IMG/VR virus record: IMGVR_UViG_2526164670_000016
Span: 1 to 33,680 of that record
Origin: a virus
Taxonomy: Duplodnaviria; Heunggongvirae; Uroviricota; Caudoviricetes
DNA length: 33,680 nt
Reading direction: 5' to 3' (one strand)
Part shown: positions 1 through 33,680 of the stretch, piece by piece
How the letters are laid out: each line of letters begins with the position of its first letter
How positions within the stretch are numbered: position 1 is the first letter of the stretch
The notes under the pieces: model-generated
What the model was told of the DNA's origin: nothing
Database searches by the model: none
Seen by the model: the letters and a program-made list of their open reading frames with translations, nothing else
Translations under genes and position numbers: made by a program

Positions 1-1362
1 ATGTTTAAACCGGAACTCCTTTCCCCGGCGGGAACGCTGAAAAATATGCGTTACGCTTTCGCTTATGGCGCAGATGCTGTTTATGCGGGCCAGCCGCGTT
101 ATTCCCTGCGTGTGCGCAACAACGAATTCAACCACGAAAATCTTCAGCTCGGCATCAATGAAGCCCACGCGCTGGGGAAAAAGTTTTATGTCGTGGTCAA
201 CATTGCACCGCACAACGCCAAGCTGAAAACCTTTATCCGTGACCTGAAACCGGTGGTGGAAATGGGGCCGGATGCGCTGATTATGTCCGATCCAGGGCTG
301 ATTATGCTGGTGCGTGAGCACTTCCCTGAAATGCCGATCCACCTTTCGGTGCAGGCTAACGCCGTGAACTGGGCGACGGTGAAATTCTGGCAGCAAATGG
401 GCCTGACCCGCGTGATCCTCTCTCGCGAGCTGTCGCTGGAAGAGATTGAAGAGATCCGCAATCAGGTGCCGGATATGGAGATCGAGATCTTCGTTCACGG
501 CGCGCTGTGCATGGCCTACTCCGGTCGCTGCCTGCTCTCTGGCTATATCAACAAGCGCGACCCGAACCAGGGCACCTGCACCAACGCCTGCCGCTGGGAG
601 TACAACGTCCAGGAAGGGAAAGAAGATGATGTTGGCAACATCGTACACAAGTACGAGCCGATTCCGGTGCAAAATGTTGAGCCGACGCTGGGTATCGGCG
701 CACCAACCGACAAAGTGTTTATGATCGAAGAGGCCCAGCGTCCGGGCGAGTATATGACCGCGTTTGAAGATGAGCACGGCACTTACATCATGAACTCGAA
801 AGATCTGCGCGCCATCGCCCATGTAGAACGCCTGACCAAAATGGGCGTGCATTCGCTGAAAATCGAAGGTCGTACCAAATCTTTCTACTATTGTGCACGC
901 ACCGCACAGGTTTACCGCAAAGCTATCGATGACGCCGCTGCGGGAAAACCGTTCGATACCAGCCTGCTGGAAACTCTGGAAGGTCTGGCGCATCGTGGCT
1001 ATACCGAAGGTTTCCTGCGTCGTCATACTCACGACGATTATCAGAACTACGAATACGGTTATTCAGTTTCTGACCGCCAGCAGTTTGTTGGTGAGTTTAC
1101 CGGTGAGCGCAAGGGGGACCTCGCGGCGGTAGCGGTGAAAAATAAATTCTCCGTTGGCGACAGCCTTGAGCTGATGACGCCGCAAGGCAACATTAATTTT
1201 ACCCTTGAGCACATGGAAAACGCCAAAGGCGAAGCTATGCCGATAGCACCAGGCGATGGTTATACTGTGTGGCTCCCGGTCCCGCAGGATCTTGAGCTCA
1301 ATTACGCGCTGCTGATGCGTAATTTCTCCGGGGAAACCACGCGTAATCCCCACGGTAAGTGA
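1..1362 (+). CDS. yegQ: U32-family peptidase-like protein YegQ (tRNA hydroxylation protein TrhP family), 453 aa
   Basis: Full-length ORF from ATG at position 1; protein recognised as E. coli YegQ from memory; high-GC host-like composition; followed by cyaR as in E. coli K-12. Confidence 0.9.
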   Translation: MFKPELLSPAGTLKNMRYAFAYGADAVYAGQPRYSLRVRNNEFNHENLQLGINEAHALGKKFYVVVNIAPHNAKLKTFIRDLKPVVEMGPDALIMSDPGLIMLVREHFPEMPIHLSVQANAVNWATVKFWQQMGLTRVILSRELSLEEIEEIRNQVPDMEIEIFVHGALCMAYSGRCLLSGYINKRDPNQGTCTNACRWEYNVQEGKEDDVGNIVHKYEPIPVQNVEPTLGIGAPTDKVFMIEEAQRPGEYMTAFEDEHGTYIMNSKDLRAIAHVERLTKMGVHSLKIEGRTKSFYYCARTAQVYRKAIDDAAAGKPFDTSLLETLEGLAHRGYTEGFLRRHTHDDYQNYEYGYSVSDRQQFVGEFTGERKGDLAAVAVKNKFSVGDSLELMTPQGNINFTLEHMENAKGEAMPIAPGDGYTVWLPVPQDLELNYALLMRNFSGETTRNPHGK

Positions 1363-1446
1363 TTAATTTCGATTATTTTTCCCGGATGGAAAATTCTTAG
1401 AAACCGATCACATACAGCTGTATTTATTAAGGTTATCATCCGTTTC

Positions 1447-1533
1447 GCTGAAAAACATAACCCATAAAATGCTAGCTGTACCAGGAACCACCTCCTTAGC
1501 CTGTGTAATCTCCCTTACACGGGCTTATTTTTT
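1447..1533 (+). ncRNA. cyaR: CyaR (RyeE) Hfq-dependent small RNA, about 87 nt
   Basis: Sequence GCTGAAAAACATAACCCATAAAATGCTAGCTGTACCAGGAACCACCTCCTTAGCCTGTGTAATCTCCCTTACACGGGCTTATTTTTT matches my recollection of CyaR, including the CCUCC seed-like motif and the terminator hairpin (CCTGTGTAA / TTACACGGG) plus U-run. Confidence 0.8.
1507..1533. other. P2-type attachment core (attL/attR copy), 27 bp, overlapping the 3' end of cyaR
   Basis: AATCTCCCTTACACGGGCTTATTTTTT is the reverse complement of the 27-nt P2 att core AAAAAATAAGCCCGTGTAAGGGAGATT as I recall it; prophage genes begin immediately to the right. Confidence 0.6.
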
Positions 1534-1573
1534 GCCTGTAATCTACTGAAATAAATGGATTTATTTCTTACAA

Positions 1574-1611
1574 TGTCCACACATTGACCACATCAAACAA
1601 ACCCCGTCCAC
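1574..1611. promoter_or_regulatory. Candidate integrase arm-type binding sites (direct repeats TGTCCACA at 1574-1581 and GTCCACA at 1605-1611)
   Basis: Two direct copies of the reverse complement of TGTGGACA, which I recall as the P2 Int arm-site consensus, about 30 bp apart next to the att core. Confidence 0.35.
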
Positions 1612-1626
1612 AAACGGGGTTTTTTA
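1600..1626 (+). terminator. Rho-independent terminator-like hairpin (AACCCCGT / ACGGGGTT, then TTTTTT)
   Basis: 8-bp GC-rich stem, 6-nt loop and a run of six T on the plus strand, about 70 bp downstream of cyaR. Confidence 0.5.
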
Positions 1627-1678
1627 ATACTTTCCCCTCCCCCTTCGCTGTAGATCCTTTTATTAAAACTTCATGCAT

Positions 1679-1980
1679 CATTTTGCAAAACCCAGAGCAC
1701 AGCAAACCAGCCGCCAGCCCGCGCCGCGCAAGGCTTCGACATATCCGCGACCCAAAACTACCAGATGCCACCGAGTCATTTTGATCGTCACGAAAACCAA
1801 AACGATCCTTTTAAAAACATCATGTTATCCAGTCGGTTAGCGACTGGCGACGCGGTGACTTTTGCAAAGTGCTGCAAATCTTTGCGCAGCGTGCAAACGC
1901 CCGCAGGATACAAAAGCCCAGCAGCGGCGCAGGCTGGCGGGGTGCTTTGCGCAAAATTTCTTTTGCAAAATTTTTATGAT
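1679..1980. repeat. Non-coding att-adjacent region with repeated TTTGCAAA / TTTGCGCAAA palindromic motifs
   Basis: TTTTGCAAAA near 1681, 1860 and 1961, TTTGCGCAAAA near 1946, plus related TGCAAA units; the ORFs predicted here overlap each other and lack ribosome-binding sites. Confidence 0.4.
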
Positions 1981-2071
1981 CCAAACTGCGCAGGCGGGTG
2001 CGGTGTAGTGCCGTTTCCGTCTTGGATCCGCTTCCGTCTGCCTGCTGTCGCTTACGCTGTGGGCCGCTGTT

Positions 2072-2108
2072 GAACGAACGAAAGAAAGGCCGCACGGTGG
2101 CGGCCTTT
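2072..2108 (-). terminator. Rho-independent terminator at the end of the minus-strand tail operon (possibly bidirectional)
   Basis: Hairpin AAAGGCCGC-ACGGTG-GCGGCCTTT at 2085-2108; on the minus strand it is followed by TTTCTTTCGTTCG, about 65 bp after the stop of the 2175-3899 gene. Confidence 0.55.
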
Positions 2109-2174
2109 AATATTTGCGCCTGCTGTGGCGCGTTCTGTGGTGTCTGGTGAGATCTGCGGTACTGCCGCTTTTTG

Positions 2175-3899
2175 TCAGGCTATCAGGGGACCGTATTTGC
2201 TTTTCAATGTATCGGTTTTAGTGGCCGCTGCGGTGAACTGCGCAGCCTGCCCGCTGGCCCCTGTATTGGGGTGAGTATGTGACGCGGCGGTCTCTGCCAG
2301 TTCCCTCACCACGTCCAGGGTGTCAGTGAGTAGTGTCAGTACGTTAATTTCTTCGCTTCCCAGTTTTACCACCGGGGCAATCAGCTGTTGCGCCTGGGCC
2401 ACACTTCGGCGGATACCGCTGATTTTCTCAGTCAGTGCGCCGCTGACGTTTGACGTGACATTCCCTTTCACGTCGTCTGTAACATCGCCCGCGACGTCCC
2501 GTTTTGCGTTCCGGCCAACACTGACGGAATTGTCCTTGCTGCAGGTTACTGTCAGGTTGCCGGATGTGCCGATACTGTAATCACCCTCGCTGATATGGAC
2601 CACCGCCCCGGCCAGAAGAGTGGCCGTGCCAAGCACGGTTGTTTTATCCGTTGCCTGGACCGTAGTTTCACGGACAACCACTTTGCGGATCTCTTCGTCG
2701 GTGGTGACTTCGCGCATCATGGAGTTTTCGCGGATTGTCTGGTCCGTCTGGCGTTCCCAGTCTCCGGCAACCGTCACGCGCTGCGATACACCATCGCGCT
2801 GTTGCTGCAACTGCTCGCCGGGTTTAACCGCTGGCAGGTTATGACCCTCCGCCATAATCTGGCGCACGAAGGGCTTATCCTGCCGCCCCTCAGTGAACCC
2901 GATTTCAACCAGCGTGCCAGGGGGCGGAAACTGGAACATTCCCGACTCGCTGCCCGCCATTGGTACAGGTAGCGGAACGGCAGAATAAACCGGCGTATTT
3001 GCGGCTGGCTTGCCGTATTCGTCAAGCAGCTGGAGATCCACGGCATAGCGCGGGCGGAATGGATCGGCAATATTACCCCCTGAAACATCCTCGCTTGGCG
3101 CTTCCACCCTGGCGAATTTTGGAAGATGCAGGCCGCTTGCCAGCTCCGGGAATGCGTTTTCAATCTGCCGCTGAATGGGTGATTTTTGCAATGGCTGGCC
3201 GTTGGCTTTGTTGCGTGGCTGCCAGGTGATTGTCATGTCGTCGTTATTTAGCCGGACCTGGTTTAACCGCTGGCCGTTCACCTCAGCACCCGGGCGCAGG
3301 CTCTGAATCATCGGCACAACCATTGAATTGCCGCCTGCCGATGCCTGGCTAAATTCGTGCGGGATCTCTACTGGTTTACCCGCAAAAAGACTGTGCTCAG
3401 CAGCACCGACGAAGACATCCCCGTCCGGCAGCTGATACCAAAGATAATCCGTCATTGAAAATGCTCGGCCCAGACTGGCAAAAAGCTGGTAGCCCGTGCC
3501 GCTGTGCGTAAAGTGGGGGATCGGTTTATCTGCATAAGCAGCGCCGACCGGCGTTGTGACGGTCAGCCCGCTTTGCTCACTTATCCAGTCAGTAATCTGG
3601 CGCAACGTTGGATGCTGGAAAGAACACGGCCACAATTTATCAAAGATGCCGACCAGCTCACGCACGAACAACCGGCATGTTCCATTATCAGCAGGCTGTG
3701 ACCGTTCGACGTACCCGGTAAACCAGCGCAGGACCAGACCATCATAACCAACATCGATACGCACCATTTTGCCGGTGTAATCTGTCTCTGTCCCCGCCGT
3801 AATAAACCCCCGACCGCACGCGTTCAGCTCCAGCACGATATTGCAGTCAATCAGATGGACCGGATCAGAGGAAAGGTACAGGCGTTTAATTGGTTTCAT
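2175..3899 (-). CDS. Baseplate hub-spike fusion protein (gpD/gp27-like hub fused to gpV/gp5-like spike), 574 aa
   Basis: Last gene of the tail operon next to att; length is roughly P2 D plus V; C-terminal segment (GTLVEIGF..., ...HTHPNTGASGQ) resembles spike proteins from memory. Family assignment not confirmed by search. Confidence 0.55.
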   Translation of the reverse strand: MKPIKRLYLSSDPVHLIDCNIVLELNACGRGFITAGTETDYTGKMVRIDVGYDGLVLRWFTGYVERSQPADNGTCRLFVRELVGIFDKLWPCSFQHPTLRQITDWISEQSGLTVTTPVGAAYADKPIPHFTHSGTGYQLFASLGRAFSMTDYLWYQLPDGDVFVGAAEHSLFAGKPVEIPHEFSQASAGGNSMVVPMIQSLRPGAEVNGQRLNQVRLNNDDMTITWQPRNKANGQPLQKSPIQRQIENAFPELASGLHLPKFARVEAPSEDVSGGNIADPFRPRYAVDLQLLDEYGKPAANTPVYSAVPLPVPMAGSESGMFQFPPPGTLVEIGFTEGRQDKPFVRQIMAEGHNLPAVKPGEQLQQQRDGVSQRVTVAGDWERQTDQTIRENSMMREVTTDEEIRKVVVRETTVQATDKTTVLGTATLLAGAVVHISEGDYSIGTSGNLTVTCSKDNSVSVGRNAKRDVAGDVTDDVKGNVTSNVSGALTEKISGIRRSVAQAQQLIAPVVKLGSEEINVLTLLTDTLDVVRELAETAASHTHPNTGASGQAAQFTAAATKTDTLKSKYGPLIA

Positions 3900-3906
3900 C
3901 GTTTAA

Positions 3907-4449
3907 TTACCCCAGCGCATCGTTGACCGGCTTTAAGACCTTTTCTTCAAACCAGCTCATTTTGTCGGCTGGTTCATCAGCACCTGCAGCCGGACCCGCG
4001 CCCTTTGCCCCTGTTTGCCTGGTGGTGGCCGTCGCGTTGCCTTTTCTGGCCTGTCGTTTTTCCGGGACGCTGCCTTTTTCACGCAGGGTGAAACTTACCT
4101 GCCAGGCAAGGCGATCCTCCTGCGGTACGGCATCAATCTGACCGGTGAACGTGGCTTCACGAAGGTTGATAGCCGTTGCCGTCGCATTGGCAACACGGTA
4201 CTTTTTCAGTGCGCCGCTGGCTTCGGTTGCGGATGCCAGCTGGAAAAGCCGCTGTAAAACGGCTTCATCGTCGAATGTCACCAGACCCGACACGCGCAGC
4301 TCTTTGGCCTTGATACCCTGTTCAGCATTGGCCGTGCTCGATGTCTGGCCCGACTGGTCCTTCTCCTGAAACTGCATGGAAGGTGAAACCAGCATGTTCT
4401 GCATGGCGATCCCTTCACCATCAAGCGCGAGTAATGCGGTCTGGCTCAT
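3907..4449 (-). CDS. Tail/baseplate-associated protein, function unassigned, 180 aa
   Basis: ORF in the tail operon between Tfa-like and hub-spike genes; GC content matches the surrounding structural genes; no family recognised. Confidence 0.4.
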   Translation of the reverse strand: MSQTALLALDGEGIAMQNMLVSPSMQFQEKDQSGQTSSTANAEQGIKAKELRVSGLVTFDDEAVLQRLFQLASATEASGALKKYRVANATATAINLREATFTGQIDAVPQEDRLAWQVSFTLREKGSVPEKRQARKGNATATTRQTGAKGAGPAAGADEPADKMSWFEEKVLKPVNDALG

Positions 4450-5143
4450 GTAGCATCCTCCCTAAGTCAGATAACGAATCCCCGATAAACATCATCGCGG
4501 CGGTATGCACTGCCGTTGTTTGCGGGATGCATTTCAGCAATTCAGCGGCAGCAACGGCATAACTCCCGCTGTAACTGAATGAAAAAATATTCGCACTGGC
4601 GGCTTTCAGGTCGTCCAGTCCCTGGCTGAGTGAGGACAGCAAACCGGCCCGTTCCTGAATAAATCCCGTCACCTGGTTTTTTAGATCTGTTGTGGTGGTA
4701 CTGACTGCGGCGGCCAGCTGCGCGGCGGCAACACGCTGGGCATTCAGCGCCAGCCGGTTGGTTGAGACTGATAACGGCGCACTGGCTGGCAATACATCGG
4801 CTTTAACCGGCAACTGCATTTTTACCGTGCTGAGTTCTGCGGCGGCTGCCGCCATGCGGCTTACCTGCGTAAAAGCGGGGGCAGGAAATACGGTGGACAG
4901 TTTATTCAGCCCCTGCATAAATGCGTCGTGGGTATTCTCCGCTACCATCATGACGATGACATCGCCGCTACCGCCACCGGATAACAGCTTTTTAGCAAGA
5001 TATTCCATCGCATTGGCCGGACTAAGATAAGCGCCTGAATCCGTGGACTGACCCAGCCCATACACCCACGGATGGGCCGGAATGATTGAACAGGATAATG
5101 CCGACATATCATCGGCAATCCTTATAATTGAATCACGCCACAT
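4421..5143 (-). CDS. Tail-module protein, function unassigned (about 240 aa from the ATG at 5143; track ORF extends to a TTG at 5191)
   Basis: Long ORF in the tail operon; ATG at 5143 has GGAG about 10 nt upstream and overlaps the Tfa stop by 11 nt; no family recognised. Confidence 0.35.
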   Translation of the reverse strand: MWRDSIIRIADDMSALSCSIIPAHPWVYGLGQSTDSGAYLSPANAMEYLAKKLLSGGGSGDVIVMMVAENTHDAFMQGLNKLSTVFPAPAFTQVSRMAAAAAELSTVKMQLPVKADVLPASAPLSVSTNRLALNAQRVAAAQLAAAVSTTTTDLKNQVTGFIQERAGLLSSLSQGLDDLKAASANIFSFSYSGSYAVAAAELLKCIPQTTAVHTAAMMFIGDSLSDLGRMLHEPDRITRA

Positions 5144-5570
5144 CGGCAGGTTGCTCCGGCCAGACAATATCTGTCGCTGAGTCGGTATCAATGCGCATCA
5201 GCGATACCCTGTATTCACGCCAGGCAGTAAAAAGCGCTTTTTCTGCGTCCGTCGCTTTACCCAGATCAACGGCATCCTGCAAAGGTGCCAGGATATTGCT
5301 GGCCGCAGCCATCAGGGCAGATTTTTGCGTCTCAGCCCTTACGATTGATTCTTCTTCAGAAAGCGGCAGGGGGTCAGAAAGGACCGGCTGACCATATTCA
5401 TTTGGGATGATGATACGCCCTGAACTCTTATCAATCAGATACTGATACCAGCGCTCAGAAATCAACAAGGCGTCAGCAGGCCAGCCCAGTTCCGATTTTT
5501 CATAATCTGGCTTCAACGAAAGGAAGAAAAATCCATTCATGGAAGCACTGTAATAATATTGCTCATCCAT
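5133..5570 (-). CDS. Tail fibre assembly protein (Tfa / P2 gpG-like chaperone), 145 aa
   Basis: Small ORF directly downstream of the tail fibre gene (4-bp gap); sequence resembles Tfa-family proteins; position is conserved. Confidence 0.7.
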   Translation of the reverse strand: MDEQYYYSASMNGFFFLSLKPDYEKSELGWPADALLISERWYQYLIDKSSGRIIIPNEYGQPVLSDPLPLSEEESIVRAETQKSALMAAASNILAPLQDAVDLGKATDAEKALFTAWREYRVSLMRIDTDSATDIVWPEQPADVA

Positions 5571-5573
5571 TTT

Positions 5574-7496
5574 TTAATATCCCGTTGCCAGCCAGAACAA
5601 AGGAAAGCCCTGGTTTGCGTTAAGCCTTGCCGTCGTATTGGAATATTGCGACACCGAACATTCGAGCGTCCCGGCCACATTCGAGGTAAAAGGCGTGACC
5701 TGAATATTCCGGCACGCATTCGGGAATGCGATCGGGAACGTAATATTTTGATAACCGGACGTCTGGTTCGTGTAACCCCACTGACGGATCCTTCCTGTTG
5801 TTCCGTCGCGCTCCCAGCCGTTTTGCCCCAGGCTGGCCGTATTTTTCAGGTTATAGCGTGCGTCGCTCTCGGCTTTTGTATACGACCCAATCGACCCCGC
5901 CGAAATGGTGATGTTTGCTGTACCGTTAAATGCCACGCCGTTGATGGTGCGGGCGGTTTGCAATTGTGACGCTGAAACCGCATTACCATTTGACGCAAGA
6001 GCGCCAATCTCTGCCGGGGTGGGCTTGTTCGCCACATCATAGGCTTTTGTCCATGCAGACCAGGTGCCACCATAAAGCGTTCGGGCATAACTGCGGGAAT
6101 TGTTGTACACGCGATAAATTTGCGTGATTCCGGCATGCTTAAGGACTTCAAGAGAACCCGCGATCGCCTCCGGATAATTCGTCCCGGTTTGCGCCTGCGC
6201 GTTCGCGGGCTGGTAATAAAGCCCTGGCGTGGTGTAGTTGTTCAGATTTGCTGCATTACCAATCCCTTCGGCCAACCGAAAAATATCAGACGGGAAAAGA
6301 TCGATATTACTCGATAGCGCTCGACCGTTAACCGTTCGTGTTGAGGGCACGCGACTATTAGCATTATCGTTAGCCGCCTTAACTGCTTTCGGCGTCGCGG
6401 CGACGGCTTCCGACTCGCTGTCGGTGGCGCTGCTCAGTTGAATAATCCCTTTCTGCGCTGTCGTAGCGTCCTGCGCGGTGTATTTACCTTTCGCCAGGTC
6501 ATAGGTTGCCTTAACCGCTTTCGGCGTTGCCGCTACTTCTTCAGAATCGCTATCCGTGGCGCTGCTTAATTGCGTGAATCCCTTTGCGGTTGTGGTGGCG
6601 TCCGGGTGGTTGCGTGATTGTTCGTGTTTTTTCAGCGCATCACTGGCCTGTTGCTCGTTCAGCGTACCTTTTGGACGAAGATCGGTAATGACGCCGTTTG
6701 CGTCGATACTCGCAAGGGCAAACACGAAATGTTGCTCACCATTCTGCACGTAATCTTTAAGGTCGGCGGCAACCGTGATTTTGCTTTGTACCGCCCAAAT
6801 GCTCGTAAGCGTTCCCATCCACGCCACATCCAGCCAGACCTTAACCGGCTTTGTTGACACGGTAATATTCTGGTTTGCGGCCAACACTGAACGCAGACCG
6901 GCAAGGTATCCAGTACCTTTAGTGACAAAATACTGGGTGCCTGTTTTCGCGACCAGATAACCCGCATCAAAGAACGACGCCGCACCATACAGATCGATAT
7001 TTTCGCGGCGCTGGCGTTCATCCATTGCCGCCAGACGGGCAGTAAAATCAATCTGCCATGTCTCTGCCGGGGTGGTAATTTCCGTTGCTTCCCTGGCTCC
7101 GCTGTATTCCATCAGCATGGAACGGACCAGAACGTTTCCCTGCTGGCCGTTCGCATTTTTGATTTTACGCTGGGTCGGGGCATGAATAATCATCGCCAGT
7201 GTACCGGTGGCTTTATTTGCCAGACCGATCCAGTTGAAATCAAAATCACCCACATCTGCCCCCATCGTGACGGAATAAACGACAGAGTTTTCATTCACAA
7301 CACCGGATTTACTCACCACCTGACGATAAACAATTTTATCCGCTGCGGGTGCTGTCTCGGTATTATCAATCGGCTTATCAGCATCCAGCCCCGGAATATA
7401 CGCGAAAATAAATTCATCCAGCGCGACGGGCTGATTATTAATAGCCTGCTGGGCTTTCCACTCTGTAAATGCTTTTGTAATAACAGCCTGTGACAT
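5574..7496 (-). CDS. Tail fibre protein (P2 gpH-like), 640 aa
   Basis: Contains the duplicated motif HEQSRNHPDATTTAKGFTQLSSATDS...AATPKAVKA that I recall from P2 gpH; Gly/Asn/Thr-rich C-terminal receptor-binding region. Confidence 0.8.
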   Translation of the reverse strand: MSQAVITKAFTEWKAQQAINNQPVALDEFIFAYIPGLDADKPIDNTETAPAADKIVYRQVVSKSGVVNENSVVYSVTMGADVGDFDFNWIGLANKATGTLAMIIHAPTQRKIKNANGQQGNVLVRSMLMEYSGAREATEITTPAETWQIDFTARLAAMDERQRRENIDLYGAASFFDAGYLVAKTGTQYFVTKGTGYLAGLRSVLAANQNITVSTKPVKVWLDVAWMGTLTSIWAVQSKITVAADLKDYVQNGEQHFVFALASIDANGVITDLRPKGTLNEQQASDALKKHEQSRNHPDATTTAKGFTQLSSATDSDSEEVAATPKAVKATYDLAKGKYTAQDATTAQKGIIQLSSATDSESEAVAATPKAVKAANDNANSRVPSTRTVNGRALSSNIDLFPSDIFRLAEGIGNAANLNNYTTPGLYYQPANAQAQTGTNYPEAIAGSLEVLKHAGITQIYRVYNNSRSYARTLYGGTWSAWTKAYDVANKPTPAEIGALASNGNAVSASQLQTARTINGVAFNGTANITISAGSIGSYTKAESDARYNLKNTASLGQNGWERDGTTGRIRQWGYTNQTSGYQNITFPIAFPNACRNIQVTPFTSNVAGTLECSVSQYSNTTARLNANQGFPLFWLATGY

Positions 7497-7507
7497 AGGT
7501 TTTTCCT

Positions 7508-8107
7508 CTACTTCAAACTTGCGCTGTATGTTATTTGGGGCTGGTTATTCACATCGCCCAGGGTGGCAGGCCAGCAAATATATTCCCCCTGATACCAGCC
7601 AATATTGATATTCAGTGGCAGGGATGTGATCACTTCAAACTGGTAACGGCGGCATGTACGCCCATATTTACGGATGATTTCCAGCAGGAGATCGCCATTT
7701 TCCGCAATCTGGCTGTTTGTCACCCGAACAACAATCACGTCCCAGTCGAGTCCGTCCTGCCGCTCCAGCAATTCAACGTAACCAATCCCCAGTCGCTCAA
7801 AAATGGCAATAAAGCCCGCCACCTCTCCGGCCTGCTGCGCATTGATAAATGCGTAGCTCACCCGTTTGCGGAAGATGTCGAGCGGCTCCCCCTTAAACCG
7901 ATCGATATCGCGTTCCCAGGCAATCAGGTTTAACAGCGGTTCGGGGCAGACCAGCGGGTCAAACTGCTTTAACGGCCAGGAGATCCACCCGTACACCTGC
8001 GACCAGAACTTCACGCAGGCCCGCACCAGCCTGGCGGGGTCGCCTTTGTTCAGCCACGACGGCAATTTCAGACCGGCAAGCAACTTTGAAAACTCAGTCA
8101 TTCTCAA
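7508..8107 (-). CDS. Baseplate/tail protein (P2 gpI-like or Mu gp48/DUF2313-like), 199 aa
   Basis: Position between the J-like baseplate gene and the tail fibre gene; overlaps the J-like stop; size and position fit gpI/gp48-type proteins. Confidence 0.5.
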   Translation of the reverse strand: MRMTEFSKLLAGLKLPSWLNKGDPARLVRACVKFWSQVYGWISWPLKQFDPLVCPEPLLNLIAWERDIDRFKGEPLDIFRKRVSYAFINAQQAGEVAGFIAIFERLGIGYVELLERQDGLDWDVIVVRVTNSQIAENGDLLLEIIRKYGRTCRRYQFEVITSLPLNINIGWYQGEYICWPATLGDVNNQPQITYSASLK

Positions 8108-9278
8108 TCTCCACCGTTAACCCTGACAGGCGCGGGACCGACAGTTCGCTGACAATATCCGTCAGTGAAAAATGCAGTGAATCGACAACCGGAAAAGCTT
8201 TGTGGATCTCGCGGCCCAGATTCGAAAAGGAATAGCGCGAATAGGGCTGCGTCTTCTTAACGTCGTAATTGGCGTTCTCGCGAAACGCGCAACGAATCAG
8301 GTCGGTAATACCGGTTTTTAACGCGCTCAGGTCTTCCGCTTCCATGTTTTCCACGCTTTTGACGTATACCGTTACCGTCAGGGTGTGGCTGGTTTCCGGC
8401 ATGGTATAACACTGCAAATCATCACCGTGTCCGTGGTGGCCCTGGGTATTCACATAGTCGTTAACCGCATCAATAAAGGGTTGTGATATTTCGCCACTGT
8501 CCAGCAACAGGTAAGCATTTGCCGTACCCGGTCCCCGTGGGGCATCGTGCAAAAAGTAAATGCGATCAACGCTCAGGCCCAGCACGCTGGCAATCATGCT
8601 GCGGTAAATAGCGTCAGAGTGATAATTCCCCACCAGATTAAACTGGTTGCGGGTACGGTCGCGCAGCTCGTCGTCGCTTTCCTCGTTGGCTCCCGGCGTA
8701 ATCAGCCATTCGTCCTCATTGACCGCGCTGGCAATCCCGGCCACCGCAACGGGTAAAATCCGGTAATAGCCTGGCGCAAGGTTATAGCCGCTGCCGGTGC
8801 CGGTCGCCGTGACGGTAACCAGCCCGCTTTCAACCCCGGCAGGCAGCGTCACGTCTTCATTCACCGCCAGCACATAAACCACGCCGTTAATGCGCTCGGT
8901 TTGCACCAGTGTTCCGGCAGGCACGACGACCACATCCGCCGCGTTCAGCTTGTAGAACCGCAGCACGCCAGCGGCAGCGCTGGCCGGTTTAGGCACGATA
9001 TGAACCGCCCAGGCCAGCAGGCGCAGCATGGGACCGGTGGCCGTCGCAACAAACATATTGCGCAGGACCACATCGATCATCGCCGCCCGCAGCCATAACA
9101 CCGGCGTGGTGACAATCTTCGAAATCAGCCGCCAGAAAGGCGACATCCTCGACGTGTTTGTAACGAACCCTTCCGCCTGCACGGTGGCTTTAAACGCTGC
9201 CGTAATTTCGGCCTCTGTCGCGGGCATCCCGCTGTCATTCAGTACCTTTTCGAAATCAACGTCGGGTTTCTCAGTCAT
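8094..9278 (-). CDS. Baseplate J-like protein (P2 gpJ / Mu gp47 family), 394 aa
   Basis: Size and position immediately after the small W/gp46-like gene (ATGACTGA start/stop overlap). Confidence 0.65.
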   Translation of the reverse strand: MTEKPDVDFEKVLNDSGMPATEAEITAAFKATVQAEGFVTNTSRMSPFWRLISKIVTTPVLWLRAAMIDVVLRNMFVATATGPMLRLLAWAVHIVPKPASAAAGVLRFYKLNAADVVVVPAGTLVQTERINGVVYVLAVNEDVTLPAGVESGLVTVTATGTGSGYNLAPGYYRILPVAVAGIASAVNEDEWLITPGANEESDDELRDRTRNQFNLVGNYHSDAIYRSMIASVLGLSVDRIYFLHDAPRGPGTANAYLLLDSGEISQPFIDAVNDYVNTQGHHGHGDDLQCYTMPETSHTLTVTVYVKSVENMEAEDLSALKTGITDLIRCAFRENANYDVKKTQPYSRYSFSNLGREIHKAFPVVDSLHFSLTDIVSELSVPRLSGLTVEIEND

Positions 9279-9607
9279 AGTTAACCTCTGTACTGACAGG
9301 GCCGAAATCGTAGGTTTCCGCCGTGATATACAACCTCGAAAGGGTTTCTTCGGTGATCACTATGGTTCCTGGGACCAGACGTTCGTCGCTTTCCACCAGT
9401 AAGGACAGTTGTGTCAGCACGTCACCGCGCATTGTCGGGCTACGTTCACCGATCAGGCGGGTGGTGATACCGCTTTCCAGAATGCTGTGAATAATGTCCT
9501 GGGTGATGCTGTCGCGGTTATCGCAACGGCGCGGCTCGTTGCCCGCTGTCCAGCGTGAAATCGCCGTCAGTGATCAAAAGGTCGATGTATAACGGTTCGG
9601 TACTCAT
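9271..9607 (-). pseudogene. Small baseplate protein gene (gp46/W-like, about 111 aa) interrupted by a 1-nt frameshift
   Basis: ATG at 9607 overlaps the tape-measure stop (ATGA); frame 0 reads MSTEPLYIDLLITDGDFTLDSGQRAAPLR then stops; the +1 frame continues NEPRRCDNRDSITQDIIHSILESGITTRLIGERSP...TEVNYD and ends in a TGA overlapping the J-like ATG. One extra base near the GGGC run (about 9540) explains it. The track shows no ORF of 60 aa or more here. Confidence 0.5.
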
Positions 9608-11718
9608 CCTGCGTTAAGCTCCTGCCATTCAGCCAACTGGGCCGGGGTGATTCCATTGGGGGCGTTGATGTAGGTATCGCCCCACGTTTTACGGTTATCA
9701 ACAGCGGTTTTGCTGTCGCTTTTAACTTGACTCATCAGGCCGCCGCGTGGGATGCCTGCATTAATTCGGTTCCCCGTCAGCACGGACGGGCTGTTCAGCT
9801 TCGATGAACCTGCAGCACTGTCAGGAATGACCGCATTTGCCGGAACGGCAGCCGCTGCCGATGGCGAAACGGTTTTCAGGTCGATGTTGACGCCGGGGAT
9901 CTTGTTTAACTTCTCAACAATCCAGTTATAGGTAGACGCAAAGGTATTTTTGAGGACGTCAAAAAGTTTGCTGAATACCCCGCCGATGGTTTGTGCGAAC
10001 CCTTCAAAGGTGGCAAGCGGGGAAAGACCGGCAAAGAAATCAACCACCACGGCCCAGCCGTCTGTGATGGACTGCCAGACCTGCGCAAACACCTGGCCTA
10101 CCTGTTCAGCGACCGACATCACCCAGGCAAAAGCCGACGTATCCATGATTGCTGCTGCCAGTTCTTCCCAGTGGGTGATGACGTACCAGACCCCCACGGC
10201 CAGAAGTGCCAGCCCGGCAACGATCAGGGTGATCGGACTCATCAGGAGTTGCATTGCCGCCCCGGCAAACATGGTCGCCGCACCGTAAACCCGCATGGCA
10301 ATGGCTCCGGCCTTTAACGCGATATTCCATGCAGCAAGCGCGATGCGGCAGACGCCAGTCCACAGCGCCAGTAATTTTGACTGGATCCACAATGCAGCCA
10401 GACCGATGCGCGTCGTCAGCAGGGACAGACGCAACAGGTTTAGCGTCCATAACAGGAGTTTCCATGCCCCGCCCAGCACTTTTGCAATTGCGGCCAGCCC
10501 TGTCATGGTGAAGCCAAAGCCCCCCATCACGATATTGACCGCCGCCCCGGCCAGCCCGAAGGACAACACGCCCAGGGTGATGTAACCCAGCCAGCGGGCA
10601 ATATTCGGGAACATATCCAGCCAGCGGGCAAATTTTGTCCCCACGTCGGCAATACGGTTCATCAGCGGCGACAGGATAGGGATCAGCGTGTTACCAATCG
10701 CCACACGAATGGCAAAGAATGTCGCTTTGATACGTTCCCACGGCTCGGCCATTCGTTCGGCCATTTCCTGGGCGCGTTTCATCCCGTCATTTCGGCCCAG
10801 TTCGGTAATGCTGCGATTTAATTTATCCTGCTGGCCGTACAGCTTTTTGATAACGTCAGCGCCGCCACCGAATGCGGCGTCCAGCGCCTGTTGTGCCTTG
10901 ACGTTCCCTTCAATGCTCTGCCCGTATTTGCTCTGGAGTTTTTGCAGAATGTCACCCATCGGCAGCATTTTGCCGGTGGCATCGACAAAGCTCATACCCA
11001 GCTTTTCAGCGGCAGCCGGGGCGCTGCGTAAAAACTGCTCGTAGATCCCGCTGGCCTCAGTACCCAGCGTGCGCGAAAGTGTCCCCAGGACGACGAACTG
11101 TTCATCCAGGCTGACGCCAAAGTCAGCACCGGCGCTTTTCGTCCCCTCGATAAGCTCCTGCATGGTCTGCATTTTCACGCCAAAGTTTTGCACCATGTAC
11201 GCCGTTTTCCCTGCCAGCTCTTCGGCAAAACGCACATGGCCCAGACTGGACAGCTCCGCGTTGAAGCGTGACGCCATCGCGCCGATGTATTCGCCTGCCT
11301 CTTCGCCGCTGGCCTTGACGCCTGCGGCCAGGGTATTGGCCGCGATGGTAACGCGGGGCAGGTCCAGATCGGACAGGCCCGCCATTGCGCCTTTCATCGC
11401 GTAGCTTGACCGGACCACATCAACGGCCCCTTTGCCGTAGCGCATACTGAATCGCATGGCTTCGCCGGACAGACGCTTCAGCGCGTCCTCTGCCACGCCT
11501 TTGGAACCCACTTCTGCAAGCGCGGCGTTCATCTCATACGCCGGACCCACCACGCCCGCGATGGACTGCGCCACGCCCCAGACAGCAGCCGCACCGATCC
11601 CGATTTTTGTAAAAGACGCCTGCGATTTTTCGGCAAAGCCGGACAGCGAAGACTGGGCCGTCTTTAATGGCCGCGTCAGCTTATCGATCAGGCTCAGGGT
11701 AAAATCCAGGTGGCTCAT
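9604..11718 (-). CDS. Tail tape measure protein, 704 aa
   Basis: Largest ORF in the tail module; Ala/Gly-rich with a long hydrophobic central segment; preceded by a frameshifting chaperone gene pair. Confidence 0.8.
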   Translation of the reverse strand: MSHLDFTLSLIDKLTRPLKTAQSSLSGFAEKSQASFTKIGIGAAAVWGVAQSIAGVVGPAYEMNAALAEVGSKGVAEDALKRLSGEAMRFSMRYGKGAVDVVRSSYAMKGAMAGLSDLDLPRVTIAANTLAAGVKASGEEAGEYIGAMASRFNAELSSLGHVRFAEELAGKTAYMVQNFGVKMQTMQELIEGTKSAGADFGVSLDEQFVVLGTLSRTLGTEASGIYEQFLRSAPAAAEKLGMSFVDATGKMLPMGDILQKLQSKYGQSIEGNVKAQQALDAAFGGGADVIKKLYGQQDKLNRSITELGRNDGMKRAQEMAERMAEPWERIKATFFAIRVAIGNTLIPILSPLMNRIADVGTKFARWLDMFPNIARWLGYITLGVLSFGLAGAAVNIVMGGFGFTMTGLAAIAKVLGGAWKLLLWTLNLLRLSLLTTRIGLAALWIQSKLLALWTGVCRIALAAWNIALKAGAIAMRVYGAATMFAGAAMQLLMSPITLIVAGLALLAVGVWYVITHWEELAAAIMDTSAFAWVMSVAEQVGQVFAQVWQSITDGWAVVVDFFAGLSPLATFEGFAQTIGGVFSKLFDVLKNTFASTYNWIVEKLNKIPGVNIDLKTVSPSAAAAVPANAVIPDSAAGSSKLNSPSVLTGNRINAGIPRGGLMSQVKSDSKTAVDNRKTWGDTYINAPNGITPAQLAEWQELNAG

Positions 11719-11719
11719 A

Positions 11720-11917
11720 TCAGTTTCCGTTAAATGCGATTGCTATCCCTTCCGCCGTCTTACTGGCGCGGGTCTGGGCGAAATATTCATCCAGCCACAG
11801 GGCGCGGGCGATGCTTTCTTCGTCGTCGTCTTCGTGCGGGAGGTAATAGCGGCGCAGGGCAAGGTATTGCTCAAGCACATTCTTGCGAATGGCCGCCACC
11901 CGCGCCGTCAGTTTTTT
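11720..11917 (-). other. E'-like extension frame reached by programmed -1 ribosomal frameshift at slippery heptamer A_AAA_AAC (minus strand, 11911-11917)
   Basis: The -1 frame is open for 64 codons (KKLTARVAAIRKNVLEQYLALRRYYLPHEDDDEESIARALWLDEYFAQTRASKTAEGIAIAFNGN) from the heptamer, placed just before the stop of the 89-aa ORF, to a TGA one nucleotide before the tape-measure ATG. Confidence 0.55.
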
Positions 11918-12177
11918 ACTTCGATCTCAAGTTTGGGGGAGTAAATCTCGTTCACCTTCTCGACGATCTGCATTTCGCAACCCGGATAATCTTCCATCAG
12001 CTTGTTGAGCGCCTCTTTACACTCGGCATCAACAATGCGGCCCAGATAAGTCACCATCGGGGCAACCTTATTGGTCATGGTCATTTCGTTAAGCAGGTTG
12101 TTAAACGCGGTTTTATTCGGCTCAAAGCTCAGATTTACGCCCGCCACGGTCATGGCGATTTTTTTCGATTTGCTCAT
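11908..12177 (-). CDS. Tail assembly chaperone (P2 gpE-like / lambda G-like), 89 aa
   Basis: Small ORF immediately upstream of the tape measure gene; ends ...EIEVKN with the slippery heptamer inside its last codons. Confidence 0.55.
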   Translation of the reverse strand: MSKSKKIAMTVAGVNLSFEPNKTAFNNLLNEMTMTNKVAPMVTYLGRIVDAECKEALNKLMEDYPGCEMQIVEKVNEIYSPKLEIEVKN

Positions 12178-12470
12178 TGTGCTAATTCCTTACGTTGTCG
12201 AATTATGCCCACCAGGGCGTTATGTCGGGCGGCGCAGTCGGTATACATCAGCCGGTAGGCTTTCAGCGCCGCGTCAAAGTCATTTCCGGTCGGTCCGGCC
12301 AGACGTGGCAGCGTGACCGGGCAAAGTGTCAGCTGGTTTTCCTGATAATTTTCGTTCGGCTTGATCTGCACTTTCGTTGAACAACCGGACGTAATCATCA
12401 GAAGCGCAAACGTTGCTAAAAACCGGCTTAATGGTTTCCGTGCGGATAACCCGTTCCGTGTGAATTTCAT
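12174..12470 (-). CDS. o-spanin (Rz1-like outer-membrane lipoprotein), up to 98 aa
   Basis: N-terminal signal-like segment with lipobox-like LMITSGC; overlaps the 3' half of the i-spanin gene in another frame; start uncertain. Confidence 0.5.
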   Translation of the reverse strand: MKFTRNGLSARKPLSRFLATFALLMITSGCSTKVQIKPNENYQENQLTLCPVTLPRLAGPTGNDFDAALKAYRLMYTDCAARHNALVGIIRQRKELAQ

Positions 12471-12663
12471 TGGCCCTCAGCTCCGCGAGTTTTGCTTCCA
12501 GCGCTTCACCAGACTGCTGTGTCACCTCAACAACAATCTGGCGCGTTTGTTCTGCCGCTTCACTGGCAGCGAGTTTCAGCTTTGCGTCGTGCCAGTCATG
12601 CGCCTGCCAGCCCGCTGACATCGCAGCGACGAGAATCAGCAAAAGACCCAGCAAATTGCGCAT
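12280..12663 (-). CDS. i-spanin (Rz-like inner-membrane protein), 127 aa
   Basis: N-terminal transmembrane helix (LLGLLLILVAAMSAGW) followed by a charged coiled-coil-like periplasmic domain; directly downstream of the endolysin gene. Confidence 0.55.
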   Translation of the reverse strand: MRNLLGLLLILVAAMSAGWQAHDWHDAKLKLAASEAAEQTRQIVVEVTQQSGEALEAKLAELRANEIHTERVIRTETIKPVFSNVCASDDYVRLFNESADQAERKLSGKPADTLPGHAATSGRTDRK

Positions 12664-13001
12664 CAGCGAACCCCGTTATGCTCAAGACTGAAATGGTTGC
12701 CGTCCGGCTTACTGAAACGTCCACCCCACGATCCGCCGATAGATTCCCAGTATTCGCCCAGGGGGCGGTATGCGGCGCTGTCGGCCTGGTATTCGCCGTT
12801 AATAAACAGGTTAAAATCCACCGCGAGGCGCTGGGTATGCAGGCTGTTAGCAATGCCACTCCCTTTTTTTGCGTTAAGCGCGGCCTGTTCCGGCGTGCGG
12901 TACGCTTCGCCAAACGTCAGGCGATAGCCCTTTTCTTCGGCAAAATGAATCAGGCTGGCGATCATCACCGTGAAAAGTTGCTGTTTTTCACTCAGTTTCA
13001 T
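12663..13001 (-). CDS. Endolysin, L-alanyl-D-glutamate peptidase-like (peptidase M15 family), 112 aa
   Basis: Small protein with Zn-binding-like motifs (SLHTQRLAVD, DGNHFS) typical of M15 phage endolysins; sits between holin and spanins. Confidence 0.65.
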   Translation of the reverse strand: MKLSEKQQLFTVMIASLIHFAEEKGYRLTFGEAYRTPEQAALNAKKGSGIANSLHTQRLAVDFNLFINGEYQADSAAYRPLGEYWESIGGSWGGRFSKPDGNHFSLEHNGVR

Positions 13002-13299
13002 TGCGCTTGCTCTCCCATCGCTTGATATACATATCCAGGCAGCGCTTTAACCCTGCCTCAATAAACGCGCTTCCCAGAATGCCCAGGGCGCAGGCCAGCC
13101 CAATGACGACCAGTTCCGGCATATCGGGGAATTTCAGCAGAGGGATTGCGGCCAGCGGTGCGACCGCAGATCCCAGAATCATCCGCCCGACCAGCAGGCG
13201 GGTTGTGATTCGCTCATTGCCGACCATCAGTTGCCCCAGGCCAATCACGGCCCCGATAAGCAACAGCTTTTCAAGCAGTGACGTTTCTCCGTTCATCAT
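12988..13299 (-). CDS. Holin, 103 aa
   Basis: Three predicted hydrophobic helices and a charged C-terminus (KRWESKRNETE); immediately upstream of the endolysin, overlapping by 14 nt. Confidence 0.6.
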   Translation of the reverse strand: MMNGETSLLEKLLLIGAVIGLGQLMVGNERITTRLLVGRMILGSAVAPLAAIPLLKFPDMPELVVIGLACALGILGSAFIEAGLKRCLDMYIKRWESKRNETE

Positions 13300-13303
13300 C
13301 GTG

Positions 13304-13759
13304 TCAGCCTTTCAAATCGCGAGTGTCGCGGGCTGACAGGTACGGCACGCCGTCAATCGCGACAAAGTCCGGGCTTGTCACCATGAATTTAATTTTCTTC
13401 GTGGTTTTGCTGGCCTCGTTGGGGTTGATGTTGACGATGTCGGACAGCGTCGGAACGCAGCCAAACACCTCGATTTTTTCTTCGTCGTCCCCGGCGTTGG
13501 CGTAGAACAAAAAGTCCTTTGCCGGAATGGATCGCCAGGAACCTGCGGCACGGGCCACGGCGGTAAACTTTTTAAAGTTCTGGGAGTCGACTTCGACTTC
13601 CACATCCGCCGAAACTGACCCTTTCGTGTGGCCGTTCGGGATGCCACGCGACTGCGCAACGGCGCTGTTATCCGTAATGGTGACGGTGGCGTTTTCGACG
13701 TGAATCATGATGCTGTCGTAGTTCACATCGAACGATCCACCGCTGATACGTTCAGTCAT
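13304..13759 (-). CDS. Putative tail tube protein, 151 aa
   Basis: Position directly downstream of the putative sheath gene; size fits tube proteins; no strong motif recognised. Confidence 0.45.
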   Translation of the reverse strand: MTERISGGSFDVNYDSIMIHVENATVTITDNSAVAQSRGIPNGHTKGSVSADVEVEVDSQNFKKFTAVARAAGSWRSIPAKDFLFYANAGDDEEKIEVFGCVPTLSDIVNINPNEASKTTKKIKFMVTSPDFVAIDGVPYLSARDTRDLKG

Positions 13760-13762
13760 TGA

Positions 13763-14905
13763 TTAGCTCTCCAGTGAGGTGTCCAGTTCGATGCTGACGC
13801 TGATTTCTTTCGCGCTCTCATACGGTCGAACCACAAGGTAAATCTGCACCGCTTCGCTACTGGTCCAGGTGATGGTGATGTCGCCGTCCTTTGGTGGCTT
13901 CACTTCGCCCGGAAATTCGACGCCATTGATCTGGGTTGAAATCGCCATTTCGCGCAGCGGCTTGCCGAAATAGGTTTCATGCGCGGCGATGCTGCCCGGT
14001 GTGCTGTTCAGTGAACGATCGGCAATTTTTGGGATTGCACGCAGACGGACGCGGCGGGAGGCTTTATCAACCACGCGCACGTTTTCAATCACCTGATAAT
14101 CACCGCCTTCAACGTCCAGGGTGCGACCGTCAGCCCAGTAGATGCCGTCATAATCGTGATACCACATCGGCACGCTGTAGCGGTTCGCCTGCAAGGACTG
14201 CAACACGGCCAGATCAATTTCGGCCCCCGTCCCGTCGACCGGCAGGCCGTCGCTCCCCAGCGCGGTGACTGCGCCGGTTGCGACGCGGGCGGGGCTGTCT
14301 GCCACCGTCACCGAACGGTTACACAGGCGACCGACCAGGACGCCGGGTTCGTTACCCCACAGACGCGGGACCAGTTGCACCCCAGGCGATGCAATACCGT
14401 CCTGGAGTGCTGCCAGACGCGTCACATAGTCGCTCCACGCTTCGTCCTTTTCCGGCCCACCCACAGCAAGGGCAAACCAGATAAAACGCCCAAAACTGGC
14501 CTGTAAGGTGACGCGCATTTCCGTTGCACGGTTGATGGTGGCCTTGTCGGTGGTATCAAAAGCCAGAAGGATCCCTTCCACGGATGCCACGCTCTGGGCC
14601 TGTTTGACCGCGCTCATCCAGTCTTCGTCTGGTTTATAGCCCTCGGCTTCCGTGTCCGGTTGTTCCAGTACGTGCACATAAGCAAACCAGTTCTGACCGG
14701 CGTTATTGGCCGCAGCGGCCACAATGCTTTTTAACAGGCTGTCTTTGTCGCCCAGGGCTTTATCCAGATCGCTGTCGGTATTCAGCGACTGGGTTTTCCC
14801 GATGTTAGTGTCGCCGTAACCCACAAAGAGGATGACGCGCTCGACGTCGTTCGTTGTGCCGTTGAAGCGGTTTTTCTGACTGACGTTGACTGTAGGCCAG
14901 GTCAT
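13763..14905 (-). CDS. Putative contractile tail sheath protein, 380 aa
   Basis: Position after the R/S-like tail completion genes and before the tube gene; size fits small sheath proteins; family not verified. Confidence 0.45.
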   Translation of the reverse strand: MTWPTVNVSQKNRFNGTTNDVERVILFVGYGDTNIGKTQSLNTDSDLDKALGDKDSLLKSIVAAAANNAGQNWFAYVHVLEQPDTEAEGYKPDEDWMSAVKQAQSVASVEGILLAFDTTDKATINRATEMRVTLQASFGRFIWFALAVGGPEKDEAWSDYVTRLAALQDGIASPGVQLVPRLWGNEPGVLVGRLCNRSVTVADSPARVATGAVTALGSDGLPVDGTGAEIDLAVLQSLQANRYSVPMWYHDYDGIYWADGRTLDVEGGDYQVIENVRVVDKASRRVRLRAIPKIADRSLNSTPGSIAAHETYFGKPLREMAISTQINGVEFPGEVKPPKDGDITITWTSSEAVQIYLVVRPYESAKEISVSIELDTSLES

Positions 14906-14907
14906 TT

Positions 14908-15603
14908 TTACCCCCTGATATGCTGCGCGTTGACGTCCCAGCCGAAGCCGATTGCCTGCATTTGCCGCGCAATAATTTGGTTAAATTCGTCGTTGCTCAC
15001 CCCCAGAAAAACGCGTCCAGGAATATCAATGGTCCATGTGCGTTTTGAGGGTGTGCCTTTCAGTTTTCGAATCAGTAATCCCGCCTGGGCCATGCTCATG
15101 GTTTCCATGATTTGCCTGCTGGACGGCTTAACCCAGCGCTTGCCCTTGCGGGTTTTGTAGCCCAGCGCCCGCAGGCGCTTGGCCTGTCGCGGTAGCGCGG
15201 GCTTGTCAGCCTGCGGCTTGCGCGGGGCGTTACTGGCTTTCATCTGGATCCGTGCGCCGTCCTGCTGGACCGCACCGACCAGACCCGCCGCAATGGGCTT
15301 CGTCCCGTTCCGGTAGTTCCCGCCCTTGAGGTAAATTCTTACCCCCTGAATCTCCGGCATTTCACGCACGGCCAGCAGTTTGGGCAGCCCTTTTAGCATC
15401 TTCCCTTTGCCACGCTTGCGCGGCTCCCACGACGTACCGTCCGGGGCCGCCTGCTGGCGCTGGTGACGTTTTGCCGCTGCAACAATGCCCAGCTTTGCAA
15501 TACGCCATAAAAGGCGCTGGCGCTTACGCGGGGGAAGGTCAGCTTTTGCCAGCGTTTCCCGCATCTGCTTTAGCTGTTGCTGGTTCAGCTCCCCACGGAT
15601 CAC
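14908..15603 (-). CDS. Virion morphogenesis / tail completion protein (P2 gpS-like or Mu G-like), 231 aa
   Basis: Position after the R-like gene; basic, Lys/Arg-rich central insert; weak motif similarity (DGTSWEP) to virion morphogenesis family proteins. Confidence 0.45.
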   Translation of the reverse strand: MIRGELNQQQLKQMRETLAKADLPPRKRQRLLWRIAKLGIVAAAKRHQRQQAAPDGTSWEPRKRGKGKMLKGLPKLLAVREMPEIQGVRIYLKGGNYRNGTKPIAAGLVGAVQQDGARIQMKASNAPRKPQADKPALPRQAKRLRALGYKTRKGKRWVKPSSRQIMETMSMAQAGLLIRKLKGTPSKRTWTIDIPGRVFLGVSNDEFNQIIARQMQAIGFGWDVNAQHIRG

Positions 15604-16076
15604 GACGCGTCACCACGCTGGACAATAAATTCCAGTTGCGACGCCTCCCAGATTTCGGGGTTTACGATGTCCCATTTCTTGCCCTTGAAAGGGATCGGTC
15701 CTTTTTCCACTTCACGCAGGACCAGCGGATCAACCAGCGGGACAACCACATCCAGAATACATGACCCTTCGTCGTCGAACTCCGGGTCCACGGTGGGATC
15801 GGCTAACTTCAGCTCGTCGCGCAGTTCGTTGGCGAATTCATCCACCCAGGCCAGCACCAGGGCATAAATCAGCCCCGGCGAATATTTGCGGTAGGGGAAG
15901 TCATCCCACGACAAACGGGCGGTATAAGTCAGCACCCCGATCCGGCGCTGGTTGTTCCCCAGCGCTTTGGCGTTGCGTACCAGCTCGCAATCCTCCATTG
16001 AACTGGAAAACATCTGCATGGCATCAGGCGGCAGATTTGCCGTAATAAACGCCGTCAGGCTTTCAAGCTGGCTCAT
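15600..16076 (-). CDS. Tail completion protein (P2 gpR-like), 158 aa
   Basis: Immediately after the head completion gene; size and a VLAW-containing motif are similar to gpR from memory. Confidence 0.45.
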   Translation of the reverse strand: MSQLESLTAFITANLPPDAMQMFSSSMEDCELVRNAKALGNNQRRIGVLTYTARLSWDDFPYRKYSPGLIYALVLAWVDEFANELRDELKLADPTVDPEFDDEGSCILDVVVPLVDPLVLREVEKGPIPFKGKKWDIVNPEIWEASQLEFIVQRGDAS

Positions 16077-16606
16077 ATCAAATGCACCCCAACGCGTGGT
16101 TGTCGCAGCATGTTTCGCATCACGTTGGCCGCCTCGGCCAGCAGGCTGGCGCGGGTGTCCTGGCTTTCCTGCCCCGGATGCGATTCACGCCGCCCGATGG
16201 TGGCGAACTCCCCCAGTAAATCGGCCTTTGCGCGGGCGTAGACCGCTTTTTTGTACTGGGCTGTTAACTGGGTTTCGTCGCCCATCTTTGCACCCGGTAC
16301 ATCTGCGGCCCGCTCGCAGGCTTTCGCGTTCCAGTACGTCACCACGTCGGCCAGCGCGTCGTTTACCTCCGCAATAGCGGCCAGCAGGGCCACGCCTGCG
16401 GTTTCTGGCGGCAGATCAGCGGGCAGCGTGCGCACCTTCTGAAACTCGGCCAGATCGAGATCGGGCCAGAACGTCACGCCGTTGGTGATCGCTGTTGGCG
16501 TCACCGTCACTGGCTTGCCGCTGATACTGAAACTTGGGCCACTCATTGGCGTACCTCGGTTTTGCAATAGAAACGGGCTAACGGGTTCCACGGCCAACAA
16601 CCGCAT
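16073..16606 (-). CDS. L: Head completion/stabilisation protein (P2 gpL-like), up to 177 aa
   Basis: Follows the small terminase gene as in the P2 head operon; true start may be the internal ATG (MSGPSF...). Confidence 0.6.
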   Translation of the reverse strand: MRLLAVEPVSPFLLQNRGTPMSGPSFSISGKPVTVTPTAITNGVTFWPDLDLAEFQKVRTLPADLPPETAGVALLAAIAEVNDALADVVTYWNAKACERAADVPGAKMGDETQLTAQYKKAVYARAKADLLGEFATIGRRESHPGQESQDTRASLLAEAANVMRNMLRQPRVGVHLI

Positions 16607-16648
16607 GGTTGATGCCTCCCCCGCGCCCGTCCCGGCTAGCGGGAGTCT

Positions 16649-17350
16649 TTAAAGCTGGGTCAGGCCGTTAATCCGGGCGCGGATTTTTTCGCGCATGGTC
16701 TTAACTCCGGCGTTTTTGTTGTACGCCGCCGCCTGGGCCAAAAGGGCGTCGGCCTGCTCCAGCGTGTTCACATCATCCACGGCAGTGGCTCGCGGCTGCC
16801 CCTTCTCGTCGCGCAGCAGGTAAAGACCGGCGAACTTGAACCACTTCGCGTTAATGTCTTCGTGCAAACGCCACTTTTCGCGGATGTTTTCAAAGGTGCG
16901 GCTGAAATAGGGCTCGATGCTGTGACCGGCTTCCGCCTGCATGATCGCCCACTCCAGCACCGTGTCGGCCACAAAGGCAGGCAGGTTGCTTTTGAAGTTT
17001 TCCGGCGTGGCCTGGCTCTCACTGATAGCCACATCAGCCCAGTCCAGCGCCTTGCCCATTTCCCCCGTATCGAACAGCCAGATCACGCAGTAAACCAGGG
17101 CCGGATTGGCAAAGCGGGCATCACCGGAAAGGTATGCTTCAACGGTTGGCATCCAGCGCGGCAAAAGAACATCGCACTTCATGTCCATACGGTCAGCGCG
17201 TGTCAGATTGCGAAGCCGTTCAACATCCTTTTCCAGTTCCAGCATTTGAATGTGAAAGCTGACCGGCGATGCCGTCAGGGCTTCGCACTTATCCAGCGCC
17301 TTTGCGGCTTTAATGCGTGCTCGGTGTCGCTGACACGGGGTCATAGCCAT
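16649..17350 (-). CDS. M: Terminase endonuclease (small) subunit (P2 gpM-like), 233 aa
   Basis: Conserved P2 order O-N-M-L; sequence resembles gpM-family proteins. Confidence 0.7.
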   Translation of the reverse strand: MAMTPCQRHRARIKAAKALDKCEALTASPVSFHIQMLELEKDVERLRNLTRADRMDMKCDVLLPRWMPTVEAYLSGDARFANPALVYCVIWLFDTGEMGKALDWADVAISESQATPENFKSNLPAFVADTVLEWAIMQAEAGHSIEPYFSRTFENIREKWRLHEDINAKWFKFAGLYLLRDEKGQPRATAVDDVNTLEQADALLAQAAAYNKNAGVKTMREKIRARINGLTQL

Positions 17351-17352
17351 TT

Positions 17353-18375
17353 TTACGCGCCCCCTCCCGGTGCAACTTCGCCGGTCGCAAGGGTGATTTT
17401 GTCGAATGCCGCATACAGCTCGTCATGCTCGACGCCGTAACCTTCCATGCGCAGATAGTTGTTCTCGAAGCGCTTGCGGTCGTCGTTCCATTCCGCTTTA
17501 CGCTTACGTGTACCCTGCTGGGTGTAGATATGCAGGTTGTCCAGCGTGGTGACGATAAGGCGACCCTCCGGCATAAACGGCGGGGTGTACACGGTACGGC
17601 CAGCAACCTGGCGGCCAATAAGCTGCGCGGCAACTTTCTCAGTCGGGCGATCAATCTTATTCATCATTGTGGTGGCGTCGTTGCCGATAAGGTCAGCGGA
17701 AGCCAGCACGACCAGGCGTGGGTCATTGCGGAATGGCTCATAAATGCAGGTGTGCACAAGGTCCGTGACTGCCGCGTCCAGCCCAATAAAGTCAGCCCCT
17801 GACGCACCGATAGTGACGGCATCAGAAATAATCTGCTCAGATGAACGGTCTTTAACGATTTTGTGCCAGCCGATGTTGACGTCTTCGCCGTTCGGGTTAG
17901 CTTCCGGGTCGGTGTCTTCTGCAACACTCGTACCGTTGAACGCCACGCGTAACATGTCCAGCGCGAAAGATTCGTTGCTGAATGCCTGAATACGCTGGAA
18001 AAACTCCTCTTCGCTGCCCGCGTTCGCCCAGACAACCAGCAGGGAGTAAGGCAGATACGAACCAGAATCCGTTTCTACCAGCTTGTACTCGTTACCGGAC
18101 ACACCCAGGGCGCGAGAGAAACGACCGTCTTTTTTACGTCCGGTATAAATACCCGGTTTACCGGTGCTGACCACCTGGCCGGTGATCTGGTCCACATCCA
18201 GCACGTTAGGCAGCAGACGCAGGAACTCAGAACTTTGCAGCAGGGCATTGCGCAGCTGGGTTTCTTTCGGATTGGTCAGCGAGAAGTAGCGCGACGTGTC
18301 CACCTGGCCGTTAGCTTTCGCCAGGCCTGCGGCAAACTTACGCAGCATCTGCTCTGCTTTTGGGGTTAATTGCAT
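17353..18375 (-). CDS. N: Major capsid protein (P2 gpN family), 340 aa
   Basis: Size and position between scaffold and small terminase; motifs comparable to P2 gpN (for example the DPRLVVL region) from memory, but diverged. Confidence 0.8.
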   Translation of the reverse strand: MQLTPKAEQMLRKFAAGLAKANGQVDTSRYFSLTNPKETQLRNALLQSSEFLRLLPNVLDVDQITGQVVSTGKPGIYTGRKKDGRFSRALGVSGNEYKLVETDSGSYLPYSLLVVWANAGSEEEFFQRIQAFSNESFALDMLRVAFNGTSVAEDTDPEANPNGEDVNIGWHKIVKDRSSEQIISDAVTIGASGADFIGLDAAVTDLVHTCIYEPFRNDPRLVVLASADLIGNDATTMMNKIDRPTEKVAAQLIGRQVAGRTVYTPPFMPEGRLIVTTLDNLHIYTQQGTRKRKAEWNDDRKRFENNYLRMEGYGVEHDELYAAFDKITLATGEVAPGGGA

Positions 18376-18403
18376 AATCTTTTATTCCTGAAAAGAATGG
18401 CTG

Positions 18404-19465
18404 TTAAACAAACTCAAACGGTTCTTTGCTTCCGCCTGGCGCACTGCCAGGGCGGCGCGTATTGCCGTTTTCCATCGCTGACAACTTGGTCAGGACGGTA
18501 GTCAGCTGCGTGGTAAGGTTGTCCATCTGGTTGCCAGCTGGCTGGCGACGGGCGGAAAAGTCACGGCGACGGCTGGCGCGTGGGCGCTTCGCTGGCGTCA
18601 CATTGAATGACTTCATGACTTTTGCCAAGTTGGCTTTGGCGGCGCTGAATTCTTCTGCTTTGACTTCGTCTTCCGGGTTTTCGATAACGTCCTGCGCCAG
18701 CTCGGCCACCTCGTCGGCAGCATCAGCGATCTGGGCGGCAACATCTGCCACCACATCAGCGGCCTGTTCCGGGGTATCAACCGTGTCAGCATCACCCGTT
18801 GCGGCGTCTTTACCGCTTTTAAGCAGATCCAGCATTTGCTGAATGAGCGCTTTTAATTCTTCCATTTTTTCTCCGTCGCCCTCGGTGGGCTTATCAGTGT
18901 TTGGCTCTGGCGTTGGCGTAAAATCTTTACTGGCCGAAAATAAACGCGACCAGAAAGAATCTTTTTTATCCGGTTTACTTGTCTGTAATTTTCCTAAGCT
19001 GAATGTTTCCAGACTCCCGCGCTCGGCGTCTTTTTCTTCACCGGCTAAAACAAATTTAATTTTTTCCGTTCCCAGACTTGCCGGAATATCCGTCACAGCC
19101 AGCCCGAAAAGATATTCACGACCACTGCCTGCAAAATCAGTGACAAATTCGGCTGACGTAAATAACTTTTGCCCCATACGGTTGGCATCAATTAAAAATT
19201 GATTCGGGATTAACTGGGCATATAACTTCGTGACGTCACCTTCCGTTTCCACTTTCAGCGCGTCCACTTCACCCAGGTTGCAGGTAAATTCACGCTCGCC
19301 GATATCGTATTGCGGGTGGTGCGGCCAAATCATGGCGGTGTAGGTTTTGCGGGTGTAGGTTTCTGCCGCATCAATCAACCATTGCGGTTCAATGGTGCGA
19401 CCGTCCACAGCCTGTCCAGATGTGGCAATACATAGCCAATCCGTGCGGTAATGAGATTGCGGCAT
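18404..19465 (-). CDS. O: Capsid scaffolding protein (P2 gpO family), 353 aa
   Basis: First gene of the minus-strand head operon, divergent from P; acidic Ala/Asp/Glu-rich central region typical of scaffold proteins. Confidence 0.75.
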   Translation of the reverse strand: MPQSHYRTDWLCIATSGQAVDGRTIEPQWLIDAAETYTRKTYTAMIWPHHPQYDIGEREFTCNLGEVDALKVETEGDVTKLYAQLIPNQFLIDANRMGQKLFTSAEFVTDFAGSGREYLFGLAVTDIPASLGTEKIKFVLAGEEKDAERGSLETFSLGKLQTSKPDKKDSFWSRLFSASKDFTPTPEPNTDKPTEGDGEKMEELKALIQQMLDLLKSGKDAATGDADTVDTPEQAADVVADVAAQIADAADEVAELAQDVIENPEDEVKAEEFSAAKANLAKVMKSFNVTPAKRPRASRRRDFSARRQPAGNQMDNLTTQLTTVLTKLSAMENGNTRRPGSAPGGSKEPFEFV

Positions 19466-19642
19466 AGCTGACCTTTAATAATGAATTTAAATAACAATAA
19501 TTCGTTTGTGGTGGTCAGTATTGCGAATTGATTAAAACAGCGCGACCGCTTTATTTCTTATGTATTCGGTTATAACTGGATAGCCACTTTATACCGATAT
19601 TTAATCATCAATTTTGCAAAATAATCCCGCCATAATAGCCGC
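19466..19642. promoter_or_regulatory. Divergent intergenic region between the O-like and P-like genes; expected site of Ogr-dependent late promoters
   Basis: 177-bp AT-rich spacer between divergently transcribed late operons; I did not find a perfect TGT-N12-ACA dyad by eye. Confidence 0.3.
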
Positions 19643-21454
19643 ATGGCTAAATATTCCGATGAATTAAAAGAAGCGGCCCGCACGCTTTATATAAAAAGCT
19701 GGACGCCGAAAGATATTGCGCAGGAACTGAATATTCCACCGCGTACAATTTACCACTGGGCTGACGTCGGGAAGTGGGCATCACTGCAGCCTGTTGAATC
19801 GGTGGAAAATGTCATCGCCCGCCGTATCGACCAGCTCTCCCGCCGCGAGAAAAAAACAGCGCTGGAACTGGAAGAACTGCGCGATCTAATTGCTCACCAT
19901 GTGAAACTCATGGCGCAGCGCAACAAGCACGCCGAAAAGCTGGCAGAAATTCAGGCCCAGAAAACGGCTTATGATGGTGAAGGGTACTGCCTCAGCAGCG
20001 CAGGCGGGGAACCAGGGGAAAGAAAGCGCCGGTATAAGAAAAACGACGTTTCCGGTATTACAGCGGAAATGCTCGACACCTGGGCGCAGGAACATCTCTT
20101 CGAGTACCAGCTGCACTGCCGCGAACATAAAGGCGAAGACTGGCGCTTCATTCTGAAAAGCCGCCAGGTGGGTATGACCTATTATTTCGCCTGGGAAGCA
20201 TTCGAAGACGCCGTCATTACCGGTGACAACCAGGTCTTTTTCTCTGCAAGCCGATCCCAGTCGGAAATCTTCCGCGAATACATCGTCCAGATCGCCCAGA
20301 ACCATTTCGGCGTGACGCTGACGGGTAAAAATATCCGCCTCAGTAACGGCGCAATACTGCGCTTTTTGTCCACGAACGCCAGCACCGCGCAGGGCTTTAA
20401 CGGCCACCTGTATGGCGATGAGGTTTTCTGGATCCCGAAATTCACGCGCCTGCATGAAGTTGCCAGCGCAATGGCAACGCATAACAAATACCGCACGACC
20501 TACTTTTCGACGCCCAGCGCGAAAACGCACCAGGCTTACCCGGTCTGGACTGGCGAAGCCTGGCGCGGGGACGACCCGAAACGCAAAGGTGTGAAGTTCC
20601 CGAACGAAAGCGAAATGTGCCAGGGCATTCTTTGCCCGGACCAGATCTGGCGCTACATCATCACGATGGAAGACGCTATCGAAGGCGGCCTCGGGGCGCT
20701 TGTCGATATTGAACGGCTGCGCAACAAATACAGCCCGACCGCGTTCGCCATGCTCTACATGTGCCAGTTTGTTGACAGTAAGGACGCGGTTTTCAAGTTC
20801 TCCGCGCTTGTCGGCTGTGAAGTGGACCGGGCCACATGGGGCGACTTTGATCTGACCGCTACGCGGCCTTTCGGCAATCGCGAAGTATGGGCAGGTTTTG
20901 ACCCGTCGCGCTCCGGCGACAACTCAACATTTGTGTTAATCGCGCCCCCTATAGAGGACGGCGAGCGCTTCCGCGTGCTGGCCGTCTGGCAATGGCAGGG
21001 TTTTAACTTCAGCTGGCAGGCCGACCAGATAAAGCAGCTTATGCGCCGCTTTAACATCACTTACATCGGGATCGATACAACCGGCATAGGTAAAGGCGTT
21101 TATGACCTTGTCAGCAAATTTGCGCCACGCGAAGCCACACCAATTCTTTACAGCGTCGAAAGCAAAAACCGCCTGGTGATGAAGATGATCGACGTTGTCG
21201 AGCGTAAGCGCATCGAATGGGCAAAAGACGCCGTAGACGAAACGAACAAGGAGCGCGTCGAAATTCCGGCCAGCTTTATGGCTATCCGGCGCACGACAAC
21301 CAACAGCGGCAATGCGCTGACGTTTGTTGCCGAACGTTCAGACGCGACCGGCCATGCAGATGTTTTCTTCGCTATCTCGCACGCCGTAATTAACGAACCT
21401 ATCGATCACGAATATGACCGCCCATCGGGCTGGTACTTTGGGAAAGCAGCATGA
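19643..21454 (+). CDS. P: Terminase ATPase (large) subunit (P2 gpP family), 603 aa
   Basis: Length and P2-like position, divergent from O and followed by the portal gene with an ATGA overlap. Confidence 0.85.
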   Translation: MAKYSDELKEAARTLYIKSWTPKDIAQELNIPPRTIYHWADVGKWASLQPVESVENVIARRIDQLSRREKKTALELEELRDLIAHHVKLMAQRNKHAEKLAEIQAQKTAYDGEGYCLSSAGGEPGERKRRYKKNDVSGITAEMLDTWAQEHLFEYQLHCREHKGEDWRFILKSRQVGMTYYFAWEAFEDAVITGDNQVFFSASRSQSEIFREYIVQIAQNHFGVTLTGKNIRLSNGAILRFLSTNASTAQGFNGHLYGDEVFWIPKFTRLHEVASAMATHNKYRTTYFSTPSAKTHQAYPVWTGEAWRGDDPKRKGVKFPNESEMCQGILCPDQIWRYIITMEDAIEGGLGALVDIERLRNKYSPTAFAMLYMCQFVDSKDAVFKFSALVGCEVDRATWGDFDLTATRPFGNREVWAGFDPSRSGDNSTFVLIAPPIEDGERFRVLAVWQWQGFNFSWQADQIKQLMRRFNITYIGIDTTGIGKGVYDLVSKFAPREATPILYSVESKNRLVMKMIDVVERKRIEWAKDAVDETNKERVEIPASFMAIRRTTTNSGNALTFVAERSDATGHADVFFAISHAVINEPIDHEYDRPSGWYFGKAA

Positions 21455-22512
21455 CAAAGAAACAGCGTAAAAATAAAAAATTCGGGTCCATGACCGGCAG
21501 CCGGGTTGAAACCTTCACGCCAGGGCGCGGAAGCGTGATCACATTTGGCGAACCAGAACCCATCCTGACGACCGGCACGGATTATCACAATATCTGGTAT
21601 GACAATGAGTATGACCACTGGCGACTTCCGATTGATCGCCTGGCGCTGGCCCAGTTGCCGAACCTTAACGGCCAGCATGGTGGTGTACTGTATGCGCGGC
21701 GCAATATGGTGGCCGGTGGCTACATCGGCGGCGGCCTGACGCCTGACCAGGTCGAACAGGCTGTCTTTGATTACCTGCTGTTTGGTGACGTTGCTATCCT
21801 GAAAATTCGTAACGTATTCGGGGAAGTGATCGACCTGCTGCCGCTGCCGTCGCTGTATCTTCGCTGCCGAAAAGACGGGTCGTTTGCTGTTTTGCAGGAA
21901 GGGCCAGCACTTATCTATGACCCGGAAGACATCGTCTTTTTTAAAATGTACGACCCGCGCCAGCAGGTGTATGGCCTGCCTGACTATATTGGCGGCATCC
22001 ATTCGGTGTTACTCAACAGTGAGGCAACCATCTTCCGACGCCGTTACTACAACAACGGGGCGCACATGGGCTTTATTCTCTATACCAGCGATCCGAATCT
22101 TACTCTGGAAATGGAAAACGAAATCAAAGAGAAGATCGCCCAGTCCAAAGGGCTGGGTAACTTCCGAAATATGTTTATCAACATCCCGAAGGGCGACCCG
22201 GAAGGGGTTAAAATCCTGCCGGTGGGCGAAGTCAGCGCAAAGGACGAATTTGCCAACATCAAAGGGATCACCGCACAGGATATCTTTACCGCTCACCGTT
22301 TCCCCGCTGGCCTGGCGGGTATCATCCCGACCAACGGCGCGGTAATGGGCAACCCTGAAACCGCCCGCACAACCTATCGCAAGGATGAAGTTATCCCCTT
22401 GCAGCGCAAGCTAATGAACGGCGTCAACAATGACCCGGAGATCCCCGCACACTTGCACCTGGTTTTTGACGTGGATATCCCGGCAATTACCACCGAAAAG
22501 GGCGAAAAATGA
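21451..22512 (+). CDS. Q: Portal protein (P2 gpQ family), 353 aa
   Basis: Size and position after the large terminase gene, with translational coupling. Confidence 0.85.
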   Translation: MTKKQRKNKKFGSMTGSRVETFTPGRGSVITFGEPEPILTTGTDYHNIWYDNEYDHWRLPIDRLALAQLPNLNGQHGGVLYARRNMVAGGYIGGGLTPDQVEQAVFDYLLFGDVAILKIRNVFGEVIDLLPLPSLYLRCRKDGSFAVLQEGPALIYDPEDIVFFKMYDPRQQVYGLPDYIGGIHSVLLNSEATIFRRRYYNNGAHMGFILYTSDPNLTLEMENEIKEKIAQSKGLGNFRNMFINIPKGDPEGVKILPVGEVSAKDEFANIKGITAQDIFTAHRFPAGLAGIIPTNGAVMGNPETARTTYRKDEVIPLQRKLMNGVNNDPEIPAHLHLVFDVDIPAITTEKGEK

Positions 22513-22568
22513 ACGCAGTTAAGTTAAAATCATCCCCACTGTTAGCAATGGCGTGCGGGATGGTGAAC

Positions 22569-22835
22569 ATGCGAGTTTTTAAAATTAAATGTCCTGAATG
22601 CGGCTCACCGGCCATCATTCGTAAATCTGACTGGAAAGACAAAAAACTGGCTGATTTATACTGCGCCTGCACGGAAGTTGAATGCGGCCACACCTTTGTT
22701 TTTAACGCCCAGTTTTCACATACCCTCAGCCCCAGCGGGCTGACCGGCAACAAGCTGGTTAAATTCCTGATTGACCGACTCAAGCCGGAAGAACGGCAAT
22801 TCGCGCTGGACCTGCTCAACGGCCAGACGGCATAA
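22569..22835 (+). CDS. ogr: Ogr/Delta-family zinc-finger late-gene transcriptional activator, 88 aa
   Basis: MRVFKIKCPECGSPAIIRK...YCACTEVECGH gives a C-x2-C-x22-C-x4-C motif as in P2 Ogr; ATG at 22569 with GGGATGG upstream (track ORF starts earlier at 22509). Confidence 0.75.
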   Translation: MRVFKIKCPECGSPAIIRKSDWKDKKLADLYCACTEVECGHTFVFNAQFSHTLSPSGLTGNKLVKFLIDRLKPEERQFALDLLNGQTA

Positions 22836-22837
22836 AC

Positions 22838-22869
22838 GAAGCCCGCATAAAGCGGGCTTCTTTTCATTT
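22838..22869 (+). terminator. Rho-independent terminator after ogr
   Basis: GAAGCCCGC-ATAAA-GCGGGCTTC hairpin followed by TTTTCATTT, starting 3 nt after the ogr stop. Confidence 0.65.
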
Positions 22870-22943
22870 AGAGTGATGTAATGTTATCCGCTATTTTGTT
22901 ACATTCATGGTGGATTTTGCCCTAATATCTGAGGAAAGAAGAT

Positions 22944-24299
22944 ATGCGAATGACCGCTCCAACCAAATCCTTTACTGATGGATTTTGTGAGAATGATGAT
23001 ATTTTTGAAAGAAAAAAACTCCACGATATCATTATGCGGGTTGCCACTAACGCCCCTGATAAAAGTTTAGTTTTAGCATTAGATGATAAATGGGGTAATG
23101 GGAAAACTTCATTTGTAAAAATGATGGAGTCAGAGATAAACAAAAACCACTCCGACGATTTCGAAGTCATCTATTTTGATGCTTTTAAAAGTGATTATCA
23201 GTCTGATCCATTTGTGGCATTAACTTCTAGCATATATTCTCTTATAAACAAAAGTGATGGAAAGTTAAAAACGCTATGTAAGGAACTGTTAGACATTGGA
23301 AAAAAACTTGGTGCCTCATTTGCTATAAATGGTGCGAAGTTTGCAATCAGTACACTTTCAGGTGGGTTACTATCTGGAACCGTTTTTGATAAGGCTACAG
23401 ACACAATAACTGACTCTATCTCTTCGCCCGTAGAGGAATATATAGAAAGCAAAATAAAAAATAGTGAAAGTGAAATCGCGATTATTGAGCGGTTTGGTGA
23501 TTTATTAACTAAAATTTGTGAACAAAGTGGTAAGAAAATATTTTTTATAATCGATGAGCTTGATCGTGCCCGCCCTGACTTTTCATTAGACTTATTAGAG
23601 AAAATAAAACATATATTTTCGGTTAAAGGTGTTATTTTCCTGTTGGTTGTTAATCGTGAACAATTTGAAAAAAGCATTGAATGTCGATATGGCAATATTA
23701 ACGCAAGGCTGTACCTTAATAAATTTGTCCATTACTGGTTTAGTCTTCCGAAGAGAAGCTATCTTTCTGAGGATTGTTTAAATAGATTTAAGCACTCCAC
23801 TATAAAACAATACCTTCTCACTATAGATAATGGTAATAATTTCTTCGTTCGCAATGGCTCCCTTGTAAATACGCTGGCGTATTTGTTAGAAGTCAATGGT
23901 TGTTCACTACGAGAGGCTGAGCGTTGTTACTCTGTGTTTGCAGTTATTGCAAATCCGAATAAAATAAACGAGTACAGTACCGATGCTTATAAAGTTGCAA
24001 TGGGACTAGTTGCATTTCTGAAAGTTCATAACCCTCAAATTCTATCTGATATCATATATAAGCGATATGAATTAAAAGAAATTCTACCAAAGCTATCAAT
24101 CAAAAGAGAACATTTAGAATATATCTCGGAGGTCTACTTACTTGATCACTTACTACAGTACCACTACAAATCAGATGAAGAATTAAAAAACCCTGAGAAC
24201 CAAAATCAATTTTCTGACTTACAAGGTTATTTTGGTCGAAGAGCCCCTGTTTTAGAAATGATGTTTGAAACAGTTGAAGGGTTTAATATTAGTTATTAA
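22944..24299 (+). CDS. KAP-family P-loop NTPase (PifA-like), 451 aa; candidate phage-exclusion protein
   Basis: Walker A WGNGKTS (aa 50-56) and Walker B IFFIIDELDRARPD (about aa 200) in the KAP style, with a hydrophobic insert between them (ASFAINGAKFAISTLSGGLLSGTVF); low-GC gene with its own RBS (GAGGAAAG) in the cargo island. Confidence 0.6.
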   Translation: MRMTAPTKSFTDGFCENDDIFERKKLHDIIMRVATNAPDKSLVLALDDKWGNGKTSFVKMMESEINKNHSDDFEVIYFDAFKSDYQSDPFVALTSSIYSLINKSDGKLKTLCKELLDIGKKLGASFAINGAKFAISTLSGGLLSGTVFDKATDTITDSISSPVEEYIESKIKNSESEIAIIERFGDLLTKICEQSGKKIFFIIDELDRARPDFSLDLLEKIKHIFSVKGVIFLLVVNREQFEKSIECRYGNINARLYLNKFVHYWFSLPKRSYLSEDCLNRFKHSTIKQYLLTIDNGNNFFVRNGSLVNTLAYLLEVNGCSLREAERCYSVFAVIANPNKINEYSTDAYKVAMGLVAFLKVHNPQILSDIIYKRYELKEILPKLSIKREHLEYISEVYLLDHLLQYHYKSDEELKNPENQNQFSDLQGYFGRRAPVLEMMFETVEGFNISY

Positions 24300-24346
24300 A
24301 CCGTAAAAACATTATTTGCAGGCTCTTTGCCGCCCGCACCCGCAGA

Positions 24347-24389
24347 ATCCTGCAGGCCGACGCAAACAGTTGCGACGTCCTGCAGGATT
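24347..24389. repeat. GC-rich inverted repeat (AATCCTGCAGG ... CCTGCAGGATT with a partly palindromic 22-nt centre)
   Basis: Perfect 11-bp arms at 24347-24357 and 24379-24389 between the convergent KAP gene and the 24394-25104 ORF. Confidence 0.5.
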
Positions 24390-24393
24390 GCAT

Positions 24394-25050
24394 TCATTCT
24401 TTTGGGGGGCGACCTTCTGCACCCGCCAGCATTTTTTGATACTCCCCGACCGGATCAAACCGCAGACGCGTGGCATCTATGCCGTGGTTTTCCCGCAGAC
24501 GTTCCCATAATTTATTCACCATCCGTGACTCGTCGGGTAATTGACGCGTTATCAACTGGCCGCCAGCACTGGCCCGATAAACTTTTCCGCCAATCTCCAG
24601 ACGGCTCCCCATTAACAGCGAAACGGCCTGAATCTCTGAAATCTCAACCGAACACAACACCGCATCTGCCAGCAGACTGGCAACCGCAGGGGCAAGCGCT
24701 GCCTGCCTAGCTTTTTCAGCCTCCGATCTGGCCTCGGTTTTTTCAACGGCAGAACGCCAGGCGACATCTAATTCGCTTCCTGGCTCATAAGGTGATCCGC
24801 TTTGCCGCCTTTTGAATGGTGTTTCACGTAGTCGCCGCATCAATTTGCGCCGCGTTGGCTGGTCCATATCTTCAAAATCGACGATTTCATCGTCTGAATC
24901 TTCTGTCGTTAACTCTCCGTCAGCTGGCACAGCCATTTCTGACATTGAAAAATCGGTGATTTTTTCGTCTTCCGTAGAGTTATTGACAGAACTCGAACTC
25001 AAACACTCTGTACATTTTTGTGCAGTATAAAAAGTCTTCATGTTGATCAT
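24394..25050 (-). CDS. Hypothetical protein, acidic N-terminal region; start uncertain (ATG at 25050 or 25041; track ORF starts at a GTG at 25104)
   Basis: Single open frame across a GC-rich segment that contrasts with the AT-rich flanking cargo genes; no strong RBS; no family recognised. Confidence 0.3.
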   Translation of the reverse strand: MINMKTFYTAQKCTECLSSSSVNNSTEDEKITDFSMSEMAVPADGELTTEDSDDEIVDFEDMDQPTRRKLMRRLRETPFKRRQSGSPYEPGSELDVAWRSAVEKTEARSEAEKARQAALAPAVASLLADAVLCSVEISEIQAVSLLMGSRLEIGGKVYRASAGGQLITRQLPDESRMVNKLWERLRENHGIDATRLRFDPVGEYQKMLAGAEGRPPKE

Positions 25051-25118
25051 CAGTGCATAGACTTTTATGATTAGTTCAAAATGGCATTGTGCAGTATGCT
25101 CCACAACGGGTGAGACTT

Positions 25119-25682
25119 ATGAACATTCAAACCGAGACAATTTTTAGCATTGGGCATGGTGCTCGCAGGCTAGAAGAATTTATAGCTTTGTTGAAAAAAT
25201 ATCATATCAGATATGTTATAGACGTTCGTTCAAAACCCAGATCTAGGTTTCACCCACATTTTAATCGTGAAGCTTTGACTCTTCATTTGAAAGAAGCAGG
25301 CATTCGATACGTATTCATGGGAGAACAATTAGGTGGTATTCCTAAAGATGATCAATGTTACGATGAAGACGGACGGGTTGATTACGAAAAAATAAAAAAC
25401 AAAGCTTTTTTCCATGAGGGAATTGAGAGAATAAAAACGGCTCATTCAAAAAATTTAAAAATTGCATGTATGTGTAGCGAGCTATCCCCTTGCGATTGCC
25501 ATAGAAGTAAATTAATTGGTGATTACTTGCAATCACTCGGGATAGAAATGCAGCATATAGATAAGAAAGGAGATATTAGTTCACAAAATGACGTAATGAA
25601 GGAAGTGCTCGGCTCAAACGGTGAATTGGACCTATTTTCGGACAACACCAAAAAATTAAAATCAAGAAAATCGTATCGTTGA
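25119..25682 (+). CDS. DUF488-like protein, 187 aa
   Basis: N-terminal IFSIGHGARRLEEFIALLKK...VIDVRSKPRSRFHPHFNRE and later CMCSE..PCDCHR match what I recall as the DUF488 signature; ATG at 25119 with GGTGAG upstream (track ORF starts at a GTG at 25089); low GC. Confidence 0.55.
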   Translation: MNIQTETIFSIGHGARRLEEFIALLKKYHIRYVIDVRSKPRSRFHPHFNREALTLHLKEAGIRYVFMGEQLGGIPKDDQCYDEDGRVDYEKIKNKAFFHEGIERIKTAHSKNLKIACMCSELSPCDCHRSKLIGDYLQSLGIEMQHIDKKGDISSQNDVMKEVLGSNGELDLFSDNTKKLKSRKSYR

Positions 25683-25697
25683 ATAAAGGGTATTGAG

Positions 25698-26309
25698 ATG
25701 AATACTGATGTAATAATTCTTTCCAGAACAAAAATGTCTGGAGATAAAATTTGCGTAGGTGGATTAGATCTTAATAGTGGGAAGATGTTAAGATTATTGG
25801 ATAATAGAGCAAGTGCTTTGACTTCAGCTTATCCATATAGTATTGGCGAAACATACTCAATAGAGTTTGCTGAAAGGTATCAAGTAGCAGCCCCACATGT
25901 TGAAGATGTAGCTGTTTATGACTACAGCTTAGCGAAAAGTTTTAATAAAGTAGATCTAGATACTATCGTCCATAAACACTCTGGTACATATAACAATCTT
26001 AGTGAACTCTTCTCTGGAAAACTTCACTGGCAAAACTCCAAGGGATATGCTTTGGAGTCAGACCCTCCGGAATTTAGCGTTCAAATAGCAAAAATTAATA
26101 AAATCCTAGTTAGAAATGGAACTGACTTTCAAGAGTTCGGCTCACTCAATCCGCGCAAAGTTAAATATGTTGGCGAACTTGATATAAATAGACTCCCTAG
26201 TAGAATAAATCCTGGCACACCTATTAGATTTTCTTTAGCTCGACCTTGGGATAAGGATAATAATGGTATTAAAGTGTGTTATTTACAACTATCTGGAGTT
26301 TACATTTAA
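25698..26309 (+). CDS. Hypothetical protein, 203 aa, co-operonic partner of the DUF488-like gene
   Basis: ATG 15 bp after the DUF488 stop with AAAGGG..GAG upstream; AT-rich; no family recognised. Confidence 0.5.
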   Translation: MNTDVIILSRTKMSGDKICVGGLDLNSGKMLRLLDNRASALTSAYPYSIGETYSIEFAERYQVAAPHVEDVAVYDYSLAKSFNKVDLDTIVHKHSGTYNNLSELFSGKLHWQNSKGYALESDPPEFSVQIAKINKILVRNGTDFQEFGSLNPRKVKYVGELDINRLPSRINPGTPIRFSLARPWDKDNNGIKVCYLQLSGVYI

Positions 26310-26428
26310 AAATTATTTAATATTAGAATAACGCGCTCAGCATTAACTTATTTTATAAAATGCAGAGCGCCTTATGAAATATAACTATTCAAACCTTTCG
26401 TTGAATCAATATCATTTATATTCGAAAA

Positions 26429-28927
26429 TTACTCTATCGCCTTTCTCCAGCGACTGAGCAACTCATCAACTCTATGCCTTGCCAGCGTTTTACGCCAGTT
26501 CATATCCGCACCGGTCACAATCAACTCCCCTGTAATTTGGTTGGCACGGTAAGTAGTATCAAGCGCAGTCACTTCTCTCCCTTGTACCAGCTTTAGCACT
26601 TGCACAGGTGTGATTTGGATCTTTCTTAACTTCGCCCAATCCAGTACCTGAGCAACTAGGGCTGTAACGTTCTTATCTACTACGCTTTCTTCCTGGCGGA
26701 GCGCATACGCGGCTTTTAAATAGCTTTCCGCTCTAGCTCGGTTATATTCGGTGCACTCACCCACAGTGATACTGTACGCAAGTGACTCAAACTCATCTGC
26801 TGCTGAAACACGCTGCGTTTGTTTGTGGATTTTCAGGCCTTCAGCAATCTCTTTTTTCTGTTCCCACCTTAATTTGCCGATTTCAAATTGCTCTGGAGAT
26901 TCATCCCTAGTCGGCAAAGTCAGATCTGGCCGATAAACAACCTGGCAATCTGTTTGTTTTTTGTACTCAGTACAGTTATTGACACGAGTCCTAGAGGGCG
27001 CAGACGCGCCCTTAAGGTCAACAGCAAGGTCAACGGCCTTGCCTGAATCGTTAATAATCTCCGGTTTCTTACGCACAATCCGATAAGAATGTAGGCGGGT
27101 TTCAACTGGCGGCATGAAGATGTGAGGCATCACCAGTCCTTTAATTAAGGTCTGGTATTCACCGTGATCGTTTGGCTGGTCTTTTTGTTGATACCAGATG
27201 CGCAGTGGCAGATCACAACGGGCAACCAACGCCCCACCCTGCAATTGGGTGTATTGCTGCCAGTCGCCAGCATCCGCTGCACGGTGCAGCTCGGCAAACA
27301 ACGGGTTAATCTGGTCTGCCTTTTCCTGATTGCGGAATCGACGTAGCTCGCGCCAGACTGAAACAGGCGCACCACCAAGGAACTGGAATTGACGAATACC
27401 CCAGCATGATGCCCAGGCCGTCGCATGTTTTGAGGTTTCTTTTAATGGTCTGCCGTTCTCGTCATCTGTTTCACCGTCGAGCGCGTAACCATCAATATTC
27501 TTGCTGATATACTTCACCACATAACCGGTGGCGCTTCCGATTTCATGATCGATAGGCTTCATTTCGAAACGTGGACGAATGCCATGCTTACCCTGCAATT
27601 CGTCCTCATCCTCGCGGGTGGCGTAGTCCTTCATCACTTCCAACAATTCAGCTGAATGTTCTGGTAAGGAAAACAGAAGACCATGCCAGTGTGGCGTTCC
27701 GTCGTGGTGAGATTCAGCCACGCGAAGCCCAAACACCTGAATATCGCGGCGGGCCAACTCAGCGCGGATCTGTTGCCAGACTCGATTAAGATAACGTTGC
27801 GTGGTTCTTGGACTGGCCCCGTTCCATTTGCCATTACGATGACCGAAGACGGTATAGGCATGATATTTGGAAGGTGCTGTCATGGTGAAAAACTGCCCTG
27901 CATAGCCACTTTCGGTAGCGACTTTCTCGAAGCCACCGATGCGAGTCATAAGCTCAACGCGGCGCAAAGCTGGGTTAGATATGCTCTTATCTATTTGCTC
28001 AATGAGTGAAATGCGTTCTTTGGTTTCCTGATCTTCCAGCTCAAGCCTGGCCATAATCGCCCGGCTGCGTTTCCGCCTAGTGTCCCACTCTTCAACATGA
28101 TGCTTACTGCAATATGGCGCAGCGCCTCGCTTCACATCACCAAAAGCGATGTGCAGATGTTCACGCCAGCGCGTGCCGTACTTTTTAAGATTTCGGTGCC
28201 AGTAGCGATCATCCAGCATCTTGCTGATACCGGTCGTCGCCTCATCAATAAACAATTTACCCCGGCAATACTTTTCCCAGTTCGGTGGCGTTAGAAAGAA
28301 AAGACGCGCAAGTTGTGCCGCCTCGGTGTAAAGGTATTCGGCATACCGGCGATCACTTTGCGTCTCTACCGTTTCGTGTACCTCGCTCAGCACCGACCGC
28401 ATATAGATCGCAATATCCTGCGCTAATAGTTCAACATCTTCCGGCGTGTAGTCCGGCAGCCTGTTGAATCTCTCAACTAAACCGTTAAGGGTATCAAATA
28501 CATGGTAAAGCGGGTTTAACTTTTTGAATGCTGTTTCAGCTTGTGATTTTGCGTCTTCGGTCATCGCAATTGCGTATTGAGCATTCACCATATTGATGGG
28601 CGGCAGCTCTCTGCGGATGATGTCTCTTACTGCCTGACGGGCAATATGTCGGCCCTTCATCGTGTGAATACTGTCAATGCGAGAAGCCAAGCGCAGGCGT
28701 ATAAAGCGAGGAAGTCTCGAAAGGGTAAGTTTCACCCACGACAAAAACTCTTGTTCTTGACCCAATTCGAATAGATCAACAACAGGAGTCTTATCAACAT
28801 AAATAGCTGCATTAGGCTTTTGCCACTCGTAATCGTAATTGATATCAGCAGCAGAATTAGACATACCCCTGCCGCCAACTAACTGGCGGCGATTGTTACT
28901 CGGCCGAACAAACGCGGAGTCTGTCAC
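26429..28927 (-). CDS. A: Replication initiation endonuclease (P2 gpA-like rolling-circle initiator), 832 aa from the GTG at 28927
   Basis: HUH motif (DGTPHWHGLLF) and catalytic tyrosine motif (GYVVKYISKNIDGYALDG) as I recall from P2 gpA; GTGA overlap with the Dam stop, alternative ATG at 28864. Confidence 0.85.
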   Translation of the reverse strand: MTDSAFVRPSNNRRQLVGGRGMSNSAADINYDYEWQKPNAAIYVDKTPVVDLFELGQEQEFLSWVKLTLSRLPRFIRLRLASRIDSIHTMKGRHIARQAVRDIIRRELPPINMVNAQYAIAMTEDAKSQAETAFKKLNPLYHVFDTLNGLVERFNRLPDYTPEDVELLAQDIAIYMRSVLSEVHETVETQSDRRYAEYLYTEAAQLARLFFLTPPNWEKYCRGKLFIDEATTGISKMLDDRYWHRNLKKYGTRWREHLHIAFGDVKRGAAPYCSKHHVEEWDTRRKRSRAIMARLELEDQETKERISLIEQIDKSISNPALRRVELMTRIGGFEKVATESGYAGQFFTMTAPSKYHAYTVFGHRNGKWNGASPRTTQRYLNRVWQQIRAELARRDIQVFGLRVAESHHDGTPHWHGLLFSLPEHSAELLEVMKDYATREDEDELQGKHGIRPRFEMKPIDHEIGSATGYVVKYISKNIDGYALDGETDDENGRPLKETSKHATAWASCWGIRQFQFLGGAPVSVWRELRRFRNQEKADQINPLFAELHRAADAGDWQQYTQLQGGALVARCDLPLRIWYQQKDQPNDHGEYQTLIKGLVMPHIFMPPVETRLHSYRIVRKKPEIINDSGKAVDLAVDLKGASAPSRTRVNNCTEYKKQTDCQVVYRPDLTLPTRDESPEQFEIGKLRWEQKKEIAEGLKIHKQTQRVSAADEFESLAYSITVGECTEYNRARAESYLKAAYALRQEESVVDKNVTALVAQVLDWAKLRKIQITPVQVLKLVQGREVTALDTTYRANQITGELIVTGADMNWRKTLARHRVDELLSRWRKAIE

Positions 28928-29910
28928 CGCTCAGACTCCACGCCACATGTCGCAGCCGTTGCCAGCATTTCGTTATAGGTCGCGTTACCCATTACAGGGC
29001 CACAATCAGGGCAACCACCACCACCGGCACGACCACAGCCGCTACACAATTTGAGGACGCCGATCACTTCACTGGCGGCCCCTCGGGTAATGGCGTTCGC
29101 GCTAACAGAACGGTTAACGCTGATTTCCTGGAAGTTGAAACAGCGATAAATCTCGCGGGTGACTGGGGTGTCGCTATTGGACAGGATCACCGGCGAACCA
29201 GTAAGGCGGTTAATATCCAGCAGGACGGCAGCTAACTGGCGATGTTCTTTAATGCCAAACGGGGCTGTGTGATATTGGGTGAAATTAGCTGTTTCGCTTG
29301 TTGGCAGGTATGGCGGATCGCAGTAGATAACCGCGTCACTACCAATCATGATTTTTAACGTGCTCTGGAAATCGCAGCACACGAAAATGGCTTTCGTGTC
29401 GTTAGCTTTTTCAGAGAATAAACGGATCTGTTCTTCCGGGAAGTAAGGCGGGGTTTTGTGACGCCCAAAGGGAACGTTATATCCACCCTGTTGGTTGTAG
29501 CGTACTACGCCGTTATATCCGTGACGGTTCAGGTAAAGAAATTGTGCTGCACGAAGAATCTTGCCCGCGTCCGGCCCATCTTCAAACACACTGCGCAATG
29601 ACAGTAGGTCACGTGCGCGGGCGTTGAAATCATCGCGGATCCATTTATAGCCGTCTTTATCGCCGTACACTTTAAACAGTGGGCGAGCAGCGTCGATCAC
29701 CGCATCAGGCCAGCGGGTTATCTGGCGATACAGGTTAATTAAATCTGGGTTGATATCACCCAGGATATAACGGCGATATTCAGTATTGAGGAAAACAGAA
29801 GCACCGCCGACAAACGGTTCCACCAGGCAATCGGCTTTCGGCAGAATCGGCAGCAAATCAGGCATAACGCGGCCTTTACCACCGGGCCATTTAACGAGAG
29901 ATCGAATCAT
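28924..29910 (-). CDS. DNA adenine methyltransferase, Dam-like, with a Cys-rich C-terminal extension, 328 aa
   Basis: WPGGKGRV...EPFVGGASVF (SAM-binding) and IYCDPPY (catalytic DPPY) closely resemble E. coli Dam from memory; extra tail CSGCGRAGGGGCPDCGP; GGAG RBS before the ATG at 29910. Confidence 0.85.
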   Translation of the reverse strand: MIRSLVKWPGGKGRVMPDLLPILPKADCLVEPFVGGASVFLNTEYRRYILGDINPDLINLYRQITRWPDAVIDAARPLFKVYGDKDGYKWIRDDFNARARDLLSLRSVFEDGPDAGKILRAAQFLYLNRHGYNGVVRYNQQGGYNVPFGRHKTPPYFPEEQIRLFSEKANDTKAIFVCCDFQSTLKIMIGSDAVIYCDPPYLPTSETANFTQYHTAPFGIKEHRQLAAVLLDINRLTGSPVILSNSDTPVTREIYRCFNFQEISVNRSVSANAITRGAASEVIGVLKLCSGCGRAGGGGCPDCGPVMGNATYNEMLATAATCGVESER

Positions 29911-29980
29911 TTTTACTTTCTCCAGGGTGCAAGAAGCCCGACGCGTTAGCGCCTGTTTCTTTTTTGTGGGTAGTTAGTTG

Positions 29981-30376
29981 TTAATTTACTGCGTTATCTG
30001 GCGCGGGTGGTTTGTCGCGTATCGCCTGAATTTCGGCGCGTGGTGCGGCGTAGTCCTCAAATTCCCACGGCATTGATGCTGCAAATTCGGAAAGGCGCTT
30101 AATGCCCATCAAAAGGCACGTTTGCTCCTTTTCGGTTAGATTTTCGTAAGTACAACCCAGCTGTTTGGCGGTCAGCTTCGGCATTCCGACTATGTATCTG
30201 GACGCATCGTTTGCCAGGATGAAAATCACCTTTTTGCAGGCATCATCCAGGCGGTTAAAACGGGTTGCAGTGTCATTCACGCGTGAGGCGTTCAAACTGG
30301 CTTGCAGCCGCGCCCGTTGCTCTAAGAACTGGCGGCGACCTGGCTGTTGTTCTGTCTTATCCATCAACATAACCAC
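29981..30376 (-). CDS. Hypothetical early-operon protein, up to 131 aa (sits where P2 has gene B, but not recognised as B)
   Basis: ORF in the early operon between the 97-aa ORF and the Dam gene; several candidate starts; no family recognised. Confidence 0.4.
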   Translation of the reverse strand: MVMLMDKTEQQPGRRQFLEQRARLQASLNASRVNDTATRFNRLDDACKKVIFILANDASRYIVGMPKLTAKQLGCTYENLTEKEQTCLLMGIKRLSEFAASMPWEFEDYAAPRAEIQAIRDKPPAPDNAVN

Positions 30377-30385
30377 CTCCCCGAA

Positions 30386-30679
30386 CTACGCAAAGATGCC
30401 CATTAAGCGGGAAAACCAGCGGCGCTTATTACGCGGGCGCGACATGAACGGTACACGGTAGTTTTTAACAAATTGAACATCTAACGCTTTCGGCTGGAAG
30501 AACCTCCCGTCCGGGGTTTCAATCCAGCCACGTTGATGCTGACGGTGGGTGATCTGCTGGCCGTGGGTGAGCAGGCTGGCGAGTGAAGGGCACTGTGTTA
30601 AGTCCATGATGATCTCCGTCATATTGAAAAGATGCCGGGATATAACCCCACGCCCGGCACGTGTTTCCTGTGATAACAT
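30386..30679 (-). CDS. Hypothetical early-operon protein, 72-97 aa depending on start
   Basis: ORF with an internal ATG (MDLTQ...) preceded by GGAG; basic C-terminus; no family recognised. Confidence 0.3.
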   Translation of the reverse strand: MLSQETRAGRGVISRHLFNMTEIIMDLTQCPSLASLLTHGQQITHRQHQRGWIETPDGRFFQPKALDVQFVKNYRVPFMSRPRNKRRWFSRLMGIFA

Positions 30680-30745
30680 CGCTATGCCTGTGAAACTTTG
30701 GAGAGTGAATCAGGCATAACAATCACCAACACAGAAGGAGTTGTA

Positions 30746-31225
30746 ATGAAATTCAATGTATTTTTTAAAAAAGACCACGGATCACACTGGGTGCTTTCCG
30801 ATGGTGCCCCCCTCTTTGAAAGTCCACTATTTGAAACAAGACCTAAAGCCATTGATGACCTTGAGAACTTTGTAGGCCTTATGGAATCGCCAATCTTTAT
30901 TAAGGCTGGTGACGATATTAATTCTGGCGATACAGAAAACTGTCCATCTGTAGTTATTTCTTTAAAACAGCATGAATCGCTATGGGGCTGGGAATTATTT
31001 ATCTCAAAAAATGGACAACTGTCTAAAGTTACCGAAAGTTCAGGAAATGGCTTTGACTCATTAGAATTAGCAAAGCAAAATGCCCAGTTTTTCCTTAATG
31101 CCATTATCGACGCTCCTATTCTGGATCAAGCCGATGTCGCTATCCCCAGCATGCACTTCTCAAAATCTTTCGAGGAAACGCACCACATTGGTGACACTCA
31201 CCCATCTAGTAAATGGTTCAAATAA
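30746..31225 (+). CDS. YegP-like protein with two DUF1508-like repeats, 159 aa
   Basis: Strong RBS AAGGAG 6 nt before the ATG at 30746; two repeats (...HWVLSDGAPLFESPLFETRPKAIDDLENFV and ...WGWELFISKNGQLSKVTESSGNGFDSLELAKQNAQFF) resemble YegP from memory; low GC; opposite strand to the early operon. Confidence 0.5.
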   Translation: MKFNVFFKKDHGSHWVLSDGAPLFESPLFETRPKAIDDLENFVGLMESPIFIKAGDDINSGDTENCPSVVISLKQHESLWGWELFISKNGQLSKVTESSGNGFDSLELAKQNAQFFLNAIIDAPILDQADVAIPSMHFSKSFEETHHIGDTHPSSKWFK

Positions 31226-31229
31226 TCCA

Positions 31230-31586
31230 TCACTGTGGCGTTATCGTTTTTCTTGTGCGAGGTGGTACATCTCGCACGGTTTCTTCATCAACAATCAACT
31301 CATAAACTCTGATGCTGTTATCACCTTTTGATACGTCATCAAATACCTGAAAAAGAAAACTCATGAATTGCTCATAAGTGACGCTGGGTTCAACATACCC
31401 ACCTGTAACCTCAATTAATGGTGTTAGTCCTGAATTATCTGCTAACGAAACGCAGTCCAACTTATCCAAACGGAAAAAGTAATTACCGCAAGGTGTTCTT
31501 TTATCCTTAATCCGTATAAACACATTTGATAACGCTGTATGACTATCTGAGAGTTTAAAGATTTTTGCCGTGTCCATTTTATTCAA
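31230..31586 (-). CDS. Hypothetical protein, 118 aa, immediately downstream of cox
   Basis: AT-rich ORF in the position occupied by orf78 in P2; no family recognised. Confidence 0.35.
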   Translation of the reverse strand: MNKMDTAKIFKLSDSHTALSNVFIRIKDKRTPCGNYFFRLDKLDCVSLADNSGLTPLIEVTGGYVEPSVTYEQFMSFLFQVFDDVSKGDNSIRVYELIVDEETVRDVPPRTRKTITPQ

Positions 31587-31599
31587 CCCTGTAAGTTGC

Positions 31600-31875
31600 T
31601 TATGATGGATTGCCCAGACCCAACCACATTAACCACCCTTCCCTAATTTCCTTCGGGCGGCTCTCATACGCCATTTTCATGCCGTTGTTCCAGGCTGGAA
31701 GATAGACCCAGTACTCACCTGCCCGCCCGGAAGTTGATTGCGGATCGGTCATTTCAACTACAGGTAGCTTTCCTTTTTCAATCATCCCCTTCACCGCTGC
31801 CGGTGTTTTACCAATGAGTTTTGCGAACTCCTGATATGGGACGGCATCTGTGCTTAACGCGATCTGTTTAACCAT
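31600..31875 (-). CDS. cox: Cox (P2-type excisionase and transcriptional regulator), 91 aa
   Basis: Near-identical by memory to P2 Cox (...DAVPYQEFAKLIGK...GKLPVVEMTDPQSTSGRAGEYWVYLPAWNNG...AYESRPKEIREGWLMWLGLG); divergent from C. Confidence 0.85.
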   Translation of the reverse strand: MVKQIALSTDAVPYQEFAKLIGKTPAAVKGMIEKGKLPVVEMTDPQSTSGRAGEYWVYLPAWNNGMKMAYESRPKEIREGWLMWLGLGNPS

Positions 31876-31937
31876 TTAAGGCCCTCACAAGTTTAAGAAT
31901 CGTCACCAATGGCTTATAGTTGCTTTTGATGTTCATT

Positions 31938-31991
31938 TCTAAACATCAAACAGTCTACATCTAAATCAAATAGTATTGAGATCTAAACACC
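31938..31991. promoter_or_regulatory. Immunity switch region: three direct repeats of TCTAAA(C/T) spaced exactly 22 bp (starts 31938, 31960, 31982); candidate C-repressor operators overlapping the Pe/Pc promoters
   Basis: Direct repeats with two-helical-turn spacing in the cox-C intergenic region; P2 C is known to bind paired direct repeats flanking the early promoter -10. Confidence 0.45.
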
Positions 31992-32291
31992 ATGTCAAAC
32001 GCCTTAAACGAGAAAATTGTACTCATCAGAAAGTCTGAGTATCTCAGCAGACAGCAACTTGCTGATTTAACAGGCATTCCCTATGGCACTTTAAGTTATT
32101 ACGAAAGTGGTCGTTCTACACCGCCCACGGACGTAATGATGAGGATTTTGCAAATGCCCCAGTTCAGCAAATACACGTTGTGGTTTATGACCGATCAGGT
32201 TGCTCCCGAAGCCGGTCAGATAGCACCGGCCCTCGCACACTTTGGGCAAGATGTAACAACATCGCAGCACTCAGACCAAAAGATTGGTTAA
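31992..32291 (+). CDS. C: Immunity repressor C (P2-type), 99 aa
   Basis: Near-identical by memory to P2 C (MSN...EKIVL.RKSEYLSRQQLADLTG.PYGTLSYYESGRSTPPTDVMM); 99 aa as in P2; followed by int. Confidence 0.85.
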   Translation: MSNALNEKIVLIRKSEYLSRQQLADLTGIPYGTLSYYESGRSTPPTDVMMRILQMPQFSKYTLWFMTDQVAPEAGQIAPALAHFGQDVTTSQHSDQKIG

Positions 32292-32436
32292 CCATTCACC
32301 AGGCGCATCTTTATTACAAAATTTGTTTACTTGTTGCCAAATACAACAAGCACAACAAGTTTGTGAAATCTAAGCGCAAGGGAAAATTAACAGCAGCAAA
32401 GAAAACTCAACCTAGCACCATTCATTTGGGGGTCTT

Positions 32437-33221
32437 ATGACAATTAAGAAACTCGATGATGGTCGTTATGAAGTGGATATCAGACCTGCAGGGCGCAACG
32501 GAAAGCGCATCCGCAGGAAATTTGACAAGAAAAGTGAGGCTGTAGCTTTTGAGAAACACACTCAATACAACCATCACGATAAAGAATGGCTAGCTAAACC
32601 GACAGATAAGCGGCATCTGTCTGAATTAACAAAAGTCTGGTGGGATCTGAAAGGCAAGCATGAAGAACACGGAAAATCCAATTTGGGTAAGATTGAAATC
32701 TTTACCCGGATCACTGATGACCCTTGCGCGTTCCAGATAACCAAAGCGCTTATTAGCCAGTACAGCATGACTCGCAGAGGGCAAGGCATAAAACCGGCCA
32801 GTATTAACCGCGACCTTACCTGCCTGAGTGGTATGTTTACTGCGCTAATTGATGCGGAACTGTTTTTTGGCGAACACCCTTTCAGAGGGATGAAAAAGCT
32901 CAAGGAGCAGAAACCAGAAACAGGCTATCTGACGCAGGAAGAAATAACATTGTTACTTGCCAATCTTGACGGGGACAACAAGAAAATCGCGATCCTCTGT
33001 TTAAGTACCGGCGCTCGATGGGGTGAAGCCGCGAAACTGAAAGCTGAGAACGTAATACAGAATCGGGTGACGTTCGTTAAAACAAAGACGAACAAACCGC
33101 GCACAGTCCCTATCTCTGAGGAAGTTGCTGTAATGATTGCGGGTAAAGGTTATCTGTTCCCTGATGCCTCATATCCGAAGTTCAGGCGAACAATGAAAGA
33201 TGTAAAACCAGATCTACCGAG
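32437..33221 (+). pseudogene. int: Tyrosine integrase (P2 Int-like), 3'-truncated by IS insertion; about 261 of an expected ~337 aa retained
   Basis: N-terminal 260 aa strongly resemble P2 Int from memory up to ...KDVKPDLPS; after about 33221 the frame reads unrelated sequence (LYIDLCNCLILICS...) into the IS; the C-terminal catalytic region is absent. Confidence 0.8.
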
Positions 33222-33680
33222 CCTGTACATAGATTTGTGTAATTGCCTGATTTTGATATGTTCAATCCAGCATCAAATGAAGGTTAATTTATGGACGAAA
33301 AACAGTTACAGGCTCTGGCTAACGAACTGGCCAAAAACCTCAAAACCCCTGAAGACCTCAGTCAGTTTGATCGGCTGCTGAAAAAACTCAGCGTTGAAGC
33401 CGCTCTCAATGCTGAGATGACACACCATCTTGGGTATGAGAAAAATCAGTCCAGACCAGGAGCTAACTCCCGCAACGGTTATTCCACAAAGACCGTTATC
33501 ACAGGCGACGGTCCACTGGAACTGCGTACTCCGCGCGATCGTGACGGTACCTTCGAACCGCAACTGGTAAAGAAAAATCAGACCCGTATTACCGGGATGG
33601 ATAACCAGATCCTGTCGTTGTATGCCAAAGGGATGACCACCCGTGAGATAGCTACTGCGTTCAAAGAACTGTATGACGCA
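33221..33680 (+). mobile_element. IS256-family insertion sequence (IS1414/IS285-like), left end and 5' part; continues beyond the window
   Basis: Transposase ORF begins at 33291, about 70 bp inside the inferred left end; the boundary is placed where the integrase homology stops (plus or minus 10 bp). Confidence 0.7.
33291..33680 (+). CDS. IS256-family transposase, N-terminal 130 aa (partial, runs off the window)
   Basis: MDEKQLQALANELAKNLKTPEDLSQFDRLLKKL...NSRNGYSTKTVITGDGPLELRTPRDRDGTFEPQLVKKNQTRITGMDNQILSLYAKGMTTREI is the typical IS256/Mutator-like transposase N-terminus; no stop before the window end. Confidence 0.8.
   Translation, partial: MDEKQLQALANELAKNLKTPEDLSQFDRLLKKLSVEAALNAEMTHHLGYEKNQSRPGANSRNGYSTKTVITGDGPLELRTPRDRDGTFEPQLVKKNQTRITGMDNQILSLYAKGMTTREIATAFKELYDA

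What the first reader, a model, noticed from the sequence alone, without database searches (positions are those of the whole stretch)
22870..26428. Low-GC cargo island at the P2 defence-hotspot position (between portal/ogr and replication gene A)
The 3.5 kb between the ogr terminator and the 3' end of gene A holds four genes that are not phage core functions, with AT-rich composition and their own ribosome-binding sites. In P2 this position holds old and tin, and I recall it being described as a hotspot for diverse anti-phage systems. The cos site should also lie in or near this interval but I could not locate it.
Basis: partly seen in the sequence, partly recalled or inferred. Interest (0 to 1): 0.7.

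Follow-up and report, generated by a model that had tools for sequence, protein, structure and literature searches.

The report
Defence-gene island in P2-like prophage
This is the known variable "defence hotspot" of a P2-like E. coli prophage, holding two untested candidate anti-phage cassettes separated by a leftover piece of an older replication gene that starts exactly at the phage's replication nick site.

Summary
The AT-rich island is real, but it holds three cargo genes, not four. The window is an E. coli P2-like prophage (SW5/Irrigatiovirus type) next to yegQ–cyaR.

Between the ogr terminator and gene A lie:
- a single-gene KAP P-loop NTPase (22944-24299; PADLOC candidate PDC-S20);
- a GC-normal fragment (24394-24994, minus strand) that is the last 199 codons of a former SW5-type gene A;
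- a two-gene operon, DUF488 (25119-25682) plus DuOB (25698-26309).

In relatives the same interval holds PARIS, a type III R-M system, an ABC-3C system, RmrTA or a methylase. This is the published gpQ–gpA hotspot, and Rousset 2022 already lists this exact cassette (Table S5B, no. 162, no sign it was tested).

DUF488 models as a cysteine-phosphatase-like fold. DuOB models as two OB folds and is elsewhere fused to helicases. The pair recurs in P2 hotspots and in defence islands. Defence function is inferred, not shown.

The gene-A fragment begins at the position equivalent to P2's annotated ori nick. An independent fragment in Klebsiella begins 3 nt from it. This suggests that gpA nicking helps stack cassettes (only two events). 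The cos site was not found.

The parts
22509..22835 (+). Ogr/Delta-type zinc-finger late activator. It overlaps the portal stop codon and forms the left conserved flank of the hotspot.
   Evidence: Pfam Ogr_Delta E=2.6e-17. PHROG 603, transcriptional regulator. 99% aa identity to SW5.
22838..22860 (+). Rho-independent terminator-like hairpin ending the terminase/portal/ogr operon. Homology to relatives without the KAP gene ends here (22836-22863).
   Evidence: Terminator scan: 9-bp stem followed by a T run. blastn boundaries.
22864..24316 (.). Cargo slot 1. This is the variable segment, replaced by different genes in otherwise 92-97% identical relatives.
   Evidence: blastn against SW5 and against an E. 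coli prophage. Contents of relatives' slots.
22944..24299 (+). KAP-family P-loop NTPase, 451 aa. Walker A is G51-N-G-K54-T55 and Walker B is FFIIDE at 200-205. No predicted transmembrane segment. It is a single-gene candidate defence protein.
   Evidence: Pfam KAP_NTPase E=2.6e-40. PADLOC PDC-S20 E=6.7e-70, with weaker PifA and QatA matches. PHROG 8614, full-length match. GC3 0.285 and hydropathy. Same slot in Salmonella, Serratia and Klebsiella prophages. dN/dS 0.12.
24317..24393 (-). Conserved non-coding block immediately 3' of the old gene-A stop codon, forming the right boundary of slot 1. It has a 20-bp hairpin (24346-24389) whose outer stem differs but still pairs in relatives, then GCGGGC..GCC(T/C)GC with a T run. 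It is probably the early-operon terminator. Whether it contains cos is not shown.
   Evidence: Inverted repeat I3. Terminator scan. Comparison of window, L001, L002 and L033.
24394..24994 (-). Remnant of a former SW5-type replication gene A: the last 199 codons plus the stop. It lacks the catalytic Phage_GPA domain. The ORF is extended to 25050/25104 by junction sequence.
   Evidence: 94% aa identity to SW5 gpA residues 680-878. PHROG 91 positions 633-778 of 852. The intact arrangement KAP + 878-aa A is seen in contig L033.
24979..24994 (-). Right half of the old ori (GAGTTC TGTCAATAAC). The upstream hairpin half is missing. The recombination junction lies between 24995 and 24994, which corresponds to the P2 nick position.
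   Evidence: P2 record annotation rep_origin 29892, 'nick site at ori'.
24995..29053 (.). Swapped-in segment from another P2-like lineage: the DUF488 promoter region, DUF488, DuOB and a complete gene A' (plus the 3' end of dam relative to L033). Relative to SW5 the right boundary is 28935/28936, at the dam stop / A' start.
   Evidence: blastn: L033 is colinear with 16944-24997 and 29054-30735. SW5 homology resumes at 28936. The Enterobacter prophage L003 matches 25023-28222 at 74%.
25005..25118 (+). Upstream region of the DUF488 operon, conserved in the Enterobacter and Klebsiella cassettes. It carries TGT(A/G)CA repeats and a promoter-like TTGATC-17-TATGAT at 25043-25071.
   Evidence: Promoter scan. 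Alignment by eye of window, L013, L003 and L025.
25119..25682 (+). DUF488 protein, 187 aa. The predicted fold resembles cysteine phosphatases. Invariant residues are D35, R37, S42, C119, E121, C127, H128, R129 and H146.
25698..26309 (+). DuOB (dual OB-fold) protein, 203 aa. Invariant residues are C19, R32, P66-H67-x-E69-D70, S127, R177, S179 and S199.
26333..26370 (.). Inverted repeat (GCGCTCAGCA ... TGCAGAGCGC) between the convergent DuOB and A' genes. It is a probable bidirectional terminator, and a similar repeat is present in L003.
   Evidence: Read from the sequence. Not reported by the terminator scan.
26429..28927 (-). Resident, full-length replication gene A' (832 aa). It is 34% identical to SW5 gpA and 66% identical to the Enterobacter L003 gpA.
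   Evidence: Pfam Phage_GPA E=1.8e-101..
26975..27011 (-). Resident ori inside A': hairpin GGGCGC-GTCT-GCGCCC (27011-26996), then CTCTAG|GACTCG (predicted nick between 26991 and 26990) and TGTCAATAAC (26984-26975).
   Evidence: The architecture is shared by 73 of 81 distinct P2-like ori sequences. P2 nick annotation.

Best explanation
The interval is the gpQ-gpA accessory ('defence') hotspot of an E. coli P2-like prophage of the SW5/Irrigatiovirus type, integrated beside yegQ-cyaR.

It carries two independently acquired, AT-rich, self-contained cassettes. These are most likely expressed from the prophage and protect the lysogen against other phages.

Cassette 1 is a single soluble KAP-family P-loop NTPase. 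It is inferred to be an NTP-driven sensor/effector of the PifA/QatA/Tmn type.

Cassette 2 is a two-gene operon. DuOB, with two OB folds, is inferred to bind single-stranded DNA or DNA/RNA ends of an invader. DUF488 has a cysteine-phosphatase-like fold with an invariant Cys/His/Arg cluster. It is inferred to carry out a phosphate-directed reaction on nucleic-acid termini or nucleotides.

Between the cassettes lies a scar, not a gene. It is the 3' end of the prophage's former gene A, starting at the ori nick position. The ancestor (Q-ogr-KAP-A, as in contig L033) had the part of gene A upstream of the nick replaced by a foreign block [A' + DuOB + DUF488]. The left junction sits at the site where gpA nicks and becomes covalently attached. 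This suggests that aberrant joining during rolling-circle initiation or termination created it.

Shown: the gene identities, the mosaic structure, the junction position, the variability of the locus, the recurrence of both cassettes at this locus, and purifying selection. Inferred: the defence function, all biochemical activities, and gpA involvement in the junction.
For: Hotspot:
- Relatives with the same flanks carry PARIS, type III R-M, ABC-3C, RmrTA, a methylase or unknown genes in this interval.
- The published definition of the locus matches.

KAP:
- PDC-S20 E=6.7e-70 and KAP_NTPase E=2.6e-40.
- Homologues of 42-95% identity sit as a single gene in the same slot in Salmonella, Serratia and Klebsiella P2-like prophages.
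- dN/dS is 0.12.

DUF488-DuOB:
- The adjacent pair is conserved from 99% down to about 30% identity.
- Folds.
- DuOB is fused to a RecD/PIF1-like helicase + TBP-TOTE and to HSP70-like ATPases.
- dN/dS is 0.04-0.16.

Catalogue: Rousset 2022 Table S5B no. 162 lists these very proteins, with 11 E. coli occurrences.

Remnant and mosaic.

Ori and nick:
- The conserved hairpin + GGAxTxxTGTCAATAAC element is present in 73 of 81 distinct sequences, with 25 different stems (shuffles average 3.0).
- P2's annotated nick lies at TCG|GAGTCC.
- The window remnant starts at GAGTTC.
- An independent A'-type remnant in Klebsiella starts 3 nt upstream of the equivalent point and also lacks the hairpin.
Against: - No experiment shows anti-phage activity for any of the three genes. 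PDC-S20 and PDC-M45 are only candidates, and DuOB has no PADLOC model at all.
- The KAP protein has no recognisable effector domain and no membrane segment.
- The nick-junction idea rests on two events. None of 120 further IMG/VR P2-like stretches had a remnant.
- The ori core is also the best-conserved DNA patch between divergent A genes, so it could attract recombination without any nicking.
- Short duplications at both junctions (GAGTTC GAGTTC; TAG TAG) blur the exact breakpoints.
- No strong sigma-70 promoter was found for the KAP gene.
Confidence: 0.62

Rival explanations
1. DUF488-DuOB is not a defence system but an accessory of the phage's own replication or DNA handling. It would travel with gene A' because it works with it, for example as an SSB-like protein plus an end-processing enzyme for rolling-circle intermediates or cos ends.
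For: In the window and in Enterobacter L003 the pair lies directly 3' of the A'-type gene. In Klebsiella it is still attached to an A' 3' fragment. The nearest folds to DuOB are RecO, RPA, SSB and PriB.
Against: The pair also occurs without any gene A or prophage in Pseudomonas, Acinetobacter, Sphingomonas and Chloroflexota. It is transcribed convergently to A', from its own conserved upstream region. Its GC3 of 0.24-0.30 is foreign to the phage. Most P2-like phages lack it, and no DuOB was found in 50,697 phage records. In C. freundii it is retained in a decayed prophage that has no functional A.
Confidence: 0.1
2. One or both cassettes are selfish addiction modules (toxin-antitoxin-like) or counter-defence genes that benefit the prophage, not immunity genes for the host.
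For: Two small adjacent genes with 15-nt spacing are typical of TA pairs. TA systems such as RmrTA and HicAB occupy the same hotspot in relatives. The cassette persists in a degraded prophage.
Against: Neither protein matches a known toxin or antitoxin family. Both are about 190-200 aa globular proteins under strong purifying selection. The three-gene form sits among restriction-like and abortive-infection genes. TA systems in such hotspots often act in defence anyway, so this rival overlaps the main reading.
Confidence: 0.1
3. The coincidence of the gene-A remnant boundaries with the ori nick reflects ordinary short-homology or illegitimate recombination at the only well-conserved DNA patch of gene A (or chance). 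It would not reflect gpA-catalysed nicking or joining.
For: TGTCAATAAC and its flanks are nearly invariant across A genes that are only 34-40% identical in protein, which makes them natural crossover points. Both junctions show 3-6-nt duplications typical of microhomology joining. No further cases were found in 120 IMG/VR stretches.
Against: The partner sequences at both junctions are not gene-A sequences, so homology with the conserved patch was not what aligned them. Both remnants keep precisely the nick-distal side and lose the hairpin side, as expected if a 5' end created at the nick was joined to a foreign 3' end. The window junction matches the annotated P2 nick to the nucleotide.
Confidence: 0.35
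4. The 218-236-aa remnant ORF is a functional gene rather than a scar. For example, it could be a C-terminal gpA domain fragment that interferes with the replication of related superinfecting phages.
For: The reading frame is intact with an ATG (25050). It is conserved with the same junction in E. coli (11 occurrences in Rousset's table) and in C. freundii, including an in-frame 7-aa indel. Rousset et al. counted it as the first gene of system 162.
Against: dN/dS is 0.37-0.49, no lower than for the same region of intact A genes (0.46-0.61), so selection cannot be told apart from drift. In C. freundii its C-terminus is cut away by another insertion. No promoter was detected for it.
Confidence: 0.12

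Closest known systems
P2 gpQ-gpA (tin/old, 'TO') anti-phage hotspot (Rousset et al. 2022, PMC9122126; Vassallo et al. 2022, PMC9519451; 2026 preprint 10.64898/2026.02.27.708500)
   Same: The position is the same, between portal and replication gene A. The cargo is AT-rich, self-contained and swappable. Known defence systems sit at the same place in relatives. This exact cassette is listed as system no. 162 'DUF488', and the arrangement 'KAP_NTPase + Ogr_Delta + DUF488' is recorded.
   Different: In this lineage an Ogr-like gene sits between the portal and the cargo. The island is split by a gene-A remnant, and no P2-type cos sequence is detectable next to it. DUF488 appears in none of the paper's other held files, so there is no sign the cargo was tested; the list of cloned systems (Table S2A) was not read directly.
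KAP-family NTPase defence proteins: PADLOC candidate PDC-S20; validated relatives PifA (F plasmid), QatA of QatABCD, Tmn, and the single-gene KAP-domain system 'Reve' from P4 satellites (2026 preprint)
   Same: KAP P-loop domain with intact Walker motifs. Single-gene organisation like PDC-S20, Tmn and Reve. Carried on a mobile-element hotspot.
   Different: There are only weak matches to PifA (56.6 bits) and QatA (45.9 bits against a cut-off of 600), and no QatBCD neighbours. There are no transmembrane helices, unlike Tmn. PDC-S20 itself has no published validation that I could find.
PADLOC candidate PDC-M45, and the DUF488 + DUF488-N3a + DuOB operons seen in defence islands. From my own memory (the paper could not be opened): the 'RapZ-C-DUF488-DUF4326 clade' and predicted DNA-end-processing conflict systems of Burroughs & Aravind 2023
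   Same: The first DUF488 gene of all these operons, including the window's, matches PDC-M45B (E=1e-46 to 1e-54). The gene order DUF488 then DuOB and the tight spacing are the same.
   Different: The window, Enterobacter, Klebsiella and Pseudomonas versions lack the second DUF488 (N3a / M45C-like) gene. DuOB matches no PADLOC model, so PADLOC would not call a system here. What PDC-M45A is could not be determined.
[quoted passage not shown] 2022, as cited in PMC12458937)
   Same: A DuOB domain is fused to a RecD/PIF1-like helicase and a TBP-TOTE domain in a distant homologue (P0353). This places DuOB among nucleic-acid-sensing modules of predicted conflict systems.
   Different: The window has no TPR, TBP or helicase component. 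The partner here is a DUF488 enzyme.
Mobilisation of genes between rolling-circle replicons through their nick sites (DSO-qacC-SSO model for staphylococcal RC plasmids, PMC5037232; from my own knowledge also IS91/ISCR and Helitron one-ended capture)
   Same: A junction lies exactly at the initiator's nick site. Cargo lies immediately downstream of the nick. Truncated copies are left beside a functional copy.
   Different: P2 is a 30-kb double-stranded DNA phage whose ori lies inside the initiator gene. Only two events were seen, and no biochemical evidence exists for gpA-mediated joining to foreign ends.

Membership tests
P2-like gpQ-gpA defence hotspot | Located between the portal gene Q and the replication gene A | tested here: met
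   Portal 21451-22512 and gene A' 26429-28927 flank the island.
P2-like gpQ-gpA defence hotspot | Content varies between otherwise closely related phages | tested here: met
   Flanks are 92-97% identical in SW5, E. coli FDAARGOS_1059 and L033, yet the cargo differs.
P2-like gpQ-gpA defence hotspot | Recognised defence systems occupy the locus in relatives | tested here: met
   PARIS, type III R-M, ABC-3C/PDC-M68 and RmrTA.
P2-like gpQ-gpA defence hotspot | Adjacent to the cos site | tested here: inconclusive
   No P2/186-type cos 19-mer was found. The only conserved non-coding blocks look like terminators.
KAP family P-loop NTPase (PF07693) | Profile match above the curated cut-off, with Walker A and B motifs | tested here: met
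   139 bits against a cut-off of 20. GNGKT at 51-55 and FFIIDE at 200-205.
PADLOC PDC-S20 (candidate single-gene system) | Match to the PDC-S20 model, as a stand-alone gene | tested here: met
   E=6.7e-70 over residues 18-416. A single gene between two terminators. A single gene in the same slot in three other genera.
PADLOC PDC-S20 (candidate single-gene system) | Demonstrated anti-phage activity | not testable with these tools
   Needs plaque assays.
QatABCD | QatA equivalog score, with QatB, QatC and QatD neighbours | tested here: not met
   NCBIfam QatA scores 45.9 bits against a cut-off of 600. No Qat partners are present in the island.
PifA | Full-length similarity to the roughly 720-aa PifA | tested here: not met
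   Only the NTPase domain matches (56.6 bits; residues 33-271 against model positions 32-256 of 720).
PADLOC PDC-M45 (candidate multi-gene system) | All components (M45A, M45B, M45C) present | tested here: not met
   Only M45B is matched strongly (1.4e-54). There is no second DUF488 gene. DuOB matches no PADLOC model even at E<=10.
DUF488 (PF04343) | Profile match above the cut-off, with the conserved D-x-R...S and C-x-E...C-H-R motifs | tested here: met
   82.8 bits against a cut-off of 22.2. The invariant columns are listed.
Cysteine phosphatase (PTP/DSP) fold, rhodanese-phosphatase superfamily | Shared fold, with a catalytic Cys at the strand end followed by a phosphate-binding loop ending in Arg (C-X5-R) | tested here: inconclusive
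DuOB (PF22557) | Profile match above the cut-off, and two OB-fold barrels | tested here: met
Functional P2 gene A (Phage_GPA replication endonuclease), for the ORF 24394-25104 | Presence of the catalytic Phage_GPA domain | tested here: not met
   No Pfam match. The ORF aligns only to residues 680-878 of SW5 gpA, downstream of the domain.
P2-type ori (nick site inside gene A) | GC hairpin followed by C-T-N-G-G-A-S-T-Y-S-TGTCAATAAC | tested here: met
   The resident ori at 26975-27011 is complete. The remnant at 24979-24994 has only the part 3' of the nick.

The most novel reading that the evidence does not exclude
Cassette stacking in the P2 hotspot is driven by the phage's own rolling-circle initiator. 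gpA, covalently attached to the 5' end created at the ori nick, is occasionally joined to a foreign 3' end. This fuses a whole [new gene A + its downstream cargo] block in front of [old ori half - old A 3' end - old cargo]. That would explain why the hotspot lies immediately downstream of gene A and why gene-A pseudogenes appear in these loci. In addition, DUF488-DuOB would be a new kind of immunity that recognises single-stranded DNA or DNA ends (DuOB) and chemically alters their phosphate termini (DUF488).
Probability: 0.25. Interest if true: 0.75.

Novelty: new member of a known kind. Interest (0 to 1): 0.5.

Why it matters
The hotspot itself is textbook by now, and this very cassette is already in a published catalogue. 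So the island is not a discovery as an island. Its value is twofold.

First, it singles out two compact, strongly conserved candidates that recur at this locus across genera and have never been validated. These are a soluble single-gene KAP NTPase and the DUF488-DuOB pair. The DUF488-DuOB chemistry (a phosphatase-like enzyme plus a dual OB-fold binder) resembles no validated defence system.

Second, the 'fourth gene' is a scar whose end coincides with the replication nick site. If that holds in large datasets, it gives a concrete and testable mechanism for how P2-like phages swap and stack immunity genes. Recent surveys describe this swapping as fast, but the two I checked (Rousset 2022; the 2026 preprint) propose no such mechanism.

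Tried and rejected
- cos: P2 and 186 cohesive-end 19-mers were searched with up to 3 and then up to 7 mismatches. Only chance-level hits appeared, none in the island. The conserved block 24317-24393 shares 12 of 19 bases with P2 cos, but it is better read as tandem terminator hairpins. cos remains unplaced. It may lie elsewhere, as in HP1-type phages (my own knowledge, not tested).
- Rfam on the whole window: only CyaR, in the host flank.
- Repeats: no att-like direct repeats flank either cassette.
- Ori hairpin: RNAalifold gave no consensus. A fixed-register pair count was ambiguous because loop lengths differ (65.5% paired against 62.5% when slid by one). I replaced these with a per-sequence hairpin test against shuffles.
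- dN/dS as a pseudogene test for the remnant: inconclusive, because intact gpA C-termini evolve just as fast.
- Further remnants: 120 IMG/VR stretches carrying the ori core had none. L055 lacked the hairpin but proved to be an intact, divergent A gene.
- Literature: Burroughs & Aravind 2023 could not be opened by DOI, PMC id or PubMed id. Statements about it are from memory. Two word-start searches ('duob', 'dual ob') returned only noise.
- Sequence searches of solved structures found nothing for any of the three proteins.
- No homologue of the DUF488-DuOB DNA was found in 72,556 plasmids. No DuOB was found in 50,697 phage records. No near-identical cargo was found in 5,426 complete E. coli genomes.
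- A LexA-box reading of the DUF488 upstream palindrome was rejected. The spacing is CTG-N12-CAG, not CTG-N10-CAG (my own reading of the sequence).

Full report
**What the window is.** The left end of the window is E. coli chromosome. yegQ/trhP matches at 99.8% down to about position 1623, and the CyaR sRNA lies at 1445-1530. The rest is a P2-like prophage ending with an integrase at 32437-33381. Its structural and packaging genes are 95-97% identical in DNA to Salmonella phages SW5/SW3/SI7 (Peduoviridae, Irrigatiovirus) and to prophages at the same site in about 19 complete E. coli genomes.

**The observation.** Gene order around the finding:
- terminase 19643-21454;
- portal 21451-22512;
- an Ogr/Delta zinc-finger gene 22509-22835;
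- a terminator hairpin 22838-22860;
- then the island;
- then gene A on the minus strand, 26429-28927.

The low GC content is real. It is 0.34-0.37 in 500-nt windows against 0.51 overall. GC3 is 0.24-0.30 for three genes against 0.50-0.65 for their neighbours. The middle of the island (24500-25000) has normal GC, and the ORF there is not cargo.

**The 'fourth gene' is a gene-A remnant.** The minus-strand ORF 24394-25104 aligns at 94% identity to residues 680-878 of SW5 gpA. It matches the C-terminal part of PHROG 91, 'nicking at origin of replication'. It has no Phage_GPA domain. The resident gene A' is full-length but only 34% identical to SW5 gpA.

Contig L033, found through the KAP protein, shows the undisturbed ancestor: Q-ogr-KAP-A (878 aa)-dam. 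It is colinear with window 16944-24997 at 94%, and again from 29054. So the segment 24995-29053 was swapped in. That segment holds the DUF488 upstream region, DUF488, DuOB and A'. Its closest relative among the loci I fetched is an Enterobacter hormaechei P2-like prophage (74% over 25023-28222). The island is therefore two slots with separate histories.

**The locus is a hotspot.** A scan of species genomes with the portal protein returned eight loci. I mapped Ogr and gpA in each and annotated what lies between them:

| Source | Cargo between Ogr and gpA |
|---|---|
| SW5, Enterobacter RIT418, Hafnia, one MAG | a 230-aa methylase |
| E. coli | a 930-aa AT-rich protein with no family match |
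| Rahnella | DUF2326 + ABC-3C CTD12 (PDC-M68B) |
| a MAG | PARIS AriA + AriB |
| Shewanella | type III R-M |
| Enterobacter | RmrT/RmrA + DUF488-DuOB |

This is the gpA-gpQ hotspot of Rousset et al. 2022 and Vassallo et al. 2022. [quoted passage not shown] It also lists a system no. 162, 'DUF488', with 11 occurrences. Its three proteins are the remnant ORF, this DUF488 (one visible residue difference in the quoted passage) and a DuOB whose listed sequence matches the window's by eye. 'DUF488' occurs in none of the paper's other held files, so I found no sign that it was tested.

**Cassette 1: the KAP NTPase.** The 451-aa protein matches KAP_NTPase (E=2.6e-40) and PADLOC PDC-S20 (E=6.7e-70). 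It matches PifA and QatA only weakly and is far below the QatA equivalog cut-off. It has Walker A and B motifs and no transmembrane segment. It matches PHROG 8614 (unknown function) end to end.

Homologues of 42-95% identity are widespread in Enterobacterales. In Salmonella-type, Serratia and Klebsiella contigs they sit alone in the same slot of P2-like prophages. dN/dS against the 95% homologue is 0.12. A single-gene KAP-domain system, 'Reve', from P4 satellites was recently reported to protect against phages. I could not compare sequences.

**Cassette 2: DUF488-DuOB.**
- *Gene structure.* DUF488 most likely starts at 25119, as in its 186-187-aa homologues. DuOB follows 15 nt later.
- *Two-gene form.* The pair is conserved in Enterobacter and Klebsiella P2 hotspots, in C. 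freundii, and in Pseudomonas oryzihabitans and P. aeruginosa islets.
- *PADLOC.* The first DUF488 of every operon matches PDC-M45B. DuOB matches nothing in PADLOC.
- *DuOB fold and family.* The model (pLDDT 95.8) is two OB barrels. Its nearest solved folds are RecO, telomere end-binding protein, RPA and SSB. Invariant residues include P66-H67-x-E69-D70, R32 and R177. A profile search finds 1,068 clusters at 50% identity. These include fusions to a RecD/PIF1-like helicase with a TBP-TOTE domain and to HSP70-like ATPases. TOTE systems are predicted conflict systems.
- *Prior prediction, from memory only.* Burroughs & Aravind 2023 place DUF488 in a RapZ-C-DUF488-DUF4326 clade of the rhodanese-phosphatase superfamily and predict DNA-end processing in conflict systems. 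I could not open the paper.
- *Selection.* dN/dS is 0.04-0.05 for DUF488 and 0.12-0.16 for DuOB.
- *Where it is absent.* No DuOB is present in 50,697 deposited phage genomes. The cassette is not on PLSDB plasmids.

**The junction and the ori.** A search for the short repeat shared by the remnant and A' led to a conserved element in every gene A examined. It is a GC hairpin followed by C-T-N-GGA-S-T-Y-S-TGTCAATAAC. In P2 it reads GCGGC-ATC-GCCGC-GCCTCG|GAGTCCTGTCAATAAC, and the GenBank record marks 29892 as the 'nick site at ori'. Among 81 distinct upstream regions from P2-like contigs, 73 have a perfect hairpin of at least 5 bp ending 3-5 nt before GGA. These use 25 different stem sequences. 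Shuffled controls average 3.0.

The window remnant's homology to SW5 and L033 begins at GAGTTCTGTCAATAAC (24994 downward). That is exactly 3' of the position equivalent to the P2 nick, and the hairpin half is gone.

In Klebsiella prophages the DUF488-DuOB cassette is followed by a 120-aa ORF that is 63% identical to residues 684-784 of A'. Its DNA homology begins at TAGGACTCGTGTCAATAAC, 3 nt upstream of the equivalent point. It too lacks the hairpin, and an intact third type of A gene lies further on. In both cases the topology is [complete A + cargo]-junction-[ori right half - A 3' end - older cargo - portal].

gpA is a rolling-circle initiator that stays attached to the 5' end at the nick (established knowledge for P2). 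A natural inference is aberrant joining of that end to a foreign 3' end, analogous to the nick-site gene mobilisation proposed for rolling-circle plasmids.

Caveats:
- Only two independent events were found.
- None was found in 120 more IMG/VR stretches.
- Short duplications at both junctions blur the breakpoints.
- The ori core is also the best-conserved DNA in gene A.
- The 2026 survey of P2/P4 hotspots notes Phage_GPA pseudogenes and 'remnants of recombination' but does not mention the nick.

**Decay with retention.** In C. freundii CP056850 the same junction, DUF488, DuOB and 155 nt of the A' 3' end survive beside yegQ. Most of the prophage is gone there, and slot 1 holds an Mrr_cat-nSTAND3 protein. 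This fits the reported retention of defence genes in defective P2 elements.

**cos.** Neither the P2 nor the 186 cohesive-end sequence is present. The only non-coding DNA conserved with relatives is the ogr terminator and a 77-nt block after the old A stop. That block consists of two hairpins, one with covarying stems, followed by a T run. I read these as terminators. cos remains unlocated.

**Verdict.** The observation needs correcting: three cargo genes in two slots, plus a core-gene scar. The island is a new instance of a known kind and is already catalogued. Its cargo is unvalidated but shows the hallmarks of defence genes. The nick-site junction is the one observation I did not find described in the papers I could search, and it is cheap to test at scale.

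Noticed in passing
window 1-1623 (CyaR at 1445-1530): The prophage is integrated immediately downstream of yegQ/trhP and the CyaR (RyeE) sRNA gene. Homology to prophage-free E. coli ends near 1623. The same site is occupied by related prophages in other E. coli and by a decayed one in C. freundii.
   Followed up: partly
window 22509-22835: The Ogr/Delta late activator is placed directly after the portal gene, with overlapping stop and start, instead of at the P2 position next to attP. The placement is conserved in SW5, E. coli, Enterobacter, Hafnia and Rahnella relatives. In Ferrimonas and Shewanella it lies on the other strand, next to gene A.
   Followed up: partly
window 25005-25118; L003 7300-7420; L025 8880-9000: The region upstream of DUF488 is conserved between cassettes whose flanks are unrelated. 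It contains repeated TGT(A/G)CA motifs about 11 nt apart, upstream of a promoter-like TTGATC-17-TATGAT. This may be an operator for an unknown regulator. It is not a LexA box (CTG-N12-CAG).
   Followed up: no
L013 (C. freundii CP056850.1, 3180962-3193573): A degraded P2-like prophage beside yegQ keeps only a fragment of a baseplate gene, an Mrr_cat-nSTAND3 protein (757 aa), the gene-A remnant, DUF488-DuOB and 155 nt of the A' 3' end, followed directly by clpA. The defence-type genes outlived the phage.
   Followed up: partly
L002 7595-10387 (E. coli FDAARGOS_1059 and about 18 other complete genomes): Slot 1 holds a single 930-aa, GC 0.32 ORF with no Pfam or PADLOC match at all. It is an unexplored hotspot occupant.
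   Followed up: no
L020 3932-4255 and 5820-5999: A MAG relative carries a partial second copy of the ogr gene (residues 44-103, 87% identical) inside the hotspot. It lies between a three-gene block (one gene's N-terminus looked Hcp-like by eye; not scanned) and a PARIS system. This is another core-gene scar, on the opposite flank of the hotspot.
   Followed up: no
L001 6359-7051; L017 11411-12103; L018 11432-12106; L021 14570-15259: A roughly 230-aa protein annotated 'DNA methylase' in SW5 is the commonest occupant of slot 1 in this lineage. It has phage-like GC but no Pfam match at E<=1e-5.
   Followed up: no
P2-like gene A in 137 loci (e.g. window 26975-27011; L039 29868-29909): The ori inside gene A is a hairpin whose stem sequence differs between lineages (25 variants) while pairing is kept. 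It is followed by a nearly invariant nick region, so a coding sequence is also under DNA-structure constraint. Eight sequences lack the hairpin, including an intact divergent A gene in L055.
   Followed up: yes
window 28936-29053: The right boundary of the swapped segment differs by reference. SW5 homology resumes at 28936 (dam stop / A' start), whereas L033 homology resumes at 29054, inside dam. The last 40 or so codons of dam therefore have a third origin.
   Followed up: no

What the first reader, a model, noticed from the sequence alone, without database searches (positions are those of the whole stretch)
22944..24299. KAP-family P-loop NTPase (PifA-like) as stand-alone cargo gene
The protein has the KAP hallmarks: GxWGxGKT Walker A, DELDR Walker B, and a hydrophobic insert between them. 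The family is named partly after PifA, the F-plasmid T7-exclusion protein. At 451 aa it is much shorter than PifA and has no evident partner, so it may be a minimal, uncharacterised abortive-infection NTPase.
Basis: partly seen in the sequence, partly recalled or inferred. Interest (0 to 1): 0.7.

Follow-up and report, generated by a model that had tools for sequence, protein, structure and literature searches.

The report
Catalogued single-gene KAP NTPase prophage cargo
This is a real, intact gene for a small KAP-type ATPase carried on its own in the known anti-phage cargo slot of a P2-like E. coli prophage; it was already listed as an untested defence candidate, so it is credible but not new.

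Summary
The ORF at 22944-24299 (+) is real. It encodes a 451-aa KAP-family P-loop NTPase (Pfam E 2.6e-40) with Walker A K54 and Walker B DELDR. Two details need correcting. The Walker A reads D-K-W-G-N-G-K-T, not GxWGxGKT. The "hydrophobic insert" is one moderately hydrophobic segment below transmembrane grade.

The gene is an AT-rich cassette (34.5% GC against about 55%) in the portal-gpA hotspot of an integrated P2-like prophage. Eight homologues from seven genera (42-95% identity) occupy the same slot. Their neighbours differ, and in Salmonella and Klebsiella the gene is the only cargo. It is therefore stand-alone.

It is not new. The exact protein is GenBank EFW73398.1. An essentially identical sequence is system #92 "KAP_NTPase" in Rousset et al. 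2022, Table S5B. The family matches PADLOC candidate PDC-S20 (E 6.7e-70) and PHROG 8614. I found no experimental test.

Most likely it is an ATP-switch defence protein that senses phage through its fast-evolving C-terminal domain. Its output, and whether it is abortive, are unknown.

The parts
21451..22512 (+). Portal gene (gpQ-like), the left border of the cargo hotspot
   Evidence: Pfam Phage_portal E 3.5e-13. The same gene flanks every homologue locus.
22509..22835 (+). Ogr/Delta-type zinc-finger regulator gene. Its start overlaps the portal stop codon. It belongs to the phage backbone, not the cassette.
   Evidence: Pfam Ogr_Delta E 2.6e-17. Present in SI7 and in the Salmonella and Citrobacter prophages.
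22834..22864 (+). Terminator-like hairpin with a T-run after the Ogr/Delta gene. It would insulate the KAP cassette from upstream transcription.
   Evidence: 9-bp stem with 7 GC pairs followed by TTTTCATTT. Inverted repeat I5.
22865..22943 (+). Upstream untranslated region of the KAP gene, with a GAGGA ribosome-binding site at 22932-22936. No consensus sigma-70 promoter was detected.
   Evidence: Sequence. The promoter scan lists no site here.
22944..24299 (+). KAP-family P-loop NTPase gene, 451 aa. This is the finding.
23082..23111 (+). Walker A / P-loop, residues 47-56 (DDKWGNGKTS). K54 is the catalytic lysine.
   Evidence: D48, W50, G51, G53 and K54 are invariant in 45 homologues.
23241..23528 (+). 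Insert between the Walker motifs, about residues 100-195. It is modelled as a long helical hairpin with a disordered tip. It contains the conserved G/A/S/T-rich segment at residues 121-148 (nt 23304-23387).
   Evidence: Helices 107-139 and 160-195, with pLDDT below 50 for 130-171. Kyte-Doolittle maximum 1.05. The motif is conserved across relatives.
23538..23567 (+). Walker B, residues 199-208 (IFFIIDELDR)
   Evidence: D204, E205, D207 and R208 are invariant.
23904..23927 (+). Conserved SLREAERC motif, residues 321-328, in the helical lid. It is a candidate sensor-2 or arginine-finger element; this assignment is inferred.
   Evidence: S321, R323, E324 and C328 are invariant; L322, E326 and R327 are at least 90% conserved. 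It lies in helix 322-333 with pLDDT above 90.
24024..24296 (+). Fast-evolving C-terminal helical domain, residues 361-451. It is the proposed specificity or sensor region.
   Evidence: 73-83% of sites vary among homologues of 72% identity or more, against 17% in the core. dN is 0.32-0.53 here against 0.03-0.04 in the core. Nucleotide identity to the L005 allele is 63-68% here, against 95-97% in the flanks.
24317..24389 (.). Convergent terminator region between the KAP stop codon and the stop of the gpA remnant. It holds a 20-nt-arm hairpin at 24346-24389 and a minus-strand terminator-like hairpin at 24317-24338.
   Evidence: Inverted repeat I1, 90% complementary with a 4-nt loop. Minus-strand terminator-like site.
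24394..25104 (-). 3' remnant of an older gpA replication gene. It is not a partner of the KAP gene.
   Evidence: 91% identical to residues 680-872 of the 878-aa gpA of Salmonella prophage L002. Colinearity with L002, L003 and L005 stops at 24997.
26429..28927 (-). The functional gpA replication gene, the right border of the hotspot
   Evidence: Pfam Phage_GPA E 1.8e-101.

Best explanation
The gene is a self-contained, single-gene anti-phage candidate. It is a soluble KAP/AAA+-like ATPase of the PADLOC PDC-S20 type. It is carried as an AT-rich cassette in the portal-gpA cargo hotspot of an integrated P2-like (Peduoviridae) E. coli prophage, the same slot that holds old and tin in phage P2.

Shown here:
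- The gene is intact and under purifying selection.
- The NTPase motifs are invariant across homologues.
- Divergent alleles are exchanged in the same slot of near-identical phage backbones.
- It has no conserved neighbour.

Proposed mechanism (inferred):
1. In the lysogen the protein rests as an inactive, nucleotide-bound monomer.
2. Its fast-evolving C-terminal helical domain recognises a protein or structure made by a superinfecting phage.
3. This drives ATP-dependent assembly into a ring or other oligomer, as in its closest structural relatives RdrA and ORC/Cdc6.
4. The oligomer blocks the infection without a separate enzymatic effector.

The output I consider most likely is action at the inner membrane, with energy collapse of the PifA type. 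It would work through the conserved G/A/S/T-rich segment, which sits where other KAP NTPases carry transmembrane helices. This last step is the weakest.
For: Family and motifs:
- KAP_NTPase E 2.6e-40.
- PDC-S20 E 6.7e-70 over residues 18-416.
- PHROG 8614 over the full length, E 3e-155.
- Walker A K54, Walker B D204/E205 and the SLREAERC motif are invariant in 45 homologues.

Selection:
- dN/dS is 0.06-0.14 overall. dN is about tenfold higher in residues 361-451 than in the core.

Location and autonomy:
- The gene lies between the portal and gpA, the hotspot that Rousset et al. 2022 showed to hold old/tin and other validated defence systems.
- All eight sampled homologues (Salmonella, Citrobacter, Serratia, Enterobacter, Klebsiella, Yersinia, Providencia) lie in this slot in the same orientation, with different neighbours or none.
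- Flanks are 95-97% identical to prophage L005, while the gene is 63-85% identical with saturated dS. This indicates allele exchange.
- The cassette is bracketed by terminator-like hairpins.

Structure:
- AlphaFold2 model, pLDDT 79.5.

Precedent:
- Stand-alone KAP proteins give Walker-B-dependent phage resistance in Enterococcus.
- Tmn is a single-gene KAP defence protein.
Against: - No phage-resistance experiment exists for this protein or for PDC-S20. PDC systems are described as 145 untested candidates. I found no KAP entry among the systems Rousset et al. tested.
- No recognisable effector domain is present.
- No sigma-70 promoter was detected upstream, so expression in the lysogen is unverified.
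- The insert is below transmembrane grade: Kyte-Doolittle 1.05, with only 8 of 262 relatives reaching 1.6. It carries a conserved lysine and is modelled with low confidence. The membrane step is therefore weak.
- Region-level dN/dS never exceeds 1. Diversifying selection on the C-terminus is suggested, not shown.
- RdrA and QatA, its NTPase relatives in defence, both work with partner enzymes.
Confidence: 0.55

Rival explanations
1. It is a defence protein, but its output is direct and non-abortive. The ATP-bound oligomer binds and sequesters or remodels a phage protein or nucleoprotein complex needed for replication or packaging. This is comparable to Tin of P2 poisoning T-even gp32. The cell survives.
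For: - The fold is closest to DNA- and protein-loading AAA+ switches: ORC/Cdc6, TnsC, BrxC and RdrA.
- It has no effector domain and no transmembrane helix.
- EF_KAP protected equally at multiplicity of infection 1 and 10, so it was judged not abortive.
- Tin occupies the same hotspot in P2.
Against: - No DNA-binding or winged-helix domain was identified. The C-terminal domain is all-helical with no annotated match.
- EF_KAP has N-terminal transmembrane helices and a 322-aa extra region, so it is a distant analogy.
Confidence: 0.2
2. It is only a regulatory or sensor NTPase. It needs a partner encoded elsewhere, either a host factor or another defence system, as Tmn is boosted by Gabija and as RdrA and QatA work with RdrB and QatBCD. 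On this reading it is not truly stand-alone.
For: - Its nearest NTPase relatives with known biology are parts of multi-gene systems: QatA by profile and RdrA by fold.
- Tmn synergises with GajA.
- It has no effector domain of its own.
Against: - No conserved neighbour in eight loci from seven genera, and it is the sole hotspot cargo in Salmonella and Klebsiella.
- Phage-borne cassettes must work in whatever host they enter.
- Nearly all of the 150 best-scoring relatives are 425-470 aa and match over about their full length, with no fused or extended forms.
Confidence: 0.12
3. It is not a defence gene. It would be a moron serving the prophage or host in another way, for example interference with P4-type satellites, control of the phage's own replication or packaging next to the packaging site, or a lysogen fitness trait.
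For: - Rousset et al. note that the hotspot also carries non-defence cargo such as partition systems and toxins.
- The family is strikingly restricted to this one slot, always co-oriented with the portal gene.
- Five of the eight additional P2-hotspot systems they tested gave no protection.
Against: - Relatives at about 29% identity sit in other mobile-element cargo positions: next to a P4-type primase in Salmonella houtenae and near an integrase in a Vibrio element.
- The PDC-S20 models were built from genes embedded in BREX, DISARM or type I RM loci.
- The closest phage SI7 lacks the gene, so it is dispensable for the phage.
Confidence: 0.13

Closest known systems
PADLOC phage defence candidate PDC-S20, which equals system #92 'KAP_NTPase' in Rousset et al. 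2022 Table S5B and PHROG 8614
   Same: - Same protein family and size. The four PDC-S20 profiles are 446-464 positions long; the best hit is E 6.7e-70 over residues 18-416.
- The #92 sequence is essentially identical to the window protein; one K/N difference is visible in the portion shown.
- Single gene in the same P2 hotspot.
- PHROG 8614 matches residues 1-451.
   Different: Nothing substantive. The window gene is a member. None of these catalogue entries carries an experimental phenotype that I could find.
RdrA, the ATPase of the RADAR defence system (PDB 8fnt, 8fnu, 8hr8)
   Same: - The depositors name the S. suis RdrA a 'KAP NTPase domain-containing protein'.
- It is a ring-forming defence ATPase.
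   Different: - RdrA is 785-850 aa with extra domains and works with the adenosine deaminase RdrB.
- No RdrB-like gene is near this gene or its homologues.
- Sequence identity is only about 15%.
PifA of the F plasmid (T7 exclusion)
   Same: - KAP-type NTPase domain: residues 33-271 match PifA profile positions 32-256, E 4e-16.
- A single gene on a mobile element.
- PifA is reported to exclude T7 in response to phage proteins gp1.2 and gp10, with membrane permeability lesions (literature cited).
   Different: - The PifA profile is 720 positions long. Everything beyond the NTPase domain is unrelated or absent here.
- The trigger, the membrane association and the phenotype are untested for this protein.
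Tmn (transmembrane NTPase; Gao et al. 2020)
   Same: A single-gene defence protein described as a KAP NTPase.
   Different: - Tmn has two transmembrane helices inserted in the NTPase domain. This protein has none.
- The PADLOC scan at E<=10 returned no Tmn family. That PADLOC holds a tmn model is from my own knowledge.
QatA of the QatABCD system
   Same: A soluble KAP-like NTPase with weak profile similarity: PADLOC QatA E 9e-13 and NCBIfam NF041923 E 3e-12.
   Different: - It scores 45.9 bits against a curated cut-off of 600.
- QatA profiles are about 590-650 positions long.
- No QatB, QatC or QatD genes are nearby.
EF_KAP and other KAP-effector fusions (bioRxiv 10.1101/2025.10.07.681051)
   Same: Stand-alone KAP NTPase proteins with experimentally shown, Walker-B-dependent anti-phage activity.
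   Different: - They carry N-terminal transmembrane helices and/or a C-terminal 'effector region' of about 320 aa, and come from Firmicutes.
- This protein is the bare NTPase plus a helical domain of about 180 aa, from enterobacterial P2-like prophages.

Membership tests
KAP family P-loop NTPase (Pfam PF07693) | Profile match above the curated gathering score | tested here: met
   139 bits against a cut-off of 20, E 2.6e-40, residues 24-272.
KAP family P-loop NTPase (Pfam PF07693) | Walker A (GxWGxGK[ST]-like) and Walker B (hhhhDExDR) | tested here: met
   D-K-W-G-N-G-K-T with K54, and IFFIIDELDR. The first glycine is replaced by an invariant aspartate. In wider relatives this position is D, A, G or S.
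KAP family P-loop NTPase (Pfam PF07693) | Two or four transmembrane helices inserted between Walker A and Walker B. From my own knowledge of Aravind et al. 2004, this is typical of many members but not all; that paper was not held in the library. | tested here: not met
   The highest 19-aa Kyte-Doolittle mean in the protein's insert is 1.05. Only 8 of 262 relatives reach 1.6 in the insert. It is a single G/A/S/T-rich segment. No dedicated transmembrane predictor was available.
PADLOC PDC-S20 (single-gene phage defence candidate) | Match to the PDC-S20 profiles over most of the protein | tested here: met
   All four PDC-S20 profiles hit. The best is E 6.7e-70, 235 bits, residues 18-416 against profile positions 18-405 of 464. 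PADLOC's own score and coverage thresholds were not applied.
PADLOC PDC-S20 (single-gene phage defence candidate) | Functions as a single gene with no conserved partner | tested here: met
   Eight loci in seven genera show variable neighbours or none. The adjacent 236-aa ORF is a gpA remnant.
PADLOC PDC-S20 (single-gene phage defence candidate) | Confers phage resistance | not testable with these tools
   PDC systems are described as untested candidates. No paper mentions PDC-S20.
P2-like portal-gpA (old/tin) cargo hotspot | Located between the portal gene gpQ and the replication gene gpA of a P2-like phage, with content that varies between related phages | tested here: met
   Portal 21451-22512 and gpA 26429-28927. 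SI7 carries other genes in this slot. Hotspot definition from Rousset et al. 2022.
PifA (F-plasmid T7 exclusion protein) | Full-length similarity to PifA | tested here: not met
   Only residues 33-271 align, to positions 32-256 of a 720-position profile.
PifA (F-plasmid T7 exclusion protein) | Membrane association and T7 exclusion triggered by gp1.2 and gp10 | not testable with these tools
   Needs fractionation and plaque assays.
Tmn (Gao et al. 2020) | Tmn profile match and transmembrane helices after Walker A | tested here: not met
   No Tmn family was returned by PADLOC at E<=10. No transmembrane helices.
QatA (QatABCD) | NCBIfam equivalog score and QatBCD neighbours | tested here: not met
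   45.9 bits against a cut-off of 600. The neighbours are Ogr/Delta and a gpA remnant.
RdrA (RADAR) | Adjacent RdrB adenosine deaminase and an RdrA architecture of about 800-900 aa | tested here: not met
   [not shown]

The most novel reading that the evidence does not exclude
The 451-aa protein may be a complete, minimal KAP immune module, with sensor, ATP switch and effector in one soluble chain. On this reading the conserved G/A/S/T-rich segment (residues 121-148) is a latent membrane-inserting element. It sits exactly where other KAP NTPases carry transmembrane hairpins, and it would be deployed only after phage-triggered oligomerisation. That would give a mechanistic model for PifA-type membrane exclusion. 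It would also show how transmembrane-containing and transmembrane-less KAP NTPases relate.
Probability: 0.12. Interest if true: 0.6.

Novelty: already known. Interest (0 to 1): 0.3.

Why it matters
KAP NTPases were proposed as anti-phage proteins twenty years ago, yet no mechanism is known for any of them, including PifA and Tmn.

This family is a convenient minimal case. It is 451 aa, soluble and partner-free. It is abundant: 3,589 representatives of 50%-identity clusters score E<=1e-30. Natural allele series sit in one defined prophage slot. A positive phage assay would upgrade PDC-S20 from a candidate to a validated system and provide a tractable model.

As a discovery from this window, however, it adds nothing that public catalogues do not already list.

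Tried and rejected
- **Partner in the window.** The adjacent 236-aa ORF (24394-25104, minus strand) looked like a possible partner. It is 91% identical to the C-terminus of another prophage's gpA, so it is a recombination remnant. The DUF488 and DuOB genes form a separate cassette, absent from all other KAP loci.
- **Tmn, QatA, RdrA, PifA membership.** All rejected; see the membership tests.
- **Transmembrane insert.** Not supported by hydropathy or by the AlphaFold2 model.
- **Sequence search of solved structures with the family profile.** Nothing meaningful; the best hit was E 0.95.
- **Megablast of the gene against 5,426 complete E. coli genomes.** No match, although the exact protein exists in draft E. 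coli assemblies.
- **Sigma-70 promoter upstream of the gene.** None found. Promoter-like sites in the region are not enriched (8 found against 11 expected), and the site at 23005-23032 lies inside the ORF.
- **P2 cohesive-end sequence GGCGAGGCGGGGAAAGCAC.** No match at up to 3 mismatches, so this phage group uses a different packaging site.
- **Positive selection.** Region-level dN/dS stays below 1 and dS is saturated for most pairs.
- **Literature.** No paper mentions PDC-S20. KAP is not mentioned in the DefensePredictor or iLund4u main texts. The Aravind 2004 KAP paper was not available.

Full report
**1. What is there**

The window is a whole integrated P2-like prophage. A host peptidase-U32 gene lies at 1-1362 and the phage integrase at 32437-33381. 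In between are P2-type structural genes, a terminase (19643-21454), a portal (21451-22512) and a gpA replication gene (26429-28927, minus strand). The closest sequenced phages are Salmonella phages SI7, SW3 and SW5 (Peduoviridae, Irrigatiovirus).

The ORF 22944-24299 (+) encodes 451 aa. It has a GAGGA ribosome-binding site. It follows a terminator-like hairpin at 22834-22864 and precedes a 20-nt-arm hairpin at 24346-24389. Its GC content is about 34.5%, against about 55% for the phage backbone.

**2. Check of the observation**

- Pfam KAP_NTPase matches at E 2.6e-40, 139 bits against a cut-off of 20.
- The Walker A actually reads D-K-W-G-N-G-K-T. The first glycine is an aspartate, invariant across 45 homologues.
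- The insert between the Walker motifs (about residues 100-195) contains one moderately hydrophobic G/A/S/T-rich segment. Its Kyte-Doolittle mean is 1.05, below the usual 1.6.
- Only 8 of 262 relatives reach 1.6 in the insert.
- AlphaFold2 (mean pLDDT 79.5, pTM 0.76) models the insert as a long helical hairpin whose tip is low-confidence.
- The protein is therefore a soluble, or at most peripheral, KAP NTPase. It is not a transmembrane one.

**3. It is a stand-alone cassette in a known hotspot**

I looked up the genomic context of eight homologues at 42-95% identity, from Salmonella, Citrobacter, Serratia, Enterobacter, Klebsiella, Yersinia and Providencia. Every one lies between the portal and gpA of a P2-like prophage, co-oriented with the portal gene.

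| Host genus | Other cargo in the slot |
|---|---|
| Salmonella, Klebsiella | none |
| Citrobacter | a 611-aa protein of unknown function |
| Serratia | a ClpX-type zinc-finger protein |
| Enterobacter | DUF3368 plus an HTH/M78 peptidase |
| Yersinia, Providencia | other proteins of unknown function |

No partner is conserved.

In the window itself, the neighbouring 236-aa ORF is a remnant. It is 91% identical to residues 680-872 of the 878-aa gpA of Salmonella prophage L002. The window is colinear with the Salmonella prophages up to position 24997. Positions 24998-28935 are a replacement that brought in DUF488, DuOB and a different gpA.

The portal-gpA interval is the hotspot that Rousset et al. 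2022 (PMC9122126) characterised. It holds old and tin in P2 and several validated defence systems.

**4. It is already catalogued**

- The exact protein is in GenBank as EFW73398.1, 'KAP P-loop domain protein [Escherichia coli EC4100B]'.
- Rousset et al. Table S5B lists it as system #92 'KAP_NTPase'. It is a single gene with 36 occurrences, and the sequence matches the window protein apart from one visible K/N difference.
- The held text of Table S2, the table of systems evaluated for defence, contains neither 'KAP' nor this sequence.
- PADLOC-DB models the family as PDC-S20 (E 6.7e-70). PDC systems are described as 145 untested candidates found by guilt-by-embedding.
- PHROG 8614 matches the full length and has unknown function.
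- No paper in the library mentions PDC-S20.
- The family is large. A profile search found 3,589 representatives of 50%-identity clusters at E<=1e-30. Nearly all of the top 150 are 425-470 aa and match over the full length.

**5. Anatomy and evolution**

- The conserved core spans residues 24-270. It includes the Walker A, the Walker B and N237 at the end of strand 230-236. The position of N237 is like a sensor-1 residue; this is inferred.
- A helical lid carries an invariant SLREAERC motif at 321-328, a candidate sensor-2 or arginine finger; this is also inferred.
- A variable helical C-terminal domain covers 361-451.
- dN/dS is 0.06-0.14 overall, so the gene is maintained by selection. dN is 0.32-0.53 in residues 361-451 against 0.03-0.04 in the core, but dN/dS stays below 1.
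- Between the window and prophage L005, the flanks are 95-97% identical. The gene is 63-85% identical, lowest at the 3' end, and dS is saturated. This indicates exchange of old, divergent alleles at a fixed site rather than rapid change in place.

**6. Structural relatives**

- A sequence search of solved structures found nothing.
- These are all nucleotide-dependent oligomerising switches.

**7. Mechanism**

Shown: the gene is an intact, selected, autonomous NTPase gene in a defence hotspot.

Inferred: ATP-dependent oligomerisation triggered through the variable C-terminal domain. The output is unknown because there is no effector domain. I lean towards a PifA-type action at the membrane through the conserved segment at residues 121-148. 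This step is weakly supported.

Three rivals remain open:
- A direct, non-abortive block of a phage component.
- Dependence on an unlinked partner.
- A non-defence function.

Precedents exist for stand-alone KAP proteins giving Walker-B-dependent resistance. EF_KAP was not abortive. Tmn acts as a single gene.

**8. Comparison and verdict**

The gene is a member of the KAP family and of the PDC-S20 / #92 / PHROG 8614 group. It is not PifA, Tmn, QatA or RdrA. More distant relatives at about 29% identity sit in other mobile-element cargo positions.

The stand-alone cargo reading is well supported. 'PifA-like' and 'abortive' are not established, and the thing is already in public catalogues. Interest is modest. 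The gene would be a good minimal model for KAP NTPase immunity if someone tests it, but it is not a discovery.

Noticed in passing
window 24394-25104 (-): The 236-aa ORF is a 3' remnant of a gpA replication gene. It is 91% identical to residues 680-872 of the gpA in Salmonella prophage L002. Rousset et al. 2022 Table S5B lists it as protein 1 of the three-gene 'system #162 DUF488', so it is probably not a real component of that system.
   Followed up: yes
window 24998-28935: This is a mosaic replacement relative to otherwise colinear Salmonella prophages (L002, L003, L005). DUF488, DuOB and a different gpA were swapped in, leaving the old gpA 3' end behind. The new gpA is 34% identical in protein to L002's and about 72% identical in DNA to an Enterobacter prophage gpA.
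   Followed up: yes
window 25089-26309 (+): A second AT-rich cargo pair (about 35% GC): a DUF488 protein (Pfam E 3.9e-23; PADLOC PDC-M45B E 1.4e-54) followed by a dual-OB 'DuOB' protein (Pfam E 7.7e-8; no PADLOC hit). It is another untested candidate defence pair, with 11 occurrences in E. coli P2 hotspots according to Rousset et al.
   Followed up: partly
window 22509-22835 (+): An Ogr/Delta zinc-finger regulator gene sits directly after the portal gene, and its ATG overlaps the portal stop codon. Gene callers alternate between a 108-aa and a 91-aa start. From my own knowledge, ogr lies elsewhere in classical P2.
   Followed up: no
window 23082-23111 (residues 47-56): In the enterobacterial clade the first glycine of the P-loop is an invariant aspartate (DxWGxGKT). 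In wider relatives this position is D, A, G or S. The effect on nucleotide binding is unknown.
   Followed up: partly
window 1-1362 and 32437-33381: The window spans the whole integrated prophage. A host peptidase-U32 gene lies at one end and the phage integrase at the other. The integration junctions should therefore lie within the window, but I did not map them.
   Followed up: no
window 30500-32500: A third low-GC stretch (42-45%) lies near the integrase and immunity end. It holds small ORFs with no Pfam match (30682-31104 and 31230-31586, both on the minus strand). It may be another cargo or variable region.
   Followed up: no
L008 6111-7946 (Citrobacter prophage): In Citrobacter, a 611-aa protein with no Pfam hit sits between the Ogr/Delta gene and the KAP gene in the same hotspot. 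It is an unannotated candidate cargo gene.
   Followed up: no

What the first reader, a model, noticed from the sequence alone, without database searches (positions are those of the whole stretch)
24300..24400. GC-rich palindrome between convergent cargo genes
A perfect 11-bp inverted repeat with a partly symmetric 22-nt spacer (24347-24389) sits in a GC-rich patch that contrasts with the AT-rich genes around it. It may be a bidirectional terminator or insulator, a protein-binding site, or part of the packaging (cos) region expected in this interval.
Basis: seen in the sequence. Interest (0 to 1): 0.35.

Follow-up and report, generated by a model that had tools for sequence, protein, structure and literature searches.

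The report
Orphaned replication-gene 3' RNA hairpin
The palindrome is real: it is the conserved RNA stem-loop, followed by a small terminator hairpin, that normally ends the replication-initiator gene A in one group of P2-like phages. Here it survives on a cut-off remnant of that gene, so it is an ordinary transcript-end signal in a fossil setting and not the packaging site.

Summary
The inverted repeat exists at 24346-24389: a 20-bp stem with 2 mismatches and a 4-nt loop, whose outer 11 bp are perfect. It is the only such repeat in the window, and none appeared in 200 simulated sequences.

It is not between two cargo genes. The GC-rich patch 24318-24997 is 95% identical to Salmonella phage SI7. 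It holds the last 199 codons of SI7-type replication gene A plus that gene's 3' untranslated module.

In 30 of 45 related loci, the gpA stop codon is followed 2-7 nt later by this hairpin (HP1), a near-invariant linker and a 6-8-bp hairpin (HP2). A U-run often follows.

HP1 covaries strongly: 13 of 20 pairs change on both sides. It pairs only on the gpA-sense strand (63 G·U against 2 A·C), which points to RNA.

Best reading: a transcript-end or stability module of gene A that marks the fixed edge of the defence-gene hotspot. In this window it is stranded by a replication-module replacement.

The cos reading is not supported. There is no P2 cos similarity, and relatives with near-identical portal and ogr genes lack the module.

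Side finding: the gene-A remnant begins at the predicted ori nick, within one base.

The parts
24346..24389 (-). HP1, the reported palindrome: a 20-bp stem with 2 mismatches and a 4-nt loop. It is read as RNA on the minus strand and starts 4 nt after the stop codon of the gene-A remnant.
   Evidence: Searches give the coordinates. One search shows 13 of 20 pairs changed on both sides and 94% of cells paired. One search gives the G·U asymmetry, another the independent RNAalifold structure, and a covariance-model hit of 88 bits on the minus strand.
24338..24345 (-). Linker CUGCGGGU between the two hairpins, unpaired and nearly invariant among relatives.
   Evidence: these columns are at least 90% conserved; linker plus HP2 are 92-93% identical, against 68-76% for the adjacent coding DNA.
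24318..24337 (-). HP2: a 6-bp G+C-rich stem (one G·U pair in this copy) with the conserved 8-nt loop GGCAAAGA. In relatives it is the terminator-like hairpin of gene A and the last conserved element before the variable cargo.
   Evidence: flags it as terminator-like on the minus strand. Searches show homology ending just after it and a U-run in about half of the lineages. flags it as a terminator in L063.
24305..24309 (-). U-run (UUUUU on the minus strand). It lies 7-8 nt beyond the HP2 stem, which is not the canonical spacing for an intrinsic terminator.
   Evidence: Read directly. The same displaced arrangement occurs in the KAP-carrying relatives L046, L047 and L052.
24394..24994 (-). Remnant of SI7-type replication gene A: the last 199 codons plus the stop codon at 24394-24396. 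It is 95% identical in DNA to Salmonella phage SI7 gpA.
24969..24994 (-). The 3' half of the old replication origin, GAGTTCTGTCAATAACTCTACGGAAG. Homology to intact gpA genes starts at 24994, which is the predicted gpA nick within one base.
24995..25088 (.). Donor-derived AT-rich DNA joined to the half-origin. It holds a promoter-like site (25043-25071, plus strand) for the DUF488-DuOB pair.
22944..24299 (+). Cargo gene convergent on the hairpins: a KAP-family P-loop NTPase, matching the PADLOC candidate defence family PDC-S20.
   Evidence: PF07693, E = 2.6e-40. PDC-S20, E = 6.7e-70.
22838..22864 (+). Intrinsic terminator after the ogr/delta-like gene. It is the opposite fixed edge of the cargo hotspot.
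   Evidence: homology among relatives ends at 22863-22869; the equivalent site is flagged in L063. One search gives the coordinates.
25089..26309 (+). Second cargo block, brought in with the new gpA: a DUF488 protein (PDC-M45B) and a DuOB protein.
26429..28927 (-). The intact gpA now in use. It is only 34% identical to SI7 gpA. It has its own origin-like motif at 26970-27011 and its own terminator-like hairpin at 26333-26370, and no HP1/HP2 module.

Best explanation
The palindrome is HP1, the first hairpin of a two-hairpin RNA module at the 3' end of the gene A (replication-initiator) transcript in Irrigatiovirus/SI7-like P2-family phages.

Shown:
- In intact relatives the module starts 2-7 nt after the gpA stop codon.
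- HP1 is a 20-bp stem whose sequence drifts while pairing is kept, and only on the gpA-sense strand.
- After HP1 come a near-invariant 8-nt linker and a short G+C-rich hairpin, HP2.
- Homology between phages ends after HP2, where the variable defence-gene cargo begins.

Inferred:
- HP2, with its U-run where present, terminates early/replication transcription.
- HP1 is a stable dsRNA stem of about -29 kcal/mol. It would block 3'-to-5' exonucleases, or serve as an RNase III-type processing site, and so set the lifetime of the gpA message. It would also keep early transcription out of the convergently transcribed cargo.

In this window the module no longer follows a working gene. A replacement of the replication module put in a different gpA plus two cargo genes, and left the last 600 nt of the old gene A with its 3' module stranded next to the KAP NTPase gene. 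Here it can at most act as a back-up stop for minus-strand read-through. It may also cap the 3' end of the convergent KAP transcript, because in this copy the stem has no G·U pairs and folds on both strands.
For: - Homology: window 24318-24997 is 95% identical to SI7. In SI7 and in E. coli prophages the same sequence sits directly after the annotated replication endonuclease.
- Distribution: a search that did not use the hairpin (gpA C-terminus protein scan) found 45 loci. Thirty carry the module right after the stop codon, 3 carry degenerate copies and 12 (mostly the most distant relatives) have none.
- Covariation: 93% of cells are paired, 16 of 28 pairs change on both sides, 0 of 500 shuffles reach this, and slid controls give about 35%. 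RNAalifold predicts the same structure on its own.
- Strand specificity: 76 G·U against 5 A·C cells. HP1 sense RNA energy is uniform, from -22 to -33 kcal/mol, while antisense ranges from -9 to -33. Sense is the more stable strand in 23 of 26 sequences.
- Terminator character: a U-run follows HP2 in about half of the lineages, and HP2 is flagged as a terminator in L063 and in the window.
- Copy number: one copy per genome, always in this position.
- A second, only 34%-identical gpA lineage (L011) carries the same module after its stop codon.
Against: - There are no transcript data, so termination, processing and stabilisation are all inferred.
- G·T pairs are also tolerated in single-stranded DNA. 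The sense strand is probably the strand displaced in rolling-circle replication, so strand asymmetry alone does not prove RNA.
- The U-run is missing in several lineages and is displaced by 7-8 nt in the window, so HP2 is not everywhere a canonical terminator.
- Linker plus HP2, including the loop, are far more conserved (92-93%) than the neighbouring coding DNA (68-76%). A plain terminator does not need that.
- Twelve relatives do without the module. L090, a sibling of this prophage, has lost it, so it is dispensable.
Confidence: 0.6

Rival explanations
1. Single-stranded DNA hairpin used in rolling-circle replication. After gpA nicks ori, about 600 nt upstream in the same strand, the displaced gpA-sense strand folds into HP1/HP2. 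These then act as a lagging-strand priming or primosome-assembly signal, like the single-strand origins of rolling-circle plasmids or the phiX174 n' site.
For: - The structure is kept on the sense strand only.
- The P2 and 186 nick sites are annotated in gene-A sense orientation, so this is plausibly the displaced strand.
- Two adjacent hairpins with conserved unpaired G-rich sequence resemble priming sites.
- No P2 B-type helicase loader was noticed in the SI7 annotation.
Against: - With DNA energy parameters, HP1 stability varies widely (-8.5 to -24 kcal/mol). With RNA parameters it is uniform.
- The U-run after HP2 and the fixed position right after the stop codon are transcript features.
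- Full-length relatives with the same gpA family lack the module, and the gpA working in this window has none.
Confidence: 0.12
2. Recombination anchor at the edge of the hotspot. The conserved linker-HP2 block on one side and the ogr terminator on the other are kept alike between phages because cargo cassettes are exchanged by recombination within them. The apparent conservation would then be homogenisation rather than function.
For: - Homology between relatives ends exactly after HP2 and after the ogr terminator.
- L061 and L062 show an empty hotspot, with only about 20 nt between the two elements.
- Linker plus HP2 are as conserved as the late-gene side and more than gene A.
- The mechanism of cargo exchange in P2 hotspots is stated to be unknown (PMC13586616).
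Against: - This explains the conservation of HP2 but not the compensatory evolution and strand-specific pairing of HP1.
- The block is only about 30 nt long.
- In L090 the cargo swap used breakpoints inside the remnant (window 24515) and inside ogr, not these anchors.
Confidence: 0.1
3. Double-stranded DNA site: a palindromic operator or protein-binding site, or a bidirectional transcription insulator that works equally on both strands.
For: - In this window the stem has no G·U pairs, so both strands fold almost equally (-28.2 and -26.9 kcal/mol).
- The hairpin lies between convergent transcription units.
- The ends AATC...GATT are invariant.
Against: - In most relatives the plus-strand arms mismatch (A·C), so the DNA palindrome is degraded while the sense RNA stem is intact.
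- Stem sequence differs at most of the mid-stem positions (5 compensatory pair changes within about 8 positions) between phages whose late-gene region is 93-97% identical to SI7. That is not expected of a protein recognition site.
- No U-run directly follows HP1 on either strand.
Confidence: 0.06
4. Part of the packaging (cos) site of this phage group, lying between gene A and the cargo as cos does in phiCTX or RSA1-type phages.
For: - In an 'empty' relative the module is the largest conserved non-coding block between gpA and the portal gene.
- HP2 plus linker is G-rich, contains AAAG and loosely recalls the P2 cohesive end (read directly).
- Its conservation level matches the late genes.
- Cargo between cos and Q is known in other P2-like phages (PMC5694545).
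Against: - The P2 19-mer has no match with up to 3 mismatches, and no cos-region similarity rises above chance.
- L060, L072, L073, L040 and L041/L075 have a portal-ogr region 80-96% identical to the window but no HP2-like motif (up to 7 of 28 substitutions allowed) anywhere between gpA and ogr.
- L090 lost the module.
- HP1 varies between phages with near-identical packaging genes.
Confidence: 0.04

Closest known systems
Intrinsic (Rho-independent) terminators at operon ends of P2-family phages, for example P2 tQ and 186 t95b as annotated in GenBank
   Same: HP2 is a short G+C-rich stem-loop at the end of a transcription unit. A U-run follows it in about half of the lineages, and the terminator scan flags it.
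   Different: - A 20-bp hairpin precedes it.
- The loop and the upstream linker are conserved in sequence.
- The U-run is absent or displaced in several lineages, including this window.
Lambda sib/tI retroregulator (from my own knowledge of lambda int regulation; not tested here)
   Same: A long RNA hairpin lies just beyond a phage gene, next to or overlapping a terminator. Such a structure can be cut by RNase III and so expose the upstream message to 3' exonucleases. HP1 has the roughly 20 bp of dsRNA that RNase III needs.
   Different: There is no sequence similarity and no evidence of RNase III cleavage. Here the hairpin and the terminator are separate, adjacent stems, and the regulated gene would be a replication initiator rather than an integrase.
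REP/BIME palindromes of enterobacteria acting as 3' mRNA stabilisers, or as translation modulators when within 15 nt of a stop codon (from my own knowledge; not tested here)
   Same: An imperfect palindrome of about 40 nt lies in a 3' untranslated region within a few nt of the stop codon, with strand-specific pairing.
   Different: It is single-copy and phage-borne: 19 of 5426 E. coli complete genomes, one place each. It has no REP consensus and no Rfam hit.
CIS terminator region between repA and oriR of plasmid R1, needed for cis-action of RepA (from my own knowledge; not tested here)
   Same: A transcript-end element lies directly after the gene of a cis-acting replication initiator, close to its origin. 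P2 gpA is cis-acting, and ori lies about 600 nt upstream of HP1.
   Different: The R1 element is a Rho-dependent terminator without this architecture.
Single-strand origins and primosome assembly sites of rolling-circle replicons such as phiX174, ColE1 and pT181-type plasmids
   Same: Hairpins that form on one specific strand, the displaced one, of a replicon started by an HUH nickase.
   Different: See the rival explanation above. Energies fit RNA better, the module is dispensable in relatives, and its position is tied to the stop codon.
The gpA-gpQ defence hotspot of P2-like phages (Rousset et al. 2022, PMC9122126; PMC13586616)
   Same: The hairpins sit at the gpA edge of exactly this hotspot, and the cargo here consists of candidate defence genes.
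   Different: A term search of those two papers found no mention of terminators, hairpins or palindromes, and they leave the exchange mechanism open.

Membership tests
Intrinsic (Rho-independent) terminator | A G+C-rich stem-loop. | tested here: met
   HP2 (24318-24337) has 6 pairs, one of them G·U in this copy, and 6-10 pairs in relatives. HP1 is also a stable stem.
Intrinsic (Rho-independent) terminator | A run of U directly (0-2 nt) after the stem. | tested here: inconclusive
   In the window, UUUUU starts 7-8 nt after HP2, and no U-run follows HP1. In relatives a U-run directly follows HP2 in about half of the lineages and is absent in L049, L056, L069 and L011.
Intrinsic (Rho-independent) terminator | Transcripts end there in vivo or in vitro. 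| not testable with these tools
   No transcript data are available.
P2-family cos site | Similarity to the 19-nt cohesive end and to the core shared by P2, 186 and P4. | tested here: not met
   No match with up to 3 mismatches. BLAST of the P2 cos junction gives only chance 9-12-mers.
P2-family cos site | Present in every phage that shares the packaging genes. | tested here: not met
   Absent from L060, L072, L073, L040, L041/L075 and L090, although their portal-ogr region is 80-97% identical.
P2-family cos site | Virion DNA ends map there. | not testable with these tools
   The SI7, SW3 and SW5 records are permuted differently, and a term search of their paper found no mention of termini or cohesive ends.
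Any Rfam family | A covariance-model score at or above the family's gathering threshold. | tested here: not met
   The best hits over 24100-24600 are 9-20 bits against thresholds of 45-440. The only family found in the whole window is CyaR at 1445-1530.
REP/BIME dispersed palindromes | Many dispersed copies per genome. | tested here: not met
   One copy in the window, one per related locus, and one place in each of 19 E. coli genomes.
RNase III substrate of the lambda sib type | About two helical turns (roughly 20 bp) of dsRNA. | tested here: met
   The 20-bp stem length and 4-nt loop are constant in 25 of 26 variants, with 94% of cells paired.
RNase III substrate of the lambda sib type | Cleavage by RNase III, and an effect on the upstream gene that depends on rnc. 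| not testable with these tools
   This needs Northern blots or RNA-seq in an rnc mutant.
gpA (HUH nickase) replication origin | A hairpin followed by the nick motif ...G|GAGTYCTGTCAATAAC. | tested here: not met
   HP1/HP2 do not contain the motif. It lies 600 nt upstream, at 24969-24994, as a half-site only. The full origin block is invariant in all 45 relatives.
Single-strand origin or primosome assembly site | A strand-specific hairpin on the displaced strand. | tested here: inconclusive
   Strand specificity is met. Which strand is displaced is inferred only from the GenBank annotation of P2 and 186. The energies fit RNA better than DNA.
Single-strand origin or primosome assembly site | Priming activity dependent on PriA, primase or RNA polymerase. 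| not testable with these tools
   This is a biochemical assay.

The most novel reading that the evidence does not exclude
HP1-linker-HP2 may be more than a terminator: a sequence-specific functional RNA. One form would be a stable RNA of about 80-90 nt derived from the 3' UTR, whose invariant unpaired linker (CUGCGGGU) and HP2 loop (GGCAAAGA) contact a target or a protein. Another would be a pausing or tethering device right after the stop codon that keeps newly made, cis-acting gpA next to its own origin 600 nt upstream. The evidence allows this because the stems covary while the unpaired parts are more conserved than the neighbouring coding sequence, and because two gpA lineages only 34% identical both carry the module.
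Probability: 0.13. Interest if true: 0.6.

Novelty: new member of a known kind. Interest (0 to 1): 0.38.

Why it matters
1. It gives a precise, recognisable landmark for the gpA edge of the P2-type defence hotspot in this phage group. Together with the ogr terminator it brackets the cargo to the base, which helps in delimiting and comparing cargo cassettes.

2. It is a clean, covariation-supported RNA structure with no Rfam family, in the 3' UTR of a cis-acting rolling-circle initiator. That makes post-transcriptional control of gpA easy to test.

3. The context shows how a GC-rich 'island' between AT-rich defence genes can simply be a gene remnant, and warns against reading such patches as cos.

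4. The remnant starts at the predicted ori nick, within one base. This is a concrete clue that the phage's own nickase, or breakage at its nick, can create the junctions that reshuffle replication and defence modules. Recent surveys leave that mechanism open (PMC13586616).

Tried and rejected
- P2 cos: the 19-mer with up to 3 mismatches and a BLAST of the joined P2 cos region gave nothing above chance. A loose resemblance between HP2 and GGCGGGGAAAGCAC (about 10 of 14 with a gap) was judged to be a G+C-composition effect.
- Rfam: only sub-threshold miRNA/snoRNA noise.
- Dispersed-repeat idea: rejected, because the module is single-copy everywhere.
- Chimeric gpA idea (new C-terminus swapped onto an SI7-type gene): rejected. 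The intact gpA is only 34% identical over its aligned length (residues 153-804 of 832). The whole SI7 segment 24623-27805 was replaced.
- Donor phage carrying the new gpA and DUF488-DuOB without the remnant: not found in E. coli complete genomes, the phage records or IMG/VR. All assemblies found by exact protein look-up already have the remnant.
- Generality of nick-site junctions: partial hits in a spread sample of P2-type gpA matches in E. coli did not start at the nick, so this remains a single case.
- Synonymous against non-synonymous counts in the remnant (9:11) do not differ from those between intact genes (5:6), so they do not show whether the ORF is still used.
- The 1994 paper that mapped the P2 nick is not held, so I relied on the GenBank features of P2 and 186, which differ by one base.
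- A term search of the paper describing SI7, SW3 and SW5 found no mention of DNA ends.
- A conserved internal mismatch in HP1: it is present in only 12 of 26 variants, so it is not a defining feature.

Full report
**The observation**

The window holds a 44-nt hairpin at 24346-24389: 20-nt arms that are 90% complementary, with a 4-nt loop. The '22-nt spacer' is itself paired apart from two mismatches and the loop. It is the only inverted repeat in the window with at least 16 of 20 pairs and a short loop. None of 200 simulated sequences contained one with at least 18 of 20 pairs. Both strands fold better than all 200 shuffles. The GC contrast is real: 0.53-0.55 over 24300-24900 against 0.31-0.37 on both sides.

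**The setting**

The window is a P2-family prophage in E. coli, next to yegQ and cyaR.
- It is 93-97% identical to Salmonella phage SI7 (genus Irrigatiovirus) across the late genes, portal and ogr-like gene (1679-22863). It is also SI7-like in 28936-30592.
- Terminase is at 19643-21454, portal at 21451-22512 and the ogr/delta-like gene at 22509-22835. An intrinsic terminator follows at 22838-22864.
- Next comes an AT-rich KAP NTPase gene at 22944-24299, matching the PADLOC candidate defence family PDC-S20.
- Then the GC-rich patch.
- Then a DUF488 plus DuOB gene pair at 25089-26309.
- Then an intact gpA at 26429-28927.

This is the gpA-gpQ defence hotspot described for P2-like phages (PMC9122126, PMC13586616).

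**What the GC-rich patch is**

Window 24318-24997 is 95% identical to SI7. The ORF 24394-25104 on the minus strand ends with 199 codons that are the C-terminus of SI7-type gpA. So the right-hand 'cargo gene' is a remnant of a replication gene, and the palindrome lies 4 nt after its stop codon. In SI7 and in E. coli prophages the same sequence lies directly after the annotated, full-length replication endonuclease.

**Relatives**

I scanned with the gpA C-terminus as a protein, so the hairpin played no part in finding loci. This gave 41 IMG/VR loci and 4 GTDB loci.
- In 30 of the 45, the stop codon is followed 2-7 nt later by a 20-bp hairpin AAUC...[CUGG]...GAUU (HP1). L066 has HP1 only.
- After HP1 come the linker CUGCGGGU and a 6-8-bp stem with the loop GGCAAAGA (HP2).
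- Similarity between phages ends after HP2 and the variable cargo begins.
- Three loci have decayed copies (L057, L059, L077).
- Twelve loci have none, mostly those whose gpA C-terminus is only 47-65% identical (L060 is the exception at 78%). Some of these (L042/L079, L082) have a plain terminator instead.
- A covariance model finds one copy per locus, one in the window (88 bits, minus strand) and none in P2.
- In 5426 complete E. coli genomes the module occurs in 19, once each, and is unannotated.
- No Rfam family matches.

**Structure and strand**

The analysis used 26 distinct sequences (alignment A4).
- 93% of cells are paired, and 16 of 28 pairs change on both sides (13 of 20 in HP1).
- No shuffle out of 500 reaches any of the measures, and sliding the partner columns drops pairing to about 35%.
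- RNAalifold predicts the same two hairpins independently.
- Between the window and the E. coli copy alone, five pairs within eight positions are changed on both sides.
- The pairing is strand-specific. On the gpA-sense strand there are 76 G·U cells against 5 A·C cells, and 63 against 2 in HP1.
- HP1 sense RNA energies are uniform, with a mean of -29.3 kcal/mol and a range of -22 to -33. Antisense energies scatter from -9 to -33. Sense is the more stable strand in 23 of 26 sequences.
- With DNA parameters, sense energies scatter from -8.5 to -24.

The element is therefore selected as a single-stranded structure of the gpA-sense strand, most simply the gpA transcript. The window's own copy has no G·U pairs, so it folds about equally on both strands.

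**Function (inferred)**

HP2 is followed directly by a U-run in about half of the lineages. The terminator scan flags it in L063 and, weakly, in the window. In the window the U-run is displaced by 7-8 nt.

I read the module as the 3' end of the early/replication transcript. HP2 terminates. HP1, two turns of dsRNA abutting the stop codon, blocks 3' exonucleases or is an RNase III-type processing site. Together they keep early transcription out of the convergent cargo.

Two facts are not explained by a plain terminator:
- Linker plus HP2 are 92-93% identical in pairs whose adjacent coding DNA is 68-76% identical and whose third codon positions are 49-62% identical.
- A second gpA lineage, only 34% identical to the SI7 type and of the kind now working in this window, carries the same module after its stop codon in L011.

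These facts leave room for a sequence-specific RNA role, or for homogenisation by recombination at the hotspot edge.

**Why not cos**

- The P2 cohesive end and the P2 cos region have no counterpart in the window.
- Full-length relatives with a portal-ogr region 80-96% identical to the window (L060, L072, L073, L040, L041/L075) have no HP2-like motif anywhere between gpA and ogr.
- HP1 differs at most of its mid-stem positions between phages with near-identical late genes.

The cos site of this phage group remains unlocated.

**How the hairpin was stranded**

SI7 segment 24623-27805 comprises two small genes and gpA up to its origin. In the window it is replaced by 24995-28935, which is a different gpA plus DUF488-DuOB.
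- The origin block, GTCGCC-N4-GGCGACGCTTG|GAGTTCTGTCAATAACTCTACGGAAG, is invariant in all 45 relatives.
- It matches the annotated nick sites of P2 (CTCG|GAGTCCTGTCAATAAC, nt 29892) and of 186 (nt 28576).
- The remnant's identity to intact genes starts at window 24994, the G of GAGTTC, and 24995 is a mismatch.

The remnant therefore begins at the nick, within one base, and is joined to unrelated donor DNA. This is what aberrant strand transfer by the nickase, or breakage at its nick, would leave. It is a single case. A small sample of P2-type partial hits showed no such pattern.

The arrangement is common in draft assemblies: L087 is 99.96% identical to the window over 7.5 kb. One sibling, L090, has since swapped the KAP gene for an nSTAND3/Mrr gene and lost HP1/HP2 along with the end of the remnant. 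The module is therefore dispensable in this context.

**Verdict**

The cos and protein-site readings are not supported. In kind the element is ordinary: a transcript-end hairpin module. It has not been described before, it is well supported by covariation, and in this window it is a fossil.

Noticed in passing
window 24969-24997 (minus strand); compare L084 2880-2910, L093 2060-2095 and L043 about 2970-3030: The gene-A remnant starts exactly at the predicted gpA ori nick, within one base: ...GTTTGAGTTC|GAGTTCTGTCAATAAC. Only the 3' half of the origin is kept, joined to unrelated AT-rich DNA. This suggests a junction made by the HUH nickase itself or by breakage at its nick.
   Followed up: yes
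window 24995-28935 against SI7 (L085) 24623-27805: The whole replication module was replaced. A gpA only 34% identical came in together with a DUF488-DuOB gene pair. The flanks on both sides remain 95-97% identical to SI7.
   Followed up: yes
L039-L083, about 30 nt upstream and 25 nt downstream of each match start: The origin block, GTCGCC-N4-GGCGAC hairpin plus GCTTGGAGTTCTGTCAATAACTCTACGGAAG, is identical at the DNA level in all 45 loci. This holds even where the gpA C-terminus is only 47% identical in protein.
   Followed up: partly
L046, L047 and L051 at 3584-3627 (gpA-sense strand): In three relatives the central part of HP1 is flipped: the loop is CCAG or CUAG instead of CUGG, and the mismatch is A·A instead of U·U. 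These copies are near-perfect palindromes with 0-1 G·U pairs, as if the arms are occasionally re-copied from each other by template switching.
   Followed up: partly
window 24318-24345 and alignment A4 columns 45-72: The linker and HP2, including the unpaired loop GGCAAAGA and the tandem UGCGGG-UGCGGG, are more conserved (92-93%) than the adjacent coding sequence (68-76%). This is not explained by a plain terminator role.
   Followed up: partly
window 22838-22864; L061 and L062 about 3656-3700: The cargo hotspot is bracketed to the base by HP2 on one side and the ogr terminator on the other. L061 and L062 show the empty state, with about 20 nt between the two.
   Followed up: partly
L090 2507-5344 against window 22825-24515: A sibling prophage has an nSTAND3/Mrr-like gene in place of the KAP NTPase. 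It has lost HP1/HP2 and the last 120 nt or so of the remnant. The breakpoints lie inside ogr and inside the remnant, not at the hairpins.
   Followed up: partly
L011 4944-7668: A gpA of the same type as the window's intact gene carries an HP1/HP2 module 21 nt after its stop codon, with a quite different HP1 stem sequence. The window's own intact gpA instead has an unrelated AT-rich hairpin at 26333-26370.
   Followed up: partly
window 22944-24299 and 25089-26309: The cargo consists of candidate defence genes: a KAP NTPase (PADLOC PDC-S20, E = 7e-70) and a DUF488 protein (PDC-M45B, E = 1e-54) followed by a dual-OB (DuOB) protein.
   Followed up: no
HP1 inner stem (window 24357-24378) against the ori hairpin of SI7-type gpA: The inner stem of HP1 (CCGUCGCAA-CUGG) resembles the origin hairpin CCGTCGCCAACCGG just upstream of the nick. 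This may be chance or a second gpA contact site. L011 does not show the same resemblance to its own origin.
   Followed up: no
E. coli complete-genome records: In 17 of 60 sampled chromosomes the P2-type gpA segment lies at coordinates 1660-2059. Those records were apparently rotated to begin at a fixed point about 1.7 kb upstream, near the start of the prophage gpA gene. This is probably an artefact of start-fixing software that picks a 'replication' gene.
   Followed up: no
window 1445-1530: The CyaR/RyeE small RNA gene (100.7 bits) lies just outside the prophage end, next to yegQ. This is the known integration neighbourhood of P2-like elements.
   Followed up: no

What the first reader, a model, noticed from the sequence alone, without database searches (positions are those of the whole stretch)
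24394..25104. GC-rich ORF of unknown function embedded in AT-rich cargo
A 219-236-aa frame runs through the only GC-rich part of the island on the minus strand. It has an acidic N-terminal stretch (EDSDDEIVDFEDMDQ) and a basic middle, no recognised domain and no good RBS. It may be a real gene of different origin from its neighbours (for example a tin/old-locus relic), or a non-coding remnant with a chance open frame.
Basis: seen in the sequence. Interest (0 to 1): 0.35.

Follow-up and report, generated by a model that had tools for sequence, protein, structure and literature searches.

The report
Leftover tail of replaced replication gene
The GC-rich reading frame is the leftover last quarter of an older phage replication gene (P2-type gene A), cut almost exactly at that gene's internal replication-origin nick site when a different replication gene plus defence-like cargo was spliced in; the gene piece itself is ordinary, but the cut position hints at how these phages swap cargo.

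Summary
The ORF is real as described (24394-25104, minus strand, 236 codons, GC 0.52 between cargo of GC 0.34-0.36). It is not an unknown gene. Codons 37-236 plus 76 downstream bases (24318-24997) are 95% identical in DNA to the 3' end of the replication-endonuclease gene A of Salmonella phages SI7/SW3/SW5. The rest of the window (a P2-like prophage, found in E. coli) is also about 95% identical to those phages. Codons 1-36 are the antisense of the DUF488 gene's promoter region.

An intact but different gene A allele ("A_new", 26429-28927) sits 2 kb upstream, followed by DuOB and DUF488 cargo. The fragment lacks the catalytic domain, has no promoter or ribosome-binding site, is truncated further in Citrobacter relatives and is frameshifted in some copies. 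I read it as a recombination scar.

The notable point is that SI7 identity starts 0-3 nt from the position homologous to the nick site annotated in phage P2. Two further independent gene-A tails (Klebsiella prophages and a related short-read contig) and two orphan origin cores start at the same spot, each with an unrelated left flank. Left and right modules are exchanged across these half-origins. This suggests origin-nick-associated illegitimate recombination. It is rare: none was found among P2-type origins.

The parts
24394..24997 (-). 3' fossil of an SI7-type gene A (replication endonuclease): codons 37-236 of the ORF plus the stop codon. It lacks the catalytic Phage_GPA domain.
   Evidence: 95.1% nt identity to Salmonella phage SI7/SW5/SW3 'replication endonuclease' over window 24318-24997. 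tblastn 94.5% aa identity. phrog_6857 1.1e-42 at profile positions 601-775 of 855. No Pfam hit.
24979..24997 (-). Retained 3' half of the old origin. +1 G = 24994, core TGTCAATAAC = 24979-24988. The bases TTC (24995-24997) stand where intact SI7 has TTG.
   Evidence: Alignment with the P2 ori, whose record annotates 'nick site at ori' at 29892 (CTCG|GAGTCCTGTCAATAAC), and with the SI7 and E. coli 2011C gene A. Upstream of 24997 there is no similarity to any gene A.
24998..25104 (-). Chance 5' extension of the ORF (codons 1-36). It is the antisense of the DUF488 upstream/promoter region and is not A-derived.
   Evidence: This stretch is conserved upstream of DUF488 in unrelated contexts (Klebsiella L012, L016). 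A promoter-like site lies on the + strand at 25043-25071. No SD before any start.
24318..24393 (-). Downstream tail of the old early operon, with a terminator-like hairpin (24317-24338).
   Evidence: SI7 identity continues 76 nt past the stop codon. Terminator-like site found.
25119..26309 (+). Incoming cargo: DUF488 (25119-25682; GTG alternative start at 25089) and DuOB (25698-26309).
   Evidence: Pfam DUF488 3.9e-23 and DuOB 7.7e-08. PADLOC PDC-M45B 1.4e-54 for DUF488. GC 0.356.
26429..28927 (-). Intact gene A of a different allele ('A_new', 832 aa) with its own ori (+1 = 26990, core 26975-26984). Its ori is in direct orientation 1996 nt upstream of the fossil half-ori.
   Evidence: Pfam Phage_GPA 1.8e-101 and phrog_91 3.3e-239. 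Only 23% aa identity to the fossil over the C-terminal region. Sequence. No SI7 similarity between 24998 and 28935.
22864..24317 (+). Resident cargo on the other side of the fossil: KAP-family P-loop NTPase (22944-24299).
   Evidence: Pfam KAP_NTPase 2.6e-40. PADLOC PDC-S20 6.7e-70. It replaces the methylase + hypothetical gene of SI7.

Best explanation
The ORF is a gene fragment. It is the last 200 codons, stop codon and terminator of an SI7-type gene A, which encodes the rolling-circle replication initiator of P2-like phages and contains the origin inside its own coding sequence.

What happened (shown). In an SI7-like phage, the segment [small ORF + cytosine methylase + first ~2 kb of gene A] was replaced by [a complete heterologous gene A with its own origin + DuOB + DUF488]. 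The upstream crossover lies in or next to the shared Dam methylase gene. The downstream joint lies 0-3 nt 5' of the position homologous to the P2 origin nick. So the old origin lost its 5' half, and the old gene lost its catalytic domain.

Status of the fragment (inferred). It is most likely not a functional gene. It is carried along because it sits between two cargo modules and holds the terminator that faces the KAP NTPase gene.

Mechanism (inferred, about 0.55). The joint was made by a break or strand transfer at the origin nick produced by the gene A protein. In other words, it is nick-associated illegitimate recombination of the kind known for rolling-circle plasmids and filamentous phages. 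Once formed, such a half-origin stays a preferred boundary at which the module on its left (replication gene + its cargo) and the module on its right (fossil + older cargo + late genes) are re-assorted between phages.
For: Identity of the fragment.
- 95% nt identity to the SI7 gene A 3' end, ending at 24997.
- The rest of the window (1679-24997) is 95.4% identical to SI7/SW5/SW3. SI7 identity resumes at 28936-30592.
- PHROG hits fall only on the C-terminal profile positions.

Evidence that it is not functional.
- No Phage_GPA domain.
- No minus-strand promoter and no SD sequence.
- Codons 1-36 are the antisense of the conserved DUF488 upstream region.
- In Citrobacter relatives with the same joint, the fragment is additionally cut at its 3' end by a different cargo (nSTAND3) and fused to unrelated codons.
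- Frameshifted copies exist (P0012, P0014).

Nick position.
- The P2 record annotates the nick at 29892. The alignment puts the start of SI7 identity at -3..+1 relative to it.

Independent repeats of the pattern.
- Klebsiella prophages L012-L015 carry an A_new-type 3' tail that starts at ...TAG|GACTCGTGTCAATAAC, next to an HNH gene's upstream region.
- L145 carries an Edwardsiella-type tail (phrog_91 5.7e-06; 81% nt to L011) joined inside the HNH coding sequence. Both parents are known there, and the break lies between -4 and -3.
- L164/L152 and L173 carry orphan origin cores at the same register with two further left flanks.
- T at -3 is kept in all five joints.

Module exchange across the half-origin.
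- Window versus Citrobacter: 98-100% identity to the left of the joint and about 50 nt past it, then 86-92% with a different allele and different cargo.
- L012 versus L164: 97.2% identity through A_K-174aa-HNH up to the origin core, then unrelated sequence until the portal gene.
- Intact A genes also switch allele at the origin: 99.2% then 72.3%, and 81.6% then 60.8%. There is also a chimeric A in K. pneumoniae L148.
Against: - The break is 0-4 nt 5' of the annotated P2 nick, not demonstrably at the cleaved bond. I could not read the primary mapping paper, and I do not know which strand is nicked in these alleles.
- The pattern is rare. Among P2-type origins in IMG/VR there were at least 120 intact copies and no joint variants. 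No second core was found in about 120 P2-type loci.
- An E. coli gene A pseudogene (EC195) starts 22 nt 3' of the nick, so not every truncation is at the same register.
- Several joints involve the same families of phages (A_K, A_new), so the events may be less independent than they look.
- The ORF is kept open in most of a 36-member E. coli/Salmonella cluster. A lineage-specific substitution test was uninformative (4 synonymous / 4 non-synonymous on the window branch). A protein function is therefore not excluded.
Confidence: 0.85

Rival explanations
1. The fragment is a functioning stand-alone gene. It would encode the C-terminal domain of gene A protein, for example as a dominant-negative or exclusion factor against incoming SI7-type phages, or as an accessory replication factor.
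For: The frame is open in the window and in most members of a 36-member cluster at 90% or more identity, found on more than 100 E. coli contigs. In another lineage (L016 type, several protein clusters including an NCBI Enterobacter genome), the A gene is split just after the origin into 644 aa + 164 aa. So a separately encoded C-terminal domain does recur.
Against: There is no promoter-like site on its strand, no SD, and three ambiguous starts. The first 36 codons are the antisense of a neighbour's promoter. The C-terminal ~40 residues are replaced in Citrobacter copies, and frameshifted copies exist. omega of about 0.4 between alleles is no lower than for the same region in intact genes. There are no PADLOC, Pfam or NCBIfam hits.
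Confidence: 0.1
2. It is a fossil, but the position of the joint has nothing to do with nicking. The origin core is simply the only DNA conserved between divergent A alleles, so ordinary homologous or microhomology-mediated recombination lands there.
For: The core and its 3' flank are identical over 13-48 nt between alleles. The allele switches in intact A genes, and the window/Citrobacter swap about 50 nt past the joint, fit crossover within this conserved stretch. In L145 the HNH parent and the origin share AGGAG near the joint.
Against: This cannot create the first joint. In all five joints the left partner is not a gene A and has no origin core (DUF488 promoter region, HNH upstream region, inside the HNH CDS, two AT-rich flanks). 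The conserved stretch lies 3' of the break, whereas the break itself sits at a fixed register (-4..0) 5' of it.
Confidence: 0.25
3. It is a chance open frame in non-coding DNA, or a relic of the P2 tin/old exclusion genes.
For: No Pfam, NCBIfam or PADLOC domain. It sits at the genome position where P2 carries tin and old.
Against: 95% nt and 94.5% aa identity, in frame, to the 3' end of an annotated intact gene A. There is no similarity to Old or Tin. Strong PHROG replication-protein hits.
Confidence: 0.01

Closest known systems
Gene A / ori of phage P2 (Phage_GPA, PF05840; rolling-circle initiator whose origin lies inside its own gene)
   Same: The fragment derives from a member of this family (SI7 allele). 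It keeps the conserved origin core TGTCAATAAC and the C-terminal region. The window also has an intact member.
   Different: The fragment has no catalytic domain and only the 3' half of the origin. It cannot be an initiator.
Illegitimate recombination at the nick site of rolling-circle replicons (M13 and pC194-type plasmids: Michel and Ehrlich, 1980s, recalled from memory; qacC/lnuA DSO-SSO cassette model in staphylococcal plasmids, PMC5037232)
   Same: One partner of the joint is fixed at the origin nick while the other is arbitrary. Cargo next to the origin is conserved and moves between backbones whose replication genes differ (for the qacC model).
   Different: Here the replicon is a 33-kb tailed temperate phage and the origin lies inside the initiator gene, so each event leaves a gene tail as a scar. 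The break appears 0-4 nt 5' of the annotated nick. No experiment links A protein to the joints.
Defence hotspot between gpA and gpQ of P2-like prophages (Rousset et al. 2022, PMC9122126; NAR 2026, PMC13586616)
   Same: Same locus, and AT-rich defence-like cargo (KAP NTPase = PDC-S20, DUF488 = PDC-M45B). The 2026 paper reports that pseudogenes are frequent in these loci and that GpA is the core gene most often found as a pseudogene.
   Different: Those papers propose cos ends plus homologous recombination, or unspecified illegitimate recombination. Neither mentions the origin nick or fragments that start at it (searches for 'nick' and 'rolling'; 'nick').

Membership tests
Phage_GPA replication endonuclease (functional member) | Catalytic core (Pfam PF05840 region with the HUH-type metal site and the active-site tyrosines) | tested here: not met
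   No Pfam hit for the ORF even at E<=0.1, whereas the intact A_new gives 1.8e-101 over residues 164-481. The ORF aligns only to PHROG profile positions 601-775 of 855.
Phage_GPA replication endonuclease (derived from a member) | Collinear sequence homology to the C-terminal part of a bona fide gene A, in the same frame and with the same stop | tested here: met
   95.1% nt over 680 nt and 94.5% aa over 199 aa to the SI7/SW3/SW5 'replication endonuclease', ending at the same stop codon.
P2-type origin of replication | Complete nick region: 5' half (..C-T-N-G) plus 3' half (GA-N4-TGTCAATAAC) | tested here: not met
   The 3' half is present and identical to SI7 (24979-24994). The 5' half is replaced by unrelated sequence, with only TT retained.
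P2-type origin of replication | Cleavage by the cognate A protein | not testable with these tools
   Needs purified protein and oligonucleotide substrates.
Pseudogene / recombination scar | Truncation relative to intact homologues, no own expression signals, further decay in relatives | tested here: met
   5' truncation of about 677 codons. No promoter or SD. 3' truncation in Citrobacter copies and frameshifted copies.
Pseudogene / recombination scar | Relaxed selection on the lineage after truncation | tested here: inconclusive
   Window branch 4 S / 4 N and SI7 branch 2 S / 3 N with an E. coli outgroup, which is too few changes. omega 0.39-0.45 between remnant alleles, versus 0.04-0.14 for neighbouring genes, but that compares different alleles.
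P2 Old / Tin exclusion genes | Sequence similarity to Old (AAA/TOPRIM) or Tin | tested here: not met
   No Pfam or PADLOC hit for the ORF. Its homology is to gene A instead.
Known anti-phage defence proteins (PADLOC) | Match to a defence-system model | tested here: not met
   0 families for the ORF, although its neighbours match PDC-S20 and PDC-M45B.

The most novel reading that the evidence does not exclude
Half-origins left in the gpA-gpQ hotspot are not inert scars. They would be sites that gene A protein (an HUH-type nickase) can still cut or join, so P2-like phages stack and swap 'replication gene + defence cargo' modules by origin-to-origin strand transfer. The gene A tails would then serve as a readable stratigraphy of past replacements. 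This would supply the missing mechanism for rapid cargo turnover in these hotspots.
Probability: 0.3. Interest if true: 0.75.

Novelty: new member of a known kind. Interest (0 to 1): 0.45.

Why it matters
On its own the ORF is a mis-annotatable gene fragment. NCBI calls it 'replication protein', and it should not be counted as a gene or as a defence candidate.

Its 5' boundary is the informative part. Two recent surveys of P2-like defence hotspots state that the exchange mechanism is unresolved (PMC9122126, PMC13586616). Here the hotspot's inner boundary repeatedly coincides with the origin nick region. Modules on either side of such half-origins are re-assorted between E. coli, Citrobacter and Klebsiella prophages.

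If confirmed, this gives a testable, enzyme-based explanation for how replication modules and cargo are stacked. It also gives a simple marker, gene A tails that begin at TGTCAATAAC minus 9 nt, for reconstructing the order of acquisitions.

Tried and rejected
- Pfam, NCBIfam and PADLOC on the ORF: no hits.
- Direct BLASTP against the window's intact gene A: only 23% identity, E 0.03. The internal duplicate is not a recent copy.
- Exact left-flank 32-mer and 'non-intact' origin patterns in IMG/VR: no hits.
- Genome-contig scan with A_new: one relative only (Edwardsiella piscicida), without DUF488 or a fossil. No immediate parent of the left flank was found; L016-type phages (A_new-type + DuOB + DUF488, no SI7 tail) are the nearest.
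- A_new C-terminus against phage records: no match.
- Search for a P2-type cos site in the window: none. I dropped the idea that the left flank is a cos end.
- Salmonella 171-178-aa 'replication proteins' turned out to be genes cut by contig ends, not fossils.
- The primary paper on the P2 nick (PMC332061) and the P2 review were not available. Literature searches did not settle which strand is nicked.
- Lineage-specific dN/dS: too few substitutions.
- PHROG check of the L164 181-aa and L012 122-aa tails: no hit. L164's status as a gene A tail rests only on the origin motif, and L012's rests on DNA alignment.

Full report
**Observation.** The ORF exists exactly as described: 24394-25104 on the minus strand, GTG start, 236 codons. 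Its A-derived part has GC 0.518 and the 76 bases after its stop have GC 0.632. The cargo on either side has GC 0.339 and 0.356, and the whole window has 0.514. The 'GC-rich island' is therefore normal phage-backbone DNA lying between two AT-rich insertions. Pfam, NCBIfam and PADLOC give nothing for it. PHROGs do: phrog_6857 at 1.1e-42 and phrog_91 ('nicking at origin of replication') at 1.7e-08, in both cases only against the C-terminal profile positions of roughly 600-780 out of about 855.

**Context.** The window is a P2-like prophage.
- Positions 1-1362 encode a host U32 peptidase, and an integrase lies at the right end.
- Window 1679-24997 is 95.4% identical to Salmonella phages SI7, SW5 and SW3 (Peduoviridae, Irrigatiovirus).
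- From left to right the region reads: portal Q (21451-22512, +), an Ogr/Delta zinc-finger gene (22509-22835, +), a KAP-family NTPase (22944-24299, +), the ORF (-), DUF488 (25119-25682, +), DuOB (25698-26309, +), and a complete gene A of 832 aa (26429-28927, -).
- This is the gpA-gpQ hotspot of P2-like phages described by Rousset et al. (PMC9122126).
- The identical ORF protein is on record from E. coli (for example EFW73399.1 and WP_024185294.1) and is named 'replication protein' by NCBI.

**What the ORF is.** Window 24318-24997 is 95.1% identical in DNA to the last 604 bases of the SI7 'replication endonuclease' gene plus 76 bases downstream of it. The stop codon is the same. At protein level the identity is 94.5% over 199 residues.
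- Codons 37-236 are therefore the inherited frame of gene A.
- Codons 1-36 (24998-25104) have no gene A similarity. They are the antisense of the region upstream of DUF488, which is conserved in front of DUF488 in unrelated Klebsiella contexts and carries a promoter-like site on the plus strand.
- The intact gene A upstream is a different allele ("A_new"). It shares only 23% identity with the fragment in the C-terminal region and has no megablast or tblastn relative among phage records.
- SI7 identity resumes at 28936-30592, in the Dam methylase gene and beyond.
- Relative to SI7, the segment [228-bp ORF + cytosine methylase + first 2 kb of gene A] has been replaced by [A_new + DuOB + DUF488].
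- Separately, SI7's methylase and small ORF on the other side have been replaced by the KAP NTPase.

**Is it a working gene?** Probably not.
- It lacks the whole catalytic domain.
- There is no promoter-like site on its strand and no Shine-Dalgarno sequence before any of the three possible starts.
- Citrobacter prophages that carry the same joint have the fragment cut again at the position equivalent to 24515 by a different cargo gene (nSTAND3/Mrr-like), with unrelated C-terminal codons.
- Frameshifted copies are on record (P0012, P0014).
- A lineage-polarised count of substitutions gave 4 synonymous and 4 non-synonymous on the window branch, which is too few to decide.
- Against the pseudogene reading, the frame is open in most of a 36-member cluster. 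In another lineage the A gene is split right after the origin into 644 + 164 residues.
- I give a protein function about 10%.
- The retained 3' tail includes a terminator-like hairpin (24317-24338) that faces the end of the KAP gene. That may help explain why the DNA persists.

**The joint.** P2 replicates by a rolling circle that starts when the A protein nicks an origin located inside gene A and binds the 5' end (PMC8537503). The P2 record annotates the nick at 29892, that is CTCG|GAGTCCTGTCAATAAC. The aligned sequences are:

| Sequence | Nick region |
|---|---|
| SI7 gene A | GCTTG\|GAGTTCTGTCAATAACTCTACGG |
| Window fragment | GAGTTC\|GAGTTCTGTCAATAACTCTACGG |
| Intact A_new | CTCTAG\|GACTCGTGTCAATAACTGTAC |

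- In window coordinates +1 is 24994 and the core is 24979-24988.
- SI7 identity starts at 24997 (TT, then one mismatch at -1). There is nothing 5' of that.
- The old gene was therefore cut within 0-3 nt of the nick-homologous position. The old origin kept only its 3' half.
- A_new's own origin (+1 = 26990) lies 1996 nt upstream in the same orientation.

**Is this a coincidence?** Four more joints argue against it.
- **Klebsiella prophages L012-L015.** The order is portal, DUF488, DuOB, then a 122-codon tail of an A_new-type gene A that begins …CCCTAGTAG|GACTCGTGTCAATAACTGT, directly next to the upstream region of an HNH gene. This is followed by a 174-aa gene and an intact third allele, A_K.
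- **L145.** It has the same A_K-174aa-HNH module (95.5% to L012), but the HNH gene is cut inside its coding sequence: …CTGGATACC|TAG|GAGTTCTGTCAATAACTGTACTG. This leads into an Edwardsiella-type gene A tail (81% nt to L011; phrog_91 5.7e-06) and a helicase-like cargo. Both parents are known here, and the origin-side break falls between -4 and -3.
- **L164 (= L152).** It is 97.2% identical to L012 through A_K, the 174-aa gene, HNH and the left flank, up to the origin core. From there it is unrelated until the portal gene. The joint reads …GGAACTCCATAG|GAGTTCTGTCAATAACTGTACGG and is followed by a 181-codon frame and a 710-aa KAP-like NTPase. That frame has no PHROG hit, so its gene A origin rests only on the motif.
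- **L173.** It has an orphan core after an AT-rich flank (…GCTTAA|GAGTTC…). This is homologous to the L164 tail from -3 for 115 nt, and is then followed by other cargo.

In all five joints T at -3 is retained, the left partner is unrelated to gene A, and the whole 3' half of the origin is kept.

**Modules re-assort across these half-origins.**
- Window and Citrobacter prophages are 98-100% identical from the Dam gene through A_new, DuOB, DUF488 and the joint (dS 0.04-0.09, omega 0.04-0.14). From about 50 nt past the joint they drop to 86-92%, with a 21-nt indel. The window carries the SI7 allele and Citrobacter carries the allele of E. coli 2011C-4251, followed by different cargo.
- L012 versus L164 shows the same thing for a different left module.
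- Intact A genes also change allele at the origin: A_K of L012 versus L173 is 99.2% before and 72.3% after; A_new versus the Edwardsiella A is 81.6% and 60.8%.
- K. pneumoniae L148 has an A gene that is A_K-type up to the origin and Edwardsiella-type after it.

**Limits.**
- The phenomenon is not general. For the abundant P2-type origin, IMG/VR holds at least 120 intact copies and no copy with a non-canonical -1 or -4 base. None of about 120 P2-type loci had a second core.
- In E. coli complete genomes, about 3% of P2-type hits are a gene A pseudogene (for example EC195) whose homology begins 22 nt 3' of the nick. That is near the nick but not at the same register.
- Several joints share the A_K or A_new families, so independence is partial.
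- I could not obtain the primary mapping paper. The exact cleaved bond, and which strand is cut, rest on the GenBank feature and on my memory of the literature.
- The break seems to sit 3-4 nt 5' of the annotated nick in the one case where both parents are known.

**Mechanism (inferred).** The simplest reading involves a cell holding two P2-like genomes. One crossover occurred by homology in the early region (Dam). The other was an illegitimate join between an arbitrary point downstream of the incoming phage's cargo and the nicked origin of the resident phage.
- If the coding strand is the nicked one, the A protein bound to the 5' end (GAG…) would transfer it to a foreign 3'-OH. This is aberrant termination, as described for rolling-circle plasmids and filamentous phages (recalled from memory) and as modelled for qacC plasmids (PMC5037232).
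- If the other strand is nicked, the 3'-OH at the nick would prime on a foreign template.
- Retention of T-(A/T)-(G) at -3..-1 could mean either that the break is at -3/-4, or that A protein chose pseudo-sites resembling the 5' half.
- The rival is homologous recombination in the conserved core. It explains later allele swaps but not the first joints, whose left partners have no core.

**Known versus new.** That the ORF is a gene A fragment is ordinary. NCBI's name already implies it, and a 2026 survey notes that pseudogenes are frequent in these loci and that GpA is often pseudogenised (PMC13586616). The origin-bounded register of the fragments, and the exchange of modules across them, are not mentioned in that paper or in Rousset et al. 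Those papers propose cos ends plus homologous recombination, or unspecified illegitimate recombination. I rate the feature as a new member of a known kind: a recombination scar at a rolling-circle origin.

**Verdict.** My confidence is about 0.95 that this is a gene A 3' fossil, about 0.75 that it has no protein function, and about 0.55 that origin nicking created the joint. Interest is 0.45.

Noticed in passing
window 32437-33381 and 33219-33318: The integrase ORF ends in an odd C-terminal tail. About 100 bases here are 100% identical to unannotated DNA in phage P-EibE and phi330, which suggests an insertion element or another joint that disrupts the integrase. The prophage may be locked in place.
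   Followed up: no
window 22509-22835: An Ogr/Delta zinc-finger gene (Pfam 2.6e-17) overlaps the stop of the portal gene Q, on the cos-proximal side of the hotspot. SI7 and the E. coli and Citrobacter relatives have the same arrangement. No P2-type cos 19-mer is present in the window.
   Followed up: partly
window 22944-24299 and 25119-26309: Both cargo modules look like candidate defence genes. The KAP NTPase matches PADLOC PDC-S20 (6.7e-70) and weakly QatA/PifA. DUF488 matches PDC-M45B (1.4e-54). Its partner DuOB has no PADLOC model. The DUF488-DuOB pair recurs in Klebsiella, Citrobacter and E. coli P2-like hotspots.
   Followed up: partly
L005 (Citrobacter freundii CP056850) 8742-12847: Only DuOB, DUF488, the gene A fossil and the nSTAND3 gene remain, between clpA and the U32 peptidase gene. 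No other prophage gene was called in the stretch examined. This looks like a decayed prophage reduced to its cargo.
   Followed up: no
L016 7342-9789 (also P0151-P0153, P0156): In one A_new-type lineage, gene A stops about 40 nt after the origin core (644 aa) and a separate 164-aa frame encodes the C-terminal domain. This is seen in several assemblies, including an NCBI Enterobacter hormaechei genome. It could be a real split, a slippery C-run, or programmed frameshifting.
   Followed up: partly
L020 (E. coli EC195) 5999-6406: A P2-type gene A pseudogene 'missing N-terminus' is fused in frame to the start of an upstream early gene. Homology to P2 A begins 22 nt 3' of the nick. By the spread sampling, about 3% of E. 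coli genomes with P2-type hits show this 3'-only match.
   Followed up: partly
L148 (K. pneumoniae ABZRWD010000066) 1-620: A chimeric gene A is A_K-type up to the origin (98.6% to L012) and Edwardsiella-type from the origin on (82% to L011). It is followed by AAA + S8 peptidase cargo.
   Followed up: partly
L149-L173 (metagenome contigs), e.g. L159, L161, L163, L166, L155: The 24-nt motif G|GAGTTCTGTCAATAACTGTACG occurs in many environmental contigs with no detectable gene A nearby. Several copies follow a hairpin-like TGCCGCATAGGCAGC. L155 has the motif in tandem, about 33 nt apart. These may be origins of other gpA-family replicons that lie outside the rep gene.
   Followed up: no
L012 11495-14044: The A_K allele has a one-base variant of the core (TGGCAATAAC; protein ..TRGNNC..). 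Its nick region is otherwise nearly identical to A_new's, so the two initiators may recognise each other's origins.
   Followed up: no

What the first reader, a model, noticed from the sequence alone, without database searches (positions are those of the whole stretch)
25119..26309. Two-gene operon: DUF488-like protein plus unrecognised 203-aa partner, a candidate undescribed defence system
The two AT-rich genes are 15 bp apart on the same strand, each with an RBS. The first carries what I recognise as DUF488 motifs (GH..R...DVR..P.SR; C.CSE...C.CHR) with a C-terminal extension. The second matches nothing I can name. Their location in the hotspot and tight pairing suggest a two-component anti-phage or toxin-like module, and I do not know a characterised defence system of this composition.
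Basis: partly seen in the sequence, partly recalled or inferred. Interest (0 to 1): 0.8.

Follow-up and report, generated by a model that had tools for sequence, protein, structure and literature searches.

The report
DUF488–DuOB prophage hotspot gene pair
Two tightly linked genes in the variable "defence hotspot" of a P2-like prophage encode a cysteine-phosphatase-fold enzyme (DUF488) and a double OB-fold nucleic-acid-binding protein (DuOB); the pair is conserved across distant bacteria and had been catalogued but, as far as I could find, never tested, so it is a good but not undiscovered candidate anti-phage system.

Summary
Two AT-rich genes lie on the + strand 15 bp apart: 25119-25682 (187 aa) and 25698-26309 (203 aa). 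They sit between the portal gene gpQ and the replication gene gpA of a P2-like prophage.

- **Gene 1** is a clear DUF488 (83 bits) with all conserved putative catalytic residues and a cysteine-phosphatase-like fold.
- **Gene 2** is not unrecognisable. It matches Pfam PF22557 "DuOB" (dual OB), and a confident model (pLDDT 96) resembles RecO, RPA, SSB and telomere-end binders.
- **Linkage.** In all 30 related loci examined (about 16 independent contexts, Proteobacteria to Chloroflexota), DuOB lies directly downstream of one or two DUF488 genes. This includes forms where DuOB is fused to RecQ, a RecD/PIF1-like helicase or Hsp70. Both genes are under purifying selection.
- **Prior record.** "Undescribed" is not correct. 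The cassette is entry #162 "DUF488" in Table S5B of Rousset et al. 2022 (203/203 and 186/187 residues identical, 11 E. coli occurrences, no function noted). Its DUF488 is PADLOC candidate PDC-M45B. I found no experimental test.
- **Best reading (inferred).** It is a minimal two-gene conflict module: DuOB recognises ssDNA or DNA ends, and DUF488 modifies terminal phosphate groups.

The parts
22513..26428 (.). Variable hotspot between portal gpQ (21451-22512) and replication endonuclease gpA (26429-28927) of the P2-like prophage. It holds an Ogr/Delta-like gene, a KAP NTPase, a gpA fragment, DUF488 and DuOB.
   Evidence: PHROG assignments for portal and gpA. The hotspot is defined by Rousset et al. 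2022. A related E. coli prophage carries a different cargo at the same place.
25043..25071 (+). Sigma-70-like promoter candidate (TTGATC-17-TATGAT) 48 bp upstream of the DUF488 start. It would allow expression independent of the oppositely oriented gpA (early) operon.
   Evidence: The match is 9 of 12 and the number of such sites in the region is not above the shuffled expectation, so this is weak evidence.
25119..25682 (+). DUF488 gene (187 aa): a cysteine-phosphatase/rhodanese-like Rossmannoid enzyme with a conserved C-terminal tail (LF-x-SRKxY).
25683..25697 (+). 15-bp intergenic spacer carrying an SD-like AAGGG for the second gene.
   Evidence: Sequence read. Homologous loci have gaps of 8-45 bp or overlapping stop and start codons.
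25698..26309 (+). DuOB gene (203 aa): two OB-fold barrels. Predicted to be the nucleic-acid (ssDNA or DNA-end) recognition subunit.
26333..26370 (.). Stable hairpin in the 119-bp gap between the convergent DuOB and gpA genes. Possibly a terminator, although it lacks a canonical T-tract.
   Evidence: Folding energy is -18 kcal/mol with z=-3.4 against shuffles. The simple terminator scan did not call it.
24394..25104 (-). ORF resembling the C-terminal part of a different gpA allele. It travels with the pair in Enterobacteriaceae and was counted as part of the system by Rousset et al. It is probably a recombination relic rather than a core component.
   Evidence: Matches phrog_6857 positions 601-775 and phrog_91 positions 632-778. 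It is only 23% identical to the resident gpA and 82% identical to the ORF beside the pair in C. freundii. It is absent from the Klebsiella prophages and all other taxa. Omega is 0.40.

Best explanation
This is the minimal two-gene form of a conserved DUF488-DuOB module. It is carried as an independently transcribed 'moron' in the gpA-gpQ defence hotspot of a P2-like prophage, and it most likely serves inter-virus or host-virus conflict (superinfection exclusion or anti-phage defence).

Proposed mechanism:
- DuOB, a double OB-fold protein, recognises single-stranded DNA or DNA termini of an invading or replicating element.
- It presents them to DUF488, a metal-independent cysteine-phosphatase-fold enzyme that removes or transfers a terminal phosphate or phospho-sugar group.
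- The ends then become unfit for ligation, circularisation, priming or packaging.

Shown here: the gene structure, the family and fold assignments, intact conserved putative catalytic residues, obligate gene linkage across phyla, helicase-fused variants, purifying selection, and the hotspot or defence-island location.

Inferred, not shown: physical interaction of the two proteins, a nucleic-acid-end substrate, and any anti-phage phenotype.
For: 1. Location. The pair lies between portal and gpA of a P2-like prophage. That locus is shown experimentally to hold anti-phage systems (PMC9122126). A 93%-identical DUF488 plus DuOB sits in the same hotspot of Klebsiella P2-like prophages in a different arrangement.
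2. Linkage. DuOB lies directly downstream of DUF488 in all 30 loci examined, about 16 independent contexts. Gaps are short or the genes overlap.
3. Neighbours. These include nSTAND3/Mrr (PDC-S73), KAP NTPase (PDC-S20), MzaE/AbiU-like AIPR with a cytosine methyltransferase and Vsr, EVE with a helicase, HNH, PDC-M18A, integrases and IS elements.
6. Selection. Omega is 0.04 for DUF488 and 0.11 for DuOB, and DuOB diverges faster (74% against 92.5% amino-acid identity), as expected of a recognition subunit.
7. Horizontal origin. GC is 35-36% against 51% for the window, and the distribution is patchy.
8. PADLOC independently lists DUF488 proteins as defence candidates PDC-M45B/C and M19A.
Against: - No phenotype is known. 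Rousset et al. listed the cassette without comment, and it is not among their validated systems.
- Some contexts have no defence or mobile-element neighbours: next to valS in Moraxellaceae, and among transport or metabolic genes in P. oryzihabitans and L016.
- DuOB matches no PADLOC model.
- The canonical CX5R phosphatase loop is not present; the spacing is C119-x9-R129.
- The invariant DuOB residues (C, H, E, D, R, S) are not a typical ssDNA-binding signature. DuOB may therefore be an enzyme or ligand sensor itself.
- The substrate is pure inference.
- The promoter call is no better than chance.
Confidence: 0.5

Rival explanations
1. The pair is a counter-defence or nucleic-acid repair accessory that benefits the phage. 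DUF488 with DuOB would heal or reverse damage or modification on ssDNA or RNA ends. Examples are 3'-phosphate or cyclic-phosphate ends left by host nucleases, or ADP-ribose-derived adducts. It would not attack competitors.
For: A related rhodanese-phosphatase clade (DUF4326) is predicted to process ADP-ribose-derived phosphates in phages (PMC9503650). A PHROG family (phrog_14939) contains a C-terminal DUF488 domain. Several chromosomal contexts look like housekeeping genes. RecQ, RecO-like and SRAP neighbours or analogues are repair-flavoured.
Against: The pair is absent from 50,697 GenBank phage records, from IMG/VR and from BFVD, so it is not a typical lytic-phage gene. It occupies a locus dominated by defence cargo and sits beside defence candidates in several genomes. 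It is transcribed convergently to gpA and the early operon rather than as part of it.
Confidence: 0.15
2. The pair is a toxin-antitoxin or addiction-type module. One product is toxic and the other neutralises it, stabilising the prophage or island without a dedicated antiviral role.
For: Many hotspot cargos are toxin-antitoxin-like (Table S5B lists DarTG and PemK).
Against: Both proteins are about 200 aa and are conserved with enzyme-like or binder-like invariant sites. Three-gene and helicase-fused versions exist, which is unlike classical toxin-antitoxin pairs. No family search (Pfam, PADLOC, NCBIfam, PHROGs) returned a toxin or antitoxin family for either protein.
Confidence: 0.1
3. The functional unit is three genes, as delimited by Rousset et al. 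(#162): the gpA-C-terminal-like ORF (24394-25104, minus strand) plus DUF488 plus DuOB. The gpA-like piece would act as a sensor or decoy for the replication proteins of competing P2-like phages.
For: The ORF is intact, is divergently adjacent (14 bp between the ORF and the DUF488 start), and co-occurs with the pair in E. coli and C. freundii.
Against: It is absent from the Klebsiella P2-like prophages that carry the pair, and from every other taxon. It diverges far more than the pair (84.5% against 99% nucleotide identity; omega 0.40). DNA homology with C. freundii breaks inside the ORF at 24515. It is best read as a relic of cassette exchange by recombination in the gpA 3' end.
Confidence: 0.08
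4. The pair is housekeeping DNA or RNA metabolism (for example base-excision-repair end cleaning) that merely hitch-hikes in the hotspot.
For: DUF488 is a broad family with chromosomal members (from my own knowledge, E. coli YeaO). Some loci are flanked by core genes such as valS, fpg and relA.
Against: The DuOB family is small and patchy: 1,073 representatives at 50% identity among 1.84 billion proteins, and only 2 of about 100,000 species genomes were hit by the close-family patterns. The genes are AT-rich and foreign in composition, and several loci are flanked by integrases or IS elements.
Confidence: 0.07

Closest known systems
Rousset et al. 2022 (Cell Host Microbe; PMC9122126), P2 gpA-gpQ hotspot, Table S5B system #162 'DUF488'
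   Same: It is the same cassette. DuOB is 203/203 identical, DUF488 186/187 and the gpA-like ORF 217/218. The hotspot arrangement is the same as the one listed for E. coli NZ_RCAJ01000037 (KAP_NTPase + Ogr_Delta + DUF488 + hypotheticals).
   Different: The published entry is only a catalogue line (11 occurrences) with no predicted function and no test. It counts three genes, whereas cross-taxon comparison here shows a two-gene core.
PADLOC-DB v2 candidate system PDC-M45 (components A, B, C)
   Same: The window's DUF488 matches PDC-M45B at E=1e-54. The second DUF488 paralogue of three-gene relatives matches PDC-M45C.
   Different: The window has no C-type paralogue. No DuOB protein hits any PADLOC model, and the identity of PDC-M45A is unknown. 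PADLOC would therefore not call this locus as a system.
DUF488 / DUF488-N3a / DuOB operons of the rhodanese-phosphatase superfamily (Burroughs & Aravind 2023, NAR Genom Bioinform lqad029; recalled from memory, paper not held)
   Same: The domain families and gene order are the same. As I recall its abstract, that work predicts DNA-end processing in virus-host conflict for enzymes of the RapZ-C/DUF488/DUF4326 clade. The fold evidence here (PTP plus diphthine-synthase-like hits) fits that classification.
   Different: The window carries only one DUF488 gene and no helicase (the minimal form). I could not verify what the paper says about DuOB.
TOTE (TPR, OB, TBP, Effector) conflict systems (Aravind et al. 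2022, as cited in PMC12458937)
   Same: An OB-type nucleic-acid sensor is coupled to an effector. One DuOB relative is fused to a helicase and a TBP-TOTE domain.
   Different: The window has no TPR, TBP or helicase component.
DprA + PRTase system validated in the same P2 hotspot (Rousset et al. 2022)
   Same: It is two-gene cargo of the same locus. Its authors propose that the ssDNA-binding protein DprA senses phage DNA and activates the PRTase effector.
   Different: The protein families are unrelated. That system has a demonstrated phenotype against T7 and lambda; this one has none.
PTP-fold polynucleotide 5'-phosphatases (baculovirus BVP 1yn9, PIR1 4mbb) and glucan phosphatases (laforin, SEX4)
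   Different: Sequence identity is 5-16%. DUF488 lacks the CX5R spacing and has additional invariant residues (second Cys, His, Glu).

Membership tests
Pfam DUF488 (PF04343) | Profile HMM score above the gathering threshold | tested here: met
   83 bits against a cut-off of 22.2, residues 18-132
Pfam DUF488 (PF04343) | Conserved motif residues (D-x-R...P-x-S; C-x-E...C-H-R) | tested here: met
   D35, R37, P40, S42, C119, E121, C127, H128 and R129 are invariant in 69 homologues and are retained in the window protein
Rhodanese / Cys-phosphatase superfamily | Rossmannoid fold with a nucleophilic Cys at the strand end followed by a helix | tested here: met
Canonical PTP/DSP phosphatases | C-X5-R(S/T) P-loop signature | tested here: not met
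   The sequence is C119-SELSPCD-C127-H-R129, that is C-x9-R. The protein is therefore not filed as a PTP/DSP, only as fold-related
Pfam DuOB (PF22557) | Profile HMM score above the gathering threshold over the full length | tested here: met
   33.1 bits against a cut-off of 27, residues 5-201 of 203. Most homologues carry a precomputed PF22557 assignment
Pfam DuOB (PF22557) | Two OB-fold barrels | tested here: met
DUF488-DuOB operon family | DuOB gene immediately downstream of, and co-directional with, a long-form DUF488 gene | tested here: met
   True in the window and in 30 of 30 related loci
PADLOC PDC-M45 | B component present | tested here: met
   PDLC04657 at E=1.2e-54
PADLOC PDC-M45 | C component (second DUF488 paralogue) present | tested here: not met
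   Only one DUF488 ORF lies in the hotspot. The three-gene relatives do have a second one
PADLOC PDC-M45 | A component present | tested here: inconclusive
   No ORF of the locus and no DuOB homologue hits a PDC-M45A model. What A is could not be learned
P2 gpA-gpQ hotspot cargo (Rousset 2022 system #162) | Located between gpA and gpQ of a P2-like prophage, with sequence identity to the listed proteins | tested here: met
TOTE conflict systems | TPR-CSD and TBP components with an effector | tested here: not met
   Pfam scans of the annotated hotspot ORFs show Ogr_Delta, KAP_NTPase, DUF488 and DuOB only
Validated anti-phage defence system | Protection phenotype on expression | not testable with these tools
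   No experimental report was found
Toxin-antitoxin module | Toxicity of one component, neutralised by the other | not testable with these tools
   Requires expression experiments

The most novel reading that the evidence does not exclude
The pair would be a new kind of innate immunity that acts on the chemistry of DNA ends. DuOB would capture the single-stranded cohesive (cos) or other termini of incoming phage DNA. DUF488 would strip or transfer their terminal phosphate through a cysteinyl intermediate. The genome could then not be ligated or circularised, or its replication intermediates could not be sealed. This would be a nuclease-free, NTP-free exclusion mechanism carried next to the prophage's own cos site. 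A more radical variant is that DuOB, with its invariant C/H/E/D/R/S pocket, is itself a new OB-fold enzyme.
Probability: 0.15. Interest if true: 0.85.

Novelty: new variant of a known kind. Interest (0 to 1): 0.55.

Why it matters
Neither DUF488 nor DuOB has a solved structure detectable by sequence or, as far as I could find, a demonstrated biochemical activity. The pair nonetheless recurs from E. coli prophages to Chloroflexota, and elaborated forms recruit RecQ, RecD-like and UvrD-like helicases. Showing a phenotype would have three consequences:

- It would turn a line in a supplementary table into a validated defence family.
- It would give the large DUF488 family its first function.
- It could reveal immunity based on modifying nucleic-acid termini rather than on cleavage, NAD depletion or membrane damage.

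The two-gene E. coli form is about 1.2 kb, sits in a lab-tractable host background and is easy to test.

Tried and rejected
- **DNA and protein searches with no result.** Megablast and blastn of the pair against 5,426 complete E. coli genomes found nothing. The published occurrences I could trace are in draft assemblies (for example NZ_RCAJ01000037). Megablast and tblastn against GenBank phages found nothing. Plasmids gave one weak Rhodothermus hit.
- **Pattern scans.** The full DuOB alignment (A1) was too diverse for the pattern scan of species genomes. The narrower alignment A3 found only 2 loci there. IMG/VR gave none.
- **Structure searches.** Sequence searches of the PDB with both family profiles found nothing. 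BFVD fold search gave nothing at E<=0.001, only weak LEF-3-like OB hits. The afdb50 library was unavailable.
- **Literature.** All 31 papers holding a term beginning 'DUF488' were listed and none reports a defence test. 'DuOB', 'PDC-M45' and 'dual OB' + phage gave nothing relevant, and one 'dual OB' search was swamped by 'dual objective'. Burroughs & Aravind 2023 could not be opened by DOI, PMC id or PubMed id, so its content is cited from memory only.

Full report
**1. Observation**

The window is a P2-like prophage read in reverse relative to the P2 map.
- Capsid and scaffold genes are on the minus strand. Terminase is at 19643-21454 and portal gpQ at 21451-22512 on the plus strand.
- The 832-aa replication endonuclease gpA is at 26429-28927 on the minus strand. 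It is followed by Dam methylase, cox, the C repressor and integrase.
- Between gpQ and gpA lie five genes: an Ogr/Delta-like zinc-finger gene (22509-22835), a KAP-family NTPase (22944-24299), a minus-strand ORF (24394-25104), and the two genes of the finding.

The two genes are exactly as described.
- Gene 1 is 25119-25682 (187 aa) and gene 2 is 25698-26309 (203 aa). They are on the same strand with a 15-bp gap, and both have SD-like sequences upstream.
- They are 36% and 35% GC, against 51% for the window.
Pfam DUF488 scores 83 bits against a cut-off of 22.2.
The only correction is that the partner is recognisable: it matches Pfam PF22557, 'DuOB, dual OB-containing domain', at 33.1 bits against a cut-off of 27.

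**2. What the proteins are**

DUF488:
- An alignment of 69 homologues leaves D35, R37, P40, S42, Y64, G72, C119, E121, C127, H128, R129 and H146 invariant.
- The AlphaFold model is confident (pLDDT 92.7).
- This is the mixture expected for the rhodanese-phosphatase superfamily. That placement is my recollection of Burroughs & Aravind 2023, which I could not open.
- The canonical CX5R loop is not present (C119-x9-R129), so I file it as fold-related, not as a PTP.
- The 55-residue C-terminal extension ends in a conserved LF-x-SRKxY tail. This tail is specific to DUF488 genes that precede DuOB.

DuOB:
- The model has pLDDT 96.1 and is all-beta with two barrels.
- No PDB sequence relative exists for either family.
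- The invariant DuOB residues are C19, G21, R32, P66-H67-x-E69-D70, S127, G159, R177, S179 and S199. They look more like a ligand or catalytic pocket than a plain ssDNA surface. This remains unexplained.

**3. Is the pairing real?**

Yes. Every DuOB homologue whose context I could read lies directly downstream of a long-form DUF488 gene.
- **Two-gene form.** Found in Pseudomonas oryzihabitans, P. aeruginosa (an integrase/IS island), P. baetica, Marinobacter, Moraxella atlantae, Citrobacter freundii and Klebsiella P2-like prophages.
- **Three-gene form.** DUF488, then a divergent DUF488-N3a paralogue that keeps the same motif residues, then DuOB. Found in Acinetobacter pittii, Sphingomonas, a Chloroflexota MAG and locus L016.
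- An HMM scan of all fetched loci confirmed the order in 26 of 26.
- **Family size.** An exhaustive profile search finds only 1,073 representatives at 50% identity among 1.84 billion proteins, mostly stand-alone proteins of about 200 aa.
- **Fusions.** The rare long members fuse DuOB to RecQ, to a RecD/PIF1-like helicase plus a TBP-TOTE domain, or to Hsp70. In all three fusion types (four further loci, L027-L030) the upstream DUF488 gene or genes are still there, giving 30 loci in all, and a UvrD-like helicase follows the Hsp70 form. These fusions tie the module to DNA transactions.
- **Selection.** Against the Klebsiella prophage copies both genes are under purifying selection (omega 0.04 and 0.11). 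DuOB diverges faster, at 74% against 92.5% amino-acid identity, as expected for a recognition subunit.

**4. Context**

- Rousset et al. 2022 showed that the cos-proximal gpA-gpQ region of E. coli P2-like prophages is a hotspot. It has 1,650 arrangements and holds old, tin and several newly validated anti-phage systems.
- A close E. coli relative of this prophage carries a single 925-aa protein at the same place.
- Klebsiella P2-like prophages carry the DUF488-DuOB pair in the same hotspot but with different neighbours.
- Elsewhere the module sits beside nSTAND3/Mrr (PADLOC PDC-S73), MzaE/AbiU-like AIPR with a cytosine methylase and Vsr, EVE with a helicase, HNH nucleases, PDC-M18A, and integrases or IS elements.
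- Some contexts look purely chromosomal, such as next to valS or among transport genes.

**5. Prior art**

- Table S5B of Rousset et al. lists system #162 'DUF488', seen 11 times, with three protein sequences. These are 217/218, 186/187 and 203/203 identical to the minus-strand ORF, DUF488 and DuOB of this window.
- Table S5A lists the same arrangement as the window for E. coli NZ_RCAJ01000037.
- The entry has no functional comment and is not among the systems that paper reports as validated. The only places DUF488 or the protein accessions appear in the held supplementary files are Tables S5A and S5B.
- PADLOC v2 has the DUF488 protein as candidate PDC-M45B (E=1e-54) and the second paralogue as PDC-M45C. 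No DuOB protein hits any PADLOC model, so the locus would not be called as a system automatically.
- I found no experimental study.
- So 'candidate defence system' stands, 'undescribed' does not, and 'uncharacterised' does.

**6. The neighbouring minus-strand ORF**

- ORF 24394-25104 matches the C-terminal third of gpA-type replication proteins (phrog_6857 positions 601-775). It is only 23% identical to the resident gpA.
- It accompanies the pair in E. coli and in C. freundii CP056850. There, DNA homology spans window 24515-26583, including a remnant of the gpA 3' end, in an island with no intact prophage.
- It is missing from the Klebsiella prophages and from all other taxa. It is far more diverged (84.5% nucleotide identity, omega 0.40) than the pair (about 99%, omega 0.05-0.16).
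- I read it as a scar of cassette exchange by recombination within the gpA 3' end, not as a component.

**7. Mechanism**

Shown:
- a cysteine-phosphatase-fold enzyme with intact conserved residues;
- a double-OB protein with an ssDNA/DNA-end-binder fold;
- obligate operonic linkage;
- recruitment of DNA helicases in larger variants;
- a location among conflict genes.

Inferred:
- DuOB targets ssDNA or DNA termini and DUF488 alters a terminal phosphate or phospho-sugar group.
- For a prophage sitting next to its own cos site, an appealing specific version is removal of the 5'-phosphate from cohesive ends of superinfecting cos phages, which would block ligation and circularisation.
- I give the general reading (a conflict module acting on nucleic-acid ends) about 0.5 and the specific cos-end version about 0.15.

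Rivals:
- a phage-beneficial repair or counter-defence function (0.15);
- a toxin-antitoxin or addiction module (0.10);
- a three-gene unit including the gpA fragment (0.08);
- hitch-hiking housekeeping repair genes (0.07).

**8. Verdict**

This is a real, conserved and experimentally untouched module in a proven defence hotspot. It has been catalogued before, and its DUF488 component is flagged as a defence candidate by PADLOC. It is best described as the minimal two-gene variant of the DUF488-(DUF488)-DuOB(-helicase) family. Interest is moderate to high for experiment (0.55). It is not a discovery of something unseen.

Noticed in passing
window 22944-24299 (+): A KAP-family P-loop NTPase (451 aa, 34% GC) sits in the same hotspot. 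It matches PADLOC single-gene candidate PDC-S20 (E=7e-70) and phrog_8614, with weaker matches to QatA and PifA. It is a second untested defence candidate beside the pair.
   Followed up: partly
window 24394-25104 (-): An intact ORF resembles the C-terminal third of a different gpA allele (phrog_6857 positions 601-775) and is only 23% identical to the resident gpA. It travels with the pair in E. coli and C. freundii only. It is probably a relic of cassette exchange within the gpA 3' end. From my own knowledge, the P2 ori lies inside the A gene, so the fragment might carry a foreign ori.
   Followed up: partly
window 24346-24389: A GC-rich 20-nt inverted repeat (90% complementary, 4-nt loop) lies between the KAP NTPase gene and the gpA-like ORF. 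It may be a bidirectional terminator or a recombination or cos-related site.
   Followed up: no
window 22509-22835 (+): An Ogr/Delta-like zinc-finger gene overlaps the portal stop codon (Pfam E=3e-17). The same gene follows the portal in a related E. coli prophage (L031), whose hotspot holds one 925-aa hypothetical protein instead.
   Followed up: partly
window ~26400-29050: The gpA allele has no megablast match in 5,426 complete E. coli genomes or in GenBank phages. The adjoining Dam-to-integrase region is 96% identical to many E. coli prophages. There is therefore a mosaic joint near the gpA/Dam boundary.
   Followed up: partly
L010 (C. freundii CP056850) 6507-10917: The pair, the gpA-like ORF and a gpA 3'-end remnant lie beside an nSTAND3/Mrr protein (PADLOC PDC-S73) near clpA/clpS, with no intact prophage. 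A decayed P2-type hotspot appears to have been retained as a chromosomal defence islet.
   Followed up: partly
L004 (Acinetobacter pittii) and L025/L026 (Moraxella atlantae): The three-gene form (Acinetobacter) and the two-gene form (Moraxella) are both adjacent to valS. This suggests in-situ loss of the second DUF488 paralogue, or a shared insertion site.
   Followed up: no
P0228, P0344, P0234/P0252 (loci L027-L030): DuOB is fused N-terminally to a RecD/PIF1-like helicase with TBP-TOTE (the helicase part matches PADLOC PDC-M16A), to a full RecQ, or to Hsp70. Each is still preceded by DUF488 genes.
   Followed up: yes
window 26333-26370: A stable hairpin (-18 kcal/mol, z=-3.4) lies between the convergent DuOB and gpA genes. 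It lacks a T-tract, so it is not a canonical intrinsic terminator.
   Followed up: partly
DuOB protein (window 25698-26309): The invariant residues C19, R32, H67, E69, D70, S127, R177, S179 and S199 form an enzyme-like or ligand-pocket-like set rather than an aromatic/basic ssDNA surface. They could not be mapped in 3D here.
   Followed up: no

What the first reader, a model, noticed from the sequence alone, without database searches (positions are those of the whole stretch)
28924..29910. Phage-encoded Dam-like methyltransferase with a Cys-rich tail, coupled to replication gene A
A clear Dam homologue (SAM-binding and DPPY motifs) sits in the early operon with its stop overlapping the start of gene A (GTGA). 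It carries an extra C-terminal CxxC...CxxC segment absent from host Dam. An orphan methyltransferase here could protect phage DNA from restriction or affect GATC-dependent host processes, and the zinc-ribbon-like tail may change its targeting.
Basis: partly seen in the sequence, partly recalled or inferred. Interest (0 to 1): 0.5.

Follow-up and report, generated by a model that had tools for sequence, protein, structure and literature searches.

The report
Prophage Dam methylase with portable zinc-knuckle tail
This is an ordinary P2-type prophage copy of the GATC adenine methylase Dam, but its last 40 residues are a small, conserved four-cysteine module of unknown function that also occurs in RecE-type exonucleases and other early phage proteins.

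Summary
Window 28924-29910 (- strand) encodes a 328-aa Dam-family N6-adenine methyltransferase: PF02086 at 197 bits, TIGR00571 at 258 bits, E. coli Dam structures at E 5e-64, and a model TM-score of 0.91. It has the SAM motif EPFVGGASVF, DPPY, and 5 of 7 GATC-contact residues. It lies in the early operon of a P2-like prophage. Its TGA overlaps the GTG start of replication gene A, with a GGAG ribosome-binding site 8 nt upstream inside dam. Such phage Dams are already annotated; Salmonella phage SI7 is 96.6% identical.

The new part is the tail (aa 288-328). It is a discrete, swappable module. E. coli prophages share the core at 97.6% nt identity but lack the tail. 89 of the 120 closest homologues carry CxxC-x6-7-CxxC. 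The same roughly 30-residue motif sits inside Rac RecE (residues 517-544), in DnaQ-like exonuclease fusions, and in small early proteins of Mu-like and lambdoid phages. It has no Pfam family and is under purifying selection (pN/pS about 0.2).

Its function is unknown. My best guess is a zinc-stabilised adaptor, not a change in sequence specificity. Interest is modest.

The parts
28924..29910 (-). dam CDS, 328 aa, stop codon included
   Evidence: ORF list. PF02086, TIGR00571 and PDB Dam hits. 96.6% aa identity to the annotated Dam of Salmonella phage SI7.
29050..29910 (-). Dam catalytic and DNA-recognition core, aa 1-287
   Evidence: Aligns to E. coli Dam residues 5-269. The AF2 model matches 4rtj with TM 0.91 normalised to the target. 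E. coli prophages share exactly nt 1-860 at 97.6% identity.
29791..29820 (-). Motif I, SAM binding, EPFVGGASVF (aa 31-40)
   Evidence: Read from the sequence. Aligned to EcoDam EPFVGAGSVF.
29308..29319 (-). Motif IV, catalytic DPPY (aa 198-201)
   Evidence: GAT CCG CCA TAC on the - strand. Aligned to EcoDam DPPY. Invariant in 57 homologues.
28927..29049 (-). C-terminal tail, aa 288-328, absent from host Dam
   Evidence: Lies beyond the end of every Dam profile or structure alignment. Missing in the 296-aa E. coli prophage variant. No Pfam family.
29002..29046 (-). Cys4 knuckle CSGCGRAGGGGCPDC (aa 289-303)
   Evidence: This is the only CxxC...CxxC in a real ORF in the window. C289, C292, C300 and C303 are invariant in 57 sequences.
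28963..29046 (-). Portable module core shared with RecE (aa 289-316, CSGCGRAGGGGCPDCGPVMGNATYNEML)
   Evidence: 17 of 28 residues identical to E. coli K-12 RecE 517-544, pairwise E 5e-10. NF007259 positions 526-555, and phrog_20376 and phrog_2082. Profile search. Many synonymous differences from recE DNA. pN/pS about 0.2.
28936..28939 (-). GGAG ribosome-binding site for gene A, inside the last dam codons (V-E)
   Evidence: Read from the sequence; 8 nt upstream of the GTG. The same GGAG-N8-start arrangement is seen at dam 3' ends in related loci.
28924..28927 (-). GTGA stop/start overlap between dam and gene A
   Evidence: The + strand reads TCAC at 28924-28927. The A N-terminus starting at this GTG is conserved.
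26429..28927 (-). Gene A, rolling-circle replication initiator, 832 aa
   Evidence: phrog_91 'nicking at origin of replication', E 3e-239. Homologues lie downstream of dam in all 25 related prophage loci examined.
31970..31998 (-). Pe-like early promoter (TTGACA-17-TACTAT) that would drive cox ... dam-A
   Evidence: Consensus scan only. It lies just upstream of cox at 31600-31875 (PF10743, E 6e-43).

Best explanation
The gene encodes an orphan, phage-borne Dam-family N6-adenine methyltransferase. It is transcribed from the early (lytic) promoter and translated in step with the rolling-circle initiator A, using a ribosome-binding site inside dam and a GTGA stop/start overlap. By inference, it methylates GATC on rapidly replicating phage DNA. 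The window has 141 GATC sites. Full methylation would let progeny DNA escape hemimethylation-dependent host processes (SeqA, MutH) and GATC-directed restriction. The last 40 residues are a separate module: a Cys4 knuckle (CxxC-x7-CPDC) followed by a short helix (GNATYNEM...). This module is portable among early DNA enzymes of temperate enterobacterial phages, including Dam, RecE-type and DnaQ-type exonucleases, and small Mu-like or lambdoid early proteins. I infer that it is a zinc-stabilised adaptor that tethers these enzymes to a shared partner, either a host hub protein or a DNA intermediate of replication or recombination. I do not think it determines the methylated sequence. Shown here: family membership, motifs, coupling anatomy, modularity, distribution and selection on the tail. 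Inferred: GATC activity, zinc binding, the adaptor role and the biological benefit.
For: Dam identity. GATC-contact residues of EcoDam are K9, Y119, N120, L122, R124, P134 and Y138 (PMC4417163). In the alignment they correspond to K7, Y132, N133, V135, R137, P147 and H151, so 5 are identical and 1 is conservative. There is no GATC avoidance: 141 sites against 112 +/- 9 expected. Early-operon context: Cox, Fil, A and a Pe-like promoter. Coupling. Tail as a discrete module: nt identity to E. coli prophages stops at nt 860, and those encode a 296-aa tail-less protein fused directly to A by ATGA. A 96%-identical Citrobacter core carries a different Cys-rich tail. Tail conservation: 89 of 120 homologues, with invariant Cys and Gly. 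Portability: RecE 517-544. The profile search of 1.84e9 representatives gave only 31 hits at E<=1e-3. These were Dam tails, PD-(D/E)XK RecE proteins, ExoVIII-N plus Rv2179c-like 3'-5' exonucleases, nuclease-less RecE relatives and 79-190-aa proteins. The small proteins lie next to Kil or Gam in Mu-like early regions and in a lambdoid RecT/RdgC region. Selection acts on the peptide, not the DNA: synonymous sites are near saturation (pS about 0.75) against pN about 0.16.
Against: No activity, zinc content or partner has been measured. AlphaFold gives the tail low confidence both in the full protein (pLDDT 48-64) and alone (mean 60.8), so a folded mini-domain is not demonstrated. Y138 of EcoDam, which helps read the first base pair, is His here, so relaxed first-base discrimination is possible. 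The pN/pS sample was chosen with a motif regex, which biases pN downward. Natural tail-less variants show the tail is dispensable for whatever the core does. Most tail-bearing relatives end in E-x-F, but this protein ends in VESER because of its direct junction with gene A. If the extreme C-terminus matters, this copy may be functionally trimmed.
Confidence: 0.6

Rival explanations
1. The tail is a nucleic-acid-binding zinc knuckle. It would raise the enzyme's affinity or processivity on DNA, or on ssDNA and ends produced by rolling-circle replication and recombination, rather than bind a protein.
For: Every host domain carrying the module acts on DNA: Dam, PD-(D/E)XK exonucleases and DnaQ-like exonucleases. 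Its size (C-x2-C-x7-C-x2-C) is similar to retroviral-type knuckles that bind single strands (my own knowledge). A conserved Arg follows the first knuckle (CGR).
Against: The knuckle loop is Gly-rich, with no conserved aromatic residue and few basic residues. In RecE it is embedded in a strongly acidic linker. No DNA-binding zinc-finger family in Pfam matches it.
Confidence: 0.2
2. The tail alters the substrate choice of the methylase, giving a different sequence, hemimethylated-only activity or another target.
For: The extension is specific to prophage Dams and absent from housekeeping Dam. The score is below the NF008152 host-Dam equivalog cutoff, 260 against 441. The Y138-equivalent is His.
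Against: The base-contact residues lie in the core and are largely conserved. The same core at 97.6% nt identity occurs without the tail or with another tail. The identical module sits in exonucleases that have no sequence specificity. The tail is not predicted to pack on the core.
Confidence: 0.08
3. The tail has no function as a peptide. It would be a recombination scar or linker, or exist only to carry the ribosome-binding site and stop/start junction that couples dam to the next gene.
For: The dam 3' end is a mosaic joint with several alternative endings. The terminal Glu of the common E-x-F ending is explained by a GGAG ribosome-binding site. AlphaFold confidence is low.
Against: The four Cys, and the Gly, Pro and Asp of CPDCG, are invariant or nearly so across sequences whose synonymous sites are saturated. 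The motif is internal in RecE-type proteins, where no coupling junction exists. Coupling is achieved without the tail in the E. coli variant.
Confidence: 0.07
4. The methylase is the modification half of a restriction-modification or other defence system carried by the prophage.
For: PADLOC gives strong Type II MTase hits and a weak PD-Lambda-5_B hit. The prophage carries candidate defence cargo elsewhere (PDC-S20, PDC-M45B).
Against: The best PADLOC model is 'orphan methyltransferase' at 292 bits. The neighbours are an unknown 131-aa early protein (phrog_7428) and replication gene A, with no nuclease family. The dam-upstream-of-A arrangement is conserved in 25 of 25 related prophage loci. The defence cargo is more than 2.6 kb away on the other strand.
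Confidence: 0.03

Closest known systems
E. coli Dam (EcoDam; PDB 2G1P, 4RTJ), the housekeeping GATC N6-adenine methyltransferase
   Same: Same fold (TM 0.91 normalised to EcoDam). About 37% identity over aa 3-287. Same motif order, FxGxG and DPPY. Five of seven GATC-contact residues are identical.
   Different: Below the host-Dam equivalog cutoff. Has a 12-residue insertion around aa 105-116. The Y138-equivalent is His. It is phage-borne and under the early lytic promoter. It carries a 40-residue Cys4 tail that EcoDam lacks.
Annotated Dam genes of P2-like phages (Peduoviridae): Salmonella phages SI7, SW3 and SW5, Enterobacter phage phiT5282H, Salmonella SEN4 and SEN5, Klebsiella ST16-OXA48phi5.4 and 3LV2017
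   Same: Same gene in the same early-operon position upstream of gene A. SI7 is 96.6% identical in protein and has the same tail.
   Different: In SI7 a small ORF and a Dcm-type cytosine methylase lie between dam and A; here dam is coupled directly to A. SEN4, SEN5 and 3LV2017 match only to about aa 287, so they are tail-less or carry another tail. None of the annotations mentions the tail.
RecE / exonuclease VIII of the Rac prophage (NF007259) and lambdoid 'exonuclease' proteins (phrog_2082, phrog_20376)
   Same: They share the roughly 30-residue module CxxCGxxGGxxCPDCGxVMGDATYxE. RecE residues 517-544 are 61% identical to Dam tail 289-316.
   Different: There is no other similarity. In RecE-type proteins the module is internal, in the acidic linker before the nuclease domain; here it is C-terminal on a methylase.
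T4 Dam and other phage orphan Dams (PDB 1YFJ; my own knowledge for P1 Dmt, HP1 Dam and VT-2 Dam)
   Same: Phage-encoded GATC methylases without a cognate nuclease. Thought to keep fast-replicating phage DNA fully methylated or to evade restriction.
   Different: Only about 22% identity to T4 Dam. None is known to me to carry a Cys4 tail.

Membership tests
Dam family / D12-class N6-adenine DNA methyltransferase (PF02086, TIGR00571) | Profile score above the curated cutoffs | tested here: met
   PF02086 scores 197.1 bits against a cutoff of 22. TIGR00571 scores 257.9 bits against 114.85.
Dam family / D12-class N6-adenine DNA methyltransferase | SAM-binding motif I (FxGxG) and catalytic motif IV (DPPY), in alpha-group order | tested here: met
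   EPFVGGASVF at aa 31-40 and DPPY at aa 198-201, both aligned to the EcoDam motifs. Invariant in 57 homologues.
Dam family / D12-class N6-adenine DNA methyltransferase | Dam fold | tested here: met
   AF2 model with mean pLDDT 80.8. The top Foldseek PDB hits are all EcoDam, E 1e-26, TM 0.91 normalised to the target.
Dam family / D12-class N6-adenine DNA methyltransferase | GATC-reading residues (EcoDam K9, Y119, N120, L122, R124, P134, Y138) | tested here: inconclusive
   K7, Y132, N133, R137 and P147 are identical. L122 is replaced by V135 and Y138 by H151 (alignment; residue roles from PMC4417163). Consistent with GATC, but first-base reading may differ.
Dam family / D12-class N6-adenine DNA methyltransferase | N6-methylation of adenine in GATC | not testable with these tools
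   Needs expression in a dam-negative host with DpnI/MboI digestion or SMRT/nanopore sequencing.
Housekeeping Dam orthologue (NCBIfam equivalog NF008152) | Score above the equivalog cutoff | tested here: not met
   260.3 bits against a cutoff of 441. It is a Dam-family paralogue, not the host dam orthologue.
Orphan (solitary) phage methyltransferase | No cognate restriction endonuclease adjacent | tested here: met
   The neighbours are phrog_7428 (unknown, 131 aa) and gene A. No nuclease family was found in Pfam, PHROGs or PADLOC. The best PADLOC model is oMTase PDLC03729 at 292 bits.
P2-like (Peduoviridae) early operon gene | Located between cox and replication gene A on the same strand, downstream of face-to-face Pe/Pc promoters | tested here: met
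   Cox PF10743, Fil PF10893, A phrog_91 and an HTH repressor on the opposite strand. Promoter-like sites. The nearest phage is the Peduoviridae member SI7.
RecE / exodeoxyribonuclease VIII (NF007259) | Full-length equivalog score; PD-(D/E)XK nuclease domain | tested here: not met
   25.3 bits against a cutoff of 1269. Only aa 287-316 match profile positions 526-555. It shares a module and is not a member.
Zinc ribbon / zinc knuckle (Cys4) | Two CxxC knuckles with four conserved Cys | tested here: met
   C289, C292, C300 and C303 are invariant in 57 sequences. The CPDCG knuckle is nearly invariant.
Zinc ribbon / zinc knuckle (Cys4) | Match to a described zinc-finger or zinc-ribbon family, or a confident knuckle fold | tested here: not met
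   No Pfam hit for the tail at E<=10. AF2 pLDDT is 48-64 in context and 60.8 alone.
Zinc ribbon / zinc knuckle (Cys4) | Stoichiometric zinc binding | not testable with these tools
   Needs ICP-MS or a PAR assay on purified protein.

The most novel reading that the evidence does not exclude
The roughly 30-residue Cys4 module (CxxCGxxGGxCPDCGxVMGDATYxEM) is an undescribed portable targeting domain. Temperate enterobacterial phages would use it to deliver unrelated DNA enzymes (Dam methylase, RecE-type and DnaQ-type exonucleases, small Mu-like or lambdoid early proteins) to one common host hub or DNA intermediate. On Dam it would give replication-coupled methylation of phage DNA, analogous to PCNA-directed maintenance methylation in eukaryotes. 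It would also assign a role to part of the long-unexplained N-terminal two-thirds of RecE.
Probability: 0.15. Interest if true: 0.7.

Novelty: new variant of a known kind. Interest (0 to 1): 0.35.

Why it matters
The methylase itself adds nothing new. Dam genes in P2-like prophages are common and already annotated. What may matter is the tail. It is a short module under purifying selection, it has no family entry, and it is grafted onto several different phage DNA enzymes, including the recombineering workhorse RecE. Its restriction to enterobacterial temperate phages suggests a specific host partner. Identifying that partner would show how these phages position methylation and recombination enzymes. 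It could also explain why full-length RecE behaves differently from the truncated nuclease domain. The question is cheap to test with pull-downs and zinc assays.

Tried and rejected
(1) The search for homologous proteins with the tail alone found nothing usable: 1 candidate and no score, so that search was wasted.

(2) Pfam on the tail alone gave no family, even at E<=10.

(3) tblastn of the tail against the phage collection recovered only Dam tails in SI7-like and one Klebsiella phage. The query is too short to reach RecE-type proteins that way.

(4) AlphaFold of the full protein, and of the tail alone with a 42-sequence alignment, gave low confidence for the tail. No fold search on the tail was attempted because it would be meaningless.

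(5) Literature searches for a zinc or CxxC motif in RecE or exonuclease VIII, for 'CPDCG', and for a zinc-containing Dam in P2-like phages found no description of the module. One search was spoiled because 'RecE' matched 'receptor'. Two P2-like phage papers do not mention dam at all.

(6) DNA-level conservation of the tail, as a recombination linker, was considered and rejected because of the many synonymous differences.

(7) The idea that the module marks the position 'just upstream of gene A' was rejected. Small module-bearing proteins lie in Mu-like and lambdoid early regions.

(8) The frequent C-terminal E-x-F of relatives was considered as an SSB-tail-like peptide. The Glu is explained by a GGAG ribosome-binding site and the Phe is not. 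This window's protein lacks the motif, so the idea was not pursued.

(9) A second copy of the module elsewhere in the window was sought and none was found.

(10) Names of module-bearing clusters were looked up. Only 'exonuclease', 'RecE family' and 'hypothetical' appear, and no characterised protein.
Full report
**What is there.** The ORF at 28924-29910 on the - strand encodes 328 aa. Residues 8-267 match the D12-class N6-adenine methyltransferase family PF02086 (E 5.5e-58). The whole core matches TIGR00571 'dam' at 257.9 bits against a cutoff of 114.85. The best solved relatives are E. coli Dam structures (2g1p, 4rtj) at E about 5e-64 over query residues 3-287. An AlphaFold model (mean pLDDT 80.8) superposes on EcoDam with TM 0.91 normalised to EcoDam.

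Motif I (EPFVGGASVF, nt 29791-29820) and DPPY (nt 29308-29319) can be read directly from the sequence. The score is below the host-Dam equivalog cutoff (260 against 441). So this is a Dam-family paralogue and not the housekeeping gene.

**Sequence specificity.** EcoDam reads GATC through K9, Y119, N120, L122, R124, P134 and Y138 (PMC4417163). In the alignment these correspond to K7, Y132, N133, V135, R137, P147 and H151. Five are identical, including the key R124 and the intercalating Y119. One change is conservative, and Y138 is replaced by His. GATC is therefore the most likely target, with some doubt about discrimination at the first base. The window contains 141 GATC sites against 112 +/- 9 expected, so the phage does not avoid the site.

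**Context and coupling.** The window is a P2-like (Peduoviridae) prophage. The nearest phages are Salmonella phages SI7, SW3 and SW5, at 95.5% nt and 96.6% aa identity for this gene, where it is annotated as Dam. The - strand reads as follows:
- Pe-like promoter, 31998..31970
- cox, 31600-31875
- an unknown gene
- fil, 30386-30679
- phrog_7428, 29981-30376
- dam
- gene A, 26429-28927, phrog_91 'nicking at origin of replication'

The dam TGA overlaps a GTG, giving GTGA at 28924-28927. The peptide starting at that GTG (MTDSAF..P.N..R..VG) aligns with the annotated N-termini of A proteins from SI7 and an E. coli prophage. A GGAG sits 8 nt upstream, within the dam codons for V-E. Translational coupling of dam to A is therefore well supported anatomically.

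In 25 of 25 related enterobacterial prophage loci a gene A homologue lies downstream of dam. It is usually separated from dam by one or more small genes.

No nuclease gene is adjacent, and the best PADLOC model is 'orphan methyltransferase'.

**The tail is a discrete module.** All Dam profiles and structures stop at about residue 287. Nineteen E. coli prophages share nt 1-860 at 97.6% identity and then diverge. They encode a 296-aa protein that ends ...LKVATSTGICE and is joined to gene A by ATGA. A Citrobacter prophage has a 96%-identical core with a different, longer Cys-rich tail. So the boundary at residue about 287 is a recombination joint, and the tail is exchangeable.

Among the 120 closest homologues, 89 carry CxxC-x6-7-CxxC after the core. 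The consensus is VC.GCGR.GGG.CPDCGP.MGDATY..M. In a 57-sequence full-length alignment C289, C292, C300, C303, G297, G298 and D302 are invariant.

**The module is shared with other phage DNA enzymes.** NCBIfam and PHROGs matched residues 286-316 to the middle of exonuclease VIII/RecE profiles. E. coli K-12 RecE residues 517-544 ([28 protein letters not shown]) are 17/28 identical to Dam 289-316.

A profile of 42 tails was searched against 1.84 billion representative proteins and gave only 31 hits at E<=1e-3. These fell into five groups:
- Dam C-termini
- PD-(D/E)XK RecE-type exonucleases
- ExoVIII-N fusions to an Rv2179c-like 3'-5' exonuclease; one such cluster has more than 23,000 members in E. 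coli
- nuclease-less RecE relatives
- proteins of 79-190 aa with the module at the C-terminus

The small proteins are encoded next to Kil or Gam in Mu-like early regions, or in a lambdoid RecT/RdgC region. The tail alone has no Pfam family. I found no description of it in the searchable literature. A recent survey of lambdoid Rec modules mentions shuffling of partner-interaction domains only in general terms (PMC12315714).

**Selection.** The tail DNA differs from recE at most synonymous positions. Across nine sequences the mean pS is about 0.75 and pN about 0.16, a ratio of about 0.2. One caveat is that the segments were picked with a motif regex, which lowers pN. Conservation is at the peptide level, which argues against a DNA linker or a neutral scar.

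**Mechanism.** The core most likely methylates GATC on replicating phage DNA during lytic growth, made in step with the replication initiator. The benefit is inferred from what is known of Dam biology. It could be full methylation of fast-replicating DNA, avoidance of SeqA or MutH action on hemimethylated DNA, or evasion of GATC-directed restriction.

For the tail I commit to a zinc-stabilised adaptor that tethers several early DNA enzymes to a common partner (confidence about 0.5 within an overall 0.6). My reasons are its portability across unrelated catalytic domains, its narrow taxonomic range, its position at termini or in linkers, the absence of predicted packing on the core, and the natural tail-less cores.

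The rivals are a DNA-binding knuckle (0.2), altered specificity (0.08), no peptide function (0.07) and part of an R-M system (0.03).

AlphaFold could not confirm a fold: pLDDT is 48-64 in context and 60.8 alone.

**Peculiarity of this copy.** Most tail-bearing relatives end in E-x-F. The DNA there is GGAG-NNN-TTY-TGATG, that is, an RBS plus a stop/start overlap for the next gene. This window's protein instead ends GVESER because it is joined directly to gene A.

**Verdict.** The methylase is an ordinary, already-annotated kind of gene. The tail is a genuine, conserved, uncharacterised portable module. That makes this a new variant of a known kind, of modest interest (0.35).

Noticed in passing
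window 32437-33680: The integrase ORF matches the SI7 integrase only up to window position 33219 (aa 271 of 335). From about 33290 an IS256/mutator-family transposase reading frame begins (MDEKQLQALANELAKNLKTPEDL...). The int gene appears to be interrupted by an IS element, so the prophage probably cannot excise.
   Followed up: partly
window 22944-26309 (+ strand): There is cargo between gene A and the packaging genes. A KAP-family NTPase (22944-24299) matches PADLOC candidate system PDC-S20 (E 7e-70). A DUF488 protein (25089-25682) matches PDC-M45B (E 1e-54). A dual-OB (DuOB) protein lies at 25698-26309. These are likely anti-phage defence genes in the P2-type hotspot.
   Followed up: partly
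window 30698-31225 (+ strand): A 175-aa gene of unknown function (phrog_9021, E 3e-110) lies in the opposite orientation inside the - strand early operon, between the cox-proximal gene and fil. A terminator-like hairpin follows it on the + strand at 31253-31279.
   Followed up: no
L012-L023 (related prophage loci), dam 3' ends: Most tail-bearing Dams end in E-x-F-stop, whatever sequence precedes it and whichever gene follows. The DNA is GGAG-NNN-TTY-T(G/A)ATG. The Glu is explained by the ribosome-binding site for the next gene. The conserved terminal Phe is not explained. An acidic-then-Phe C-terminus resembles the SSB and T7 gp2.5 tail tips (my own knowledge).
   Followed up: partly
P0132, P0135, P0126, P0129, P0134 (module-bearing RecE relatives): Nuclease-less RecE-like proteins carrying the module end in ...DDEHMPDF. 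The DnaQ-like exonuclease fusions end in ...ADF or ...VDF. These again resemble the SSB C-terminal tip DDDIPF.
   Followed up: no
L011 (Citrobacter meridianamericanus) and P0001-P0007: A Dam core 93-96% identical to this one carries a different tail with nine further Cys after the first knuckle (CDGCGRYEGGHCAKCCPGIAACEEGWSFDCRGNCDICEPSDNPETW). This is possibly a two-zinc variant. The cluster has 218 member sequences.
   Followed up: no
window 29560-29619 (- strand; Dam aa 98-117): There is a 12-residue insertion relative to E. coli Dam (around LRSVFEDGPDAG) with low model confidence (block pLDDT 54). It lies between the SAM-binding region and the DNA-recognition hairpin.
   Followed up: no
L001 (Salmonella phage SI7) 4984-6131: In the closest phage, a 75-aa ORF and a Dcm-type cytosine methyltransferase lie between dam and gene A. 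Both are absent from this window, where dam abuts A directly.
   Followed up: no
window 31893-31998: There are face-to-face promoter-like sites typical of the P2 switch. On the - strand, TTGACA-17-TACTAT (31998..31970) lies upstream of cox. On the + strand, TTAAGA-16-TATAGT (31893..31920) lies upstream of the HTH repressor gene (31992-32291).
   Followed up: no

What the first reader, a model, noticed from the sequence alone, without database searches (positions are those of the whole stretch)
30680..31600. Reverse-oriented YegP-like (tandem DUF1508) moron plus an AT-rich ORF inside the early operon
A plus-strand gene with a strong AAGGAG RBS encodes two YegP/DUF1508-like repeats and lies antisense to the early transcript that must cross it to reach the Dam and A genes. 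It is flanked by an AT-rich 118-aa gene next to cox. Both look like acquired cargo rather than P2 core genes, and the antisense arrangement implies transcriptional interference or lysogen-specific expression.
Basis: partly seen in the sequence, partly recalled or inferred. Interest (0 to 1): 0.45.

Follow-up and report, generated by a model that had tools for sequence, protein, structure and literature searches.

The report
Reverse-facing cargo gene in P2-like prophage
A small gene that points against the prophage's early operon is real, has its own conserved promoter and stop signal, and encodes a distant structural relative of the uncharacterised YegP proteins. It occupies a slot that related P2-like phages fill with many other unknown small genes.

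Summary
A 159-aa plus-strand gene (30746-31225, AAGGAG RBS) lies antisense inside the early operon of a P2-like prophage. It converges on an AT-rich early gene next to cox (31230-31577; 115 aa, not 118). Both are under purifying selection.

The YegP call is partly right:
- The protein is an internal duplication (hhalign 96%).
- Pfam DUF1508 does not match it, and it is acidic whereas YegP is basic.

Independent transcription is supported in silico only:
- An extended -10 (TGTGnTAnnnT) lies 62-71 nt before the ATG in 11/11 lineages.
- It is followed by a covarying 5' stem-loop.
- A plus-strand-only terminator hairpin sits inside the partner's last codons.

The main new result is that this promoter/leader module is not specific to the gene. 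An exact-pattern search found 82 P2-like viral contigs. In them the module always points the same way as C and int, and it precedes about 20 BLAST-unrelated small ORFs.

So ORF159 is one cargo of a conserved reverse-oriented expression slot. Its biochemical function is unknown. My best guess is a lysogen-expressed protein-binding factor in phage-phage or phage-host conflict.

The parts
30633..30659 (.). Inverted repeat / hairpin TGCCGGG-N13-CCCGGCA, followed by CGTG. It is the leftmost conserved element of the module and spans about -53 to -27 relative to the inferred start site.
   Evidence: Compensatory changes occur in 3 lineages and the covariation is modest. The motif is part of the search pattern that returned 82 IMG/VR loci. 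Its 3' arm lies 13-14 nt from the -10 hexamer in 73 of 80 instances, and there is no conserved U-tract on either strand.
30669..30679 (+). Extended -10 promoter TGTG-A-TAACAT (TRTGn + hexamer) with no -35 hexamer. The inferred start site is about 30684-30687.
   Evidence: TGnTAnnnT lies 62-71 nt from the ATG in 11/11 lineages, including ones too diverged to align. The TG, T-12, A-11 and T-7 positions are invariant in alignment A5. No experimental start site is available.
30683..30718 (+). 5'-terminal stem-loop of the inferred mRNA (TATGCCTG-N20-CAGGCATA).
   Evidence: Fold energy -17 kcal/mol, z -2.5. 87.5% of cells are paired, 5 of 8 pairs carry double compensatory changes, and 0/500 shuffles reach the observed values, on a hand-anchored alignment. 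Most other cargo leaders also have it.
30719..30745 (+). A/C-rich unstructured leader with the Shine-Dalgarno AAGGAG (30735-30740).
   Evidence: The same CAACCAACCACAAAGGA-type leader precedes unrelated cargos.
30746..31225 (+). ORF159: an acidic (pI 5.0, net -10) cytoplasmic protein. It has two DUF1508/UPF0339-like beta-beta-beta-alpha-beta domains and a conserved, low-confidence C-terminal tail ...F-S-x-x-F...I-x-D-x-H-P-S-x-K.
31253..31289 (+). Plus-strand intrinsic-terminator-like hairpin (GTGCGAGGTG/CATCTCGCAC) followed by TTTCTTC. It is embedded in the ORF115 codons ...ETVRDVPPRT...
   Evidence: Scan hit. Fold energy -18 kcal/mol, z -2.65; the reverse strand is followed by an A-rich tract, so it should not terminate early transcription. 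It is conserved with compensatory changes in most lineages, and the distant lineages carry other hairpins at the same place. Its arms coincide with the invariant TVR...RT residues of ORF115.
31230..31577 (-). ORF115: an acidic early-operon gene convergent with ORF159 (the stops are 4 nt apart). The fold is PH/PTB-like at weak confidence, and the conserved C-terminal tail overlaps the ORF159 terminator.

Best explanation
ORF159 is the cargo of a conserved, reverse-oriented expression slot in the early region of a subgroup of P2-like (Peduoviridae) prophages.

The slot supplies, in order:
- an inverted repeat centred near -40;
- an extended -10 promoter with no -35 hexamer;
- a 5'-terminal stem-loop;
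- an A/C-rich leader with a strong Shine-Dalgarno.

The cargo ends at a hairpin/T-tract that terminates only the plus strand and is written into the last codons of the convergent early gene ORF115.

The slot points the same way as C and int and against Pe. I therefore infer that ORF159 is made when Pe is silent (in the lysogen, and perhaps during establishment).

The protein is an acidic two-domain pseudo-dimer of the DUF1508/UPF0339 (YegP-like) fold. It has an invariant, probably flexible C-terminal hydrophobic-x-D-x-H-P peptide. From that I infer it works by binding a protein partner rather than nucleic acid, as a lysogenic-conversion factor in phage-phage or phage-host conflict.

What is shown in silico: the gene, the fold, the duplication, the conserved cis-elements, the slot and its cargo diversity. 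What is inferred: the timing of expression and the biochemical role.
For: Gene reality and conservation.

Fold and duplication. Weak sequence signals agree with them: P0059 against PF07411 at 17.1 bits, E 0.005; P0057 against the HVO_2922 family at E 0.029; and the best PDB sequence hit of the family profile is 6q2z, E 0.51.

Promoter, leader and terminator are conserved although dS is saturated.

Slot generality:
- 82 IMG/VR loci carry the module, and 65-67 of them have an SD-preceded ORF. Only 8 of these are ORF159-like; there are about 20 BLASTP-unrelated cargo clusters of 41-174 aa.
- Orientation is constant: int lies downstream on the plus strand in 58/58, C in 50/50, and A upstream on the minus strand in 52/52.
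- The slot occurs in the isolated phages SEN4/SEN5 and in Yersinia phages, and in an E. coli prophage with a 64-aa cargo.
- Phage SI7 shows the empty site.

Composition. Acidic pI in most family members, against pI above 9 for YegP.

The C-terminal tail is kept in the Yersinia lineage, where the partner is not an ORF115 homologue, so the tail's target is unlikely to be ORF115.

Against: - There are no transcript or protein data, so the promoter and terminator are consensus and conservation inferences. The generic sigma-70 scan did not flag the site because it lacks a -35.
- The covariation counts use hand-anchored alignments, which lean towards the proposed structure.
- The terminator T-tract is short (TTTCTTC).
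- No PADLOC, NCBIfam or Pfam match gives a function for ORF159, ORF115 or ten other cargos.
- The role in conflict is argued from context only.
Confidence: 0.6

Rival explanations
1. The module is primarily a regulatory promoter of the phage itself, analogous to pE of phage 186. On this reading it is a factor-dependent promoter in the lysogenic direction, placed after the first early gene(s). Its transcription opposes Pe and may read on towards C and int. ORF159 and the other cargos would then be passengers or modulators of the lysis-lysogeny decision.
For: - 186 pE is annotated between apl and cII and points towards cI/int. Its CII site is ATGTTTG-N13-CAAACAT, 9 nt from a -10, with no -35.
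- The module here is TGCCGGG-N13-CCCGGCA, 14 nt from an extended -10, also with no -35, at the equivalent map position and orientation.
- The distance from the repeat to the -10 is nearly fixed at 13-14 nt in 73/80 instances.
Against: - The spacer between the arms varies (11, 12 or 13 nt, and 8 nt in L004/L014), which is unusual for a dimeric protein site. My recollection of the 186 CII literature is that binding there is very sensitive to spacing.
- No CII-like HTH protein was recognised in the window's early operon.
- A hairpin/T-tract follows the cargo.
- An extended -10 can work without an activator.
- ORF159 and ORF115 are under clear purifying selection as proteins.
Confidence: 0.2
2. 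ORF159 and ORF115 form an obligate two-protein system, for example a lysogen-expressed effector or exclusion factor with an early-expressed antidote. The PH/PTB-like ORF115 would bind the conserved C-terminal peptide of ORF159.
For: - The two genes are adjacent and convergent in 10 of 11 lineages, with parallel divergence down to about 30% identity.
- The stop codons are 0-20 nt apart or overlap.
- The two genes have opposite inferred expression phases.
Against: - The Yersinia lineage keeps ORF159 and its tail with an unrelated partner.
- The ORF115 domain also sits next to a different 91-aa cargo.
- In STEC strains an IS3 truncates ORF115 while ORF159 stays intact.
- No defence or toxin-antitoxin model matches.
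- No complex prediction could be run.
Confidence: 0.12
3. ORF159 is a functional equivalent of chromosomal YegP: a stress-type, nucleic-acid-binding tandem DUF1508 protein carried by the phage.
For: - Same fold and same tandem layout.
- Tandem DUF1508 is described as a pseudo-dimer with PC4/Whirly-like topology and proposed as a nucleic-acid sensor (PMC12065111; bioRxiv 10.1101/2024.11.21.623966).
- yegP-like genes lie downstream of capK/capS immune regulators (PMC13373217).
Against: - The Pfam model fails.
- pI is 5.0 with net charge -10, against pI 9.4 for YegP.
- The protein has an extra linker and a conserved C-terminal tail that YegP lacks.
- The family is restricted to P2-like prophages.
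Confidence: 0.06
4. The plus-strand ORF is a chance or decaying ORF, and the real function of the interval is non-coding or lies in the long antisense ORF (30682-31104, minus strand).
For: A stop-free antisense frame of 122-158 codons occurs in 7 of 9 lineages. In the window it is preceded by an AGGAG (reading).
Against: - Synonymous-codon shuffles give almost as few antisense stops, so the open frame is largely a by-product of amino-acid composition; summed over 11 lineages, 30 stops were observed against about 43 expected.
- L003 and L016 carry 5 and 9 stops in that frame.
- ORF159 has dN/dS about 0.2, a confident fold, and a conserved start and SD.
Confidence: 0.02

Closest known systems
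YegP / UPF0339 / DUF1508 (Pfam PF07411; PDB 6Q2Z HVO_2922, 2K49 SO_3888, 3BID NMB1088, 2K8E YegP)
   Different: It does not reach the Pfam threshold. It is acidic rather than basic. It is about 50 residues longer, with a variable inter-domain linker and a conserved C-terminal x-D-x-H-P tail. It is found only in P2-like prophages. The function of the reference family is itself unknown.
Phage morons (autonomous promoter-gene-terminator units of deviant composition, such as P2 tin, old and Z/fun, or the lambdoid morons; the definition is from my own knowledge of Hendrix and colleagues' work)
   Same: It has its own promoter and its own terminator, about 11 points lower GC, presence/absence polymorphism among related phages, and an orientation that allows expression from the repressed prophage.
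   Different: It sits antisense inside the early operon rather than at the cos-proximal or tail-gene hotspots. The promoter/leader belongs to the slot and is shared by many unrelated cargos. The terminator is embedded in the coding sequence of a convergent gene.
[quoted passage not shown]
   Same: It is a variable accessory locus in an otherwise conserved P2-like genome, located in the int-to-A interval.
   Different: The cargos here are single small ORFs of 41-174 aa with no match to known defence models. I did not find the shared promoter/leader module or the reverse orientation mentioned in the passages I read.
Phage 186 pE/CII establishment promoter
   Same: It is a promoter in the lysogenic direction placed after the first early gene. 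It has no -35, and it carries 7-bp inverted arms with a 13-bp spacer just upstream of the -10.
   Different: The arm sequence differs and the repeat lies 14 rather than 9 nt from the -10. The spacer length varies among lineages. A coding cargo and a terminator follow immediately. No CII homologue was identified.

Membership tests
Pfam DUF1508 (PF07411) / YegP family | The sequence matches the family HMM at or above the curated threshold (22 bits). | tested here: not met
   No hit at E <= 1 or E <= 10 for the window protein. The best of 27 family members, P0059, scores 17.1 bits, E 0.005. hhalign against a YegP alignment gives probability 2%.
Pfam DUF1508 (PF07411) / YegP family | The UPF0339 domain fold (three-stranded sheet plus helix). 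| tested here: met
Pfam DUF1508 (PF07411) / YegP family | Two tandem copies forming a pseudo-dimer, as in YegP (2K8E). | tested here: inconclusive
   The internal duplication is shown (hhalign 96%, E 3e-9), and pTM 0.79 suggests a defined two-domain arrangement. The inter-domain geometry could not be superposed on 2K8E with the tools at hand.
Moron (autonomous transcription unit in a prophage) | Its own promoter upstream of the gene. | tested here: inconclusive
   A conserved extended -10 lies at a fixed distance from the ATG in 11/11 lineages and is part of the pattern found in 82 IMG/VR loci. There are no transcript data.
Moron (autonomous transcription unit in a prophage) | Its own factor-independent terminator downstream. 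| tested here: inconclusive
   The hairpin plus TTTCTTC at 31253-31289 is specific to the plus strand and conserved with compensatory changes. The T-tract is short, and no 3'-end data exist.
Moron (autonomous transcription unit in a prophage) | Deviant base composition and presence/absence among close relatives. | tested here: met
   GC is 0.40 and 0.39 against 0.51 for the window. The gene is absent from phage SI7 at the same junction and from all INPHARED records. It is present in 19-21 of 5,426 complete E. coli genomes.
Moron (autonomous transcription unit in a prophage) | Expression from the repressed prophage. | not testable with these tools
   This needs RNA-seq, 5'-RACE or a reporter in a lysogen.
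Known anti-phage defence systems (PADLOC-DB 2.0) | A match to a defence-protein model. | tested here: not met
   No hit at E <= 0.1 for ORF159, ORF115, four distant homologues and four partners. Ten other cargos give only chance-level hits.
186-type CII-activated establishment promoter (pE) | Lysogenic-direction promoter after the first early gene, no -35, and a 7-N13-7 inverted repeat upstream of the -10. | tested here: met
   (186) against (this module). This is architectural resemblance only.
186-type CII-activated establishment promoter (pE) | A cognate CII-like activator, and a transcript that reads into the repressor and integrase genes. | tested here: inconclusive
   No CII or HTH family was detected among the window's early ORFs other than cox. 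A terminator-like hairpin follows the cargo. Read-through cannot be tested here.

The most novel reading that the evidence does not exclude
A subgroup of P2-like phages carries a previously undescribed, integron-like expression slot inside the early operon. It consists of a conserved inverted repeat, an extended -10 promoter and a structured leader, pointing in the lysogenic direction with 186-pE-like geometry. Into this slot about 20 or more unrelated small, mostly uncharacterised ORFs, including this divergent YegP-fold protein, have been swapped. The slot would couple the phage's lysis-lysogeny transcription state to the expression of a rapidly exchanged repertoire of exclusion, anti-defence or decision-modulating proteins.
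Probability: 0.3. Interest if true: 0.7.

Novelty: new variant of a known kind. Interest (0 to 1): 0.5.

Why it matters
P2-like phages are treated as having a very conserved gene order, with accessory genes confined to a few hotspots (PMC9122126, PMC13586616).

A promoter-equipped slot that faces against the early operon would be a compact, easily testable source of new phage-conflict or lysogeny-control proteins. Each cargo is a single ORF with a defined native promoter and leader.

The slot also offers a natural case of convergent transcription between a lytic promoter and an embedded lysogenic-direction unit.

For the YegP/DUF1508 fold, which still has no known function, a phage-borne acidic variant with a conserved docking-like tail gives a new experimental handle.

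Tried and rejected
Sequence-family searches
- Pfam, NCBIfam and PADLOC gave no significant family for ORF159, ORF115, distant homologues, partners or ten other cargos. PHROGs gave only unknown-function families: phrog_9021 and phrog_10410 for the two proteins, phrog_10410 again for the Serratia partner, and nothing for the two L025 cassette proteins.
- hhalign of the family, and of a merged single-repeat profile, against a YegP alignment was not significant. The YegP set I could retrieve was at least 79% identical, so this test is weak.
- Family profiles searched against PDB sequences gave nothing significant. For ORF159 the top-ranked hit is 6q2z.

Structure, RNA and locus searches
- Foldseek against BFVD found no meaningful match. 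The afdb50 library was unavailable.
- Rfam found no match in 30300-32100.
- The search for related loci on genome contigs found nothing, and the wide alignment A2 was rejected by the tool.

Ideas considered and rejected
- Long multidomain hits in the exhaustive search (P0053, P0055, P0058, P0062) are cadherin/Ig-repeat proteins and were treated as spurious.
- An overlapping antisense gene (30682-31104) was rejected as mainly a by-product of composition.
- The upstream hairpin as an intrinsic terminator for the early strand was disfavoured, because no U-tract is conserved after it in most instances. The window copy and tR1 of phage 186 do look alike.
- I looked for a LexA box upstream of ORF159 by eye and saw none.
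- RNAalifold on a MAFFT alignment of the leader recovered only a 4-bp core because of mis-registration. I therefore used a hand-anchored alignment and state that caveat.
Full report
**What is there**

The window is the right arm of a P2-like prophage. Reading leftwards from the face-to-face switch promoters (Pe at 31998-31970 on the minus strand, Pc at 31893-31920 on the plus strand), the early operon contains, in order:
- cox (31600-31875; Pfam Phage_Cox, E 6e-43);
- a 115-aa gene (31230-31577);
- a Fil-like gene (30386-30607);
- a 131-aa gene, a D12-class adenine methylase, and the replication gene A.

Between the 115-aa gene and fil lies a plus-strand gene, 30746-31225. It encodes 159 aa, and AAGGAG sits 5 nt before its ATG. 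The early transcript has to cross this gene antisense to reach fil, dam and A, because the simple scan finds no other minus-strand promoter in between.

PGAP annotates the same two genes as hypothetical proteins in E. coli prophages that are 96% identical. These are integrated between yegQ and yegR.

The SD spacing, the homologues and PGAP all favour the ATG at 31577, which gives 115 aa.

Both genes are AT-rich: GC is 0.400 and 0.388, against 0.514 for the window. Both are under purifying selection, with dN/dS of 0.07-0.29 at saturated dS.

**Is it YegP/DUF1508-like?**

Pfam gives no DUF1508 hit for this protein, even at E <= 10. PHROGs places it in phrog_9021, function unknown.

The family is small. 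There are 13 clusters among 5.8 billion proteins. An exhaustive profile search finds 26 representatives among 1.84 billion, and four of those are spurious repeat proteins.

An AlphaFold model built on the family alignment is confident (pLDDT 84, pTM 0.79). It shows beta-beta-beta-alpha-beta twice, followed by a low-confidence tail. The two halves are homologous to each other (hhalign probability 96%, E 3e-9).

Three weak sequence signals point the same way:
- family member P0059 hits PF07411 at 17.1 bits (cut-off 22), E 0.005, on its second repeat;
- P0057 hits the HVO_2922 family at E 0.029;
- the best PDB sequence hit of the family profile is 6q2z, E 0.51.

A profile-profile comparison with a YegP alignment was not significant, but that alignment had low diversity.

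My reading is that ORF159 is a remote relative at fold level, with the tandem architecture, and not a member of the Pfam family as defined. It also differs from YegP in other ways:
- it is acidic (pI 5.0, net -10; most family members have pI 5-6), whereas YegP has pI 9.4;
- it has a variable linker between the domains;
- it has a conserved C-terminal tail in which D150, H152 and P153 are invariant across 27 sequences.

**Independent transcription**

Upstream regions from 11 lineages were compared. Their proteins are only 25-65% identical and dS is saturated, yet the regions share four elements:
- an inverted repeat TGCCGGG-N13-CCCGGCA (30633-30659);
- TGTG-n-TAnnnT (30669-30679), in which exactly the diagnostic bases of an extended -10 are invariant, lying 62-71 nt from the ATG in all 11 lineages;
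- a stem-loop beginning 0-8 nt after the hexamer (30683-30718);
- an A/C-rich leader ending in the SD.

The stem-loop covaries. 87.5% of cells are paired, 5 of 8 pairs carry double compensatory changes, 0/500 shuffles reach the observed values, and slid controls pair only 21-41%. The caveat is that this alignment was anchored by hand on the stem. MAFFT with RNAalifold recovered only the 4-bp core.

Downstream, a plus-strand hairpin followed by TTTCTTC (31253-31289; -18 kcal/mol, z -2.65) is conserved with compensatory changes. On the minus strand it is followed by an A-rich tract, so it should not stop early transcription. Its arms are the codons for the invariant TVR...RT residues in the otherwise low-confidence tail of ORF115. 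This suggests a dual constraint on those codons.

Together these are the elements of a self-contained transcription unit. None of it has been verified experimentally.

**The partner**

An ORF115 homologue is the convergent neighbour of the ORF159 homologue in 10 of 11 lineages, from E. coli, Citrobacter, Serratia, Salmonella, Yersinia and Proteus. Identities run down to about 27%.

The link is not absolute:
- the Yersinia P0057 lineage has an unrelated 140-aa partner;
- the ORF115 domain also occurs next to a different 91-aa cargo;
- the ORF115 domain is found fused to another domain in Serratia and Citrobacter.

**The slot**

A related E. coli prophage has the same inverted repeat and extended -10 at the same map position, but with a different 64-aa plus-strand gene and a different convergent partner.

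An exact-pattern search of IMG/VR for the repeat plus extended -10 returned 82 loci, mostly on contigs of about 30 kb. In 65-67 of them an SD-preceded ORF starts 31-70 nt after the -10, mostly 59-70 nt.
- Only 8 of these ORFs belong to the ORF159 family.
- The rest fall into about 20 BLASTP-unrelated clusters of 41-174 aa. Some of the roughly 60-aa clusters may be remotely related to one another.
- Most share the 5' stem-loop and the CAACCAACCACAAAGGA-type leader.
- The module always points the same way as C and int (C 50/50, int 58/58) and against A (52/52).
- In 16 loci cox lies after the slot in the early direction, rather than before it as in the window.

The slot is present in isolated phages: Salmonella phages SEN4/SEN5, where it holds the 60-aa gene SEN5_34, and Yersinia phages. 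Salmonella phage SI7 has cox directly followed by fil, which is the empty state.

None of ten representative cargos has a Pfam or credible PADLOC match.

The literature I could read places the main P2 accessory hotspot between gpA and gpQ (PMC9122126). [quoted passage not shown] I found no description of a shared reverse promoter/leader.

**How it most likely works**

Shown in silico: the gene, the fold, the cis-elements, the slot, its orientation and its cargo diversity.

Inferred: the unit is transcribed from its own extended -10 promoter when Pe is repressed. The 5'-terminal stem-loop and the strong SD would give a stable, well-translated mRNA; a stabilising role for 5' stem-loops is established knowledge, not something tested here. 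The terminator would confine the transcript. In lytic growth, convergent Pe transcription and the resulting antisense RNA would reduce expression while ORF115 is made.

For the protein, several features favour protein binding over the nucleic-acid binding proposed for basic tandem DUF1508 modules (PMC12065111). These are its acidity, the absence of any catalytic motif, the pseudo-dimeric scaffold and the invariant flexible tail. The tail is retained where the partner differs, which argues that its target is a conserved host or phage protein rather than ORF115.

The context favours a role in lysogenic conversion or in conflict between phages. It is a swappable small cargo, in the lysogenic orientation, in a phage group known to carry exclusion genes. 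That last step is a guess, at roughly 30-40%.

**Rivals**

The most serious rival is that the module is a counterpart of 186 pE. The annotated 186 pE lies after apl and points towards cI/int. It lacks a -35, and its CII site is 7-N13-7, 9 nt from the -10. The module here is 7-N13-7, 14 nt from the -10, and that distance is 13-14 nt in 73/80 instances.

Against this rival:
- the spacer between the arms varies (8, 11, 12 or 13 nt);
- no CII-like protein was found;
- a terminator follows the cargo.

An obligate ORF159-ORF115 system, a true YegP equivalent, and a spurious-ORF or antisense-gene reading are each less likely. The reasons are given under rival explanations.

**Verdict**

The finding is best described as one cargo, with a divergent YegP fold, of a conserved reverse-oriented expression slot in P2-like phages. 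It is a new variant of a known kind (a moron in a hotspot), of moderate interest, with unknown biochemical function.

Noticed in passing
window 33220-33680: The integrase gene loses homology to intact copies at about 33220. The rest of the window matches a multicopy element found in thousands of E. coli genomes and on plasmids. An ORF starting at 33292 (MDEKQLQALANELAKNL...) looks like an IS256-family transposase from my recollection. The prophage's int is therefore probably truncated by an IS.
   Followed up: partly
window 30633-30663, and the loci: The inverted repeat upstream of the reverse promoter has the same 7-N13-7 geometry as the CII site of phage 186 pE. It is flanked by a repeated CAYG (loop end ...CCAYG, then CRTG after the 3' arm). 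The loop sequence (TTTTAGCCATG and variants) is itself conserved. Its function is unresolved: it could be an operator or activator site, or an RNA hairpin in the early transcript.
   Followed up: partly
window 30682-31104 (minus strand): A 140-codon ORF runs antisense to ORF159 in the frame where the wobble positions coincide, and it is preceded by an AGGAG. Long stop-free antisense frames recur in 7 of 9 lineages. Synonymous shuffling explains most of this, leaving only a weak residual depletion of stops (30 observed against about 43 expected).
   Followed up: yes
L024 1227-2576 (E. coli O45:H2 FWSEC0003; also O103/O111 strains): In several STEC genomes an IS3-family element is inserted just after the ORF159 stop. 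It removes the C-terminal residues of ORF115 and the terminator region, and leaves ORF159 intact.
   Followed up: partly
L004 6501-7145, L022 6537-6959, protein P0016: The convergent partner proteins are mosaics. A motif RRxYYxNGxHxG is N-terminal to the ORF115 domain in Serratia, C-terminal to it in a Citrobacter protein, and present without it in the Yersinia partner. It gives weak PHROG hits to a portal-protein family (E 2.5e-6 and 3e-4).
   Followed up: no
window 28924-29910 (minus strand): The D12-class adenine methylase has a Cys- and Gly-rich C-terminal extension of about 60 residues (...CSGCGRAGGGGCPDCGP...) beyond the Pfam domain. It may be a zinc-binding tail.
   Followed up: no
L108 2885-2913 (phage 186 tR1) against window 30625-30660 (minus strand): The 186 record annotates early-operon terminators that are anti-terminated. 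The 3' part of tR1 (CCGGGCATTCTTTTG) resembles the minus-strand reading of the window's upstream hairpin (CCCGGCATCTTTTC). The T-tract is not conserved in most other module instances.
   Followed up: partly
L005 8919-9884 (E. coli GN06156, left end of the same prophage type): An AbiH-family abortive-infection gene is annotated right after yegQ, at the left edge of a prophage otherwise about 96% identical to the window over the region compared. I did not check whether the window has it.
   Followed up: no
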